DNA of 62,820 nt, filler included, from Chrysochromulina tobinii (GCA_001275005.1; 7 parts of 7 records of this genome joined end to end with filler, not necessarily neighbours in it); one strand, 5' to 3'; counted from the whole stretch's first letter, positions 1 to 62,820 are shown. Translations and numbers: made by a program. Notes: generated from the sequence alone by a model not told the origin.

Positions 1-358
1 GATCAGGATCGACGAATATGGACGGCATAGGGCGCGCTGAAGCCGCCCGCTTCGAGCGGGACAGCAGGTGCTTCGAGCGGGACACCAAGTGCTTCGAGCG
101 GGACACCAACAGGGCGCACGCGCTGTTTCGGTCACGACGCTAAAATTCCCACACTTCCATCCTCGCGGTTCGGGTGCGCGACCTGATCTCAGCTTCACTC
201 AAAAGTGCGCTTGAGTTTGCTGATGAATGGGAAAATGCCGAAACAGATTCGTAGGAGTTTTTGTTCGCCTCCCAAAACGAACATCCCCCGCGGGCCTCCG
301 CAGCTCGGCGCTGCTAGCGCCGCCAGCCTTCTTTGGGGACCACGTATCGCGTGTGTGC

Positions 359-1762
359 ATGGGGGCGCAGTATTCCCATCTGCGTGCGGAAAACGCCGCG
401 CTGAAGGAAGAAGTCCGTATGCTCAAGCTGCAGCTTCTCGAGGCGCAACGTGCACACTATGCAGCCGTCCCTGAATTTTCCGGCTTCGGGCGGCCAACAC
501 ACGCTCAGATCAAAAGGGAGAGGCAAATGAGCCTGGGCCATCTTCCGATCCTTCAGCGAGCTGAGAAAATCACGGAAGGCGTGCTGTCCCTAGCTTCAGC
601 CTTCGACCGCTTCGATACAGACAAGGGGGGGGGCATCGATGTCAAGGAGCTCAAAGCTGCGCTCGAGTTCCTCGGGGTACCTGTCTCAAGCACCCAGGCG
701 ACCAAAATTCTCCAGCAATACGACAACTACCCTGATAACTCGATCGACGTCAAGGAGTTTGCAACCATCGTGCGCGATATCAAGCTGCTCGTCGAATTTG
801 ATGAGAACGAGGACGGTGTTTTGGATGCGAAAGAACTGCTGAGCGCTCTCGAGTCGCTCGGGCTGCGCATCAACCTGGAGCAGGTGGAGCGAATCCTCAA
901 GCGCTTCGACGTCGACGACTCAGGTACCATTGACCTGGCCGAGCTCGGCGCGATTGTGACCACGGTGAAGACCTTCCAGCGCTACGACACCGACTCGTCG
1001 GGCAGCATTGACATGGAGGAGCTGCGCAATGCGCTGCGCAAGCTTGGACTGCGTGCGGGGGCGCTCGAGGCGGGCAACATCTTGCGCCGGTACGACGCGG
1101 ACGAGAGCGGCACGATTGATCTGTGCGAGTTCGCCGTGCTCGTGCGCGACCTGCAGCTATACGCAGAGTTCGACGGCGACTGCAACGGCACGATCGACGC
1201 TCAGGAGCTCTACGAGGCGTTCGGCAAGCTTGGCCTCAAGTTTTCACAGGAGGAAGTGTCGAAGGTGATGCACGCATGGGATCCGAACTGCGTCGAACAG
1301 AGGGGTGGCCTCGATATGCCCAGCTTCACCACACTCATCGGGGCCGTGCGCATCTTCAACAACGTCGATCGCGACGGCGACGGCAAGATTGACGGCGCTG
1401 CTGCGCGCGAGGCGATGCGCGAGCTCGGTGTGGAGGCAGGGGGCGTATCGCGCTCGTTCAAAAAGTTGGAGGAGAGCCGCAGCGGCACAAGCGTGATCAC
1501 GCTGCCTGCCTTCGCGGCCCTCGTCCACGATGCGACCGACGGGGTGATGGGGGCGAATCTAAGCTCAGGACTCGATGGCATAAAATTAGACAAAGCGCCG
1601 GAGTCTTCCTTTAACGCCAAGCCCAAGCTGACTGGATCGGGCGTCGAGGAGCAGGATGAGCGCGAGTACCGACAGGGCACCCGGTCAGTGCTCGCCCAAG
1701 CTGGCCCCTCAGGGTCTCGCGCATCGCCTCAGCCTCCTGGCTCTTCGAAACTCACCGCGTAA
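359..1762 (+). CDS. Multi-EF-hand calcium-binding (calmodulin-like) protein
   Basis: Repeated DxDxxGxID EF-hand loops (FDTDKGGGIDVKE, FDVDDSGTIDLAE, YDTDSSGSIDMEE, YDADESGTIDLCE, VDRDGDGKID). ORF is open from 227; ATG 359 chosen as the likely start. Confidence 0.9.
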   Translation: MGAQYSHLRAENAALKEEVRMLKLQLLEAQRAHYAAVPEFSGFGRPTHAQIKRERQMSLGHLPILQRAEKITEGVLSLASAFDRFDTDKGGGIDVKELKAALEFLGVPVSSTQATKILQQYDNYPDNSIDVKEFATIVRDIKLLVEFDENEDGVLDAKELLSALESLGLRINLEQVERILKRFDVDDSGTIDLAELGAIVTTVKTFQRYDTDSSGSIDMEELRNALRKLGLRAGALEAGNILRRYDADESGTIDLCEFAVLVRDLQLYAEFDGDCNGTIDAQELYEAFGKLGLKFSQEEVSKVMHAWDPNCVEQRGGLDMPSFTTLIGAVRIFNNVDRDGDGKIDGAAAREAMRELGVEAGGVSRSFKKLEESRSGTSVITLPAFAALVHDATDGVMGANLSSGLDGIKLDKAPESSFNAKPKLTGSGVEEQDEREYRQGTRSVLAQAGPSGSRASPQPPGSSKLTA

Positions 1763-2226
1763 GCCTACATGTATGCACAATGTCGATGGCGCTTAGTTTC
1801 CGCGTCGTCTGCATCTCCTGATTCTCAGGGGACTTCCCTTCGAGCGCGCGACGCAATCGAACGACGGCATCGGCTACTTTCTGACAGGCCTCTTCAGCCC
1901 GGACTCGCAGAAGGCGCAATCGAGTTCCACTCCCCAAACAAGAACACGATTGCGGACAATCTAACTGTGTAAGCCTGAGGGGGGCTGGCCGAGACTGCGT
2001 GAGCGCAAGAGCTGTGTGAGTTCATCGTGCGTTGTCTTTGGCCGGAAAGCGGAAACGTCGTCCTCCAGATACATAGTACCAATAGTACCAATGTACCATA
2101 CTACCTATTACCCCGTGGAGGGCTGAGTTCCTTTTTGCCGAATTTCCCACACGACACAGACCAATTTCCGAGCCCAACGGTACGGAGCGCCGCCGTCACC
2201 GTCGTCGAATCGGACCACCCTCCACC

Positions 2227-2844
2227 ATGGATCAGCAGGCCATGATCGACATGGCGCTGGCTCAGACGCTGCTCTCCGTCGAGGCGGCCGTTGACCAGGA
2301 GCTCGAGAAGGCCAGCAACCTCGACGAGGATGACTATGCGCGCATCCGCGCAAAGCGATTTGCGGAGATGAAAAAGAAGCAGGAGCAGGCGCAGATGAAT
2401 CGCCACAACGGCCACGGTTCCCTCACCAAGATCGTCGACCAGCAGGAGTTCTTCGCCGCGGCAAAGAACAGCGAGCGCCTCATCTGCATCTTCAACCGCA
2501 ACTCCAACAAGTGGGGCAAGAATATGATCGATCACTGCGAGCTGCTGGCACAGAGGCACCTCGAGGCCCGCTTTGTTTGGGTGGACGCCGAGAACGCGCC
2601 GTTCCTCACGGACCGGCTCAACATTTACATGCTGCCGACGATCGTGTGCGTCAAGGACAACAAGGTGCACAAACAGCACAACGGACTGGACGAGATCGAC
2701 GGGTCGGGCAAGTACACCTCTGGCATGCTCGAGCACCTGCTGCACATTGACGATATGCTCGACGAGTCGCCTTTGTACGATAAGGAGATTCAGGAGGAGG
2801 AGGAGTTCGATATCGACGAGGAGGATGCAGAGGAGGAGAAGTGA
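2227..2844 (+). CDS. TXNDC9: Phosducin-like / thioredoxin domain-containing protein 9 (PhLP3 family)
   Basis: N-terminal helix RAKRFAEMKK, GHGSLTKI, thioredoxin fold LAQRHLEARFVWVDAENAPFLTDRLNIYMLPTI, acidic tail. Confidence 0.85.
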   Translation: MDQQAMIDMALAQTLLSVEAAVDQELEKASNLDEDDYARIRAKRFAEMKKKQEQAQMNRHNGHGSLTKIVDQQEFFAAAKNSERLICIFNRNSNKWGKNMIDHCELLAQRHLEARFVWVDAENAPFLTDRLNIYMLPTIVCVKDNKVHKQHNGLDEIDGSGKYTSGMLEHLLHIDDMLDESPLYDKEIQEEEEFDIDEEDAEEEK

Positions 2845-3370
2845 GCAGAGCCGCTCTGCAGTGTGGACCGTGTTAGGACTTTTTCGTACGCTGTGGTGGA
2901 CGGCAGCGCCGTCTCGGGACCACTGTCTGGTCCCACAGTGTGCGAATGGCATGTATAACACTGGCTTATAAGTGGTTCGTCGGTACTCAAAGTGATCACA
3001 TGGGGTCAATGCACCCTGAGATAGCGCCAAGTGGGAGGAAGAATCATGCGCAGATCGCACGATTATGCGGATTAACGACGACGAGCCGCCGCACAGCGAG
3101 AAATAGCCTCCCAATGAATTATTTTTCTCGGTTTCACGTGCACGCCGGATCGAGGATGGTGGATGCAGGCGCACAGACCTGCACATGGTCGCCTGTGCCA
3201 CGGCCTGTGCACCGCGACCGCGACCCGGGACCCGAGAGCCGAGACGCAAGACAGTTCTCCCTCTCGGCTCGATGGGGGACGCTTGCGTCGAGCCGTACTC
3301 GAGCCGTGGCGCGTGAAGCCGCAGGTCCGAAGTGGCGGCGCCGGCGTGGTTGCTGTGCTTGTGGCGCTTT

Positions 3371-4270
3371 TCAGCCCCTAGAGGGCCGCTCCAGGTCAGT
3401 TCGCTTCCGCCGCCACCGCTCGTATAAGGGCTGCGCAGTCTCGATGCTGAAAGGGAAGACAAACATAGAGCCAGCGAGCGAGGTTGTGCGTAGCAGCAGG
3501 CCTCCGTAGAAGCCGCGCGGCCCAGACTTGGCCAGAATGTGTTGGCACGCGACGCCAAAAGAGACGGCGTGCGCCTGCTGATGTGCAGCAATCACGCTGG
3601 GCGCTTGTGAAATGGGCCCCGCGATGGAAGCAGTGAGTGCCGCGGCTGCGATGTCACGTAGGATGCTGCTGCTGCTCCTGCCTCCACTGCCGCCGGCGCC
3701 GGCGCTGCTGCTGCTACTGCTGCTACTGCTGCCTGTAACAGTCGGAGGCCATGCTGAGTCAAGACGTGCGCGGATCCAACCGCTTAAGAAGAATAGGCAG
3801 CCCGCATAAGGCACCTCGCGGGCGGCGATCATCATGGCGCCGTAGGGTGCAACGAGCGCCACGATGCCGCTTGTGCGGAACGTGGTCCACGTCGTCTGTG
3901 TGATGGTCTGCTGTATTGCGTGTGAGCGAGTGATGACAGCCTCGATCTGTGCGCCCACCGTGAGCGCTCCGACGGCGCCAGCGACGCACGCCGAGGCGGC
4001 TTGCGCTGCGGTTGGATCGAGTTTGCCGTCTAAGGAACGCAGCACCACGGCCGTCGTCGCGTCCTGCACAACGATCATCGGCCCCATGGCAAACATCAGG
4101 CTGCCGCTGCCCTTGTAGACCTCGCCGAGCCGTGGCATGGTGAGCCCAGCAGAGACGCGCTTGGCAGAGATCCACATCGGGTAGTTTATGGCCATGTCGA
4201 TGCTCAGGCCGGCCAGAATGATGCCCGCACGCTCGACGATCGAGACACGCTCGCGCGAAGTGGCGTCCAT
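3371..4270 (-). CDS. Mitochondrial carrier family (SLC25-like) protein, divergent
   Basis: Tripartite hydrophobic pattern; NYPMWISAKRV, VYKG, AREVPY and GPRGFYGGLLLR resemble carrier signatures. Confidence 0.7.
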   Translation of the reverse strand: MDATSRERVSIVERAGIILAGLSIDMAINYPMWISAKRVSAGLTMPRLGEVYKGSGSLMFAMGPMIVVQDATTAVVLRSLDGKLDPTAAQAASACVAGAVGALTVGAQIEAVITRSHAIQQTITQTTWTTFRTSGIVALVAPYGAMMIAAREVPYAGCLFFLSGWIRARLDSAWPPTVTGSSSSSSSSSAGAGGSGGRSSSSILRDIAAAALTASIAGPISQAPSVIAAHQQAHAVSFGVACQHILAKSGPRGFYGGLLLRTTSLAGSMFVFPFSIETAQPLYERWRRKRTDLERPSRG

Positions 4271-4462
4271 CTTTGAAAAAAAGAAGCTTGGTGCGAACTG
4301 GGTGGCGAATTCATGGCCACTGGCCACCAAACATTGCGAGCGCGCGCGCGCGCGCCGTGCGTGCATTGCGCGAGGCGCGACGATGTAAATTGTTCCAAGA
4401 ATTCCGCAAGCGACCGACAGCACCTCTTTTTTGGAGAGGCAAAAGCCGTCCATACCCGTACG

Positions 4463-4978
4463 ATGGTCATTGACATCAGCTCCTCACGCCAAGCGCTGAA
4501 GGACGCGCTCGCGGCCTGCATCGGCGATGGTGAGGTGGTCAGCCGGGATGAGCTACTGAGGCTGCTCGCGCTCGGGCCGACTGCGCTCTCCGGAACAGCA
4601 GCAAATAGCTTCGCCGACACACTGTTTGCGGCCCGCCCGGAGGGTGGTGTTTCTGTCGAAGCACTCGTCAGCCACGTAGAGCATCTCAATAATCCTCCGC
4701 CGCCGACAAACTCTCAGCTGCTCAAGCTACTATCCAGCTTCTCTGATGACGCGGACGATGGGCTGCTGCCGCTCGAGAAGGCGGTTGAGGTGCTCAAGCT
4801 CTTCCGCCCTGCCGCGCTCGCCGGCACCCCGCTGCCTCCCAATCTAGTCGCCGCCCTCGAGGCGAAGTCCACAATGCTTGTCGAACCTCCAATCTTCTTC
4901 ATGCCCGAGGTGCGGCGCAACGTGATCAGCCGCCATCACATCGTCGAAGTGTTGAAGGCGGCTGGCAGCGCCAGTTAA
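4463..4978 (+). CDS. Hypothetical protein, possible degenerate EF-hands
   Basis: Clean ORF with coding-like codon use, divergent from the carrier gene; GDGEVVSRDEL and DDADDGLLPLE are EF-loop-like. Confidence 0.5.
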   Translation: MVIDISSSRQALKDALAACIGDGEVVSRDELLRLLALGPTALSGTAANSFADTLFAARPEGGVSVEALVSHVEHLNNPPPPTNSQLLKLLSSFSDDADDGLLPLEKAVEVLKLFRPAALAGTPLPPNLVAALEAKSTMLVEPPIFFMPEVRRNVISRHHIVEVLKAAGSAS

Positions 4979-5950
4979 TGAGCAACGTGACTTTACATGA
5001 CGTGGCAATCGATTCTTGAGCCCACGCCAACCTGAACTCGCCTTGGTGGGGCTCGCTTGAAAGGAGAATAGGAGACGAGAGAGACTCGATACTGGCTGCT
5101 AGACAATGAGACTGGCATGCTCGTGGCGCGGGCAGGCACACGTGGCTTTCGGTGACGCCCACTTTATTACCGCGTGGAGGAGACTCGCGCCATGGCGAGC
5201 GTCCGCGGCATTCTAAATATTCAATCCCTTATCGAGCTCTCGTCCGAGAATTTATTTTATATACGTGGATTGCACGCGCGTATCGACCACACGCGTCGTT
5301 CATTGGCGTCGTTCGTTTATCGTTACGCATGGCGGATTCGCATGCGGATACATCGTTAGGACGTTGGTAGCCGCCATGTTAGCCGCATGGGATTTTGTAG
5401 AGCGATTGCCATGATTGCAAAACTGAATGAACGTAATACGTTTGTCGTTTCGAACCCGGCGCGTAACGTTTCGCATCGACGTTCGCGGCTTCGCGCCGGC
5501 GCGCGCGGCGGCCGGGCTTAAATTGAAAATTCGCCACGCCGGATCTCGGAACCGAACCTTGTGAAGAAGTGTGCTGGAGACGCGAACGGGAACGCCGCAC
5601 ACATCCGGAAATGAGTTGTGCGTTTCATCGCACACGTCAGCTTCGGCTTCTTCGCACCGACGACGAGGAGCCGGCGGCTGGGACTCTTTACACCGGAGCT
5701 AGAACCGTAGCAGGCAGAGCGCACCATGGAGCCCGGTGGTCGGTGCACGGCCCGCAGTAAGAGCATGCACGAAGTCCTCCAGTGCGGTGCACTCTCTCTT
5801 TGTCTGCAGAGCGCCCCGCGCCCGGCCACCAGAGCAAGGCACGGTCCCCCGCATGCCGCAAAAGCTCATCAAGCGCCATCACGCGCCATCGGGCACTTTC
5901 TCGATCACTTCCGTCGGAGCTTGACTTGCTCTTCCTCCTCAAGAGGACGA

Positions 5951-7979
5951 TCAAGCACGCCGCCGGCGCTTCGCCCCCGCAGGCATCGGAGGCGGCGCAG
6001 GAGGTGGCGCGTCGTCCACTTCCTCTTCCTCTTCCTCGACCTCCTCGTCCTCCTCGTCCTCAGCGTCATCGTCGCCCTCGTCCTCGGGCTCGTCCTCGTC
6101 AAGGCCGCGGCTGTGGCCGTTAGCGCCAGCGATCGCGCCAGCACTCGCAGGCACGACGAGCGGGGTGGGTTCAGGTAAAGGCTCAGGGGTGGGCGGCGCG
6201 GCGGCTGCGAGCCCTCGAATCTCCGCTAGCGTGAACGCGAGCAGATGGGTCCCTTGGACGAGCCGATCTAGCCGCTCGAAATGGCGCTCCGTGTACGGGA
6301 GCAGTGCCTCGAGTAACGGCTGCAGCTTGGGCGTGGCGAGCAGTTGGGTCACAGGGCGCACTTTGAGCAGATTGTACACGAGCCGCTGCGCTGTGAGAGA
6401 GTGCTGCGCGGTCGTGTTCCAGTCACGTGCAAACTGGAGGCACGTGCCCGTGTCCGCATCGTCCATCGCCGCGAGCGCCTCGCGCAGCTTCATCTCACCG
6501 AGCGGCAGAGGCAGCAAACGCTCGAGAACGGTGCGCAGCGCGCGCGGGTGTCCAAGGCGAAGCGCAAGCTTGAGAGCTTCGTCAAACTGCTGCGCATGCA
6601 TCGCAATCTGGAGCTGCGACTCCTGCTGCAGCTGCAACTCGCGCGCGGCTACGGTCTCCTGCTGTGCCTCGAACGTGCAGTCCTTCCAGCGCACAAGAAG
6701 CGAGTCGGCGGAGCCGGACCAAAGCTCGACCCCGCCAGCCGCCGTCTCGAGCGCATCGAGGGCCCAAACTTTGTCCTCGTGTGCGTCAAGCGTGCAGGCG
6801 CATTCGGAGTTTTTCGCCGACCAGAGCTTGATGAGGCCGTCGGAGCCGGACGAGAGCAGCTGGAGCCCAGAGCTCAGCCAGAGGATGCGCAGCACCGAAG
6901 ACGAGTGACCCTCCAGGGTACGGAGGCAGCTAAAGTCGGACACAGACCAAATCTTGACGCTGGCATCGCCGCCGCCGCTCGCGACCGCCTTATCGACGGG
7001 TGAGAAGCTCACGCACCACACGGCGCGCTTGTGGCCCTTGAGCACGCCCACCTCCTTCAGAGCACCACCTTCCAGCGACCACACCTTGAGAGTACGGTCC
7101 TGCGACGCGCTCACGGCGAGGCGGTCGTTTGGTGCCATCGCGACCGCGTTGACCTCTTTTGTATGGCCGAGCACGGTGCTCATGGCGCGCGCGCGCACCA
7201 CCTCCAGCTCGGCGCCGCTGGTCGGGCCGGCTGGACCAGCTGGCCCCGCTGCTCCTGCCGCCGCCGCGCTCTTGCGACCGGCCGCCGTGCTCTTGCCGCC
7301 GGCCGCGCCGCCGGCCGCACCAACTCCCTTTGGGTAGACGGCGGAGAGATCCCAAATCTTGATGGTCTTGTCCTTGCTGGCTGTAAGGAGGGCAGCGCTG
7401 CGGCGCGCAAAGGCCAGCCCGCCGACCGCTTCGACGTGCCCGTCGCAAACAGCCACGCACGCGCCGCTCTCCACACCCCACACGCGCGCTGTGCAGTCCT
7501 TCGAAGACGAAGCTAGCAACGCGCCGTCAGCGCTCACGTCCAGCGCCAGCACGACGTCAGTGTGGCCAAATAGGAGGCGGCAGCCCATATCATGCGTGTC
7601 AAAGAGCTTCACCTGCGCCGCGTTCGTGGCGACGGCGATGCGCCCGTTTGCGGCGACAGCGGAGCCGTCAGCTGTGAGTGAATCGGATGCTGACGCCCCG
7701 GCATGCGCGGGCAAGCAACGAACGTACGTGATCTCGTCGTTGTTGCCCGCGATGCAGCGCGCGGGCGCGAGCGTCGCAATGCCGTGGAAGATCAAGTTGT
7801 GATCCGCCGTGGCCGCAAGCACAGTCGACGCACCCGCTGGCACAAGCCGCGTCAGACCGGGCCGCGCCTGCCGCGCCGAGCCCGCTGGCTGCTTACGCAA
7901 GAGCTTACCGGTACGAGCATCCCAGCAGCGAAGCAGGCCGCTCTCACCCGCCGTTACGAAGTGCAGCGGCGGCGGGCCT

Positions 7980-8012
<33 letters not shown>

Positions 8013-8770
8013 TTCGCCGCCGCCGGCAGCACCACCAGAGCCTCGAGAGGCTCGAGAACCGCGATCGAGGTCGTGAGGCTATACGTGGCAGCATTCCACA
8101 CGTTGACCAGCTGATCGCGGCCCGCGGTGAGAATCGTGGCGCCGTCGGCCGAAAAGGCGATCGCTGTGGGCAGTCCCACGTGCGACTTGAGCTCCGCCAC
8201 GCACGCGCGCGAGCGCAGGTCCCAGACGCGCACGCCGTTGTCGGCGCCGGATGTGTAGAGATGGAGGCGTGAAGCATCCGGGTGGAAGCGCACGAGGTGC
8301 ACGACGCCCGTGTGCCCCCGAAACACATGCGTGGCGATGCCCTTGGCCACATCAAAGACCATCGCGGTCGAGTCCGCCGAGCCCGAAGCGACGAAGCGGC
8401 CCGATGCGTCGTACGCCAGGTCCATCACGGGCATCTTGTGCGCCTTCCACACGCGCGTGAACTCGCACGTGGTCACGCCGACGTCGAGCACCCAGCTGCG
8501 CAGCTGACGGCTGCGCCCGGCGGTCACGAGCTCTGTCCCAGATGGCGCGAGCGCAAACGCGGTGAAGTCGTCCTCATCGCAAGGCACCACCAGGAGGAGA
8601 CGCCCGGTGGTGATGTCCACAACGTTCAGCTCGGGCCCGCACGCGCAAACGAAGAAGCCATGAGCACCGTCGACAGCCGACACGTGTGTGACCACCTTGC
8701 CGCCCGTGTAGATGCGCGTGTGCCGAGCGACCTCCTGAAACTTGGCTAGAAGCGTTGGCTGCGACGCCAT
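5951..8770 (-). CDS. UTP13: WD40-repeat SSU processome protein Utp13 / transducin beta-like 3
   Basis: Many GH...WD repeats; C-terminal Utp13 domain (WNTTAQHSLTAQ, LEALLPYTERHFERLDRLVQ). Confidence 0.92.
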
Positions 8771-8828
8771 GATCGTGTGGACGTCGGCACACAGCGACGT
8801 CGCCGCGTGAGCGTCGCTTCGTGAAGAA

Positions 8829-8893
8829 ACAAGTCAAGTCAAGTCAAGTTCAAGTTCAAGTTGATCTTTTGAAGTCAAGTCAAGTCAAGTCAA
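8829..8893. repeat. (CAAGT)n microsatellite upstream of UTP13
   Basis: Runs of aagtcaagtcaagtcaagttcaag. Confidence 0.85.
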
Positions 8894-8937
8894 ACTGAGC
8901 ACACCTTGAACAATGCTGTTCAAAACAACGCGCAGCC

Positions 8938-9213
8938 GAGATGCTGCTGTTCAACACGACGACGGCGAAAGGTGCTCGCGATCTTTTAGATGATCTTGAT
9001 CTTAAAAGCGAAGTACACTCATTGAGTACACTCCAGCGTCTCCGTAGCGTCTCCGCGGGAGATCCGAGCTCAGTCACCGCGTTTACTGCTGTACGTCAAC
9101 GACTTTCATCCGCATTCGGAATCGGCGTGAAGCAAAAGCCATATAGGCGGAGCAGCGGCGCTCGAGGCAGCACGTTTCGATGCTCACGCCCCCGCGGGCC
9201 GCAGTCGACATTC
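8938..9213 (+). repeat. Direct repeat copy 1 (~275 bp), matching 11337-11612
   Basis: Shared blocks gctgctgttcaacacgacg...aaaggtgctcgcg and gtacactccagcgtctccg...cgtcaacgactttcatccgcattcggaatcggcgtgaagcaaaagccata...gcagtcgacattcga. Confidence 0.9.
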
Positions 9214-9436
9214 GAAAAGAAGAAAAGTTTATTCGTGTGACACGCCGTCCGGTGTCTTGGGTGTCGTCAATTATAACCATTGGCTGTGATGCCGGTGTCT
9301 TGGTGTCGATTACAAACATTGGCTGTGCACCGAGCTATACGAGCTAGTGGTAACTGAAAAAAACATCATGTCGACGCAAGAGGGCGCCCGCTCTAGTGGC
9401 CTAGAGGGACGAGACGACTTAGCTCTACAGTCTACT

Positions 9437-11083
9437 CTAGTACTTCGCTAGAGTCTTCACGCACACACTTCTCGCATCAGTCGCATTACTTGTGTTCTGT
9501 AAGCACGACGGTCCCAAATGCCCAGGCTTGCCTTCTCTGTACCCAACAGCGCAACCTCGCCCGAACTCACCTATCATTGAAGAGACCATTGACACGTGCA
9601 TGGGTCTCAACAAAGCGAAGCACAAAGACCGGCAATCTAAGACTTCCAAATTCAGCCCGTCGATGCGCACGCGTGTTGTGTTGCGCTGGCTGCTTTTTAT
9701 TCGTTTGATATGCTTTACGTGAAGGAAGCAGTACTTGCTGAAGTCTCCAACCCCGTATCTGATATTGAAGCGAGTCGTACTCGTGATGGTCGCGCCAAGG
9801 CTCGGCAAATGCGCAGTGACGTGAGGAAACGGATCTGACCCCTTAGCCCAGCCACCAGGCAATTGAGTACACAGGCACGAGCCTGAGCACCAGACGTAGA
9901 AATCTCCTGCGGAGGGGCGCCAGCTTTGCTCGTATAGGAGAGATCCTCTGAGAACAGCGCAGGTCACTCCCGGAAGCATGGCAGAGACGTTGAAGGAGAG
10001 TGGCTTTAGGTAGTCATCTGCGGTGGTGGAGAGGTATCCATATTTGGAAGCCTGACCTGAGCCACCTTCGTTGACTAGGCTCCAGCCGTTGGTGTGCACA
10101 GTGGGCAAGGAGCGAGCGTCCTCGGTGCACCACTCTTTTCCATTCACTCTGGTTGTTGTATGCGGCAGTCTCGGCTGACGGGTGCCCAAATGCATTCTCG
10201 TGGACGAGCACATGGCATCCACAGTGTGGCGAGCCACTAGCCGGGCCACAGCCTGTGCGAGCACCTCGGACCCCAGGGTGTTTGGGTGGATGCGATCTCT
10301 CGCATAAAGCGATAGGTTTCCAACCAGGGGAAGCAGTGTGCCGGATAGCACGAGGTCGACGCCGAGATGTAAGGCCGACGTCTTTAGAGCCGTCTCGCAA
10401 GAACCTGCCCGACCTCGTGCCGAGCTGCTCAAAGAGCGCCACCCCACAACGACTATTGGAGCCCTGGGTGCAGCTCGTCGCACAGCGGCAACGATATCCT
10501 CGAGCTCTTCGCTGATTCGCTGCATGGAATCCGCCTGAAGCACCGGCTGAAACTCGAGCATGACGACGTCTGCTCTGGAGACGAAGCGGTCTGTACATGC
10601 CTTGAAGTATTCGGGTTTCACAGCTCGCCTAGCCCATATTTGCACGTTGAAACGCACGCTTGGGAAGCCGTCAAGCCAAGAGGCCAGTTGACTGCCCCAA
10701 GAGTGCTTGAAGCTGCACTCTGTTGGGTTGCTGTCTTCCGCCCCGCACCCTGCGCTGACTGAGCAGCCGAGGATTGCCACTCGAATGGCGCGCTCACCTT
10801 GTTTGGATATGGCATTTGTCCATTCCGAAGAGTCAACCACCATCTTGAGCGTTTGGTCGAGCTGTTCACTTCTCAAAATATTTGATGTGTAGTTGTGCAG
10901 CATGCTCGCCTGAATGAAGCTCAACTCTGAATTCGCAGTCCACACGCGTGTGTTCTGCGGCGATTCTTTAGCGTTTTGCATGCCCTGCCAAGCCTCGTCG
11001 ATGCCGACGCAGCGTGGTGTCGAACCGATGGCCAGCCGCAACGGCACGCCCGCCATCCCTAGGAAATGGAGAATCTTGGCCAT
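9437..11083 (-). CDS. SGNH/GDSL hydrolase-fold protein, intronless
   Basis: Block I VAILGCSVSAGCG and block V DRIHPNTLG (DxxH). ORF is open to 11281; start uncertain. Confidence 0.7.
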   Translation of the reverse strand: MAKILHFLGMAGVPLRLAIGSTPRCVGIDEAWQGMQNAKESPQNTRVWTANSELSFIQASMLHNYTSNILRSEQLDQTLKMVVDSSEWTNAISKQGERAIRVAILGCSVSAGCGAEDSNPTECSFKHSWGSQLASWLDGFPSVRFNVQIWARRAVKPEYFKACTDRFVSRADVVMLEFQPVLQADSMQRISEELEDIVAAVRRAAPRAPIVVVGWRSLSSSARGRAGSCETALKTSALHLGVDLVLSGTLLPLVGNLSLYARDRIHPNTLGSEVLAQAVARLVARHTVDAMCSSTRMHLGTRQPRLPHTTTRVNGKEWCTEDARSLPTVHTNGWSLVNEGGSGQASKYGYLSTTADDYLKPLSFNVSAMLPGVTCAVLRGSLLYEQSWRPSAGDFYVWCSGSCLCTQLPGGWAKGSDPFPHVTAHLPSLGATITSTTRFNIRYGVGDFSKYCFLHVKHIKRIKSSQRNTTRVRIDGLNLEVLDCRSLCFALLRPMHVSMVSSMIGEFGRGCAVGYREGKPGHLGPSCLQNTSNATDARSVCVKTLAKY

Positions 11084-11336
11084 GCTTTCGGAGTTATGGA
11101 AAGAACATGAAATTTGTTTTTTGCATGTGAACATGCAACTTATCAGGGGCTTTTTTCGGCCTACAGGCGTGTATGACGCGGAGAGGTTACACGGCCTAAC
11201 CATGATACACCATACATGTACCGGTACCTTAAAACGCTTTAAGAGGGCAACCATCGACGAGAATCGCTTCGCAACGTTCACAACATCCTAGCTTAAGTAG
11301 CTAGTGAGCTGTCAACGCGCAACCGTAGAACCGAAT

Positions 11337-11612
11337 GAGATGCTGCTGTTTAGCTGCTGTTCAACACGACGCCGGCGGAAAGGTGCTCGCGCGAACGCAA
11401 TTTTGCCGTATGCCGTAGAATTTTTTCTATAGTCGCTAAGTATCGTAAAGCGATGTACACTCCAGCGTCTCCGCGGGAGATCCGGGCTCACCGCGTTTAC
11501 CGCTGTACGTCAACGACTTTCATCCGCATTCGGAATCGGCGTGAAGCAAAAGCCATAGGCGGAGCAGCGGCGCTCGAGGCACGTTTCGATGCTCACGCCG
11601 CAGTCGACATTC
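11337..11612 (+). repeat. Direct repeat copy 2, overlapping the last codons and downstream flank of the EDEM-like gene
   Basis: Aligns to 8938-9213 with small indels. Confidence 0.9.
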
Positions 11613-14600
11613 GACGCGCACGCGCTGTTCGCGCGCTTGTCGGGGCGGTGGCACGAGGCGCCGTGATGGGCACCGAGGCTGCTCACCTCTTGCCGCTGTG
11701 AGAAGATGGTGTGGAAGGGTTGCCAGCGCCCATCGGGCGTCGTCTCGGCGGCCTCGAGCTTCAGGATGCCGTCCCCATGGGCCCTCACGTTGATCTGCCA
11801 CGAGAGCTGGGGTGGGCCGCGCAGGTTCGTACCGATGCTACCGGCAGCTACCGGCATGCTCGTCATGCTCGTCATGCGCAACCCGCCGGGCTCGGACTGA
11901 GCGGGCTGGAGCACATCGAGGGTGATGGAGCGCAGGGACGGTGGGAGCTGCGCGAGGGCGGTGCTCGCATTCGGTAGCTCGTACGCGGACAGCGCCGCGT
12001 GGAGGAGCAGCTCGGGCGGCACGAGCTTCTGCGGGGTTTCGTCAGCTCCTTGGGCGAGCTCCTCTGACGAACCTTGGGTCGCGGGTATGCAGCAGTGGTG
12101 GTCGATGCACCCGCTGTGCCCCTGGGCGCACTCGTGCAGCATCATGTCGAAGCCGTGGCGGCAGCATGCCCCTTCCGGCCCGCAAAAGTGGCATGGGCCC
12201 GCCTTCTCCTCACACGGCCACCAGCAGTGCACGTGCAGGTTCTGGACGGGCGCTGTGGCCGCCAACGTTTGTGAGTCGTCACTCGTCTGTGTGCGCGCGG
12301 GCGGAGGCTCGCGTGGCCCGATCGGCACAGGCGACGAGGACGGCGGGCTGCCTGACAGGCTGCCGTCCGCAGCGGAGCGGACCCTATCCTTGTGAGTGTC
12401 GTACACCTGGTCGAGGCGCTCGCGCAACGCAGCGACCGCCGCATGGGGCAGTGTGAACAGTGAGGGCACCGGGTTCGTCAAGCCCTCGTCGTAGGCGGGC
12501 GTGGGCACGCACAAGCCGCGCGAGTGGCGCGCACGGGGCCATGAGGGCGGCCACCAACTCGAGTCATCCATGGGGGAGGATGACGAACCCGACGCGCCGT
12601 GTCGGGCATCGGATGGGGACCTTTGTCGACGCCTTTCCTTGGCAGCGGCCTCTGCGGCGGTGGGCGCGTCGGCGGAGGCAGGGGGCGGTCCGAAGGCGGG
12701 CGGCGGTTCCCCCGGCCCACCTGCCTTATTGGGACCACAAGGGAGGCCCTCAGGGATAGCGACGCGCGTGAAGCCGAGCGCACTCAACGCACCCAGCGCC
12801 TGGAGCAGATCACAGGGAGGTGCTGACGGGTCGGGTAGCATCACCGCCCACGCGGACGCGATCGACGTGCGTGCTGGCACGGCGGCCGGTCCGTTCTCGG
12901 CGGCGGCGGCGCCCTCGGCGGCGGCGGCGCCCTCGGCCACGAAGGCGGTCGGCCTCTCGGGCACTGGCCAGAGCCGCTGCAGCTCTCTCTCGACGTCCAA
13001 GGCTGAGCCGCATTGCTGCACGAGCACCGCCTTGCGCGGGATCCCATCCGCCGCCTCCATTGACGAAACGGACGGGATCCCATCCGCGAGCGCCTCCACC
13101 AGCGCCTCCTCCTCCTCCTCCTCGGCCGATCGTTTCGAGGAGCGCTTGCTGGCCCTCTCCTTCTTACGTCCGCGCGAGCGCCCCGTGCCCGACACGGCGC
13201 TCCCGGCGCGTCCACTCAAGCCCCGCGTGCCGAGATCAACCGAGATATCAGCCGAGATATCAGCCGAGATTGGCCGTCGCGAGGGAACAGGGTTCGCGGA
13301 CAGCGTGAGCGGCGGACCGTTCGTGTGCGGTAGCGCAAGGCTCAAGAGGTGCGTCGCTCCGCGCCACCTGTGGGGAAGCAGAGTGGGCGTCGTCGTGAGC
13401 ACTCGCATGCTCGGAGGCTCAAGAGGTGCGTCGCACCGCGCCACCTGACGTGGCCGCCCGATCGGCGGCTCCACTCGAAGTCAAGTCAAGGCAAGGCAAG
13501 TCGAATCAAGTCACGCCAAGTCAAGTCACCTGACGTGGCCGCCCGATCGGCGGCTCCACTCGAACTGCAGCCCGCATGTCGCGTTTCGAACGGCGAGCGC
13601 GATCACAACCGACTCGGCCACCTGCTGGCCCGTCGGTTTGGTGCTCGCGCCGGCGCTCGGAGGGTCGCTCTCGGGCAAGGCGACTGTCCACACCTGTGGG
13701 GAAGGGACCCGGGACGCCGTGGTGAGCACTTGCATGCCTGCTGCCCGCATCCTCGCAAGGCGACTGTCCACACCTCCGCGGAGAGCATTCACATTCACAT
13801 TCACATTCACATTCACTGTCCACACCTCCGCGGAGAGCGCATCCAACTGCTCGGCGGCCGTGGCACGCACACGTACACCGCGCGGGCCTGCAGAGGCGGG
13901 AGATCAGGGCGGGAGATCAGTGTGGATGTGTGAGTGTGTCATGCCATCCGAGGTATCATTGCTCATCAGTGCTCAAGGCGGGAGATCAGGGCGGGAGATC
14001 AGTGTGGATGTCATCCGAGCTGCAGCAGTGCCCACCTGCAAAGGCGGAGATCGAGCCGGAGATCTGGGCGGGAGATCAGTGTGGATGTCATCCGAGGCAT
14101 CATCAGCAGTGCTCACCTGCAAAGGCGGAGATCGAGCCGAGCGTCGCATGGCTCGGCTCTGCCGCGAGCATGATCATCAACTCTTGGGCGGCCTTTGCAG
14201 CGATGGCCTGCTGACGCTGCGACTCCTGCTGCTGCTCCTGCTGCTGCTCCTGCTGCTCCTGCTGCTGCTCCTGCTGCTGCTGCTGCTGCTCCTGCGGCGG
14301 CGGCGGCGGTGGTTGGCACTGCTGCAGCTTCTGCTTCCGCGTCTGCTCCTGATGCCGCTGTCGGCGCGACGACGGCGGCGGAGGCTCGCGAGGATGCGAC
14401 TGTGAATGTGAAGACGGCAGCTGTAAGGCGTGGCACACGAGGTGGGCTCCGGGCGGCTCGAGGCCCGCCGCCGCCGCCTCGGCTGCCGCGGCACGCTCAC
14501 GACGGCGCTGCAGCAGGAGGCTCGTGGCGACCGTCGCGCGAGATTGTAGCTCGCTCCTCTCGAAGCAGTCCGAGTAGCTCAGCCCCGCAGATCTGATGAT

Positions 14601-17251
14601 CTGACGAAGCCGGCTGACCGGCAGCTCGACGATCGGCAAGCCATGAGGCTCATGTGAGGGCAGCCTCGCGCTGGCCGACGCACCGCCCGACACGGCGCTA
14701 TGGCCGCCCGACACGGCGCCAGCACCGCCCGACACGGCGCCCTGACGCGAGCGGACGGGCGGCGATGGCGAGAGCTGTTTGTGCCGGCGGCGATGGTACC
14801 GATCGGCTTCGGCGCCGTGTCGGGCGACGGCCTCGGCCTCACCAGGCGCACTGGCGATCTCGAAGGATCTCGGCATCGAGATCCAATCGAGATTCAACAG
14901 GCCTTGTAACAAGCGCGTGGCCGTTGGCGGAGGAGGCGGCGGAGGAGGCGGAGGCGGCGGCTCGGCGGCCGGTGGCACCAAGCGCTCGCGCGAGGCTCGC
15001 AACTCCTCCTGCGCCGCCGTCAACTCGACGGCGTCGTCGTCGTCGTCGTCGGCGGCGGCGGCATCATCGTCGTCGGCGGCGTCGTCGGTGGCGTCGTCGG
15101 CGGCGTCGGCGGCGTCGTTGGCGGCGGCGCCATCCACGGAGGTACCGAGATCGGCACCGTGATGGTCACCTACTTCCGCCGCCGGTGTGGAAAGCGCGGG
15201 CGCCGTGATGGGCGGCTGCTTCGGAAACGCCGTGCTGATCGGGATGATATGGCCCTCGGTGGAGAAGACGTAGCCGGATGCATGCGTGTTGGGGAAGGCG
15301 TCGTCATCAAAGAGCAGGTAGAGATACTTGAGTGTCTCCGCTAGGAAAAAGGAGGGGGTGTGATCTTCGAGCGTCATGTCGAGCACCGACTTGACCGCGG
15401 CGAAGCCCGAGGGCGTACGCGCGATCTGGTTGAGCGAGATCACCATCTCGCGCCCCATCTCGAGGTACCGGTCGCTACCGGTCGCCCGGTACAGCGCGTA
15501 GGTCGATTCGGCCAGTTCGGGGCGCAGGGGATAGTACGCCATTGAGGAGTGCACGGCGGCACGGGCCACGTCATATCGTTCAGGCAGCACGCGGAATCGA
15601 GACCAGAGGCTGTGCGATGGCCACGCACACCAGTCAATGGACATCAGAGGCCATCAGAGGCACTCCGTGGTCATCAGTGGCACGCTGTGGCACTCCGCGG
15701 CACTCCGCGGCCATCGCACCTGTGGAACGCTTCCTGTGTCTGCGCGGCCGCGGCCACGTCGCCAGCCAGCACTTGCAATGCGGGCCAAAACGCCTGCAAC
15801 GAGTCGAAGGAGGCCACCTCGGCTTTGCCCGCGTACATGTTGGCCTCGCCGTACCAGGGTCCTATTTGCAAGTGAGCGAGGGCTGCGCTGTACGACGCGT
15901 TCCAAATTTGGAATAACTCGGGCGTCCCGAAGACGAGGTAGCTCTTGAGCGCATACCTGCGTGGCAATCAGAGGCCATCAGAGGCCATCAGAGGTCATCA
16001 GAGGTCATAAGAGGTCATCAGCGCTCATCAGCGCTCATCAGAGATCATCAGAGATCATCAGATGGTCGCTCTTGAGCGCGTACTCGTAGAACGAGTCGAT
16101 GCCCGCGCCGATGCCCGCCATCGGGTTGCGCCAAGCCCCACTCACGACGTCGAGTGTGTTGCCGAGTAGGTTGCGTGGAGAGCGCTTGGACCAAAGCAGC
16201 CGCAGCGCGCAGAGCGCGGCGTCCTCGAAGCGAGAGTCGAGCGTCAGCCGCGAGAGTGTACCTGCATGGCGGCCAGTGGTGGTCAGTGGCAATCAGTGGC
16301 GATCTGTGGCGATCAGGCACCATGAATGGAAATCAGTGGCAATCAGTGGCGGCCAGTGGTGATCAGTGGCAAACAGTGGCGATCTGTGGCGATCAGGCAC
16401 CATGAATGGAAATCAGTGGCAATCAGTGGCGGCCAGTGGTGATCAGTGGCAAACAGTGGCGATCAGCGGCGATCAGGCACCATGAATGGCAATCAGTGGC
16501 AATCAGTAGCAATCAGTGGCGGCAAGTGGCAATCAGTGGCAATCAGTGGCAATCAGTGGCAATCAGTGGCAATCAGTGGCAATCAGTGGCAATCAGTGGC
16601 GAGGAGCGCACCGAACTCGAGGAGGAGCGTGCCGATGCCTGCCGTGCACTGCTCGCGCTTCGCATTGTGGTGTGGCACGCCGCCGCGCAGGTGCACAAAG
16701 GCGCGCGGCAGCTGCGAGCAGCCGGCGTCAAAGGCGGAGAGCAGACGCTCGCCGAGATCAGCCGCGAGGCGAAGCAGCTCGCCGCGGTAGCCGCGCATCG
16801 TCAGGTGCCTCGCGCCCTCAATGTGGCCGCTCGCGAGCAGGTGTGCAGAGAGCAGCCCGCCGAGGACACGGATGTTGGTCTCGAAGAGCGAGACCTCCAC
16901 ATCCAGGTCGAAGGACACATGCTCGCTCACCCACCGCACGCCACGCTCGAACTCGCTCACGTTCCCGGCGATCGCAAGCGTGTCGAGCGAATCGATGAGA
17001 GTGAGCGCCACCCCATGGTAGCCTTTTCGTGTCGGCGTGGCGGCGCCGAGCTCAACGAGCGAGTCGGTGTGCGTCTGGCTGAGCGGCCGAAGCTCGTCGT
17101 GCGGAAACGCGTACCGCATGTAGCCATCGTACGTGTGGTAGATCATCTCGCGCACTGTCTCGCGGAGAGCGTGCCTCTCCTCGAGCGGCATGCCACCGCA
17201 GCAGCAGCAGCTGGCGGCGACGACGGCGGCGCGCATACGTCGTGTACGCAT
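11510..17251 (-). CDS. EDEM-like GH47 alpha-1,2-mannosidase with a long C-terminal extension. Predicted exons 17251-16612, 16261-16084, 15956-15720, 15609-14117, 13887-13826, 13693-13530, 13367-11510
   Basis: GH47 motifs YMRYAFPHDELRPLS, LIDSLDTL, FETNIRVLGGLLSAH, GIGAGIDSFYEY, YPLRPELAESTY, SFFLAETLKYLYLLF, FSTEGH. Six GT-AG introns keep the frame; exon sum is 4632 nt, divisible by 3. Confidence 0.85.
16262..16611 (-). repeat. Intron filled with (CTGATTGCCA)n-type minisatellite
   Basis: Plus strand shows aatcagtggc arrays with a higher-order unit; GT at 16611, AG at 16262. Confidence 0.85.
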
Positions 17252-17558
17252 GTTGGGTTCCCGTGCCCCGAAGAAGCGAGCATCGTTGTTTCATGTTTGC
17301 GGCGCCACGTCGAAGTCGACGTCAGACTGCTCAACACAACGCACTGATCCGTACCTGTACACGTGCTCGTGACCACACAGAGAAAACTTCGGACATGCGC
17401 GAAAACACAGCGGGTACGCGCCAAATTTGTGACGCCCCCTCCGCACGGCAAACAACGCAAACAACTCAGATTCAACTCTCAACTGTACTCACGGGTCACG
17501 CCGCAAGAAAGCAGCAGATCTCCACACAAGCACACATGCGGGGCGCGGGCGTGCACTC

Positions 17559-18743
17559 TCACCTCTTGAGCGCAGCGAGCCGCCTGGCCAGCAGATCGTC
17601 TGCGTCCTCCTCGATCGGCGGCGGCACGTGTGACGGCGCCACGAATGGCGGCGCGATGAGCGGTGCGAGATGGTCACCTCCGAGCAAGCTCGTACCGAGG
17701 CTGCCGTTGCCGACCTTGTTCGGCTTGAGGGTGCTCGGGAGCGCCGGAGGAACGTAGGGCGGCGGCGCCGGAGACGCGCCCTCCATGCTCGGGGGAAGTC
17801 CTCCGAGAGAGTATGCATCGTACAGCCCGGGGCCGCGGTTGACATGCTGCTGGTTCGTCACCTGCTGCATCATCGTATCTGCATGGCCGTCGCCATCCGT
17901 GTCGATCGCAACGTGCTTGACGGTCTGCACGTTCGTCACCGTCGTCGTGAAGCCCACTGGGGGCAGTCCTTGGGAGGCCGCCGGCATTCGAGAGATGGCT
18001 GCTGGCACACCACTCCCGGCGGCGGTGGGCACGGTCGAGGCCCCGTACGGCACAGGCCGGCCGGCGTCATCGACGATCCCCCCCACCGGGGGCCCCAGAT
18101 CGATCTTACCCGGCGCGGGGCCCATGGGTTCACCAGGGAGGGGTAGCACAAGGCCGGTGGTCGCGGAGATGTGGGGCGGCGGCTGAGCGGAGAGTGTCGG
18201 AACGTACTCAACGCCGTACGTCTTGGCAATCTCCTGCAGGTACGCCACCACGACGGTTGTGTCGGGCACCTGTGAGCTCGTGAGGACCTTGTTGAAGCGG
18301 TATGCAAGGTACTTGTCCTTGTTAGAGACGACCTGCTCCGTGTACTCCTTGCCGTACTTGGCGGTGAACAAGTTGAAGAGCTCCTTGAGCTCCGGGATCT
18401 CGTTGCCTAGCAGGTAGCCCGCGTAGACGAGCGCGGTCACCGCCTCGGCTATCTCAGGCTTCATCTCCGGCTCGGTGACGAGCACGCTGAAGCGCGAGAT
18501 GAGGAGCTCGGTGTAGTTGTTAATGAGCTCGAGCGACTCGAGCTTGAAGTCGGCGCGGATGATCTGCTCCACCTTGATGCGCGCCTGGTGCTCCTTGGAC
18601 TCGCGAAGCAGGCCTGCGATGACGCGGCGCTCCGCCTTGGCGAGGTTGGTCTGCTTGTTGAGTTGCATCTTGATGCGCGAGATGAGCATCTTGAGCTGCA
18701 CCTTGCATTTGTCATGATTGAACTTGGGCTTCGAGGAAAACAT
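17559..18743 (-). CDS. IST1: IST1-like ESCRT-III-associated regulator of Vps4
   Basis: KCKVQLKMLISRIK, ARIKVEQIIRAD, EIPELKEL..LFTAKYGKEY, YLQEIAKTY; Pro-rich linker; C-terminal MIM1-like DDLLARRLAALKR. Confidence 0.9.
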   Translation of the reverse strand: MFSSKPKFNHDKCKVQLKMLISRIKMQLNKQTNLAKAERRVIAGLLRESKEHQARIKVEQIIRADFKLESLELINNYTELLISRFSVLVTEPEMKPEIAEAVTALVYAGYLLGNEIPELKELFNLFTAKYGKEYTEQVVSNKDKYLAYRFNKVLTSSQVPDTTVVVAYLQEIAKTYGVEYVPTLSAQPPPHISATTGLVLPLPGEPMGPAPGKIDLGPPVGGIVDDAGRPVPYGASTVPTAAGSGVPAAISRMPAASQGLPPVGFTTTVTNVQTVKHVAIDTDGDGHADTMMQQVTNQQHVNRGPGLYDAYSLGGLPPSMEGASPAPPPYVPPALPSTLKPNKVGNGSLGTSLLGGDHLAPLIAPPFVAPSHVPPPIEEDADDLLARRLAALKR

Positions 18744-19165
18744 GCCACTTCGCCGCTGTACTCCTGGACGGGCCCGAGTATCGGAGACGCCGATTGCTCG
18801 GTTGCCGGGAGTCGCCGCACGAGAGGAAGCGAACACGTCTGAAGCAAAGAGCTCTTGTTTTGCGAGCACGCGCCGATCACACTTTGTTCACACCCAAACG
18901 ATTTTTTATTAAAAAGATCGCGCACACGTTCACACCGGACTCATGGAGCATGGAGTTTGACACATGATTATAACTTGATTCCGCACCACCCTCGGTCAAT
19001 AACAACGTAGCAAAAATTACAAAATTTTCCCGGCGCCCAGCCCGCCTGCCCGCGCCTCTAACGATTCGTGTTGGTGCTCGTCACGTTGGAGGTTTAAAGC
19101 AGCCCACCCTCAAGGTGCAGCACTCAAGCGAGAGCAAGAGATAGCAGCGAGTCCGCACGTTCTGG

Positions 19166-20548
19166 CTATTTCTTGCAGTCGGCTGGTGTCGGCTCCACGT
19201 ACGGGTTCCGGCCGGCCGAGCCGAGAGCGGTGCGCAGGCCTTCATAGATGGTGAACTGGATACCCGTCATCGCCGAGATCATCACTAGACGTGGCGCGAG
19301 GCCTGAGTACGCTCCGCGCACGCCGAGGCTCATGAGGTACTTAGTCTGTTCGATCAATCCTGCTACAAGGACGAAGGCCAGCCATAGGAAAGTCAACAAC
19401 CATCGGGAAGCGGTGAGGGAGGTGATAAGAGGGGGAGGGGTACAGGGTCGCGAACCGAGAGGTACAGGGCTGGGTCGCGAACCTTCGGCGATGACGCAAG
19501 TGGCGACGTTGGTGGTGAGCGAGGCCGTCGGCGTGCCGCACAGCCGCGTGAGCAGCAGGTCCGCGGGGTGCGACACGACCGCCGCCGCGGCGCCCGCAAG
19601 GAGGCCGGCGAGGACGATGGCAGCGGGACGGAGGGACTCGGATTGGAGCTCGTAGGCGAGCTCGATACGACGCGCTGCGCCAGTGATGCCACGCACGAAG
19701 AGCTCGTACGCTACGAGCTTGGTCATCGTGTACGGCAGCTGGCGCATCGCGATCGGCGCGAGCCCCTTGTACAAGGAGGCGACGCCTTCCGTGCGCACAA
19801 CATGCCTGAGGGTAGCAAGCGCGCCCCGCGCCGCATTGGCGGAGTCTGTCTGCATGCGCAGCTTGAGAACCTCCCACGGCGCAAGAAGCACGGTCGCCAC
19901 CATCTCCGCCGACGCTGCCGACGCCAGCATCACCGGAAGCTGCCATTTCTTCTTCTGCTCCTCGCCGCCCGACGCGCGTAGCATAGAGTACGCTTGATGC
20001 TTGAGCACTTCGTACCCGCCGAACTTGGTTCCGCCTTGGAGGAAGTATCCGAACGCCGTGGGAGGCAGCCCGCTGAAAAAGGCGCTCAAGCGGAACAAGC
20101 CGCGGGCCGGAGAGTCCTTGAAGACTGCAATCGCCGCGCCGATCGCGCCTGCAGCCGCCGCGTTCGCGTCCGTCTGCATCCGTGTCTTTATGACGTCCAA
20201 TGGAATCACAACGGTGTGTGTGATGGAGCAGGCGGCGGCGCCGGCAAGGAATACGCCCTGATAGTATTTGTTGCGGCTGCACTCCTTCTCCAGGGTGGCT
20301 CGCACTCCTTCCTTCGGCGGGCACGCCGAACACGAAGATGCGGCCACCAGATCCGTTGTGGAAGCCCTCCTCCTCCGAGCATCACCGCCACAATGCAAGG
20401 TGACCTGCTGCGATCTCTGACTGCGCTCGGATGTAGGATCGCTCGTGATGCTGCTGCTGCTGCGGGAGAAGAGGCTCCGTGCGTCCCCGCTCGTTGCGAG
20501 GAGCACGACCGCGAGGATTCTTTGGGCCTTCGCGCGTGGCAGAGCCAT
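19166..20548 (-). CDS. Mitochondrial phosphate carrier (PiC/MIR1-like) with N-terminal extension; probable in-frame intron 19360-19482
   Basis: CSITHTVVIPLDVIKTRMQ, GYFLQGGTKFGGYE, APWEVLKLRMQT, LYKGLAPIAMRQLPYTMTK, VSHPAD. Confidence 0.88.
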   Translation of the reverse strand: MALPRAKAQRILAVVLLATSGDARSLFSRSSSSITSDPTSERSQRSQQVTLHCGGDARRRRASTTDLVAASSCSACPPKEGVRATLEKECSRNKYYQGVFLAGAAACSITHTVVIPLDVIKTRMQTDANAAAAGAIGAAIAVFKDSPARGLFRLSAFFSGLPPTAFGYFLQGGTKFGGYEVLKHQAYSMLRASGGEEQKKKWQLPVMLASAASAEMVATVLLAPWEVLKLRMQTDSANAARGALATLRHVVRTEGVASLYKGLAPIAMRQLPYTMTKLVAYELFVRGITGAARRIELAYELQSESLRPAAIVLAGLLAGAAAAVVSHPADLLLTRLCGTPTASLTTNVATCVIAEGSRPSPVPLGSRPCTPPPLITSLTASRWLLTFLWLAFVLVAGLIEQTKYLMSLGVRGAYSGLAPRLVMISAMTGIQFTIYEGLRTALGSAGRNPYVEPTPADCKK

Positions 20549-20832
20549 TATTAAACGATTCGCGAGATGCGCGAGGTCAAAACGCGAATCGGGTTTCACT
20601 TTCGCGAAAAGACATGAAAAAAGCGAGGAGAAATTGAGATCGCTCGTCGAGCGAAGAGGCGCCCTTGCAGAGAAGTGCACTGTTGCGTGATTTGACGATA
20701 CTTGTAGGACTTGACGAGACTTGACGAGACCTGACGAGACTTGACGAGACTTGCCCCACCTTCGGCCAACACGGCCCAGGCGCGTTGCCTCAACTCTCGC
20801 CATCTCTCTCGCCTCTCGTCTATTGTGGCTAA

Positions 20833-22044
20833 ATGTTCCGTATCGGTCGCACGGCGCTACCGAGGCCAGCCGAGCTTCGCGCACGATCGATCTTTGGCAG
20901 CGCCGCGGTCAGCAGTGCCGCCGCTTTCCTCACTTCGCTGCTCAAGCCTGTCGGCATGTGCTACGCGCTCACTGTGGCCATCGCGCTCGCCGCGCAGCGG
21001 AAGCTTCAATATTTTCCCACTGCCGAGAAGCCTGGTCCAGCATCGCTCGCGCACCCGATGTTCAGCAGCATCGAGGAGCACGAGGTACGCGCATCTGACG
21101 GCACCAGGTGCTACCTCTGGCACTGGCCGGCGCCTGCGCTCAACGACATCCCCATGCGGCCCTTTTACCTTCGGGAGCCACAGGCCAGCGCCGCGGCGAG
21201 CACGATGGCAGAGCTACGGCGTGAGCACCCGCAGTTCCAAGGGATCGATGTCGTCCAGTTCCACGGCAACGCTGGCAGCCGCATGCATCGGCTCGCCTTC
21301 ATGCATCTGCTCCGTGACGGCCTAGGATGCTCCGTGACTGTGTTGGACTATCGCGGCTTCGGCGGCTCTGAGGGGTCGCCCACCGAGCACGGCCTCATCG
21401 CCGATGGGCGCGCTGCGTATGACTGGGTGCGCGCGCGCCAGGCTGCAGACCAGCGGCTCTCATCGACGATCCCAATGGCCAACATCGTAGATGACAGCAG
21501 TCCCGTTGACGAAACTGGACGTTACTCCGGCCGGCGCCACGTGGTCCTCTGGGGCGAGTCCATTGGCAGCGGCGTGGCCGTCGCCCTCCTAGACGAGGAG
21601 ATTGCCAAGCAGCCGGCGCCGGCGCGCGCGCCGTCCGACACGAGCCTTGTCCTCGAGGCTGGGTTCTCGAGCTGCGTCGATCTCGGGGCACATGCGTACC
21701 CTTGGCTACCGGTGCGGCTTGGCATGCTCGACCGTTTCGAATCTGAAGGACGAGCTCGCCGGATGGCCGCGGCGCTGGGCAACGACGATGCGGCGAGCTT
21801 CGCGTCGCTCGCGCTGCACGGAGATCGCGACGAGATCGCGCCGCTGGAGTTTGGGCAGCGACTGCACGACGCGCTGCCTGGCGGCAAGCGGAAGCGCATA
21901 GTCGTTCTACCCCAGACGGGGCACAATGACATCGCCTTCGTGGACACGGCGCGCTATCTACGCGAGATCGCCGAATTTTTTGCCGCGGAGGTGGTGGCGC
22001 GCAAGGAGCGGAGCGCCGATCGTGGGAGCACAAGCCAGCCGTAA
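20833..22044 (+). CDS. Alpha/beta hydrolase, ABHD13/BEM46-like
   Basis: FHGNAGS, DYRGFGGSEGSPTEHGL, nucleophile elbow GESIG, LHGDRDEI, GHND. Confidence 0.9.
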   Translation: MFRIGRTALPRPAELRARSIFGSAAVSSAAAFLTSLLKPVGMCYALTVAIALAAQRKLQYFPTAEKPGPASLAHPMFSSIEEHEVRASDGTRCYLWHWPAPALNDIPMRPFYLREPQASAAASTMAELRREHPQFQGIDVVQFHGNAGSRMHRLAFMHLLRDGLGCSVTVLDYRGFGGSEGSPTEHGLIADGRAAYDWVRARQAADQRLSSTIPMANIVDDSSPVDETGRYSGRRHVVLWGESIGSGVAVALLDEEIAKQPAPARAPSDTSLVLEAGFSSCVDLGAHAYPWLPVRLGMLDRFESEGRARRMAAALGNDDAASFASLALHGDRDEIAPLEFGQRLHDALPGGKRKRIVVLPQTGHNDIAFVDTARYLREIAEFFAAEVVARKERSADRGSTSQP

Positions 22045-22397
22045 TTTGAGGACCCGGAGGCGGAGCGCGACCGTCGAACCCTCGAAATGCTTTGGCAACG
22101 CATCGCCGAAAGTATGGACGCCCGAACCGTAGAGAACCGTAATACCTTTTGGCCTTTAATGCTATCTTGTAGCGGCGCGGTATACGCGCGCGGTCTTACC
22201 TTCTTAAGGTCAACTGCACTATCTCGAGTGAATCTCGAGTGTAACTGCATATCTAACGCCCATGCCAACCAAATGCAAATATATGCGCGTATGTATCGCG
22301 GCCCTAACGCAGACACCGCCGCCGCTAAGCGCGGCCGCGCGCGAACGCGGCTGTGCGCAGGCTCATGTGCGCAGGCTCATGTGCGCAGGCTCATGAG

Positions 22398-23519
22398 TCA
22401 TGTGCGCAGGCCTCCAATGAGCCGCAGCTGCCGCGGCGAGTAGACGCCTCCGCGCGCGGAGTGCGCGATCGCTGGTGGGATGTCTAGAGTCGCGGAGCTC
22501 ATCTCCAGCAGTCTGGCCGTGCACTTGGGCACTGGCAATGCGCCGCTGCGTGGGCGCAAGGCGCTCGAGGCAGCGCTCGCAGCAGGGCTGGTGAGCGCAC
22601 TCGGCGTTGTGACGGCCTGCGGCGGCGGGAGCGCCGCCTCGAGCGCCGCCACGAGCGCCGTCTCGAGCGCCGTCGCGAGCGTCGTTTCGTGCGCCGTATC
22701 GAGCACCTCCTGCCTACTTTGGTGCTCCTCCTTGAGCGCCGTCTCGCGCACTGCTTGTCTAAAGGGGAGCGCCGTCTCGGGCGCATCCGCGAGCTCGGGC
22801 GGCGGCGACTGTGGCGGCGACTGCAGCGGCGTCTGCGGCGTCGTCGGCGTCGGCGTCCTCAGCGGCGTGTGCAGCGGCGTCTGCGGCGGTGAATTCGATG
22901 GTGCGATGGTGCCTGGCAGCGGGGCGGCGGCCGTGGGAGATTTGGAACGAGATTTGGAGTGGTGCATGCGCTGCGCTGTGGGGAGTGCCGAGATGTGCCT
23001 GTGGTTCGTCCCGAGATGTGCCTTGCCGAGCAGCCCTGCGCCCTCAAGCGCGCGCGTGGTCAGGGGCTGCCATTCCAACAGGGTCATGCGCTGCGGCGAG
23101 CGCTCCACTGAGTGCCTCTGATGGCCACTGAGTGCCACTGATAGTGGCGAGCGCTCGAATGGCGCACGCGCTGAGCGGCAGCCATTCCAGCCCGCAGGGC
23201 AGCGTGCGGCAGCGCTGCGGGCTGTAGCGGGGCGCGAGCGCCCCGTGCCGGAGACGAAGGCCTCGTCCCGCCGCCGCTGCCATTGGGCCTTCTCGACTGT
23301 GCCGGCATCGGCGCTCTCCGCGGGAAGTTGCAGGGAGAGGTGCAGCGCGGTGAAGCGCGCCGACAGTGGACGCGGCGAGGCTTTCAGGCCCTTCGGCGTG
23401 CTGCCCTCTGCCAGGGCGGTGCTCGGCGGCGGCGCGAGCAGGTACGTCGCCCGATATGGCGCGCTACTGCGGCTCACGGATGCGTCGGTTGAGCTCTGTG
23501 ATGAGCTCTGCAAAGTCAA
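22398..23519 (-). CDS. Hypothetical low-complexity Pro/Ser/Thr-rich protein; boundaries uncertain
   Basis: Long ORF with SPPQTP repeats and no recognisable domain. Confidence 0.35.
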   Translation of the reverse strand: MTLQSSSQSSTDASVSRSSAPYRATYLLAPPPSTALAEGSTPKGLKASPRPLSARFTALHLSLQLPAESADAGTVEKAQWQRRRDEAFVSGTGRSRPATARSAAARCPAGWNGCRSARAPFERSPLSVALSGHQRHSVERSPQRMTLLEWQPLTTRALEGAGLLGKAHLGTNHRHISALPTAQRMHHSKSRSKSPTAAAPLPGTIAPSNSPPQTPLHTPLRTPTPTTPQTPLQSPPQSPPPELADAPETALPFRQAVRETALKEEHQSRQEVLDTAHETTLATALETALVAALEAALPPPQAVTTPSALTSPAASAASSALRPRSGALPVPKCTARLLEMSSATLDIPPAIAHSARGGVYSPRQLRLIGGLRT

Positions 23520-23797
23520 CTGGACGGCGGACGACGGAATGGCGGGTTGCCGGCGGCGAGGGCCTCTGCCCTCTCGCGATTCGCGTTCGGTTTCCTACGT
23601 ACATGTAGGATACGTGTTCTGAGCCCCGAGCTCCAAGAGTGTATGGATCGAAACGAAGGGGGCGCTGCCACGAGCACACGCGGGCGGGATGAGACCANNN
23701 NNNNNNNNNNNNNNNNNNNNNNNNNNNNNNNNNNNNNNNNNTTAATTAATTAANNNNNNNNNNNNNNNNNNNNNNNNNNNNNNNNNNNNNNNNNNNN

Positions 23798-24767
23798 TGC
23801 GACGGCGGCGGCGAGCGCACTGCTCGACACGGCGCTCGATGAAGGCGAGGTGCTCGAGACGGCGCCGGCGCATGAGGCTACGGCAGAGGCGCCCGCGGCG
23901 CAGGCAGAGAAGGCGGCGCAGGCGGCGCAGGCAGAGGCGGAGGAGGCGCGTGCAGAAGCGGTGGCGCGCGCTGCGGCTGCTTCGGCGTCGGTGGTCGGCG
24001 CTGTCGCTCCAGCGCCCATGGACGTCGAGAGCGACGCGCCCGCGACAGCGCCCAATGGCGGCGCGCCCGCGACAGCGCCCAATGGCGGCGCGCCCGCGAC
24101 AGCGCCCATGGACGTCGAGAGCGACGCGCCCGCAACAGCGCCCAATGGCGGCGCGCCCGCGACAGCGCCCATTGGCGGCGCGCCCGCGACAGCGCCCATT
24201 GGCAGCGCGGCCCCCATCAAGCTGGGAGCCTTGCCAGTCAAGCTCGGAGGTCTCAAGCCGGTAGCAAAGTTAGGGGCGGCCAAGAAACTCGGCGGCGGCG
24301 GCGTGGTGGGCGGCGGCGTGGCGCCGGCGGCGTTCGTCGTCGATGAGGGTCCCAAGATGGGCCCACTTGTCGCGATCGACTACACCGAGGAGGAGAAGGC
24401 GGCAGTCACGCCTGCAGTGGCCCCCCCGACGGCAGAGGAGCTCAAGCAGCTGGTCAACTCCATACCGACGCAGCGCGACGCCCTGTACGCCGCTCCGGTC
24501 GATTGGGATCTTGTCGGGCGCTCGGGGCTCATCGAGACCAAGCTGCGCGCCTTCATCAATAAGAAGATGGCCGAGTACCTGGGGGAAGAGGAGCCGAGCC
24601 TGGTGGCCCACGTGCTGGACAAGCTCGCCCAGCGGACGCCCGCTGCGGCCATCGAGCAGGGCCTTGCCAAGGTGCTCGACGAGGAGGCGGGCGTCTTCGT
24701 CGTCAAGCTCTGGCGCATGCTCCTCTTCGAGCTGCGCCTGCGCGAATTCGAGGCGGGCAGAAAGTAG
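23798..24767 (+). CDS. RBM25-like PWI-domain splicing factor, 3' part (5' end in gap)
   Basis: IPTQRDALYAAPVDW...INKKMAEYLGEEEPSLV...VLDEEAGVFVVKLWRMLLFE; preceded by APATAPNGG/APMDVESD tandem repeats. Confidence 0.85.
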
Positions 24768-25148
24768 CATCGCGTTGAGGCGGAATGGAATACCCTAATT
24801 ACCAATTTGCACGGTACTTAAATTTTTTTTTAATTTCTCTATTATTGCTCATGGTTTAGGGTCCCACGACGCTGCCGGGGTGAGTTTGAGCGCGCGCAGC
24901 TCACCGCTCCCCTGCAGGTCACCACAGGCCGCGGTTGCGTGTGGGGACCCTCCTGGAGGTGGTGTGTAAAACCTCCGCATTCGCAACATGGAACAGCCGA
25001 CACAGTCCTATTTCTGCACCGATGAGATTACGAAGGGTTGGGGCTGACAGTGCAGAAGCAATGTTCCTTATGCTGATTGAACTGATACAAAACATATGGC
25101 CGAGATTTGCAGGAATTGGCTCGAAAAAAGGACCGATCCAGGTGTGGC

Positions 25149-26060
25149 ATGATGCTTGACAACACGTCGTTGTGCTCGCAGCCGATCAACTCTTTGATGC
25201 AATTGATCTGGCCACTCCTAATGTGCGTTGCTCGCGGTGGCGGTGACGGACTGAGAGGTGTCTTCGTAGAGCTGGGTGCGTATGATGGCATCACATCGAG
25301 CAACACCCTGGTGCTCGAGAAGTGCCACGGCTGGCGCGGCGTGCTGATCGAGGGCAACCCCACCAACTATAGGTTTCTCGCAAGTAGCGGGCGCAACGCT
25401 TCGAGGTTCGTCCACTCAGCAGTCAGCTCACGCTGCCATGGCGGAGTGAGCAACTTCACTACAATGAAAGGCGAGGTATCCGGCATCGCCGAGGTGTTGG
25501 CCGCAAGATTGCAGGAAATATTCCTGTACAAACCCAAATGGTGGCCGAATCCCCACGATTTCGTAAAGGTGCCATGCAAGCGTCTGTCGACCATCCTCGA
25601 CGAGAGCCTTGCACACCTCTCGAAAATTGCCGCCCCTCTACGATCCTTCGACTTTTTCAGTCTTGACACTGAGGGCACGGAGGATGTGGTCCTCGAGAGC
25701 CTGCTTGGAGGTGGCACTGCGGCCTTTGGAGACGCTAATCGCGACCAAGCGAATGGTGGTGCCGATGCCACCGGTACTGCTGGTGCCGTATCCGATGGCG
25801 ATGCCAACGGTACAGGTGCGTGGTGGTTGCCGAAAGTTGTGCTGGTCGAGGCAGTAGGCCCCGTCACCAAGGACAATAGTGTCGACAAGATGCTCAAAGC
25901 TGCAAACTACACTCGCCGCCACGCTCTCGAGCTCAAGACCGTTGACAAGCGAAAGACCCGCGGGCCGGGCATTGTGCGCAATCGCGTGTATACTCGTCTC
26001 AACAGCGCTGAAGAGTTGCGCTGTGCTAAGCTCTTGAAGGGTGGGGGACGGTCAACATGA
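25149..26060 (+). CDS. FkbM-family SAM-dependent methyltransferase
   Basis: FVELGAYDGITSSNT, GWRGVLIEGNP, DFFSLDTEGTE. Start uncertain. Confidence 0.82.
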   Translation: MMLDNTSLCSQPINSLMQLIWPLLMCVARGGGDGLRGVFVELGAYDGITSSNTLVLEKCHGWRGVLIEGNPTNYRFLASSGRNASRFVHSAVSSRCHGGVSNFTTMKGEVSGIAEVLAARLQEIFLYKPKWWPNPHDFVKVPCKRLSTILDESLAHLSKIAAPLRSFDFFSLDTEGTEDVVLESLLGGGTAAFGDANRDQANGGADATGTAGAVSDGDANGTGAWWLPKVVLVEAVGPVTKDNSVDKMLKAANYTRRHALELKTVDKRKTRGPGIVRNRVYTRLNSAEELRCAKLLKGGGRST

Positions 26061-26168
26061 CTTCGGGATCCCGTACCCTATGTAAACGACGAAATTAGAT
26101 AGGGAAAAGCGCTTGGCGAGGCCCGTTCGGGCGTAACTTTGACCGAGCACTGCTCCGGGAGGCGCTCT

Positions 26169-26373
26169 GGGAGCGGGAGGCGGCAGGGTCAGGTTCGCAG
26201 GGGGCGGCGATTAAAATTTAAATGTGTTCGGAGTCGGCCGCGGGGAGCGGTTGGCTCCGGGGCTGCGGCTGTTGAGATGGCCACGGATCCGGTCGTCGCG
26301 TGGTCGTGCGGTGCAGGTGCGTTGGTGTGGGTTGGCTTGGTTGTGAGGTTCGTCTGTGTGATCCGTGTGCCCG
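26169..26373 (+). repeat. Dispersed ~205 bp non-coding repeat, copy 1 (copy 2 at 41521-41726)
   Basis: Shared gggagcgggaggcggcagggtc.ggttcgcagggggcggc ... gagtcggccgcggggagcggt ... gggttggcttggttgtgaggttcgtc.gt.tgatccgtgtgcccg. Confidence 0.85.
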
Positions 26374-26598
26374 TGTGCGCCCGTGTGTGTCCCCTGTCCC
26401 GGCTAGCGGCTTGTCCCGGCTCGCCCCGGTGTCTTTTCACCGGAACACTGGGGGAAGCCGAGCATACCCCTAATGCCCTCCCCGGTAGTTGGGGGTCAGG
26501 AGAGACCGAGGTCGTGCAGAAGGCGGTTGTGTTTCACAGCCGATGGTTCTAATTCACGCCTCGAAGACAGGGGACGCCATTACAATGCCGTCGAGGGC

Positions 26599-27861
26599 AT
26601 GCGACTGAGCGGGCGGGCGGGCGGCGCCGGCTCGATCGGCAGCACGTGTACAGGCGGCGGCGGTGGCGGCGGCTTCGCCGGGGGTCGAATTCCCATCATA
26701 CCGTCATGGCCGACGACGGAGCGCTGCTACTTTGGCACGCCGCTCTCCGGAAGAATCCGTTCCTTTGGCACTCCCCGTGCGACCGATGACAATAGGGCGA
26801 GACAACACTCGAACTGCGCTACTCTGCAGGCAAACCTAGCGACGGTGCTCGATCAGAGCGTGCGAGCAGCGGTCTCCCTCCGCGGTGCCGCCGACGAGTT
26901 GCACGAGCACAACAAGCATTCTGCGAGCGTGAGCGGCTTCCCCCTCCGCGCCGTTCCCAGAGTAGTGCCGGCTGGCCAGACGCTGCGCTACCAGGTCGGC
27001 GAGCGCGTGCTCTGCCTCGTGGGCGAACGGCGGCCGTGCGGCTCGTGCGCGCGCGACACATGCGGTCAAACGCAGCGGCACTGTGGCAGGTGCAGCCGGC
27101 GTCGCCGGAGCGAATGGGTGCGCGCCACGATCGTCGCCATGCACTATTCCGAGCCCGGGTTTCCACGGGGGCACACGGCCCCATATCTGGTCCAGCTCGA
27201 GCGCGGCCCGAGGCTATTTTTGACTGAGGATGACGCGAGGCTGGTTGTGAGGGAGGCGGATGGCTTGCTTCGGCCACGCGTGCTTCGGCCGCGCCTCATG
27301 CAGGCCAGCGCGTACCGTGCCATCGACGCAGCCGTGCTCGCGGCCGCAGAGCGAACTGCCCTTTCGCACAGCCTATCGGGCGCCTGCGCCCAACACGGCG
27401 CGCAGGCACAGGTGTCCGAGACGTCGCTGCATGCCGCCGCAATGGCCCGCCTTGCACACGAGTTTGACGACTTGCCCTTTGAGATGGTACGGGGCCTCGC
27501 CGCCGCACCGCCGGCGGCCTCGGCAGCGGTGCTTCTCAAACAGTTGCGAGGCGAGCCGATTCAAGACCTTGCGGCCTTGAAGGCGAGCGCGGCGACCATG
27601 GCCACGACCGCTGCAACGACCGTTTCGACGACCGCTGCGGAGGCGGAGGCGGAGGCGGAGGCGGAGGCGGAGGTTGAGGCGGAGGTGGAGGCGACGATTG
27701 CAGGCTTGGCAGCCCTTGCGGTGTGTCACGCGGCCGCGCAGCATGCAAGTCGCCCCTCGTCGGAGGCAGAGGCGCCTCAAAAGCGACGGCGACTCCGCTT
27801 CCCAATCGACACCCTCCACTGCGGCGGCATTGTGCCCGCCTTTGGTACTGGTTGGGTGTAA
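26599..27861 (+). CDS. Hypothetical protein with an SH3/Tudor-like small beta domain
   Basis: LRYQVGERVLCL...WVRATIVAMHYSEPGFPRGHTAPYLVQLERG resembles a small barrel module seen in algal proteins; remainder low complexity. Confidence 0.5.
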   Translation: MRLSGRAGGAGSIGSTCTGGGGGGGFAGGRIPIIPSWPTTERCYFGTPLSGRIRSFGTPRATDDNRARQHSNCATLQANLATVLDQSVRAAVSLRGAADELHEHNKHSASVSGFPLRAVPRVVPAGQTLRYQVGERVLCLVGERRPCGSCARDTCGQTQRHCGRCSRRRRSEWVRATIVAMHYSEPGFPRGHTAPYLVQLERGPRLFLTEDDARLVVREADGLLRPRVLRPRLMQASAYRAIDAAVLAAAERTALSHSLSGACAQHGAQAQVSETSLHAAAMARLAHEFDDLPFEMVRGLAAAPPAASAAVLLKQLRGEPIQDLAALKASAATMATTAATTVSTTAAEAEAEAEAEAEVEAEVEATIAGLAALAVCHAAAQHASRPSSEAEAPQKRRRLRFPIDTLHCGGIVPAFGTGWV

Positions 27862-27989
27862 GTCACGTGTAACTGACTCTCTTGATTCTATCAATGCTCT
27901 CGCACGTGTCACAAAGAGACCACGCTGCACGCTAACGCGAGAGACATGTGACACTCGGTTCGGGGCTCGACTGACAGAGTCACTGGCAC

Positions 27990-28907
27990 TCACACATGCA
28001 ATCCGAAGGGGTCTTTGCCTTCAATCTCCGTGAAATACTCCAAGTTGTCCTGCGCTACATTTCCACGGTTCCAGAACGGGAGCGCCTGGGCACGCTCGAG
28101 GCTGATGTCTCCGATCACCGTCTGTGGAAAGTTGTGCGCGTCTCTCGCTCCGCCGGTGGCGCACACCACATATGCCACCGGCCGCTCACGCCCCCAAGGG
28201 CCATCAACATTGGCGCCGCCTCGGTGGATCGTCCTGTAGTCGAAGATGATCAGCCCTCCCGCAGGAGTGGCAGGTGCATCAATCGCCCTCACGTCCAGTG
28301 TCGAGTCCGGCGCATCTAAGATGTGCCTAGCGAGAGCGCGAGAAGATTCTCCTAGCACTGGCGCCGGCCAGAACATCGTCCCGTCACCGTCCTCAAAGAT
28401 GTCGACGAGTGGCACAAAGACGTTGTAGATGCGATGGGACGGGTCTTGCTGCGCCGTCTCAAAGTGCGTGTGAGTTGCATCGACGTGAAACCGCTGTACT
28501 CGGGCTCCAGGCCGGCTGACCACCGCGCCGCACATGAGTGGCACCACATCTGTAAACGCAGGCCCCTGGGCCGCGCGGATGATCGGGGTCGCTGCGGCCA
28601 TTACAGTGTCTACCAGCGATGCCCACGATGCGGTCGCCTCGCGAGGCAGCAACAGGTCCCAGCGATTTCTCTGGCGATGGCAGATGTTGCGGAAGCGGTA
28701 CATCTGTTCATTCGGATCGCACCCAGCAGCCTCGACGTCGGCGAGAAGCGCAGCCAGCGTGGAGTGGCAAAGCGCCGCGCAGTCATTGACTAGCTGCGTG
28801 GTGATTACGGGTTCCATCACTACTGTGTAGCCGCGTCCGTTGAGTTGCGCGGCATGCTGCGCAGTTTGGAGCACACCAACGGGCCCGACGATGGCAAGCC
28901 ATGCCAT
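27990..28907 (-). CDS. PhyH-like 2-oxoglutarate/Fe(II) dioxygenase
   Basis: HxD motif QRFHVD, VFVPLVD..GDGTMFWP, GGLIIFDYRTIHRGGAN...RPVAY. Confidence 0.85.
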   Translation of the reverse strand: MAWLAIVGPVGVLQTAQHAAQLNGRGYTVVMEPVITTQLVNDCAALCHSTLAALLADVEAAGCDPNEQMYRFRNICHRQRNRWDLLLPREATASWASLVDTVMAAATPIIRAAQGPAFTDVVPLMCGAVVSRPGARVQRFHVDATHTHFETAQQDPSHRIYNVFVPLVDIFEDGDGTMFWPAPVLGESSRALARHILDAPDSTLDVRAIDAPATPAGGLIIFDYRTIHRGGANVDGPWGRERPVAYVVCATGGARDAHNFPQTVIGDISLERAQALPFWNRGNVAQDNLEYFTEIEGKDPFGLHV

Positions 28908-29067
28908 GAAAAAGCTTCGTGAATGAAAGGTGTGAAAGAGCACAGAACTCGCTGCTGGCCGGCAGCCCCAGTTTTCCGTTTTTCAGCTCGGGTGAACGCA
29001 GGTGTTATTCACAATCGATAAATGAAATTCATGCTACACAAGGGATGCCGCAGGCCACTTTTGAGGC

Positions 29068-30207
29068 ATGCCGACCTGCCTCGCCACGTGGACCCACACG
29101 CCGCCGCGACGGTACACGAACAACATCTTCCACCAAGCAGAGCTCGTGGTGCCCATGCTGAGCGCTGCTCTCGAGGCTGCGCCAAAGGCTATCTACTGGC
29201 AATTCACCTTGCTCCCGTGGTCACGTGGCATGCTTGAGATGATGAAGGGCGTGAAGGTGATCGCGAGGAACGTGACGCCACCGGCGCATTGCAAGCTCTT
29301 TGGCCGCAGCAGTGGGCCTGGCAATTTTTTCGGCATGTACAAAAGTGCCGCAAGGCCTGTTCAACGGCTGCGTGAGGCTGTCTGGAGTGCGTGCGGCGTG
29401 GAGGAGCATCGTTCAGTGACGGTGCCGCCGGTGCGCATCGTATACATGCCTCGGACGGGCAGCGGGCTGCAGTCGGGTGTATGGCGCAACTTTGCGGAGA
29501 ACGCGTCGGCGCTGCTCCGCGCATTGCGTGTGGCGCTGCCGACGGCGACGCTGCATGTCGCGGGCACGCCCGGTGGCGACGTGCCGGTCGTCGAGCAGGT
29601 GCGGCTGTGGGCCAGCGCGGACGTGCTGCTCACGCCCAACGGCGCGCACTTTGTGAACGCACTCTTCATGGCACGCGGCGCCGTGCTGCTCGAGGGTGTG
29701 CCGTGGGCCATGCGGGGCTATCCAGGCCAGCCAATGATCACACGAGCCTCGGCTGTGAATCACGTTCGGCTGCACTCGAACAGGCCCCCGCCTTCGCGCG
29801 AGCTCGGACCGTTTGCTCAGATTGCCAACGAGCGCGCGTGCGAGCAGAACGAGCTCTGCAGGCGACGCTACCGCGACCGCGCCAACCTCCACGTGAGTGC
29901 CGCTCAGATGCTGGCCTTGCTAGGACCAGTGCTCCTACGGCTCGAGTGCGAGGACGTGGCTGGCTGGACCAATCCGTTTGGCAAGACGTGCGCCGATTAT
30001 GCGACGCCGCTCCCAGCGGCACCGCGCGGCGACAGCTCGCGCGAGGCGGGCGGCTGGTGCGAGGCGGGCGCCCTCAAGCGCGAGGCAGCTTGGGCAGGTG
30101 GAGTCGCCTTTGGCTGGCCCGAGAAGAGTTGCTGCGCGTGTGGGGGCGGCACGGGCGGGGGTGGTTTGACTGGGCGACAGGGTGAAGGTGGGCGCCGTGC
30201 ACGCTAA
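29068..30207 (+). CDS. Glycosyltransferase family 61-like protein with a C-terminal Cys-rich module
   Basis: NNIFHQAE; EQVRLWASADVLLTPNGAHFVNALFMARGAVLLE; CEDVAGW...CADY...WC...CCACGGG. Confidence 0.75.
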   Translation: MPTCLATWTHTPPRRYTNNIFHQAELVVPMLSAALEAAPKAIYWQFTLLPWSRGMLEMMKGVKVIARNVTPPAHCKLFGRSSGPGNFFGMYKSAARPVQRLREAVWSACGVEEHRSVTVPPVRIVYMPRTGSGLQSGVWRNFAENASALLRALRVALPTATLHVAGTPGGDVPVVEQVRLWASADVLLTPNGAHFVNALFMARGAVLLEGVPWAMRGYPGQPMITRASAVNHVRLHSNRPPPSRELGPFAQIANERACEQNELCRRRYRDRANLHVSAAQMLALLGPVLLRLECEDVAGWTNPFGKTCADYATPLPAAPRGDSSREAGGWCEAGALKREAAWAGGVAFGWPEKSCCACGGGTGGGGLTGRQGEGGRRAR

Positions 30208-30342
30208 ATGAAGTTCGGAAACATCGTCGCGTTGTTTTGAGCCTTTTTGGAGACTGTCTGGGCATGTGATGAGCCTCAGTCCCATTGTCCCCGAGACGAG
30301 CTTGGTGCACGAGAGCACGCACACACACGCGCCGCGAGCGCA

Positions 30343-33101
30343 ATGGACTTCGTCATGGACGATGAGATGGCGCAGCGCTATAACAAGCTGATGATTTGGA
30401 ATGCGCGGCAGCGCGCTGTCGTTGCTCGCTTTGCTGAGCGCTCGTCTGCCGAGGGCATGTTGGCCGCCACCATCTGCAGCCCCGTGCACACCTGGTCACG
30501 TCCTCGGCAGCCAAGCACAGCTCCAGCTGTGCTCCAGAGTGGCGGTTTGGACGCAGACACGCGGACTTGGGACGAGGGTGACGACGAGGAGGAGCGGAGG
30601 GCGCGGTCAGACCTGGTGGCCGAGATGGATGCGGCGGCGGCGGAGGTGGCGGCGGAGGCGGCGGCGGCGGCGGAGGCGGAGGCAGCGGCTTCGAAGTTTG
30701 CAGCCGATGCTGCATCATCGATGGAGCCAGCAGCGCAGATGGGCGACGGCGAAGGTCGAGCTGCAAATGAGGACACACGGACGTGGGACGAGGGTGACGA
30801 CGAGGAGGAGCGGAGGGAACGGAACGAGCTGGTGGCCGAGATGGAGAAGGAGGGGTCCTGGCCACCAGCCTCCATCTCCATCTCGGTATATGCAGAGGCG
30901 CCATCGGCGGCAGCGGCAGCGGTGGCAGCGGTGGCGGCGTTGGTCTCCAAACTCGAGGCAGCGAAGGCGGAGGCGGAGGCGAGAGCAGCCAAGCTATTGG
31001 TAACGGCGGCTCCGAAGGCAGGCGAGGATGGCGGTGGCGGTGCGAGCGGGGAGACGCGGACGTGGGACGAAGGTGACGACGAGGAGGAGCAGAGGGAACG
31101 GGCCAGGCTGGTGGAGGAAGAGGGTAGCAAGCACGAGAGCGAGGAGAGCGAGAGCGACGATGGCTTCGTCAACGCGCCGGCGCCGCCGCCTACGACGAAA
31201 TCGGTCGTCCACGGCCTGGCCATTCCCGGCCTGTCGCTCGGCAAGCTGAAGCAGATGGTCGTTCCACCTGACGAGGCCGAGTCCAAGGCAGACAAGCTAC
31301 GCCGCTTTGCGCCCATCTGTTCGAAGATTCTCGAGGGGCTCTACCTAGGCTCGGATGTCGTTGCACGCTCCCGCAGCACGCTGCACGCACACGGCATCAC
31401 TCACGTGCTCAACTGCGCCGGCGTCGCGTGCCCCGAGTACCACGCGCCCGACAGCACGCTCACCTACCGTACGCTCTTCTTATACGATTCCCCACATCAG
31501 GAGCTCGGGGCAGTGCTCTACGAGTCTCTTGCCTTCGTGGCGGACGCGCTCGCGTCGGGCGGGAAGGTCTTCGTGCACTGCCAGCAGGGCGTCTCACGCT
31601 CGGCGTCGCTCGTGATCGCGTACGTCATGTGGACACGTGGCCTCAACTTCCTTGCATGCAAGTGCTCACCACGGCGCCATCACGTCCCCACAGGTATGTC
31701 ATGTGGACACGTGGCCTCAACTTCCTTGACGCCCACACGCTCGTCAAGGAGGCGCGTGGCGTGGCCGAACCGAATGCGGGCTTCGTGTGTGCGTTGGTCG
31801 CCTTTGGGAAACGGCTGCGTGCACGTCCACTCACCGCGCCGTCGCCCACGGCCGCCAGCGCGGATGGTGGGAGGACGCCACGTAGTGGCGGCAGCGGCGG
31901 CGGCGGCAGCAGTAGCGGCGGCGGCGGCGGCGGCAGCAGTAGCGGCGGCGGCAGCAGCGGCGGCGGCAGCAGCGGCAGCCAAGAGGTGCCGGAGATGCGA
32001 GTGTACCGGATGGTGCCTCACTATAACGGCCCCGCCCCGCGAGAGGTGGCGCTGTCGTGGGCACGTGGGCACGTGGGCGATGCGACAGCCGAGCTCGGTG
32101 AACATCTCGACCCTCGCTCCGCCTTTGTGGTCCATCTGCCGCCGAGGAGCGCCGCCGCTGTGCCAGGCGCTCACAGTCTGATGCCCAACGGCAGCAGAGC
32201 TGCAGCAACCGCAGGCGCTCACATCGCGTCAGCCGCCGAGGCGGAGGCGGAGGCCGAGCCGAACGCCACGGCCGAGGATCCTCTGGCAGCCTATCGTGGC
32301 CAGTGCGTCGTGCTGTACACCTCGTACGCGAGCAACATGCTCTTCGAGGTCGCGTGGCGCAAGCTTGAGACCCAATTCCAGGGCATGGGGCTCAAGTATA
32401 CGGCTATCGACGGCGCGGCGCCGGAAGCGAAGGCGGTGCGATCCCTACTTTGGGCGATCAGCAACGACCGAAGCTACCCGCAGGTATTTGCATGCCGTCA
32501 TGGGGGGGCGTGCGAGTTCCTCGGCGGCGCAAGTGAGATGCAAGCACTCTTTGACTCGGGCGAGCACGCGCGCCGTCTCGCCGAGTACCTCGAGCTCCCA
32601 TCGGAGATCCCACAAGGGGGCGGGCCCATCCGCGAGGTGGGCGGCGTTGGCAGCGGCTTGGGCTCCTCGAATGCAGGCGCATGCTTCGTGTGGGTGGGCG
32701 CGCAGTCGTGCGACGCGTACCGGCAGGCGGCGCTGCGTTGGGCGGCGCTTCTCGAGCGTTTTGAGGGAGCACCGCCTGCCCATGAGGAGGCGCAGGGGCG
32801 CGAGAGTGAACCCTTCTGGCGTGCCGTGAGCTGCGGCCATGCCGTGCCAGGCCATGCCTTTGTTGCGGTGCGCAAGGCGACGCCGCTCGCCGCGTACGAC
32901 GCCGAGTACGGCCCCGGCATCGCGACCTTCCTCCCGAAGCCTGTGCCGGTGCTCTCTCTCTCTCCAGCCGAGGGTGCGCCGTCGCAGGCCGAGGGGACTC
33001 TGGTGCGCGATGCGGCCACGGGCGACATCGTCGGTCCTCAGCAGCGCTGGCATGCGGCGCTAAACGCCCTCTTGTTTGTGCACCACCTCTCCTCGTACTG
33101 A
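30343..33101 (+). CDS. Dual-specificity (MAP kinase) phosphatase, plant MKP1-like, with gelsolin-like and glutaredoxin-like domains; intron 31620-31693
   Basis: LYLGS, HGITHVLNC, catalytic VHCQQGVSRS. Splicing restores IAYVMW...VKEARGVAEPNAGF. Gelsolin-like LDPRSAFVVH / CFVWVG...QGRESEPFW. Confidence 0.88.
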
Positions 33102-33403
33102 GATTGTACTGAGTGAGGTGGGGACTCGATGCTCGAAGCTGCATAGGATTCCTAACGTACCGGTGTCCGGCGGCGATTGGTTTTGGCTCGTTGGCTTTCT
33201 CGTCAGCGGAGCGGCGTATTATTTGGGCGAGAAGCCTCAGCGTGCACACGTCCGCCGTATGTTTCCCGTTTACTTGCATTGAGTTTTTGAATGTATTGAG
33301 CAGAAGCATGAATCGAAGGACAGCTGGTTCCAAATGTTTCTTTGCCGTTACGATTCATGTTTCTGCTCTTTGGGTTTTGTGGCTGGCTGCGGTGGCGGCG
33401 CCG

Positions 33404-36400
33404 ATGTATTCTGCACGATCTGCATCGCTCCGCCTGACGCTTGCGAAGGAGAAAAAGCAGGAGAGGAAGGAGGCGAGAGCCCTGCGGATCGCCGCTCTCC
33501 AAGACAAAGACGAAGAAGCGGCAGTGGAGCTCATCGACTACGGCAAAATCGCGTTTACACAACACAACTCGGGGCAACCTGCAGAATACATTCTTGCCAA
33601 GGGCGCCACGGACAAGAAGCTGGTCGCCAAGCAGATCATTGCCGCATGGAAGATTACGGAGCCGGGTGTAATGATCCGTGCCGCGGGCTCAGTCAACCTG
33701 AAATTGCTCCAGCACCTCGACTCCGACGACGTCGAGAACATCCTCCAAGGCGTGCTGGCGACTGCGGCTAGGACGGGTGGGTGCCTTCAATCGAATGGCC
33801 TCAACTTTGGCCTTGCGAGCCTGCTCGGAGCGTGTTTTGCACGCATACGTCATCGCTGCCCTGTACCTCTCGTGGGCGTCCTCAGCTGGGCGGCAGTCCA
33901 AAACCGCGAAATGATCGTGAGCGAGGAGGATATCGACAACGAGTTTGTCCCAAACAAGGGCCTCAAGCACAAGTACTTGGACGGCGCGCCAGAAGAAGGC
34001 CTGGGGCGCTACTCTCTGCAGCCCGCGCACACCCACTTCGTCTTCCTGAAGGCAGACAAAGCCACGCTTGCGGCCGCGGGGAACACTCCTGCGGAGCAGC
34101 TGCGTAACGCCCGGATCCGTGCGTTCAAGGCCGCGCACGCCGTGGAGAAGGAGATCGCCAACGCAAGCACCGGCCGTTTCATGCCCGCGCGCGTCCTGGT
34201 CATCTTCGGGGGAGATGAATTCACGCTCAAAGAGATCGACAGTTACGTGGACGGGAAGCATGGAAGGGTGCTGCTCCTCGCTGCTACGGGCGGGCTGGCA
34301 CAGGCTCTCGGTCAATTCATGAAGAAAGGCGTCATCCTACCGGACTGGGAGCCGCATCGTGAGATGTTTGAGAAACTGATGTCGAAGAACCACGACGACG
34401 GCGTCTCGCCCAAGATGACCCCCAATGGTCGCGACTCGGCCTTGGAAGATGAGGACTGGAAGTACATCGCCATGACTGAAGTGACCGCAAAGGAGGGCAT
34501 CATGCATGCGATCTTGGACCTCGCGATGGAGCAGTGCAAGACGGCTTCCGCGAAAGTCGCAGCCGCGGTCAAATGGAATCACGCAGAGCGGCTGAACGAT
34601 CTGCTGCTCGGGACGCCGCCCTGGGACAAGGATCGTCCTACCTTGCTCAAGGAGGCGCTCGAAGATTCGCTCAAGCTGAAACACACGGACTGCGTGAAGA
34701 TCTGCATCCACCACGGGGCGCCGGTGGCAAAACTCGACCTGCTCGACCTCTACGACATGCTGTACGACTCTCATTCCCCGCCAATCGTCTATCTCTTCAA
34801 GGGGCTCCAGAAGCCGTCAGCACGGCTCGAGCAATGGCGGTCTCTGGGAATGAAGGTCGGACGGGATACTTCCGTCAACCTCGACGACCCGATCTACGAG
34901 TTTTTCCCAGTCGAGGCTTGGAACTTCATCGGTGCGATCACGCCTGGCCTCTGCAACTACTGGCGAAGCAAGATCGGAGACGTTGTCACGCAGGGGCCCC
35001 TGCCTGACGGCGGTCATGGATACATGAAGCTCGCTGAGGAGATCGACGTGAAGAAGATCACCGGGCCGAAGTGGATCGACATCTACCTTTGGGCCATCCT
35101 CCTCGGAGAGACCGAACTCGCCCTCGCCCTTCTGCCCGCTTGCCGCGAGCCTATGCGCGCGGCCGTGATCGGTGCGGGGATCGCCAAGGCCATGGCGAGC
35201 GCTCTGCCGCTGCACGCAGTGACGCTTCAAGAAGCGGCCGAGGAACACGAGGCGTACGCAATCAAGCTGCTGGACATGTGCGAGACTTTCGAAGATGCGT
35301 GGCGCATGCTGATCACCAAGTCCACGACGTGGACGAGGCCAGTGCTGCACCAAGCTGTGGCGGCGAACCTCAAGAAGTTCGTCTACCACGTTCACTGCCA
35401 GACGCTTGGTGACGAGTGGCTCTATGGCCGTGCCGACTTCGAGAAGCCCGCGGTCATGCTGAATGGCACCGCCTTCACAACCGCCAGGATGCTCCTTCAT
35501 ATGGCCGTGCCGTTGGATCCACCCTTGATGAGAAAGATGCTCAAGGTTGTACCTTCACCAAGCGGAAGCGACGCGGACGTCTCTGGCATGACTCCGAATT
35601 GTTGGGACTATTACACAATCCCCGCGGTGAAGCTGCTCGTACGCCTCGTCATGCACTTCCTCTATACGCTCTTGCTTTCGTCCGCCACCCTGCAAACACC
35701 GATGCCCTGGCTTCAGGAAGGTGCGCGCGACCGCGCTGCTGCACCCTGCGCACCCTCACCGCGCGACCCTTGCATTTCGTCTGACCCCACAGCCGTGTAA
35801 CGGCCGTTCGCCTCGCAGTGCATGATCTTATGGGGCTCGTTCCCATCGATTCTGCCGCGCACCATGGCGGCGGCTTGGAGAACAGCAAGCTCGACGCTAT
35901 TCTATGGATCTGGACCATTGCCTCTTGCCTGGACGAATTCTACAAATATGCGTTGAACCCAAAGACGTTCCAGGCATTGGGGTGGAACCTTTTCGACTAC
36001 CTGACGTTTACAGTTGTTCAGATTGGGTTGTCGATGCGCTTCGTGACCCTCGAGCGCTCCGTGGAGATTGAATGCTTCGCAGTGATCCTGGTCTGGGTCC
36101 GCATTCTCAAGTTCCTCCAACTCGATTACAACCTTGGTGTGCTGGTCATCATTCTCATGCGCATGACCAAAGACATTGTGGTGTGGGGCGTGGTGAACGC
36201 GATCGTGCTGATCGCATTCACCGTCGCCTTCGTGAGCATCGCCGACCCATACGTCGTCGAGTCGTCGGGGGGGGATCCGATGACGGCCCCATTGTGGGCA
36301 ATGCTCGGGGACTTTGACGTCCAGGAGTACCACGACTGGAATCCGTCGGTTGGCAAGACGATGCTCTGGCTTTACGTTATCTTCTCCAACGTCGTGCTTG

Positions 36401-36981
36401 TCAACTTGTTGATTGCGATGATGGGCCACACTTTCGAGACCATGATCGAGGAGGCGGACCTGGAATGGAAGTTTGGTCGACTTCAATCGATCATCGAGTG
36501 CAACGACCGTTTCTGCGCCGTGCCGCCGCCTTTCAATCTACCGATCACTCTCTTTGCATTCTTGTCCTTCATGTATCGCAAGGCGACCACCGGCACAGGC
36601 GAGCAATCCGCGAAGGCCAAGGATGAAGATCAAATTGCCGACATTAAGGTGGCAAACCAGAAATTGGATAAGGTGGCAAAGAGGCTGCTCTACTCGCTCA
36701 GGCGAGCTCAAGAGGATGCCACGGATATGAATGAGGTTGGGGGCGATGTGAGGACGATCATATCTAAGCAAGAGTACATGGATGTTCAACTCCATAAGAG
36801 GATGGACAAGGTCGAGGGCCTGATTAACGACCTCGCCGAAGTGATCATGAAGGGGCAGCATTCGACGACGGCCGGATGGCTGCCGTCCATGTGGAGCAGT
36901 CGGCAGGGAATAGCAGAAGAGGAAGACCCCGTGGCATCGGATCGAACAGGCGGGAAGAAGAAGAAGGCCGGAAAACAGTGA
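33404..36981 (+). CDS. TRPM-like cation channel; intron 35721-35818
   Basis: SLOG/MHR-like WKITEPGVMIRAAGS and LQPAHTHFVFL; YLWAILLG; multi-TM region with WNLFDY and NVVLVNLLIAMMGHTF; TRP box EWKFGR; VPPPFNL. Confidence 0.88.
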
Positions 36982-37680
36982 CGCCGGTTCAATTGGCGTC
37001 GGCCGCCATGATGCATGAGCAGCGATGAGCAGCGACAACCTCGTCGAGGTCGTCGAGGTTGTCGGACGTGATACTTCCGTCAACCTCGACGACCCGATCA
37101 AGCACTTTCTACCCCGCACCGCCGATTCCCAATCTTCAACTGAACTGAAGGGGTAGACTGAAGGGGTAGTAGGATGTTCTTAGATGAAAGCAGAGCGTCG
37201 CCCGACGGACGGGACGTGCCGCAGCATCACACGTCAGTTACGCGGCTGCTGTCATTGTACATTGACAACGCCGCAGTCCTGCAGCGCTGTGTACTGTACC
37301 TTATCCATGACCTTATCGGGTAGTCGATGATCGTAGCCATAGCTCAATCATGTTGATCATGGCCTCGTTGACCTCTCGAGTTGCGACCTGAACCCTGCAG
37401 GCTCCTCGTGTAGACTCGGGTAAGCTATCAGGCGCGGGCGCGTCGCTCAAAGGCAGCATCGCAATCCGCAAGATGCTGCAGCATTTGAGGAAGCATCTCT
37501 TTTATTGTCATCAGATCTGGCAGCTCCGAAGTAGTAACAGCCAAAATGCTACCTGAGCGAGCAAGCAATGCGCCTCTGGCAGTTTGGGGCTGTCTACGTT
37601 GGCACACTTGATGTAAATCGTTAAGCAGTCTCCTGCTCGGTGAAGGTTGATCGGCAGAATCTCACTCAGGGTCTCATCTG

Positions 37681-40200
37681 TCAGGACCCGAGCTTCCTGT
37701 GCGCGGCACGTTCAAGCACCTCGGATGGAACTCCCTCAAATGTCGCCCAGCCCGGCAGGCCTCCTTGGCGTAAGCTGGCCAGAGCTAAGGCAATCGGATA
37801 CAGATGCTCGCTACTTGGCCTGATACCGCGGGGCAACTTTGCCATCATTTTAGCTGGACATGTGCAGTCAAGGCGCCGCTCCACCGTTGGAGCTACGTCG
37901 GAGCGCGGCTTCAGGTTCGCCGCGAATGAACTCATGCCCGGCTGCATCACGCGGGAAAGAACAAGCTGCCGCTCGAGACTGCGCTGCAGGCGCTGCAAGA
38001 TCGCGATGGCATCGTCAAGAAGCTGGGTCTCGCCATCCGTTAGGTTCTGGACGGCGAGAACGAGCATCGCTTCCACTGAGTCAGTACGGCGAGCGAGTCG
38101 TAATGCAGAGCTTGGGATAGAAGAGCACCACCTGTTCATCTGCTGCGTGGTGTGTTCGAGTGCTTCGTGCGCCTGCATCTTGTTAGCATCTTGTGATGTT
38201 CCGCTTGCCAGAAGGCATATGTTGGTTGAGATTTGAGTAAGATTTGGGGTTGGCCTCGATGCCACCAGCCAATTTTTTGAGTCTCAGCGTCACTGTGGTA
38301 AATTGTGGGGCGATGCGAATAGATGCTGCCCAAGGATCTCCTCTTTACGTGAGTTGAGAAGCTATCTGAAGCAGATCTACTTTGAGGTCTGAATCGAACA
38401 CATCACCCATCGAGTGGTTCGGTTTTCCATGTACTACGTAAAGTAAGTTGCCAAGGCACTGCTGAAACAACCTCCGCGTGTGAAGTCGCACAGGCACTCT
38501 GTAAATATGTTGCCCTGAGCAAACGCCGCTTGAGTCTCCTTCACTTGTTGTGTACTTGTTGTGCCCATTTGCGCCGCTTTCAATGGGCACATCAATTCAT
38601 GCATCAAGTACACAATGGGCACAACAAGCACGGATACGCCTCCAGAGCTTCGATACTTCGCTCTTAAGAAGTGTCTGATTAGCTTCGCGTTCAGCTGCAT
38701 CCCGTGTCGTCTTCACAGCCTCGCGCTGCAGCCCGAGGTACCGCTCACGCAAGTATCCTTTCCACAAAAGATCAGGTGGGAGAGTAGCAGATGCTCACAT
38801 TCAGGGTGCGTCCGGGCCATTTTGTGAACATCAGGAGGGACCCCAAGACCTTGGAATGCAGCGGCAAAGTCATCTGGATTTTCCTCGATACACCGCAGGA
38901 GCTTTGTTTATTGCATACAAGCTCCACGCATACGTATTCGCGATCAGAATGTCGACAGCAACTCCTTTGAGAGCCCTGGGCGCAAGCTCCGGCGCAATCA
39001 CGTACCTCACGACGAACTCTTCAACGCCAGCGTTAAACTCGTGGAAAAGCTTCTCATCGCCATCTCAAAACGGATGTAGTGTGATTTCGCCATCCATCGC
39101 GCCACAATGTCGCCAGGTGTCAAACGTCTCCCTGAAGGCAGAGGCGCCGGAAATGCAGCACAAAGCTCCTTGTGCACTATTGAACCATCAATTTGTAGCC
39201 GACACGGACTGGCGTGAGCTCACGAGGCTGCCGAAATAGCAGGCATGCCAGCGAATCTGTGCAGCCTTCGACAGTCCTGATGCAATCTCTCACACAAATG
39301 TCCATTTCTGGGAGATGTAGGGAGATGCTGTTCCACGATGTGGTACACGCAGAACGCAGCGAACTCCGAATCGACGGCAAAGCGCATCGCTGACACGTCT
39401 TTCAACTCGGGCTCGAGGTTAGGTTTGGCTTGCTTGAGCACGGACCTCCGCGTCCACCAGTTTGCATACCATCCTGCCTGCATTTGCTCCGCCATGGGGT
39501 TGAAAAGTGGCTACAGCTCGCTCAGCTCCTTGACGCCAAGCCACTACCCGTACGGCAGCTCCGAGATGCCTGTTGTGACGACGGTCGCAGAGAGGAGCTC
39601 CACGCAGGCACGCAGGCACGCAGGAGATTTCGTGTCCAGCCAGCGAAATCTCGTTCGAGTGAGTTGAAAAGAGTCGCGCGCACTCCCACGGCGAATGCGC
39701 GGCCTGGGTGTACAAGAGGTTTGCGTTGCGCTCGCGGAGCTGAAGCTCAGGTCGTGTCTGTGGCGTACCTTCATGCGCTTTAGCAGATCGGAAGTGATTT
39801 GAGCTCGCTCTAGCACAGCGGCTCGCTCTCGAGAGCCAACCTCATCCTCGACCGGAGGCACAAGTGCCGCAAACGTGTTGGTATCACGCAAGTCAACCAC
39901 GTTGCCGCCAGCTGCCAGGAATCTCGCGACATCGATCTTGACGATTGGGTTGAACGGCGCAGCAAACTTGACAGCGCATTCCAGTGACGCAGTTGTTGAG
40001 ATGTACTGGGATCCACGCCACTTCGAGCTACTCCCTCGGAGCACATGTTCACTTACGCTGCAAATTGCCGCGGGATCTTTTGGCTGCAGGCGAGGTCACC
40101 TCTGGTGCGAAACTGGTTGTGTTCGTCGCTCTCTTCACGCAGGGTACGATAGACATGATTCGGCAGGGCCAGCACCGGCAAGTACCGCACCGCGAACCGA
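37681..40200 (-). pseudogene. Decayed large gene with an N-terminal ADP-ribosyltransferase-like domain
   Basis: Fragments in shifting frames: HVYRTLREE, LQPKDPAAICSVSEHVLRGS..SQYISTTASLECAVKFA, ARLFSTHSNEISLAG. In-frame stops and frameshifts follow; visibly lower GC than the flanks. Confidence 0.5.
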
Positions 40201-40528
40201 GGTCGAAACATCGTGCGCGCAGAACTAATGCTCGGCAACACCACGATAGCCACAATCGTGCACCGCTGACACGCGACAGGGCGAACTGCGTTATTGAGAT
40301 TCGGCCACTTATTCGGCCACTTATCTATATTGTACGGAGATTGTGTACCGGTAGCCCTAGTGACGAAACCCACTGATTGCCTAATAAGTGGCCGAATCTT
40401 CTCTGTGCAGCGCATCTGTGAAAGGGATGTTGAAATTAAAGAACAGCCGCAGCCCCCAGGAGCCTGCCATAGGGCGAGTTTTAACAAATACTACCGCTCG
40501 ACAAGTTGCCTCACGCTTGTTCGCGTCT

Positions 40529-41371
40529 TTAGTCCCGCAGCAGGGGCCGACCGTTGCCGTCAGCAACGAGAGACAAAGGCATGATCTCTCCCTCTACGCC
40601 CGGAGGAGCCAGTGCTCTCATCCGTTCCAACACCTCGCCCAGTGTGGGGTTGGTCTCATTGATCCATCGTCGGAGTGCGCGGACGTTCTCTTCGCCAAAC
40701 ATGGCAACGCATGGCGCAGCCCCCCCTCGTGCGATGGATGCCATCTCAGGAAGCTTGCGATTGGCGTAAGCGCCAAGGCGCTGCGTAAACAGGAGCTCTC
40801 GAGCACCGTTGAAGGCGTGGACATGGCCCCGCTCGATGGTGGCAAAGCCAGCCCCAAACCACAACTCGTACTCCCAGCTCTGCTCGAGCTGCCGATCGGT
40901 GGTGCGCCTATAGGAGAGGATTGTGCCTCGAAAGCATCGCTGAGTTGCCTCGTAACATGCCTCAACGAACGGCTCGATCATGGTGCTTCCATCTGTGTCG
41001 ACGTATTCCTTGTGCCCACTCGCTTCATCATGAAAGTGAAAGGAGACATGGCTGGATGAGTCTGAATCGAAATGCGCAGTTTCGAAGACACAGCCCCATA
41101 ACCTCAAGGGTGCTGCATCATGGCTAGATCCATCAGCCAGATCCATCAAACTCGAGGACGCGATGAATGAACGGCACACAGGGCAAAAGCCGAGACCTGC
41201 CGGAGTCACCTCACCACTCCCTGTGTCAAGGGCCGCACGAATGCACCGTCCGCAAAAGACGTGTGCGCACGGAGTCCTTACTGGATCTGACAGCTCCGCG
41301 AGGCAGATTGGACACTCGCTATCACGATCATAGGTGCCGACTGTTGCGATCTCGGCCGATGTGTCCGGCAT
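40529..41371 (-). CDS. C3HC4 RING finger protein
   Basis: CPICLAELSDPVRTPCAHVFCGRC...CPVCR. Confidence 0.85.
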   Translation of the reverse strand: MPDTSAEIATVGTYDRDSECPICLAELSDPVRTPCAHVFCGRCIRAALDTGSGEVTPAGLGFCPVCRSFIASSSLMDLADGSSHDAAPLRLWGCVFETAHFDSDSSSHVSFHFHDEASGHKEYVDTDGSTMIEPFVEACYEATQRCFRGTILSYRRTTDRQLEQSWEYELWFGAGFATIERGHVHAFNGARELLFTQRLGAYANRKLPEMASIARGGAAPCVAMFGEENVRALRRWINETNPTLGEVLERMRALAPPGVEGEIMPLSLVADGNGRPLLRD

Positions 41372-41520
41372 GCCGTTTTGCAAAAGTGAACGCTTGTGAA
41401 TGGACGTTTTGATGTGTTGTGAATGAATGGACGAGTCGAGCCGCCGGGGTTGGGCCGCCGGGGTCGAGCCGCCGGGGTTGTCCAGTGTGTGTCCCGGCTC
41501 CCCCCGGTGTTTTTAAACTT

Positions 41521-41726
41521 GGGAGCGGGAGGCGGCAGGGTCGGGTTCGCAGGGGGCGGCCTCTTCTGAGTCGGCCGCGGGGAGCGGTCTGCTCCGGGGC
41601 TGCGGCTGTTGAGTCGGCCGCGGACATCCGGCCGTCGCACGGTCGTGCGGTACGGGTGCCAATTGGCGGGTGCGGTGGTCTGGGTTGGCTTGGTTGTGAG
41701 GTTCGTCAGTATGATCCGTGTGCCCG
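41521..41726 (+). repeat. Dispersed ~205 bp repeat, copy 2
   Basis: Aligns with 26169-26373; lies just upstream of the RING gene. Confidence 0.85.
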
Positions 41727-41991
41727 ATTGTCCCACTGCTCAGGAGGGCCGCGCGCGCACGCGCGCCCGGACGGACGAAGAAGCTCGACCGCAAATCTCG
41801 CAAACTTGCTCGCATCCGTTAACGAAACAAACCAACACGGCGCCAGATCGTGCGGCGCGCGCAACAGCGCCGACGAGTGGGGCAAGCGGGCNNNNNNNNN
41901 NNNNNNNNNNNNNNNNNNNNNNNNNNNNNNNNNNNTTAATTAATTAANNNNNNNNNNNNNNNNNNNNNNNNNNNNNNNNNNNNNNNNNNNN

Positions 41992-44900
41992 CTCGTCGAT
42001 CTCGTGCAGGGTTCGGACCTGCTTGTTGTCGCTGATGTAGCCGATCAGGCCGGTGAGCAGGCCCTTACCGCCAATCCAGCTGAGGCCCACGCCGAAGTGG
42101 CGTTTGGCTGGCTTGCCCATGACAATGTTTGCTCCACGCGGGCCCAAGTGGCAGATCCAGGTGACCAGGTTGCGCACCGCGCGCTCGACGCCGACCGTGA
42201 TGTTGCACGGGTCGTCCGTGTACCAGAACGACTTGGAGAGCGCGCACTCGGCGCGCCCAGTCAGTGCGGCGAGCGCCTCTCGCTGAATGCACCAGCCGTC
42301 GAAGAGGGTGTTCGAGGCGCGCAGTGCGATCACGTGGGGGACGTCGGAAGCGGCGCAGAGGCGGTCGTGCTCCTCCCCGATCTCGGTGTTGAGCCGTTGC
42401 GCCCAGCACGACGAGGGCGGGGTGCCCATCGAGAGCACACGCTCCAGGTAGTCGGCCATGGCGGGCGAGTGGTCTCCGGCGGCGACGGCCTCGGGATCGA
42501 GAAGGGCAATGAGCGCATCACGCCGGGACGCGATGGAGATCATGAACTGGAAGAAACAGTCGGCCTCGTCGTCCTCCTGCGTCAGCACGGGCTGGTGCAG
42601 CAGCGCGCCAGCGTGGGCAAGGATGCAGACGCTGAGCATGAGGTCGACGAAGAGCCATTTGAGCTCAGGCGGGTGCCGAGGGCGCAGCGCGTGGGCGCTG
42701 ACAGCGAGCTCGAGCGCCTGGCCGGAGAGGCCGTCGGCTACAGCCATCGCGCGCGCCTGAGAGGGAGTGGTTGAGGATGCCGCGAGGCGCAGCTGCGGAC
42801 CCTGGAGGAGGGCGGCCATCGGCTGCTTGCGGAAGGCAGGGGAGTGGCGCAGCCAGGAGGGCCTGCTATTGGAGGCACGGTGGATGGTCTTGGAGTCGTC
42901 CCAGCCACACGATACGCCGACGCTGTGAACCACCGTCTTCTTGTCGAGGGTCATGCGCTTGCGCCTGGGGGCCTTGCCGTCGACAATGCGCCGGTCTCGA
43001 CCAGGGTCGGAAGTGCGGTGCACCGTGCCGTTGGCGCCGAACACGCACGGCAGGCTGTGGATGCGGTAGCCCTCCGGAAACAGCTTGACGTCGTATCGGT
43101 TGAGGTTCGTGAGCCGCAGCATCTCTTGATGGACTGACCGGAGGCCACGCTTGTAGATCGACAGCATGTGGTCTTGCACGATCGTGATCGGCGGGCGCTC
43201 CGTCAGGTACGAGAAGCCGTGAGTGACCACCGCACAGCGCAGCCCGCGGTCGATCGAGCCAGACAGGAAGTTGTCGAGGTACTGCACGTTCCAAATCGGC
43301 GGAGGGGGCTTGGAATGGTCACGGATGACGATCTTCCCGTCGATCTCGTCGAGAACGTGGCCCGCCGCCACAAGCTTGGCAGCCCATGGTTGGTAGCCTT
43401 CAGGTCCGAAGGCGAGGAATCGAGGGGCCGGGGCCTCCGTCATGTCACCCGTGTGCTGCAGGCTCCACAGCAGGCGTTCGTGCAGGCGCGAGCGCGCCAG
43501 ATGCAGCTCGCGAGCGTACTCGGGGAGCAGCGCATGCCGCTCGAGCGACGTGGCCCACGCAGGGACGAGCCGCGGGTCCGGAGCAGGTGGCAAGGGCGCC
43601 ATCGGGTCTGTCGGCACGGGCACTCCATGCGACGGGAAGGGCAGAGCAGCCAGGCGGGGGTCGTCGGCACGGTAGCACGACTCGCGGAGCGTCTGGTTGA
43701 TCTCGTTGAACGCAGGAGCACGAACGGCGTCGTGCCACTCGCTCAGCGTGTCCCTCACGTCGGCAGGCAGCTCGGGATCGGCGCAGACACGCCGGATTTC
43801 CGTGCGCAGCGCTTCCGTGGTCGCCATGGCCTCGGGCACCACCTCAGTGGCCCAGGACATCTTGGTGGCTCCTGAACGCACGGTGCCGCCGGGAGGGAGG
43901 ACCGCGGTGAGTTCGAGCGCGCCGTACGTGATGCGGGCGTGCTGGAGGACCTCGGTCGGTCTCGACATCTCGAGCAGGCCGGTCCAGGCCCCTCCCATCG
44001 CAAGGTACAAGCGCCCAGACAGGGCATTGGCGGATGCCCAGGCCAAGGTCGGCCCGGTGTGAGCAGCGAGCTGCGCAGGGGTGTCGACCCTGCCTGATGC
44101 GAGGTCAGCAGGCGGCGGGTCCGCCACGAGGGACGCGACGACCAACAGCGGGCGCTCACCCCGATGGTCGAGCGTCAGCTGGTAGTAGGCGAAGATGTCA
44201 GTGCGAGGCGCAAAGAGAGCATCGACCCACGCTTGGGCGGGCTGTGAGCACGAGTCACGGCTGTCTGTCGCGCGGCGTGTACCAAAGGCGGCACCGCCTC
44301 CCGGGAGGCCGACGCGGGGCTCGGCGCCGTCGAAGCACAGGGGGAGGAGCAGGACGGCTCCGGCCGGCGCGAGCTCGGCGTCGAAGAGGGGGACACCAAG
44401 GACGTGAGGGCCAAGGCGAGGTTGCGAGGGCGCAGGTGGCAGCGTCGAGCTCGGCGGTTCGAGGAGCGTGCTGAGAGCTTGGCACAGCTGTACGGCAAGC
44501 CCACGGGGAATGCGAGCAGGGCGGTTCTGACCACCCAAGCGGATCAGCGGGTAGCGGTGCTGCCCGTGTGGGTGAGTGCAGATTGCCAGCGAGAGGTTGC
44601 CCATGAGCGGCTCGAGCTCGGGCGAGAATGCCATCGTGTCGTACCCTTGCTCGTACATGCCGGCGTCAGGCCCGCCGGGGGCAGAACAGTGGGCAAACGT
44701 GACAGAGTGGGCATTGGCGGAGGCGACGAGGCGGCGCGTCCACGACATGTCCCACCACGACCCGTGATGGGCTGTGATGCCCGAAGGGTCCCAGAAGCGC
44801 CCGCCGAGGAACGTCGCGTCGTGCCGCGGCGGGGGGTGCATGGCGACAAGGAGGCCGTCTCGCAGCACGACCCGCTCGGCGAGCGTCGCCCCACGCTGGT

Positions 44901-45528
44901 ACACGCGTATGGCCTCGCGGAGCTCCTTGCGCGCCCCCGCGGGAAGATCCCGCTCGCGGAGTCCGTCATGATTGTCGGGGCCCTTAAAGAGCACCGGGGG
45001 ACCTGGGGCCGTGTCGTAGATCCTCGAGACCGAGCAAGGGGAGCAGGGAAGGCTGAGGATTACGGCCCCGAAGGCGCCCTGCTCGCACCGCTCGAGAAGC
45101 TCGAGGTGAGTAGGGTCATGTAGCAGGCCACCTGCGTCGCGACCTGCCGCGATCTCCACCGTCTCGATGCCTTGGGCGGCGAGGAGGCTTTTAAGACTCG
45201 CCGCGCGGTCGCATGCGCTCGGGCACAGAAGCAACACCGCTCTCGGCCTTCTCGCCGCCGACGTGGGGCGGGCAGGAAGGTAGCGCGGCGCGTAGATCAT
45301 CCCCGCGTGGGCCAGGTCAGCGGCCAGACTCAGTGAGCTCGGGTCGGTCGAGCTGGCGCTAAGCAGGGCTAGGAGGTTCGCCCGTGTCTCAGCAGGGGGG
45401 GCGTCCCCGCCACGCCGAAGATCGTGATCGTGCGGCGGCGGCTGCTGCCCCGCGTCGTCGACGACCGCGCCAACAGCGGCGATTGGTGGCGCCAGTAGCA
45501 GCGGCGGGGCGGAGGGGACCGCCCCCAC
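41992..45528 (-). mobile_element. DIRS-like retrotransposon pol ORF (partial, gap-bounded): DNA cytosine-methyltransferase-like domain plus reverse transcriptase
   Basis: RT motifs EDDEADCFFQF, VLSMGTPPSSCWAQR, WYTDD (42211-42222), LSWIG. Upstream DNMT-like segment GAVILSLPCSPCSVSR...VTFAHC...CTHPHGQH...ARIPRGLAVQLC. No termini or tyrosine recombinase visible. Confidence 0.75.
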
Positions 45529-46314
45529 GCCCAGCCCCGGCGGGAACGGGAGCCGCGCGCGAGCAGGGAGGAGACCGCCGCGAACCGTCAGGTCGGTGTC
45601 GTTGACCAGCGGTGGGGGGGGCTCCGTGTCCCCGTTGCCCCATCTGAGGGACGGCCCGGGGANNNNNNNNNNNNNNNNNNNNNNNNNNNNNNNNNNNNNN
45701 NNNNNNTTAATTAATTAANNNNNNNNNNNNNNNNNNNNNNNNNNNNNNNNNNNNNNNNNNNNAGATGCTCACTGCTGCCCCGACCGAGGCCCCGCGGCAG
45801 AAACAGAGCCTCGGTCGATTCGAGCATGGGTTATCCAGGAAGCAGGGACCGAGGCGAAAGCGCTGCCTTGAGCCGAGGTCGAGTGTTTTGAGTGCGGAAA
45901 AGAAAGCACAGGAAAACGACTGGGTATCCACCCCTATCTCCACGCGCCGCGCCCGGCCATCTAGTCTCCACGCGCCGCGCGCCCCGCCATCGTCGCCTCC
46001 CCGCCTGGTGCGTGTGCGTAACCCACAGAGGTTGCTGCCTCGCACCGATGCCGGCGCGGCTGCGGCGTGCGCCGCAGGAGCTGCGCCCGCCGCCGACCCG
46101 CCCGGCTGCGTGGGAGGCGTCCGTAGGTGGCGTCCGCGGTTTCCGCTGGCCGGGTCCGGGTGCAAGTTTTTGTATAGAGAAAGAAAAGAAAAGCGGGTCC
46201 CCAGCCCTCGCCCCCTGGGCCCAATATTCGTCGGAATTCCGAGTGCACTAACCCTTTCTTCGCCGGCGAGTGGGAACGGAAATCAAGGCGGGCAGTACTC
46301 CGATCATATCCGTG

Positions 46315-48521
46315 ATGATCACAGTCTTCAGTACAGAACACTTCTCGGCACCGGCTGTCCTGGATGCCACGGGCACCGAAGCCATGCTGGAGTGGACGGA
46401 ACTGCTGGCCGCTTTCCGGCACAAACAGCTGCATGGCGGACCATTGATCGATGCGAAGCGCCTCAAACGAGCACTCTCTGGCAATGGCGTGCCGGCCTCA
46501 CTTCGAGCCGAGGTCTGGCTCACATTCTCAGGCGCGTCCGAACGCATGCACGCAAATCCGGGTCTTTACGAGGAACTCTCCAAAGGGGTGGAAGGAGACA
46601 CACAATGCACGAGTACCACGGACTCTGCTGGCCACGGGCACGCCAACCAACACGCTCATCTTGTAGTGCTCGAGCAGATCGAGAAGGATCTGCGGCGCAC
46701 GGAGATTGGTTCTGATGGCGGGAAGCTCTGCGCGATGCGCCGTGTCCTGTGCGCCTTTGCTTCCCACAAACCAAGCATTGGTTACGTGCAGGGCATGAAC
46801 TTCATCGTTGTCGCCCTGTTGGGTGTCTTCGATGAGGCCGCAACCTTTTGGATGCTGTCGCTCATTGTAGATGCGTGGCTCCCGGATCACTTTTCGGCGT
46901 CCCTGATGGGGAGTCAAATCGACGCACGAGTGCTTTCCATCCTAACGGCGGAGCACCTGCCTGCGCTCGCCAAGCGTCTGCACGACCTAGATGTGACAGT
47001 ACAGGTGCGCAAGCTTCACTTTGGTCCGGCAGGATCTGCATGGCATGACCGCGCACAGCTCGCGGGCCGCCATGCTCCCCATCGCCGCCGCCGTGCTCCC
47101 ATCGCTGCCGCACGCTGAGCGCTGACCCATGCTCTCACACGTTGTGTACTGATTCCCGGGGCCACCCAAAGTTGCTCACCACACGCTGGTTTCTATGCCT
47201 ATGGTCATCTGTACTCTGCACGCCTTCTTTGCATCGACTGTGGGATTTCCTGTTCGTGAACGGCCCGGCCGCGACAATGCAAGTCGCGCTCGCGTGCATG
47301 TATCTCTGCGAGCCACGCGTCCTCGAGACGCGCGACATCGGCGAGGCACTGGCTGCCGTCAAGGACGTGCTGCAAGATGATGGTGGAAGGCTCCTTGACG
47401 CGGCACTTCATCGAGTTTCGGACATATCCATCGAGCAGCTCGCCGTGTGGCGCGCCCGCTGCCGCGACATCGTCGTGAGCGAGGCGCACCATCTCCACTC
47501 GTCAAGGCAGCTACTCAAAATGCAGCGAGCCTCGGGCTTCTCTCTGCAAGAGCTCCAGTTGGTGGCACGTCTTTGCGGCCCGCCCGATAGTGACGCTGCG
47601 CACATGCAGGCACCGCACGCGCGAGCCATCGATTACGACGGTTTTACTGTCGTGCTACGTGGGCTCATACCACAGTGGACGAATCTTGCGCCTCGGCGCG
47701 AACTTGTTGTGTCTGGCACCGGGAAACACAGGCGCGCAGGCGTGGGCGTGGGTGAACGCGTCGGTGCAGATGCCGATTCGTGTGTGTGCCAAGCCCCCAA
47801 GCTGGGGCCGACTGCCGGGGAGCCATCACTAGTCGAGCGCCTCTACACCATATTCCTCGGCCTACCGACTGACGATCGCGCGGAGACAGACTGTTTCGAT
47901 CAAGACTGTGTTGATGAGCTTGACACCCTTCCTGCTGGCGGTGCTCAGACGTCACCGCTGCCGGATGTGCTGTCCACAGCGGCAAGATCGCGCCTAACGT
48001 TCGAGCAGCTTGTGCTCGGACTTGGGTGGCTGCTACGCGGGACAAGCGAGCGCCGTGCAGAACTGTGCTTCAAGTGCTTCGCTGACGGCAGTGGCGGTCC
48101 TTCCACAGATGGTGAATGCAGCGGTGATGGCCCTGGAGAAGTCGGTGGCGTTGGTGGCGGCGTGCAACGCGCTAACTTCGTTTCTCTCCTTACCTCCGTA
48201 TATGTCATGTATGAGCCCACTGGATCCGATTACGAGTCTGCGCTTGCCCGCGTCCGCGACGAGGCCGAGCGATTTACTTCGATGATGTATGGCCTATGGG
48301 ATCCCGAGTGTTCATCTGTCCTTGACGAAGCTGCATTCGATCGTGCAGCGCACCATCACCCGCTGCTCGTGCAAGCCTTCCAGCTGGAGCAGCTGGAGCT
48401 GAATGCTACTCTGCGACAAGACCGTGAGGCATGCAACCCGATCGGCTCTGCCAGGCTTCGTGTCAAGAATGGATCGCCGCGCTTGAATGCAATGCCAAGA
48501 TTGATCTCCGATCACTTTTGA
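46315..48521 (+). CDS. TBC-domain Rab GTPase-activating protein with C-terminal EF-hand-like region; intron 47005-47171; start uncertain
   Basis: GVPASLRAEVW, R-finger IEKDLRRT, Q-finger GYVQGMNFI; spliced join DVTVQ|LLTTRWFLCL; LHRLWDFLF. Confidence 0.87.
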
Positions 48522-49536
48522 GCGCGAGCTGCGACCGCGTCGCATATGATATGATATAGAACTCGATGGTCCCCATCGGGTCTCGACAGAACGATGTGTT
48601 CCACTGCATTCCTCCAGCCCTTTCCCAGACGGGCAAATCGCGGGAGGGGCGCTCCCCGTGCAGAAACAGTGTCGTTCGCTTTTCTACGTCGAACTCTTGG
48701 AGAGCCAGTAGATGTTGGAGAGCCAGTAGATGACATGCTGTTGTACGTTAAGTGTAGCTGGTTTCCACTGCCACTGCATTCCCAGACGTGTTGCATGCCG
48801 GGGTGAAACCAAGCGCGTCGCTTTCCGACAAATGAGTGAATGCGGGTCGTTAGTAAAGCCTACACACGTTACGCTGATGCGTGCACCTCCGGCCCATGCA
48901 AGCATGTACGAGGTCGGTACCGAATACTCACCGGTCCCATAAACGCCCACGGCGGCGCCCTCACGGCTGCGGCGCGCGGCCCGCGATCCTCGCAGCATCT
49001 TGGTTGGTGAGTGGTGATGGCCAATGTCGAGACGAGACACAATGAATATACATTCTTAGGAAGCGGGTACAGCATACGAACACATCTTCTAACATCTTCT
49101 ATGAGCAGCGGCTCGACTACGAGTCTATTTTATGGAGATCTGGGCGCGCGATGGCAGCACCAAAACAGTGACCACCCACACACGCTATTGTGCATGCGCT
49201 TCGAAACGAGGCTCCTATCGGCGGTCAAAAGCTTGCGCCACCGGTTGAATAAGGTGCGGCAGCTCCTTGTCCACACTGATTGACACAGTCCAGCCGTCGC
49301 CGGCCGCAGGCCGTGGCTGGCACGTGCTGCACACCACCACCACCACATGCGGTGCCATTTCTGTTCACGAAGCGACCTACTTGAACGAGGTCCAGAAAGC
49401 ACCCATACAAGTGTGTTTTGCACCTGCCTCGATTTTGTCGCTTCGGGACGGGTTGGGAATGTAGGGGGGGTCTTCTCGACTTATCTGAATCGCCGAGATC
49501 GCGAGCGGCAGAATTCACACCTCATCTTGACATAAC

Positions 49537-52500
49537 CTACTGCTGGTGTTGCTGCTGCTGCTGCTGCATGGCCAGGGACAGACGAAGCCGTTGGAGCACA
49601 TCTTGCCCATGCTCTATCCACTCATCAAGTGCGTGTAGTTGCCTAAGCTCTGGCGCCTCTGTCTTCAGTGGGCCAAAGAGATGAAGCCCAGCCATCTCGG
49701 CAAGGGCGAGCTCGGACTTGCGCATCTCAGCAGCCTGCTCATGACGCATTTGTAAGGTGAGCCCAAGCTGGGAGGCAATCGCGTCGGACAATTTCACTTG
49801 CACCAACTGCGCTGGGCCCTCTGGGACGCATCGAGTCGTCCGTGAGCCCACAGGTGCCGTGCCGCGATGCGGGGTAGACTCATTCGCTGATGGCGGCCGA
49901 GTCACTGTCCGCGGTCTTTGCGTGAGCCACTTTAGCTGGTCGCGCTTTCGGTGTTGGTCGAGCTTCCAAAGACATCGAAGTAGCAAGTCCTGTGGCAGCT
50001 TTCGGAGACGAATGCGATTAACGACACGACCAGCGTTCATCACGAACTGAAGTGTTGCGAGCGTGCCAAAGACCTCCTCATCTGCGTCTCCGCATCCGCC
50101 AAGGACGACCGTGCAAAAGTCGCCCACGAATAATTCACGTAGCAAACATGCAAGCGTTGCCTCGCTCCATGGCACTCCCTGCGTGGCTCCTTCAGCCCTC
50201 GCGGCAACGCACGCGCCCAGCACAGCAAGCGAGCGAGAAACCGAGCGTGGGCTCTTTGGAGTAGCCGATGCACACATTTGGCGGCCAAGAGTGTCGCCAC
50301 TCGCGATGTCAACGAGCACGAGCCGCGCGGGCCGAGCTGGTGGCTGCTGCGCAACGTTGGCAAGGCTGCTGCCACTGGCACTTACAGTCAGGGTCAGGAT
50401 AGTGTGCGTTTGTGAATCGAGCGTGCCGCGGCTGGTCGCGCGAAAAGCAACACGCAACATGTTCGCGGCCTCCTCCAGTGAACGGATGCAACGCTGTGCC
50501 GCCCCTTTCAAGTGCGCGATGCCGCGTTCCTCGTCATCGCTTACTAGCACGGCAGCTCCACTGCGCAGCAGGTCGAAGCACTCATCACCGTAAATCTCGA
50601 TGAAGGAGGCGTGCACCTGCACGTCCTGTGCCTGAGCTTGCGCTGTGCTCGCAGTGCATGGCGCGGGTGACGGCACACAAGACGTCGCCGTGCCACCCTG
50701 CAAGCAGGCTTCAAACGCGCGCATCGCCATGCCCCACTCAGTACGCGGCGCTCCGAGAGGATCAGATCTCGCCGCTTCAGTGCCGTACAGCGTGTACGTT
50801 TTGCCCGTCCCTGCTGCGCCGATGCATAGCAGTGCACAGTCGAGGCCGTCGAGTATGCCCCCTACGAGCGGTTCGAGCACGCGAGAGTACACGCGTTGTT
50901 GACAGGCGTTGACCTCGAATACCTCGCTTAGCTCGACGCGGATCGTCTGCGGGGCGATCCCCTTGGAAATGGGTTGTGGAGACGTGGAGATCGGCCTTAT
51001 ATCGGCGTGATTCCCTTCCCACGCGATTCGTCTGCTACGCCTAGGCCGGACTTCAAATGACGTTCGCGGGCGAAGACGTACGAACGTACGCACGCGCCAC
51101 TGTTCCGGGCGCGCCGCATCTATCCAAGCCGTTTGGCGTGCGGCTACAGTGGCCGCGGAGATCGCCCGAGCAGTGCGGTCCACGATATCATCAACGGAGC
51201 GTCCAATGTGCGTCAGTGCGTCGAGTAAACTGCTGATGCAAACGGCCACCTCAAGATCAAGGCTGCCCGCCTTGGTGGCTCCGCCCAACGGTGGCTCGAC
51301 CCTGACTCGCTGCAGCACAAGAATCAGCCGCGACGTTGCGCTGACAAGATGGGATCTCTCGAGAGCCCACGAAACTTCGCAGGGCATGGACTCCGCAGCC
51401 AGAAGTGTGGCCTGCAGAAGTCGGAGGAGCTGGGCCTGCCCGGCTGCGCTTGCCAGAACTTCCGCAAGAGCAGGAGGCGTCAAGGGCACTGGAAGGCCCA
51501 TCCGCGTGCGAGCAAATTCATGCACGATCTCAAGCGCCTTGACGAGCTCGCCGGACTCAAGCGCCGCCACCGGAAAATGCACAGGGCGGGACTCTTGCAG
51601 GTGCGCTTTCGGCACAGCTCCGTGCTCACTCGCTGCAGTCGATGATTTGCGCAACGTTCCTTCCATGTGCACGTCTGGCAGCTGCAAAACGGGCAGGCCG
51701 ATGAGGCGGCTTAACCGCTGTCGGGACGAGCCAAGGAGTGTAGCCGCCGCCACCGCAGCAGGGACGACGGCTGAATCGCCACTGCCAGTGCTGGGAGTCT
51801 CATCGGCTGCAACTTCAAAGGTGACCTCGATGCACGCGCCGTCATAGGGCTCGCACGCGCCATGTATCGGCGGTTTGTGGGCTGGAACTCTTGAGCGGAC
51901 GAGGCGGGCTGCGCGTAGCTCGAGGCGTTCGGTTGACACGGCCATCTCGTCAGCCAACGCCGCACACATTACCCCACCGCCAACGCGCTGGAGGTCAGCA
52001 AACGTGCACTGCAGATGCAGGCTGATGAGGACAGGCTCGCCAGGGAATGGTTTGTCAACCGACCGCGCATTAAACATCCGGGTCACGACGGGAAGCAGCA
52101 GCGATTTTGTTGCATCGCACCGCCGCTGTTGGGCGTCAAAGCTCCCCGAAGCTGTGCACGGCGCGACCTTAGCACCCGAGTGCAGAAGGTCAAGCTTTGC
52201 AAAGAAGCCGCTCACTTCGTCGTGTATGATCACCACACCATCCGCAATGCGCACCGCTTCAGGGGCTGCCGGCAACGCTCGGCGGCGGCCAGCTTCGAGA
52301 GAGCGGGTGGCCAGTTCGCGTAATTCTGCAGTCGCCACAGTCAATGATGTATTGGGGGTTGGTGACCATGTCGAGAGCTGCGCTATGACGGGAATGCGAA
52401 AGTGTCGTGCGGCATGCTTAAGGTCGGAACGCGGTGCATACAGGCCGCTAGATATGTGCCGGAGAGCGATGAGAATGAGCTCCGGCCTGCTCACAGAGCC

Positions 52501-54973
52501 TGGATGACTTGCCACCGCTGAGCATTCCTGCCAGACAAAAACGGGTGTCAAACCAGCGCCGATACTGCAGTGTGCGAAGCCCGCGTAGTCGATGCGATGG
52601 CCCTCGAGGAAAGCCTCGACGTCCAAGGCCACTGGGGAGCGTCCGGCTCTTGTGGCGGCATGGAGTCGGCCATCGAGTTCCCAGAGGTGCACCACCTCGC
52701 CTTGCAGAGGTCCCAGTAGCAGCAAGGGCCGATCCGCGTGCAGAAGTGCGCTCTCCTCAACTGGTGCCATCTCGGGCCACTCACCAAGTGCCCAGAAGTG
52801 GTGCAGCGGGCGGGAGAGAACAGCGCGACTTTCGCGATCGATAATCAAACCGCGCATCTCTTGGCGGAGCATCGCACTGCGGCGGCCACTGACCGATTCG
52901 AGTTGATGCTCGAGAACACGCACCGGCCTGCATGCCTCGGGAGGCGCATCAAATACGAGAATGTTCCGCGAGGTGCTGCTCTGACCCGATAGCTCGGAAC
53001 CCATGCTCAGCTCGTGCACGTGCAAGCCACTAAGGCTCGCAGCTTCCATGTGCAACTCGCGCAGCTCGGAGCAGGATAAAAATAATCCGAATTCGCAGAA
53101 GCCAAAGCGACTTGCACTCGAGGGCACTCTGGCGTTGCGTGACAAGTCGATCGCGATCCGTGTGAGCTCGGATGGTCCAAACATACTAGTATCCTCGCAA
53201 TCCTGCGCAGCCTCTCGAAGCGAATCCTCATAGGACCGAGTACCGATCGCCGACGACGGCTGCTTAGGGGGGCGTTCCTCAAAGATGCCACCGCGCGCAC
53301 GTGCATAAACCTTGCTTTCGGTTTGGCTGCTGTCAAGGAGCCCGCTCTGCTCGCCAACGCGGCATGCGGCAGCCGCTGCAGTCACCGAGCAAGAGCCCTC
53401 CTGCATCTGGTCCGACTCGCTCAATGTCATGTCGGATGCACGCGTCTGTGGGGCCTGCTCTACGCGCACCCGACATCCGTCAACCGCAACGGATGCCAGA
53501 CTCCGACGATCGCACGACAGGCGGTCAGCCATACCTGTGGGTCCAGCCCGAGTTTTCGCCTCGATCAGCCTTTGGTCCCGCACCAACGCCCGCAGCTTGC
53601 GTCGCACCTCAGCTCCATCAACAACGCGATATAATTGCCGTCGATTTAGAGTGCGGCGAAGCCACCTCTGCAGGCGGCGAACGGCTTCGGCTTGCTGCCG
53701 CCGATTGCCGTTGATGCGCAAATCATCGATACGCGATTTCCAACGACGCTGTAAAGTGATGCTGCGCCACCAGCGAATCAATCTGTGGCCGGCTGTGTAT
53801 TCGTTACTCAAAGGATGCCGATCCAGCGGCACACCAGCCGCCTCGTTGTCTTGAATGCTATGTGAGCCTTCCGACGCCACCATGGCGACTCTCGTCCACC
53901 TGACTGTTGATGAGTGGACAGCAGATTCGTGCTGTCTCGCCACCATCGCACAATGCCGAAGCTCCTCCTTCCGTCGGCGACCCTGCCGTCCGCGCGCGCA
54001 GCTCTGAAGCCGCAAGACGGCCCCGCGCTCTCGCTCCGAAAACACAGTGATGAGACGCATATTGGCAATCATAATTTGCCATCGTCGCATTAAAAACCGG
54101 GCTCTGCACCAACGTTGAAGCTTAGTCGCTGCCATCGCCCGATTGAGTGTCTGAAATGCCCCGGAATCGGAGACGAGCTGGCGCCACGAGCCTCGGAGCT
54201 TCTGCTGATGTAGTGATCGCTGGGTGAGCACTGCAGCCTCTGTCTGGGCCAACAAATGGCCGGATGCCGCGCGGAAGCGCCGAAGCACCGCCTCACGCCG
54301 CCCCATAAGCTGTGCGTAGGCCGAGAGCTGTTGCAGAAGCTCCGTCCACTTGCGGCGCACGCGAAGGTGGCGGACGAAGCGCTGAATGCGAATGATGCAC
54401 ACGAATCGGTGTCGAAAGCGATCGCGCAGCTGCTTTCCGCGGTACCATGCCTGCAACTTATGCGCAGCAGCTTCGTGCCGGCGCTGGAGGCGCTCACGTT
54501 GCGCGCGCAGCATCTGGTCGCGACGGGCGACCAAATCCAGGTACGCACGCTCGCCACCTTGCCGCCGCGCGCGCGCGACCCACCGGCCAATGCTGCCCCG
54601 GTAGCGCTTCTGAATCGCGACGGCTGCCGCACCACGACGCACCGCCTCGAAGATTCGCTGCTGCCGCATCAGTACGTGCAGCTTGCGACGCGCTCTGGCC
54701 TCGTCGACCACGCGGTGCCACTGTCGGCGCATCGAACTCACGCGAGCCCAGTGCTGCAGCCGGTACACTGCGTCTTCCCGCCGCTGGCGCTCAAGAAGCA
54801 GCGCATTTGCGCGCACCTCCTCAACCAGCTCGAGCGATCGCCTCCGGACATCAGTTGTGGGAGATGTCGTGCCTGATCGGTGCGAATCATAACCTGCTGG
54901 ATGTACTACAGAGCTTCCCTCCATTGTTTCTTCACTTTGACGTTGGGGTGCAGGGTTGTGTCGTTCCAACTCG

Positions 54974-55065
<92 letters not shown>

Positions 55066-55596
55066 GTGCGAAGCCAGCTGTTGCTCGTGCACTGTCGTTT
55101 GAAGCATGCATTCCGTCTGCGGCCCAATGGCCACGTGGGATACAATTTGGCGCAGTGCGAGCTCTTCTGCTGCCTTGCCCGGCTCGATCTTCTGTAGCAC
55201 CTTGCCTTGCCAGTCGCGTGCACTCACGAGCTTTGAGGGCTCATGCGCCCCATGGTTGGCATGGCTTCGGGCAGCTACAAGCCGACGAGCTATCGATTGC
55301 AGCGCCATCCCCGCAATCATGTCCGCGCCAGCATGAAGATGCTGTGCCACATGATCAACCTCCTTCCGTGCTGCAATGCAGGTATTCAGATGCCGTGTTC
55401 GAGTGTTAAGTCTTGGCAGCTTCTGACTTGAAAGAGTCGATTTGCTGGCAGCCGTGAAAACCAGTGAGCCAACAATAGCGTTCCTCAGGTCCATTGAGCT
55501 CGATACGTACGGAAGCGCCACGCCGAGCACGATCGTAATGTCACCACCACACTGCGCGGTGCGTAGTGCAGCATAACTCTCCACTGTGATCGTCAT
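49537..55596 (-). CDS. Large protein: polyQ, multiple IQ motifs, T4 Rnl1-like RNA-ligase-like domain, C-terminal divergent kinesin motor
   Basis: IQ motifs (IQKRYRG, LQAWYRG, IQRFVR, LQSCARG); EMRGLII...LSRPLHHFW...TPVFVW...LIALRHISSGLY; kinesin VRTFVRLRP, GAAGTGKTYT, SFIEIYGDECFDLL, LVLVDIASGD, SRSLAVLG. True start uncertain. Confidence 0.75.
54975..55061 (-). repeat. Pure (CAG)n coding microsatellite, about 29 Gln
   Basis: Uninterrupted ctg run on the plus strand. Confidence 0.95.
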
Positions 55597-55906
55597 AACT
55601 GGAGATTTATGGATAACTCATCCATAACTTGGGAAAAATGTAGTTGCCGGAAAACACCGAACATTGAAGAGATTGCTTTTCAACAAAGCATTCCCTTTAC
55701 ACCACCAGAGTCGGCCTCGTGGCTGCACACCTCGAAACGACCTTTCGAGACCACACGCACTCGACGAGCACACTGTGTGCCTATCTGAAGCTCCAGAGAG
55801 CTCAGCAGAGGCACTCAGAGGGCACTCAGAAGCAATCAGAGGCAATCAGAGGTCAATCAGTGGTCAATCAGTGGCAATCAATGACAAACAGTGCGATCGA
55901 GCTGGC

Positions 55907-56440
55907 TCACGACGACGCGGCGGCGAGCTTCTTGGAGATGGTGAGAGAGTTGGGCGGCACCGCATCTAGGAGAGCCCGGAGCTCGGCGAAGTGGATGCGG
56001 GCCACCGGCGTCGAAAGGGCCGCCTTCACCCTCTGAAGGATGCTGTGGTCGACGGACTCCGACGAGCCTGCCGACGCACCGCCGCCGCCGCCGCCGCCAC
56101 GCGCGTGCGTGTCTCGTGCCAAGCTCATTTCCCTTATCCAGTTTGTCGAGGCGGCTCGATCCAGCATGTCCCAGTCCCTGCAGGGCTTGTGTCGAGTGCA
56201 AATTTGCGTTCCCTGATGGGGGCGCGCCTTCGGGCGCGTCTGTGTGAACAGGTTCGACGCCGCCGTCGTCTCCACCGCCGCCGTGCTCGCCATCGTCCCC
56301 CTCTACGCTGCTGCCGCCGCCGCCTCCACCTCTGCCGCCGCTGTCGCCGCCTCCATCACCGCCATCGTCGATCGCCACCTCCACCGCCGCCATTTGAGAT
56401 GCCGACGCACACGTCGACCTCGCCGACGACCTCGCCGGCG
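55907..56440 (-). CDS. 3' coding fragment, possibly the end of the STAG-like gene across the gap
   Basis: Same strand, next to the gap; coding-like segment ILQRVKAALSTPVARIHFAELRALLDAVPP ending at a stop. Confidence 0.35.
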
Positions 56441-56540
56441 NNNNNNNNNNNNNNNNNNNNNNNNNNNNNNNNNNNNNNNNNNNNTTAATTAATTAANNNN
56501 NNNNNNNNNNNNNNNNNNNNNNNNNNNNNNNNNNNNNNNN

Positions 56541-59500
56541 GGCCCTTGGCGAGGCTCTCGAGCCGGTGGAGCATCACGAGCGCCTCCGACACGAGCTCGA
56601 ATCTCTGCGGATCTCCCTGGGCCGAGCTCGGCTTCTTGAGCGCCGTCGTGAGCGGTTTGAGCTGGAGAAGGAGGCGTGCGACGAGCTTGTCGAATGTATG
56701 TTGCACCTTCTCTTGCAGAGCGGGCGCCCCGGGCTGGGCCAGGAGCGCGGACCATGCTTCGCCGCAAGCCTCGAGCGTCGCCCGGTCGGTGTGCCTGATC
56801 AACGAGACATTCACATCAGAATGTAATCAGCCGTCATCATTCGTCATCATTCGTCATCAGGCGTCATCATGCGTCATCAGGCGTCATCAGGTGGTCATCC
56901 GCTGGTTATCTGAGGGCCATCAGAGGCCATCAGAGGCCATCAGCGTACTTGGTCGTCACGTCTTCGAGCTCCGAGAGCATCTTCTCGAACGCCTTGTCCT
57001 TGAGGGTCGCCAGGGCGGACGCGAGGCGCATCTGCTGCACGAGCGCGAGCACGGCGCGCAATGGCCCTGCGTGCGTACCTGTGGGGAGAGGGGGGTGGGC
57101 GCCGTAGTGAGCACTTGCATGCAGAGCACGGCGCGCAACAGCCCTGCAAGCGCACCGAACCGTAGGAGCAGTTGCGCCATCGCCATCGCCAGCTGAGTTG
57201 AGAGAGCCGTCGACGTCTCTTCCACATCCGCGATCGCCTTGCGCTGCTTGCGCTTGCGACTCTTGCGCCCCCGCCCGCCCCCCACGTCGTCCGCGTCGCC
57301 GTCGTCCTCCTCCTCGTCCTCGTCCTCGTCATGCTCGTCGAGCTCCGCGGCAGCGGCGTCGAAGCGGCCGTTCATGTCGATCGCGGCGGCATGCATCAGC
57401 CGAAGGATCACGGGCAGCGTCGCCTCGATGGAGGGGTCGAGATCTTCGTCGTCGGCGGTAAGCACCTGTGGGGAGGGGCGCACTCAGACGGCACATTCTC
57501 AGGGGTCATCAGCTGGCAATCAGGCGTCATCAGCTGGCCATCAGAGGCAGGTGATCGCACCTCAACGTACGCCGCCCAGTTGGTGAGCGCGGGCTCGATG
57601 GGCGCCATCGCGCGCACCAACTGCCCACAGCGCACACCCAGCTCTGCCTCCTCCTTCGCCTCCTTCTTCTCGTCCGCCAGCGCCGGCTCAGCCTCTTCCG
57701 GGACCCAAAAATGGTGCGCCTGCCGATCGGCGAGTAAGAGCGACGCGAGCTGCACTAATGAGGGAGGCAATCAGCGTGCAATCAGAGACCATCAGAGCTA
57801 CCTGCCGATCGGCGAGTAGGAGCGATGCGAGCTGCACGAGAGGGGACTTGGCGAGCCGGGCGACGGAGCCGGCGGCGAGGTGCTGCCGCTGCGCTTTACT
57901 CGGCGAGGTCGGGCCGCCGCCGCCGCCACCACCACCGCCGCCGCCGCCCTCATCGTCGTCCGCTATCGCGCCGCCACCACCTGCCGCTGCCGCGCTGCCG
58001 CTTGCACCGGCCTCGGCGCGGCCCTCGGTTGCCGTGGGCGAGTCGTCCTTGAGGTGGAGTGGGGAGGCGGGAGCGCTGTGGTGAGCACTTGCATGCAAGG
58101 CAGAGCCTCCGCAGGCAATCAACGTACCTTGAGGTGGAGCTGGATGAGGGGTCCGAGGCCCGTCAAGAGCTTCGGCTGTACGTCACGCTGGCACATAAGA
58201 TGCAGCGCCGTGTCGGTCTCGTCACTCGCGTAGTAATACGCTTTCCATAGCGTGCACAGCACCTGCCGAGGGATGGTCATCAGAGGTCATCAGCGGCCAT
58301 CAGCCTCGATCAGCGGCCATCAACGACCATCCACGGCCATCAGCGGCACTCTGGGAGAACGCACCTCCTCCAGCCCGAGTACCTCAACGGCCGGCGCCGC
58401 CGCGAGCATCATTGACAGCAGACGCGCCGCGTACAGCCTGGTCAGCTCCAGACGCAGAGTCGGGTGGATCAACTTAACGGTCGAGCCGAGCCAGCGCACG
58501 GGACGGCGCTCGGCGCCCTTGGGTGCGCCGCGTCCCCGCGCCTCAGCGGCGCTCGGCGCCTCATCGGGCACGGGGGGGAGGGGTGCGCCATTGGCGCCAT
58601 TGGCGTGGCTGGCCGCCGTCATGAGCACCTTGAGCCCCTCTGTAATCAGCCAATGGAGCCTTTCGAGCCATCTCGGCGCCTGATGAAGGAGGTCATCAGG
58701 CGCCATCAGCCGCCATCAGCCGCAACTCACAGACCGTTGGAGGTCGTCAGGCGCAACCAGGCGCACTCATCAGGCGCAATCAAGGCGCACTCCACTCACC
58801 GGCCGTGGTCCGCTCTCGGACCGGCAGAGCTCCGCAATCCTGTCCGATCCCAACGCCGGCGAGTCTGCAACGCTCGGCCCCCGTCCAGCCACGACTATGT
58901 CGAGGTCGCCCGCAGCGTCGGCGTCGGCGTGGGCGCCGTCGAGCGGAGGCGCCAAACGTCTCTCGAGCTCGGGCGCCGTGCTAAGCAGCAGCGCGGCGTA
59001 CTTGTGGAGCGGGATGGCCATCGCACTAAGCATCTCGAGCGCGAGCTGCGCGAGAGAGACTGACGAACCTTCGAGGAGTGCTTGGAGGCTCGGCAGCAGC
59101 TCGCGGCGCAGCCCCACGAGCTCGCGAACCTGATGAAGGAGGCAATCAAGAGGTCATCAGAGTTCATCAGAAGCCATCAGAGGTCATCAGCAGCTCGCGC
59201 ACAGCTGCCTCGTCGTCACCCAGCGCGCCAGCCACCTCCTCTGCCTCCTCCGCCTCCTCCGCCTCATCGTCCTCGTCGTCCTCGTCCCCCGCGGAGCGCC
59301 GTTGCGAGCACGAACTAGCGTTATGCTCCGTCTTCATCTTCTTGGCCGCCGCCTTGCGCGACTCTCCCTTCACGCCGCCACCGTTCGCATCCTTAGTGAC
59401 GACCAACGCCTCGACGCGCAGCACGAGCTGTGCCAACTGCAGCCGCAACAGCGAGCACACGCAGCCAGCCAGCCGGCCCGCGAGCGCCGTCGTGGGCGCA

Positions 59501-59932
59501 TGCGCTTTGAGCTCGGGCTTGCGACGCGCCGTCGTGGGCAACGAGGGGCCCTTGCCGCCACCCCCCTTGCCGCCGCCGCCCTTGCCGCCGCCGCCCTCGT
59601 CGCTGTCTTCCTTGCTGCCACTGCCCTCGCCGCCGCCGCCCTTGCCTCCCTTGGCATCCGCGCTGCTCGATGGCGCTGATCCAGCGCCCCCGAGTGAGTC
59701 CCCCCGAAGGAGGGCCTCACTGTCGTGTTGGTGGCTCATGTACGCGTCCACGGCCCCGAAGAGGTCCTTGGTCTGCAGCATCTGCAACAGAGCAGATGGC
59801 CATCAGTGGCCATCCATGGCAATCAATGGCAATCCATGGCACTCAGCGGCACTCAGCGGCAATCCATCGGCCCTCACCTGCAGCAGCCCACCCAGCAGGC
59901 CCGAGAGGCCAGCTGGCAGCGGCTGCAGTCGG
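56541..59932 (-). CDS. STAG/Scc3-like cohesin subunit (helical repeats), partial. Predicted introns 59782-59877, 59130-59202, 58680-58799, 58263-58364, 58048-58127, 57720-57801, 57466-57560, 57079-57155, 56795-56948
   Basis: Spliced reading LTNWAAYVEVL...ILRLMHAAA...LAMAMAQLLLRFGTHAGPLRAVLALVQQM...FEKMLSELEDVTTKHTDRATLEAC resembles the SA/STAG central region (LPQLLAKY...KHTD..VLEAC). All nine introns are GT-AG. Confidence 0.6.
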
Positions 59933-60032
59933 NNNNNNNNNNNNNNNNNNNNNNNNNNNNNNNNNNNNNNNNNNNNTTAATTAATTAANNNNNNNNNNNN
60001 NNNNNNNNNNNNNNNNNNNNNNNNNNNNNNNN

Positions 60033-61350
60033 ATGCCTCGGCGAAAGGCTTCGCTCAGCTCAACGGCACTGGGGCCGGCGCCGAGCCGTCGGATGGGACC
60101 GGCGGCGGCAGCGGCGGCGGGCATGGCGGCACCGGCGGCGCCGGCCACGGCGGAGACGCCGGGGGCATCGCGTACGGTGTGATCGAGCAGCCGGTCAGCG
60201 CCGGCAGTGGCGGCGGGCGCGGAAGGTATCCGAGCTTCTACTTGACCTACGTACCAACCGTCGGCACGTGGGCGGCTGGGCGCGCAGCGTGCCAGTCTCT
60301 CGGCGGCGATCTCGCAAGCATCCACAGCGCCGCGCAGAATGCCGCTGTTCGGGCTATCCTCCCTCAATCCACCGCCGCCTGGATCGGTGCAAATGACCTG
60401 GCAAGCGAGGGCACCTGGAGGTGGTCCGACGGCACTCCGTGGGACTACTCCAACTGGATCCCTGGTGAGCCAAACAACGCGGGCGATGAGGATTGTGGAG
60501 CTACATATGAGCCAGGCCCCTGGAACGATGCACCTTGTTCATGGGGTTTTGGCGCCGTGTGCCGGATGTCTGGTGGTGCTGCTGTCCACTTCCGCGACGG
60601 CGGCGCAGGCGGAGGCACCGTGCGCATCGACGTGAGCGGCCCGCTGACCATGGCGCCGTCGGCTTCGATTCGTGCCAACGGCGCCCAGGGCGCCGACTCG
60701 AACGTCAACTGCTGCAGTGCCTGCACTTGCGGCGACGACGTGTACAACGGAGGCGGCGGTGCCGCGGCGGGCTCGATATGGATCAGCGCCGAGAGCATGC
60801 TCGGCAACGGCTCTCTGCAGGCGACGGGCGGGGCCGGAGGCGCAGCTGGCGTACGTAGCGGCTCGTGGCAGCACGCTGGAGGCGGCGGGGCTGGCGGACG
60901 TATCGCCGTGCACTGCGCGTCGCAGCTCGCGAGCGGCATTTCGATGAGCGCCGTCGGCGGCCAGAGGGGGTCGAACGACGCGGGCAACGAGGGTGTGGGT
61001 GCGCCTGGGACCATCTTCACGTCTGTGGGTGGCGTTCGGACGCTTGTGGTCGACAACGCGGCGACGAGCTCGTCGCTGGTCGGCGGCTACGTGCGACTGC
61101 CTGCGAGCGGCAACGGCAGCCTTGTCCTGCACACACTCAGGCTCGTGAACAGCAAGGTCGATGTGCACTACAGCGTGAACGCGACGCACGTGATCGGCTT
61201 GTCGTCTGATGTGACCACGCGCTTGCTCGAGGCCACGTCGCTGTCGACAAGCTCGTGCACATGGCTGGCGCACTCGCGCGTCACAACGGTGACGATGCAG
61301 CTCCTGAGTACAGTGTGGACGAGCGCGGAGCCGATCGGCGCGTCGAGCAT
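60033..61350 (+). CDS. Gly-rich repeat (probably extracellular) protein fragment with an inserted C-type lectin domain (~60230-60565)
   Basis: GGGSGGGHGG, GSGGG, GGAGGGTVRI, IRANG repeat motifs; CLECT ACQSLGGDLASIHS..WIG..WRWSDG..EPNN..EDC..WNDAPC. Confidence 0.8.
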
Positions 61351-61452
61351 NNNNNNNNNNNNNNNNNNNNNNNNNNNNNNNNNNNNNNNNNNNNTTAATT
61401 AATTAANNNNNNNNNNNNNNNNNNNNNNNNNNNNNNNNNNNNNNNNNNNNCG

Positions 61453-62820
61453 GCGACGAGCTCGTCGCTGGTCGGCGGCTACGTGCGACTGCCTGCGAGC
61501 GGCGACGGCAGCCTTGCAGTGCACACGCTCAAGATCGTGAACAGCAAGGTTGATTTGTACTACAGCGTGAATGTCACCTCGCTGTCGACAACGTCGTGCA
61601 CATTGCTGGCGCAGTCGCGCGTCTCAGCAGTCACAATGCAGCTCCTGAATACACTTTGGACGAGCGCGGCGCCGATCGCCGCGTCGGACATGCTCAAGAT
61701 CAACGGATCGACCACGCTGACGACGAGCGCATCTGTCGGTCGCATCGAGGCCGGCACGTTGTTGGTCGAGACCGGCGCCATCCTGACGACGTCGTCGATA
61801 TCTGTGGGTGTGCTCGAGGTGGTGGCTGGCACGATGCGTGTGCAGGGCACCGGCGCCATTCGGGCAGGTGCGTTGCACGTCAATGCGTCTAGCTGGTCGG
61901 TCGAGGCGTCTGAGTCCAACGTGCAGACGTACAGCCTCCTCAGGTACGACGTCCAGAGCATGCAGGTGGCCGGAGTGATGAGATGCACGAACCAGTGGTG
62001 CTCGATCATGGGCCGCTTCTCGCAGATGAACATGAGCGGCAGCAGCTCGTCCTTGGAGGCGACGCACATCTTCTTGGAAGGCAGCGGCCTGAGCATGCAG
62101 GGCAGCAGCAGGCTCGATGCCTCGGCGCGCGGCTTTGCTCAGCTGAGTGGTACTGGAAGCGGCGCCGAGCCGTCGGATGGTACTGGCGGCGGCAGCGGCG
62201 GCGGGCATGGCGGCACCGGCGGCGCCGGCCACGGTGGAAACGCCGGGGGCATCGCGTACGGCGTGATCGAGCTGCCGGTCAGCGCCGGCAGTGGCGGCGG
62301 GCGCGCAAGGTATGCCAACGGCCACTTCCGCGACGGTGGCGCAGGCGGAGGCACTGTGCGCATCGTCTTGAGCGGCACGCTGACTGTTTCGTCATCGGCT
62401 TCGATTCGGGTCAACGGCGCCCAGGGCGCCGACTCAGGCTTGAGCTGCCAGTCCAGTTGCGTTGACAACGCGTACAACGGAGGTGGCGGTGGCGCCGGTG
62501 GTTCCGTGGCCGTTCGTTCTTCACGAGTTGTAGGCGGTGGTCAGATTCAGGCCACGGGCGGGGCCGGAGGCGCAGCGGGCGCACGTAGTGGCGCGTTGCA
62601 GAACGCTGGAGGCGGCGGGGCTGGCGGACGTATCGGCATGATCCTCCTTGAGTCTCCTTCCGTATCCGTGTTCTTCTCAGGTGGAGCTGGAGGCTCCGGC
62701 GCTGGCGGCTCCGGCAATGGCGGGGCGGGGCTGGATGGCACGTATTATTACTACGTGCCGCCTCCGCCTCCATCGCCTCCACCCCCGTCGCCTCCTCCTA
62801 GTCCGCCGCCTCCGTCGCCC
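61453..62820 (+). CDS. Further repeat unit of the same Gly-rich protein, ending in an SPPP-rich linker; runs off the window
   Basis: Open frame from the gap to the window end; 62118-62640 closely matches 60033-60905 minus the lectin; 61451-61690 matches 61059-61350. Confidence 0.75.

What the first reader, a model, noticed from the sequence alone, without database searches (positions are those of the whole stretch)
13338..13564. Intron containing a copy of its own spliced junction: stacked units at an AG|GT point
Seen: intron 13368-13529 (minus) is GT + (GACTT)n, then a perfect 35-nt copy of the upstream exon end (13445-13479 = 13530-13564), then a 30-nt copy of the downstream exon start (13415-13444 vs 13338-13367, one mismatch), then the shared cassette. 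It parses as two complete GT-AG units of 85 and 77 nt with a zero-length exon between them. Inference: two insertions hit the same AG|GT site from either side and created a potential recursive splice site.
Basis: partly seen in the sequence, partly recalled or inferred. Interest (0 to 1): 0.8.

Follow-up and report, generated by a model that had tools for sequence, protein, structure and literature searches.

The report
Algal introns built from copied halves
In a haptophyte-like alga this 162-base intron is real and is spliced out whole, and it is one of many introns made of a long copy of their own exon plus half of another intron, likely left by successive repair-type insertions, which would show existing introns seeding new ones; two-step (recursive) splicing here is untested and probably incidental.

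Summary
Observation confirmed: intron 13529-13368 (minus strand, GH47 mannosidase gene, haptophyte-like) = 85-nt unit + 77-nt unit; RNA contigs of 3 of 6 runs bridge the full 162-nt removal. It is not a one-off. The 77-nt unit belongs to a large family: 101 of 155 cassette acceptors carry an upstream 12-50-nt copy of their downstream exon start (control 4 of 1531), 93 starting at GT/GC. One filled/empty pair (L116 vs L012) shows an 81-nt gain whose cassette is identical to the next intron 468 nt away. The next intron upstream in the window has the same two-unit build; 9 such doublets occur among 95 cassette introns. Five of the 9 lack AG at the internal junction, and in 5 of 5 informative cases the repeat unit copied the already-intronic donor. 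So the doublet is likely a cassette intron later hit by a repeat insertion whose duplication spans the donor; AG|GT is incidental. Recursive splicing is possible here but unshown, and contigs cannot test it. The interesting thing is the intron-birth process: half-introns copied into long variable duplications, unlike the short fixed-TSD introners I found described.

The parts
13368..13529 (-). 162-nt GT-AG intron, phase 2, removed whole in mRNA
   Evidence: RNA joints/pieces in X13, X17, X14; frame stays open 673 codons only if both units go
13530..13564 (-). End of upstream exon (A), 35 nt that are duplicated inside the intron
13480..13529 (-). Used donor plus degenerate (GACTT)n filler; branch-like YTRAY adenines at about 13481, 13486, 13506, 13521
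   Evidence: branch use is inferred, not shown
13445..13479 (-). Perfect copy of the upstream exon end (A'), ending CAG; two internal GAG
13415..13444 (-). Copy of the downstream exon start (B', 29 of 30), beginning GT: likely the original donor of the cassette intron. The base at 13435 tells B' from B
13368..13414 (-). Cassette: 4-nt junction, conserved ~23-nt core with CTCAC (A at about 13396, likely branch point), C-rich tract, CAG acceptor
13338..13367 (-). Start of downstream exon (B)
13694..13825 (-). Next intron upstream, 132 nt, same two-unit build: 52 nt (11-nt copy of donor region, (GAATGT)n, 13-nt exon-end copy, internal GAG|GT) + 80 nt (19-nt exon-start copy + cassette); removed whole
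   Evidence: RNA pieces in X16, X17, X18
13888..14116 (-). 229-nt intron with an 81-nt duplication that spans its donor (23-nt exon-end copy); removed whole
   Evidence: joint 13886-14116 in X13, X16, X17
14385..14412 (+). Exon stretch that matches, inverted, both fillers of the 132-nt intron; candidate local template
   Evidence: I14, I18, I20; the two 11-mers occur 5 and 18 times in 1.3 Mb
11510..17251 (-). Host gene: GH47 (EDEM/MNS-like) alpha-mannosidase with a long low-complexity C-terminal part; six introns seen in RNA
   Evidence: Pfam PF01532; RNA pieces; best named hits are haptophytes
31620..31693 (+). Single cassette unit, 74 nt, 34-nt copy of downstream sequence starting at GT (predicted intron)
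   Evidence: no RNA laid here
57079..57155 (-). Single, more diverged cassette unit with ~32-nt copy (predicted intron; read by eye)
58048..58127 (-). Mirror-type unit, 80 nt: family 5' half + core + 12-nt copy of upstream exon end supplying AG (predicted intron)

Best explanation
The intron is a 77-nt cassette unit plus an 85-nt repeat unit that are spliced out together, likely left by two successive staggered-break repair events, each of which would duplicate 30-38 bases of target and copy in a piece of existing intron-type sequence. Step 1 (inferred from the family, shown at L116/L012): a break with long offset ends starting at G|GT in the exon was filled with the branch point, pyrimidine tract and CAG of another intron, primed by 2-5 nt of microhomology; the first copy of the duplication became the donor, so the mRNA is restored exactly. 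Step 2 (inferred from 5 of 5 informative doublets): (GACTT)n was inserted at or up to 3 nt inside that donor with a 35-38-nt duplication reaching back into the exon; the upstream donor copy is now used and the old donor with its exon-end copy is stranded inside. The internal AG|GT exists because about half of these introns sit at AG|GT anyway. Selection would keep only events whose ends fall on GT or AG. I take a DNA template and a polymerase-theta-like, template-switching repair polymerase as most likely; the enzyme is not shown.
For: Family census: 101 of 155 cassette acceptors have a 12-50-nt (median 27) upstream copy vs 4 of 1531 swapped controls; 93 of 101 start GT/GC; 82 of 101 are preceded by G. 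Mirror type: 14 of 26 family 5' halves are followed by a copy of the upstream exon end, all 14 ending in AG, control 9 of 735. Filled vs empty: L116 has 81 nt (33-34-nt perfect duplication + 47-nt cassette) absent from L012/L053, flanks 96-97% alike; the insert with its junctions (53 nt) is identical to the intron 468 nt downstream in L012/L053, the only identical pair among 101 units. L066: one unit carries 7 nt from the end of the exon-derived duplication and junction of a unit 2.5 kb away in the neighbouring ORF, with 5-nt microhomology. Best match is local for 8 of 47 units vs 1.4 expected; cores cluster (chi2 125, df 40). A second acceptor family does the same (59 of 126, unfiltered, no control), so no single element is needed. 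(GACTT)n arrays with 9-24-nt duplications occur away from donors (L006, L022, L070, by eye). The neighbour intron's fillers match inverted exon sequence 600 nt away. Order and AG tests. Staggered breaks with 3' overhangs giving templated insertions: PMC7407515 passages.
Against: No enzyme or break was observed; an RNA template fits the sense-only orientation of fillers equally well (7 of 7 ten-mer fillers in doublets are sense). Only one filled/empty pair, and loss by recombination between the repeats is not excluded; whether L116's own contig holds the neighbouring template could not be read. Local-similarity excess is modest (p=0.022) and loci from different strains inflate it. At this locus the order is uninformative, the junction is ambiguous by microhomology, and 4-5 of 91 cassette units do sit directly behind an older intron's acceptor (L035, L038, L051 twice, perhaps L056, by eye), so the reverse order happens. 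The doublet rate (11 of 95) is not above a crude control (124 of 1381 random AGGT sites, tandem arrays included). 54 of 155 acceptors and 89 of 244 cores were not explained by this pattern. The sample was seeded with an exact 19-mer, favouring young copies. Splicing was shown only for the window gene.
Confidence: 0.58

Rival explanations
1. Same two insertions, but made by a reverse transcriptase: target-primed copying of intron or pre-mRNA RNA (non-LTR-like machinery in trans), giving variable long TSDs, 5' truncation at microhomology and repeat-only inserts.
For: Variable 12-50-nt duplications, exact 3' end at CAG and ragged 5' junction (gap 0-58 nt, median 6); sense-only fillers; L116's template lies in the same putative transcript; non-LTR introners are about 5% of classified examples in PMC12130899 (passage).
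Against: Mirror-image units with exact 5' and ragged 3' ends are common; no poly(A) or fixed tail on the cassette; the L066 donor lies in a different ORF; an inverted local filler in the neighbour intron; no RT-like frame found by a motif scan of the 126 loci and no long element attached to cores or GACTT arrays (a weak test on 0.65 Mb).
Confidence: 0.25
2. One reading: the GACTT unit is or was a complete intron, the cassette unit was added at its acceptor, and the 162 nt are normally removed in two steps through a zero-length exon.
For: Internal site is CAG|GTG with YTRAY 37 and 42 nt upstream and only GAG between; 85 and 77 nt are typical unit lengths (median 79); cassette units behind older acceptors exist; X16 has a contig 13154-13461 keeping unit 2 with no cover over 13470-13509, beside a fully spliced end.
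Against: 5 of 9 doublets lack the AG; 5 of 5 informative ones show the opposite order; the neighbour doublet has GAG|GT, 52 nt and no branch consensus yet splices whole; no stand-alone GACTT intron among the arrays listed; the X16 contig ends inside the repeat at depth 4, and unspliced pieces also cover the 229-nt intron in X13 and X18, so pre-mRNA or DNA explains it.
Confidence: 0.17
3. The cassette is an ordinary non-autonomous DNA transposon (introner) and the long repeats are an unusual but element-made TSD.
For: High copy number (about 2900 stored stretches hold the exact 19-mer); one splice site from the element and one from the TSD, as described for introners.
Against: TSDs described there are 3-8 nt and fixed per class; here 12-50 nt. 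No fixed 5' end, 98 distinct core-to-AG sequences among 101, no inverted repeat within the unit, several unrelated fillers use the same geometry.
Confidence: 0.06
4. Assembly artefact or chance repeat.
For: No single listed DNA contig spans the whole intron.
Against: Contig ends fit a real 38-nt repeat; 12 DNA runs hold 93-96% of the words; 7 further doublets of the same build in other contigs; RNA skips exactly 162 nt.
Confidence: 0.02

Closest known systems
Introners / introner-like elements (Micromonas, Aureococcus, Symbiodinium, Polarella, Chrysochromulina sp. MAG family 5); bioRxiv 2022.06.06.494994, bioRxiv 2020.10.14.339549, PMC11282704, PMC12130899
   Same: Many related introns; one splice site carried, the other taken from the duplicated target; exact restoration of the mRNA; presence/absence between strains.
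   Different: Described TSDs are 3-8 nt and fixed per family (4 nt for the Chrysochromulina example); here 12-50 nt, about a third of the intron. No fixed ends or TIRs; both 3'-half and 5'-half versions; donors are particular existing introns, often nearby, and can pass on captured exon sequence.
Intron gain by staggered double-strand-break repair in Daphnia pulex (PMC4202315; review PMC3443670)
   Same: Direct repeat of an exon end at the far end of the new intron; later staggered insertions enlarging a young intron (their 'staggered-then-staggered' class).
   Different: Daphnia repeats are 4-12 bp and most insert sources are unknown; here repeats are 12-50 nt and the source is recognisably another intron's branch point and acceptor (or donor), repeated across many loci.
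Intron gain by tandem genomic duplication of an AGGT-containing exon segment (review PMC3443670)
   Same: Duplicated exon sequence supplies a splice site and lies inside the intron.
   Different: Only one site comes from the duplication; half the targets lack AG before GT; a foreign cassette supplies branch point and the other site.
Recursive splicing / zero-length exons (Drosophila ratchet points, human RS sites; review PMC5126111)
   Same: An internal YAG|GT whose use would regenerate a donor.
   Different: Described for long introns; here 162 nt, no enrichment of AG at analogous junctions, no intermediate shown.

Membership tests
Introner (DNA-transposon type) | Multi-copy family of related introns at unrelated sites | tested here: met
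   263 non-redundant cores in 126 loci plus window; similarity is limited to about 45 nt
Introner (DNA-transposon type) | Short TSD of fixed length | tested here: not met
   12-50 nt, median 27, in 101 units
Introner (DNA-transposon type) | Fixed element ends, often TIRs | tested here: not met
   5' junction varies 0-58 nt before the core; no inverted pair inside 13368-13444; not all introners have TIRs
Introner (DNA-transposon type) | Presence/absence at orthologous sites | tested here: met
   One pair, L116 vs L012/L053; none available for the window locus
Recursive splice site | Internal YAG|GT with an upstream branch point and pyrimidine tract | tested here: inconclusive
   CAG|GTG and YTRAY present, but the 35 nt before the AG are GC-rich exon copy without a pyrimidine tract
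Recursive splice site | Intermediate junction or lariat at the internal site | not testable with these tools
   Only contigs were served; all 31-mers of the intermediate also occur in unspliced RNA because the repeat is 38 nt
Recursive splice site | Site enriched or conserved beyond background | tested here: not met
   AG at 4 of 9 internal junctions vs 51 of 101 baseline
Recursive splice site | Long host intron | tested here: not met
   162 nt
Staggered-break repair intron gain | Exon-terminal direct repeat at the far end of the insert | tested here: met
Staggered-break repair intron gain | Microhomology and templated filler at junctions | tested here: met
   L116 (2 and 3-4 nt), L066 (5 nt), neighbour intron's inverted filler; few cases
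Staggered-break repair intron gain | Dependence on a repair polymerase | not testable with these tools
   no genome held, no genetics
Non-LTR retroposition in trans | Variable TSD with 5' truncation | tested here: met
   but mirror 3'-truncated units also occur
Non-LTR retroposition in trans | Autonomous RT element sharing the 3' end or tail | tested here: inconclusive
   none found in 0.65 Mb; most of the genome unseen
Tandem-duplication intron gain | Both splice sites from a duplicated AGGT, intron made only of duplicated exon | tested here: not met
   47-nt foreign cassette supplies the acceptor; 50 of 101 targets lack AG before the donor

The most novel reading that the evidence does not exclude
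In this haptophyte lineage spliceosomal introns multiply with no transposon of their own: half of an existing, often neighbouring, intron is copied into a long exon duplication, giving a perfect intron whose GT-flanked acceptor is itself a ready template for the next event. This self-seeding, still active process would have built a large share of the genome's introns, and stacking at one site would yield the shortest recursively spliced introns, such as this 85+77-nt one.
Probability: 0.35. Interest if true: 0.88.

Novelty: new variant of a known kind. Interest (0 to 1): 0.7.

Why it matters
Where the sequence of a new intron comes from is a standing question: reviews list intron transposition as lacking in vivo proof and most gained introns as having no known source (PMC3443670, PMC4202315 passages). 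Here donor, recipient, empty site and junction microhomology can be read from the DNA, in a cultivable-looking alga with strain polymorphism, so DNA versus RNA templating becomes testable. Introner searches that ask for similarity over the whole intron would likely miss such introns, because a third of each is locus-specific exon copy (inference). The recursive-splicing angle is secondary.

Tried and rejected
No whole genome is held, so counts come from 126 loci (648 kb, partly redundant) seeded by one exact 19-mer, not from the genome. An untargeted doublet scan was swamped by tandem repeats (176 hits at AG|GY, 68-198 at control tetramers) and was dropped for the targeted scan. The first classification mixed tandem copies into both classes and was replaced. 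Idea that (GACTT)n is the tail of a LINE near L066/L024: rejected, the repeated neighbour is a gene family and no RT motif was found. Rfam: nothing meaningful in 13200-14200. No homologue of the 618-aa downstream exon among longer proteins, so its coding status rests on RNA cover and the open frame. Lack of RNA cover over the GACTT filler in X13, X16, X17 and X18 is not counted as evidence of anything but splicing. Junction fillers of 5 nt or more: 15 of 55 recur elsewhere, only 2 with 5 or more nt of microhomology. Three look-ups of earlier findings returned nothing. Whether L116's contig holds the neighbouring template intron remains open.

Full report
Observation. The minus strand reads exon end A | GT, degenerate (GACTT)n, perfect 35-nt copy A' | GT, 30-nt copy B' with one mismatch, 47-nt cassette, CAG | exon start B. 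Exact repeats are 38 and 33 nt with the shared junction bases. The host gene is a GH47 mannosidase whose best named relatives are the haptophytes Chrysotila carterae (69%) and Diacronema lutheri (58%); the genus is not determined. Removing both units leaves 673 open codons from exon 13693; keeping unit 2 stops at codon 88, keeping unit 1 at codon 55.

Reads. Twelve DNA runs hold 93-96% of the sampled words of 11400-17400 and six RNA runs 63-73%; all are contigs. One DNA run was laid: X1 has contigs 11528-13471 and 13535-13779 without differences, ending at the edges of the 38-nt repeat. All six RNA runs were laid. X13 and X17 give the joint 13364-13527, 162 nt, GT..AG on the minus strand; X14 gives the same pieces; X16 has a 16-nt spliced loose end and also a depth-4 contig 13154-13461 that keeps unit 2 and 17 nt of the repeat, with no cover over 13470-13509; listed pieces of X15 and X18 do not span the site. 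The X16 contig is what a unit-1-only intermediate would look like, but it stops inside the repeat, and unspliced pieces also cover parts of the 229-nt intron in X13 and X18 and unit 2 of the neighbour intron in X13. Because the repeat is longer than 31 nt, contigs cannot separate the intermediate from pre-mRNA or DNA.

The neighbourhood. The next intron upstream (13825-13694, 52+80 nt) has the same build with (GAATGT)n, a 13-nt and a 19-nt copy, an internal GAG|GT and no branch consensus in unit 1; it is removed whole in X16, X17 and X18. The intron before it (14116-13888) holds an 81-nt duplication across its donor. Four of the gene's six RNA-confirmed introns carry a 13-35-nt copy of an exon end.

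The family. The exact 19-nt core is in about 2900 stored metagenome stretches (stretches, not genomes); 126 loci were held, 80 with long flanks. Of 263 non-redundant cores, 244 had enough flank; 155 are followed by a pyrimidine tract and YAG; 138 of those 155 are followed by GT or GC (background 14%). In 101 of 155 the sequence after the AG is repeated upstream of the core (control 4 of 1531); the copy is 12-50 nt, 35 of 101 perfect, starts GT/GC in 93, and the unit is 54-123 nt with no frame bias. The mirror type starts with a constant donor half and ends with a copy of the upstream exon end: 14 of 26, all ending AG, control 9 of 735, including one strain duplicate and two tandem copies. A second acceptor family built on 10-nt repeats shows the same geometry in 59 of 126 cases, unfiltered and without control. 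These are predicted introns; RNA was laid only on the window gene.

Where the halves come from. L116 has an 81-nt unit that L012 and L053 lack, with flanks 96-97% alike and a perfect 33-34-nt duplication. Its cassette plus junctions, 53 nt, is identical to the intron 468 nt downstream in L012/L053 and to nothing else held (L005 at two differences); it is the only identical pair among 101 units. In L066 a unit begins its cassette with 7 nt taken from the end of the exon-derived duplication and junction of a unit 2.5 kb upstream in the adjacent ORF, entered by 5 nt of microhomology. Across 93 units the best match is in the same locus for 8 of 47 with a local partner (1.4 expected), same-strand neighbours are slightly more alike (p=0.022), and cores cluster; strain differences between loci inflate these. 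Both fillers of the window's neighbour intron match an inverted exon stretch 600 nt upstream. This points to copying from particular introns and nearby DNA or RNA by template switching, not to one element with fixed ends.

The doublet. Among 95 cassette units with enough upstream sequence, 11 have an in-register duplication of the exon end further upstream: 2 tandem copies and 9 with a repeat filler, two of them in the window. L022 is a further case with two (GACTT)n units, seen by eye. The internal junction has AG in 4 of 9 (2 of 7 outside the window) against 51 of 101 for all units. The first unit begins with 3-16 nt of the second unit's start, and where intron copy and exon differ it follows the intron copy in 5 of 5 cases; 4 cases, both window ones included, are uninformative. 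So the repeat unit came second and the AG|GT is inherited from the original target. For this locus, A/A' has 0 differences, B/B' 1 and the core 3 against the family consensus, which mildly agrees. Against: the rate of doublets is not above a crude control (124 of 1381 random AGGT sites, tandem arrays included), which says only that donor-spanning duplications are common here; and 4-5 of 91 cassette units sit right behind an older acceptor, so the reverse order, with a once-functional internal acceptor, does occur.

Mechanism. Shown: structure, splicing of 162 nt, family geometry, one filled/empty pair with an identical nearby donor. Inferred: offset breaks with long overhangs, microhomology-primed copying, selection for ends at GT or AG, order of the two events.

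Literature. Seen as passages: PMC12130899, bioRxiv 2022.06.06.494994, PMC3443670, PMC5126111, PMC7407515, PMC11282704, PMC4202315; parts 1-2 of 4 of bioRxiv 2020.10.14.339549. They describe introner TSDs of 3-8 nt, Daphnia repeats of 4-12 bp with later staggered insertions, tandem-duplication gain, and recursive sites in long introns. Nine searches (other papers seen as listings only) turned up no description of long variable exon duplications completed by half of another intron, in haptophytes or elsewhere. The library lacks most subscription papers, and I saw no supplements; the introner family tables for Chrysochromulina MAGs could hold this core.

Verdict. The feature is real. Its recursive-splicing reading is unproven and probably incidental. 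It exposes an apparently undescribed variant of intron gain, active between strains, in which donor and recipient can be matched. Interest 0.7.

Noticed in passing
window 8830-8893 (-); L005 ~731 (+); L024 ~12089 (+); L066 ~8850-8880 (-); L072 (- strand, offset 3456): (GACTT)n arrays lie on the sense strand just upstream of apparent start codons in several genes (by eye); in L066 two arrays form an inverted pair around an AT-rich spacer.
   Followed up: partly
window 13694-13825 vs 14385-14412: Both fillers of the 132-nt intron match adjacent inverted exon sequence 600 nt upstream, as in fold-back templated repair. The intron is also a stop-free multiple of three.
   Followed up: partly
L030:1500-1690 vs L069: A 94-nt cassette unit is present twice in tandem in one assembly and once in another: copy-number change between repeats, or an assembly difference.
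   Followed up: partly
L016 (- offset 2159) and L055 (+1811); L046, L062, L072: Mirror-type introns at unrelated loci share exon-derived tails: L055 carries part of L016's duplicated exon end, and three loci share a tail and a 9-14-nt target end. Introns seem to pass captured exon sequence on.
   Followed up: no
L035, L038 ~9960, L051 ~7400 and ~9000: Cassette units placed directly behind the acceptor of an older 10-mer-repeat intron; better candidates for real zero-length exons than the window locus.
   Followed up: partly
window 57720-57801 (-): Predicted 82-nt intron with 10-mer filler and a 24-nt copy of the upstream exon end supplying the AG.
   Followed up: no
window 11510-13366 (-): 618-codon transcribed last exon of the GH47 gene with no Pfam match and no homologue among longer proteins.
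   Followed up: partly
window 23698-23797, 41892-41991, 45663-45762, 56441-56540, 59933-60032, 61351-61450: Six paired runs of 44 N with 12 bases between; 61101-61512 has a 392-nt-period repeat across one of them, probably scaffold joins.
   Followed up: no
window 23998-24209; 54974-55061: 90/27-nt tandem repeats in a GC-rich stretch and a perfect (TGC)29 run.
   Followed up: no

Follow-up and report, generated by a model that had tools for sequence, protein, structure and literature searches.

The window analysed here is a stretch of 62,820 nucleotides from Chrysochromulina tobinii (GCA_001275005.1), in which parts of seven records are joined with filler. In keeping with a haptophyte, one protein of the window has its nearest named relatives in Coccolithus braarudii (71%) and in a record with a truncated name starting 'Phaeoc' (62%). 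On its forward strand lies a gene for a dual-specificity phosphatase, with exon 1 at positions 30343-31619 (covered over 30933-31619 by an RNA contig), a 74-nt GT..AG intron at 31620-31693, and an exon 2 running from 31694 to the stop at 33101. Removal of the intron yields a product of about 894 aa in one open frame, which continues through CQQGVSRSASLVIAYVMWTRGLNFLDAH and matches the Pfam family DSPc with an E value of 4e-19. The initial annotation had proposed that excision restores the phosphatase sequence, which holds, and had placed the intron and its parts at coordinates that are exact in the sequence.

The intron is a composite. Its first 35 nt (31620-31654) repeat the 35 nt that open exon 2 (31694-31728) and provide the GTACGT donor, the two copies differing by a single mismatch, TAC versus TAT, which is synonymous (Tyr). 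The following 39 nt (31655-31693) constitute a patch shared with other introns and comprising a branch-like CTCAC (31665-31669), a CACGGCG block, a variable C/T-rich tract and CCCCACAG. Judged by its likeness to the consensus, the adenosine of CTCAC is the putative branch point. At the joint, the pentanucleotide CCTTG (31650-31654) is a microhomology common to the end of the duplication and to the family sequence just 5' of the core, and a 12-bp palindrome, CTTGCATGCAAG (31651-31662), marks the 5' edge of the shared patch. We term this build, in which the duplication supplies the donor and the patch the acceptor, type A; type B is the reverse, and in AB copies both splice sites stem from a duplicated AG/GT. 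The phosphatase gene contains no further intron and the nearest family copies in the window are 18 and 25 kb away, so the patch came from afar. Summed contig depth over the patch reaches 8602 in comparison to ~45 alongside, indicating a high copy number but not a copy count. A stretch of exon 1 (30906-30981) is likewise high-copy, with a bin depth of 1065 and many loose contig ends, and the peptide TRTWDEGDDEEE occurs three times in this exon.

Contigs of three RNA runs and one DNA run were aligned to 30200-36200. In one RNA contig (X13 record 11), 30933-31619 is followed directly by 31694-31879 in the record's own numbering, without a differing letter; the contig thus derives from the window's own allele and omits exactly bases 31620-31693. 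With its GT..AG ends and exact removal from RNA, the intron presents as U2-type, and the splicing predicted in the initial annotation is observed. Among the contigs listed, the main intron is bridged in one of the three RNA runs, and no bridging contig is listed for the other two. In a second gene, covered by an alignment of 56530-59930, retention of any single one of five introns introduces stops in every frame. Here, X13 record 4 bridges 58048-58127, X14 record 10 crosses 57079-57155 with an overhang of just 13 nt, and two further introns are skipped in all three RNA runs.

Three phosphatases with 98.2-98.7% identity (P0045-P0047, contigs of 5-8 kb) read through the intron site, as do all 15 listed members of a cluster at 91% identity (contigs up to 25 kb). 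Three others (P0042-P0044, 99.7-100% identical, 17-22-kb contigs) begin downstream of the site, as expected if an unspliced intron had broken the gene call. Judging from these proteins, the phosphatase site appears to be empty in close relatives. At the DNA level, an 81-nt intron whose duplication of 33 nt is perfect (33/33) is present at the metagenomic locus L089 and missing from L011 and L046 in flanks that are 97.9% identical. These loci are an empty/filled allele pair, of the kind the initial annotation had suggested looking for in relatives. The number of tandem units also varies between alleles (L023/L058 and L044/L063).

The 16-mer core of the family occurs five times in the window, four times exactly and once with one mismatch, always on the coding strand of the host gene; the chance mean of 1.23 allows up to three mismatches and therefore overstates the expectation for near-exact matches. 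According to the initial annotation the same cassette recurs at four further sites in units of 74-80 nt. The lengths measured are 74, 77, 80, 77 and 80 nt, and the core does recur at each site. On the reverse strand, a GH47 gene harbors a 77-nt type A intron with a 30-nt duplication (13368-13444), and a second type A intron of 80 nt (13694-13773) has a 19-21-nt duplication followed by filler; both are supported by the frame, which is open to a stop at 11510 once these two and four neighbouring introns are removed. Also on the reverse strand, the 77-nt intron at 57079-57155 is type A, with a 32-nt duplication containing five mismatches, and is backed by the short RNA overhang and by the frame. 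The fourth site (58048-58127, reverse strand, core copy at 58057-58096), bridged in RNA, has the opposite build: this 80-nt type B intron takes its GT from the 5' half of the shared intron, continues into the core, lacks CCCCACAG and is completed by a 13-nt repeat of the upstream exon's end, which supplies the AG.

Four further reverse-strand introns in the window share the duplication-plus-filler build with other fillers. At 57720-57801, decamer filler replaces the core and a 36-nt copy of the upstream exon gives the AG (sequence and frame); at 15957-16083, the filler is again a decamer and a 20-nt copy of the downstream exon gives the GT (sequence); at 13445-13529, an intron with pentamer filler abuts 13368-13444 without an intervening exon, and at 14036-14116 a duplication over an AG/GT site encloses another filler (both from sequence and frame). 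In 218 kb of metagenomic loci we counted 32 such core-less cases in sense, against 21 in an antisense control that is not clean, as many of its cases are mirror readings. The core cassette is therefore one of several patches.

Several side observations concern intron organization in the window. Duplication-built introns are stacked in pairs at 13368-13529 and 13694-13825 (reverse strand), with an internal AG/GT junction, no exon between them and fillers of pentamer and hexamer repeats; such pairs would need recursive splicing, or form one long intron. Decamer arrays occupy many introns (15600-16600, 55800-55880 and 56800-59870) and read TGAT... on the coding strand where checked by eye. Introns of Emiliania huxleyi contain similar repeats of 10-11 bp. 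A second recurrent intron 3' end in the window is CCTCCCTCATCAG. By eye, introns are clustered: two window genes have nine or more short introns each, and others are long single-ORF genes (Utp13-like, 5954-8833; kinesin, 49540-55617). About one intron per gene is given in the portion of PMC4580454 available to us. Between scaffold gaps, 41995-45660 (reverse strand) encodes a 1222-aa ORF, with look-alike stretches near 26150-26420 and 41500-41720; it had no Pfam or phage match and is possibly part of a mobile element. Direct repeats of ~250 nt (about 8920-9210 and 11330-11610, by eye) flank a GDSL-like ORF of lower GC content (9440-11287).

To place these introns in a larger collection, a pattern scan was run on 4 of 64 parts of a metagenome collection, which returned 134 loci and gives an estimate of ~2100 stretches. 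The exact-core set comprised 170 distinct copies (L136 excluded), of which 11 lay at edges and 31 lacked a pyrimidine-rich AG. A donor-anchored copy of the following exon's start was present in 80 of the remaining 128 testable copies in comparison to 1 of 631 shuffled pairs, which bears out the link between long, variable duplications and the cassette made in the initial annotation. Allowing up to two core mismatches gave 245 distinct copies. After 26 edge copies were dropped, the remaining 219 divided into 110 type A, 12 type B, 18 AB, 1 weak and 78 unassigned; this classifier was run without a shuffled control, its B and AB rows include many tandem units (by eye, ~5 type B and ~5 AB copies are clean), and alleles of a copy that come from separate samples do not count as independent. 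All but 6 of the 78 unassigned copies have at least one of three features: a repeat, a tandem core or a 3' site. Of the two matches to viral contigs, L135 looks like host DNA, and L136, which looks like a chance 16-mer, was dropped from all counts.

Type A copies have a median length of 78 nt and duplications of 8-53 nt (median 26). The part shared between them begins 14-53 nt inside the intron, and in type B copies it stops short of the 3' end. CCCCACAG forms the 3' end of 78 of the 110 type A copies, and some tail subfamilies are common to several loci. The full palindrome CTTGCATGCAAG is found in 32 of the 245 copies and its 8-nt centre in 108. By reading, about five AB copies have core-only patches (L003, L012, L027, L029 and L066); here the duplication spans AG/GT or AG/GC, so that neither patch end is a splice site. 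Type B copies, among them 58048-58127 and L061, reveal a complete parent intron of ~72 nt, consisting of a GTACG-like donor, TGATTGCCAC-type decamers, the palindrome with the branch core, a C/T tract and CCCCACAG.

The copies sit in sense orientation in diverse host genes, which answers the question of orientation relative to host genes raised in the initial annotation. Pfam matches were obtained for 13 of 47 sense frames and for none of 47 antisense frames. A codon model assigned 75 of 98 copies to the sense strand; it was calibrated on its own training genes only, and the Pfam result is preferred. In 53 of 57 multi-copy loci all copies lie on one strand. With the intron removed, the reading frames on its two sides match in 80 of 98 cases, and phase counts of 47/25/26 show a bias toward phase 0. 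Terminal inverted repeats, described as not obvious in the initial annotation, were not apparent in any of the 110 type A copies, where the best end-to-end inverted match was at most 5/8 nt.

The joints and the relatedness of copies bear on how the patches were acquired. The 25 copies with perfect duplications have 24 distinct tails; young copies are thus not clones. The 110 type A 5' joints comprise 83 with filler, 6 tandem overlaps and 21 direct joints, and 15 of the direct joints show a microhomology of at least 2 nt against an expected 19%, the window intron having 5 nt. Pairs of copies from the same locus share core variants more often than expected (21/80 versus 9.3, p=0.001). Split by assembly set, the values are 20/76 versus 8.4 in one set and just 1 of 4 pairs in the other. 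Identical variant sets are not enriched within loci (3 versus 1.8 expected, p=0.28), and tail similarity of at least 0.8 was seen in 4 of 155 neighbour pairs, two of them tandem units. Filler could be traced to its own locus in 14 of 28 cases versus 87 of 279 controls, a weak signal. In individual cases the template can be named: the linker, core and tail of the new intron in L089 are identical to an intron ~450 nt downstream, as read in L011, and the linkers in L014 and L050 likewise come from a downstream neighbour intron.

Rare products depart from the intron form. In the DNA-methylase gene of L074 (764-950), a 54-nt in-frame insert is copied from an intron 380 nt upstream, and a second in-frame insert of 57 nt is antisense; both lie between direct repeats and neither is exactly removable by splicing. 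The upstream template contradicts an idea we had considered, that type A templates always lie downstream because a cryptic donor and a neighbour's acceptor are circularised, which three cases fit. In L087 (1-90), the patch is antisense up to the palindrome TTGCATGCAA and sense beyond it, and lies inside a duplication spanning CAG/GT. The introner-like family proposed in the initial annotation stands as a repeated, spliced and young family. Its single fixed 3'-splice cassette is unsupported, because the patch varies in which piece of a longer intron it represents and is often related to neighbouring introns, and because 5'-half, core-only, antisense and unspliceable in-frame forms, as well as other repeats, exist. 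As a separate observation, transversions between the intronic and exonic copies of type A duplications run from purine to pyrimidine in 45 cases and in reverse in 15 (p=1.3e-4); this pyrimidine drift of the intronic copy could reflect selection against exonic enhancers or biased synthesis.

The explanation we favor, at a little better than an even chance, is break repair with template switching, which copies existing introns between duplicated ends, selection keeping the spliceable products. It builds on what is directly observed, namely the architecture, splicing, allelic presence and absence, sense orientation, variable patch ends, microhomology, relatedness of neighbours and rare antisense or unspliceable products. 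A staggered break or a pair of nicks would give rise to the duplication, and synthesis-dependent end joining of a polymerase-theta-like kind would copy the patch from an intron already present, frequently a neighbouring one of that gene. In this process synthesis would exit the gene via microhomology, copy part of an intron and return upstream, duplicating the stretch in between. Selection would retain products with GT, branch site and AG ~65-95 nt apart, or in-frame inserts. Every survivor would then serve as a new template, so that the family could amplify without a transposase of its own while eroding to the branch core, and recombination between the two repeats might either remove the intron precisely or turn it into a tandem array. 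Of the two origins offered in the initial annotation, repair of a staggered cut fits the products better than a retro-type insertion, both remaining interpretations.

What speaks against break repair is that nearly all copies are sense and intron-forming. With blind repair and later selection, raw events would have to occur at a very high rate, and no non-coding scars were evident in the loci from the 4 of 64 collection parts scanned. Purely local templating is opposed by the lack of any other intron in the phosphatase gene and by the fact that most neighbour introns are not close matches and identical variant sets are not enriched, and the sharing of variants between neighbours could also stem from later gene conversion.

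The sense bias and the exact AG end are explained better by RNA-templated insertion, which we nevertheless judge unlikely overall, though a serious competitor. Here, an excised intron RNA (lariat, linear or circular) or a pre-mRNA would be attached by its 3' end, through joining or annealing, to a nick in a gene under transcription; a borrowed enzyme would reverse-transcribe it, and end joining would close the other side. The product would have a variable duplication, an exact end at the AG and a 5' joint that is truncated and sloppy. The 110 type A copies do combine an exact 3' end with a sloppy 5' joint, and the family has a strong sense and genic bias. Duplications start at a donor-like GT in 56 of 110 cases in comparison to 52 of 350 background GTs, and three traceable templates (L089/L011, L014 and L050) lie downstream in the same gene. 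Precedents exist in how linear group II introns retrohome, with an exact 3' and an error-prone 5' junction (PMC3280974), and in proposed reverse splicing into R-loops and spliceosomal intron circles (PMC11146597), as far as the available parts of these papers go. Extra steps would, however, be needed for core-only and 5'-half patches, for the antisense insert and upstream template of L074 and for the strand flip in L087. Patches also run past the branch adenosine, where a lariat is expected to stall reverse transcriptase, and copies showed no poly(A) tail. Mismatches are spread evenly along the duplication, at a rate of 0.060 at the first exon bases versus 0.057-0.081 further in; this shows no enrichment at the first exon bases and leaves the carriage of source-exon bases into the new exon, a further candidate, unsupported.

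A SINE-like non-autonomous element, or one of unknown class, with one or few masters moved by a non-LTR retroelement and long variable target-site duplications, is improbable. The conserved core with its CCCCACAG end and the tail subfamilies found across loci would suit a master, and target-primed retrotransposition produces variable duplications with 5' truncation. Type A copies display both, together with an exact 3' end, whereas types B and AB do not. The differing tails of 24 out of 25 young copies and the variants shared by neighbours are hard to reconcile with a master, as are the insertion of either half or of the middle alone and the 32 sense cases in which other repeats fill the same architecture. 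No reverse transcriptase or transposase domain was found in 47 flanking frames or 22 window ORFs, a tiny share of the genome. Nothing in the window reached the Rfam gathering score, and the type B intron had only chance-level matches (E 1.3 and 8.7). The fold of the family sequence is weak (-10.5 kcal/mol, a value without shuffle control), and copies end in CCCCACAG with neither a poly(A) nor a simple-repeat 3' tail. Among classified introners, the non-LTR share is ~5% according to the accessible portion of PMC12130899.

It is very improbable that these are old introns whose 5' halves were later overwritten by exon copies, the empty alleles being exact losses through recombination between repeats. 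Exact deletion between direct repeats is easy, and tandem-unit number does vary between alleles, but the duplications are perfect or nearly so, as in L089, they begin exactly at the intron boundary, and in the 15 listed proteins of the 91% outgroup cluster the reading frame continues across the phosphatase site. An assembly artefact at a repeat can practically be dismissed: none of the DNA contigs listed covers all 74 nt of 31620-31693, because the patch is high-copy, yet DNA contig X1 record 2 follows the window letter for letter from exon 1 up to and including 31653, and the same build occurs at more than 100 loci in numerous assemblies, some of them shared unchanged by different assemblies.

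Thus, 31620-31693 is a real, spliced and young intron belonging to a large family, and represents a variant form of intron gain. Returning to break repair with template switching, a more far-reaching proposal, which we make tentatively and rate somewhat below an even chance, is a transposon-free intron generator, in which gene breaks are mended by a duplication of 10-50 bases and a patch copied from an intron, such that introns breed half-copy introns. If this is true, the direct repeat present at birth can erase or multiply each intron, and such families escape introner screens that require end-to-end similarity; the process might then be a hidden origin, of general importance, for new 'sourceless' introns and for the oriented decamers repeated in haptophyte introns. 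Where most new-intron sequence originates is an open question, and a potential source was found for few introns in the Daphnia study. In this family the birth of each intron can be read from the intron itself: the duplication marks the target, the patch can lead back to a template intron, and strains that are 98% alike hold both filled and empty alleles. DNA-repair and RNA-templated gain are therefore directly testable in natural populations.

Among the closest known systems, introners resemble this family in outcome. As far as the available parts of the introner papers show (10.1101/2022.06.06.494994, 10.1101/2020.10.14.339549, PMC12130899 and PMC11282704), those of Micromonas, Aureococcus, Symbiodinium, Polarella (classes 4/5 and 6/8/10) and a Chrysochromulina sp. 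MAG are likewise repeated families of new introns that carry one splice site and take the other from a duplicated target, with flexible recruitment and a phase-0 bias, and the Chrysochromulina family likewise has no inverted repeats. Their duplications are short and fixed per class (3, 4, 5 or 8 nt; in Chrysochromulina 4 bp, carrying the 5' site), in contrast to the 8-53 nt described above. Introner similarity reaches both intron ends, whereas here host sequence unique to each intron makes up about half of it, the ends of the patch vary, young copies differ from one another and neighbouring introns are related. Set against the definition of Gozashti 2022, shared sequence occurs at many unrelated sites (134 loci, 245 distinct copies) and gain is recent with empty orthologous sites (L011/L046 versus L089), but similarity does not come within 10 intronic bases of both splice sites; the published screen, which requires similarity at both ends, would likely miss these chimeras. 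Neither terminal inverted repeats nor a short fixed target-site duplication, the marks of MITE-type introners, are present. About 72% of introner families are mechanistically unclassified according to the excerpted text of PMC12130899. Our search of titles and abstract beginnings returned no haptophyte report of this architecture; introner supplements might contain the full-length form.

Group II retrohoming and reverse splicing share the sense bias, exact 3' end and error-prone 5' end, but long duplications of exon sequence, patches made of half an intron and antisense products do not feature in the available portions of PMC11146597 and PMC3280974. Staggered-break end joining in mouse cells yields tandem duplications linked by microhomology, with occasional templated inserts (PMC5730883, in the part available). 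The resemblance extends to nearby templated and inverse inserts; there, these are described as mutational scars and not as a route that makes or spreads working introns. New introns in Daphnia are likewise polymorphic and flanked by direct repeats left by staggered breaks; their fill is a mosaic and a site can go through more than one round. Both a direct repeat of the adjacent exon at the opposite intron end and a polymorphic site are found here. The exon-intron repeats of Daphnia measure 4-12 bp, much shorter than ours, and the source of most inserts was not found, whereas the fill here is drawn from introns already present, a common pool that makes the products a family. In intron gain by AGGT tandem duplication, as far as the accessible part of PMC3443670 describes it, both splice sites come from a duplicated AG/GT without foreign insert. 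AB copies resemble this in having both sites duplicated, but a branch-site patch lies between the copies, and most cases, including 31620-31693 with its acceptor from the patch, take only one site from the duplication. What the present family adds to the Daphnia and AGGT gains is a self-renewing pool of intron-derived patches.
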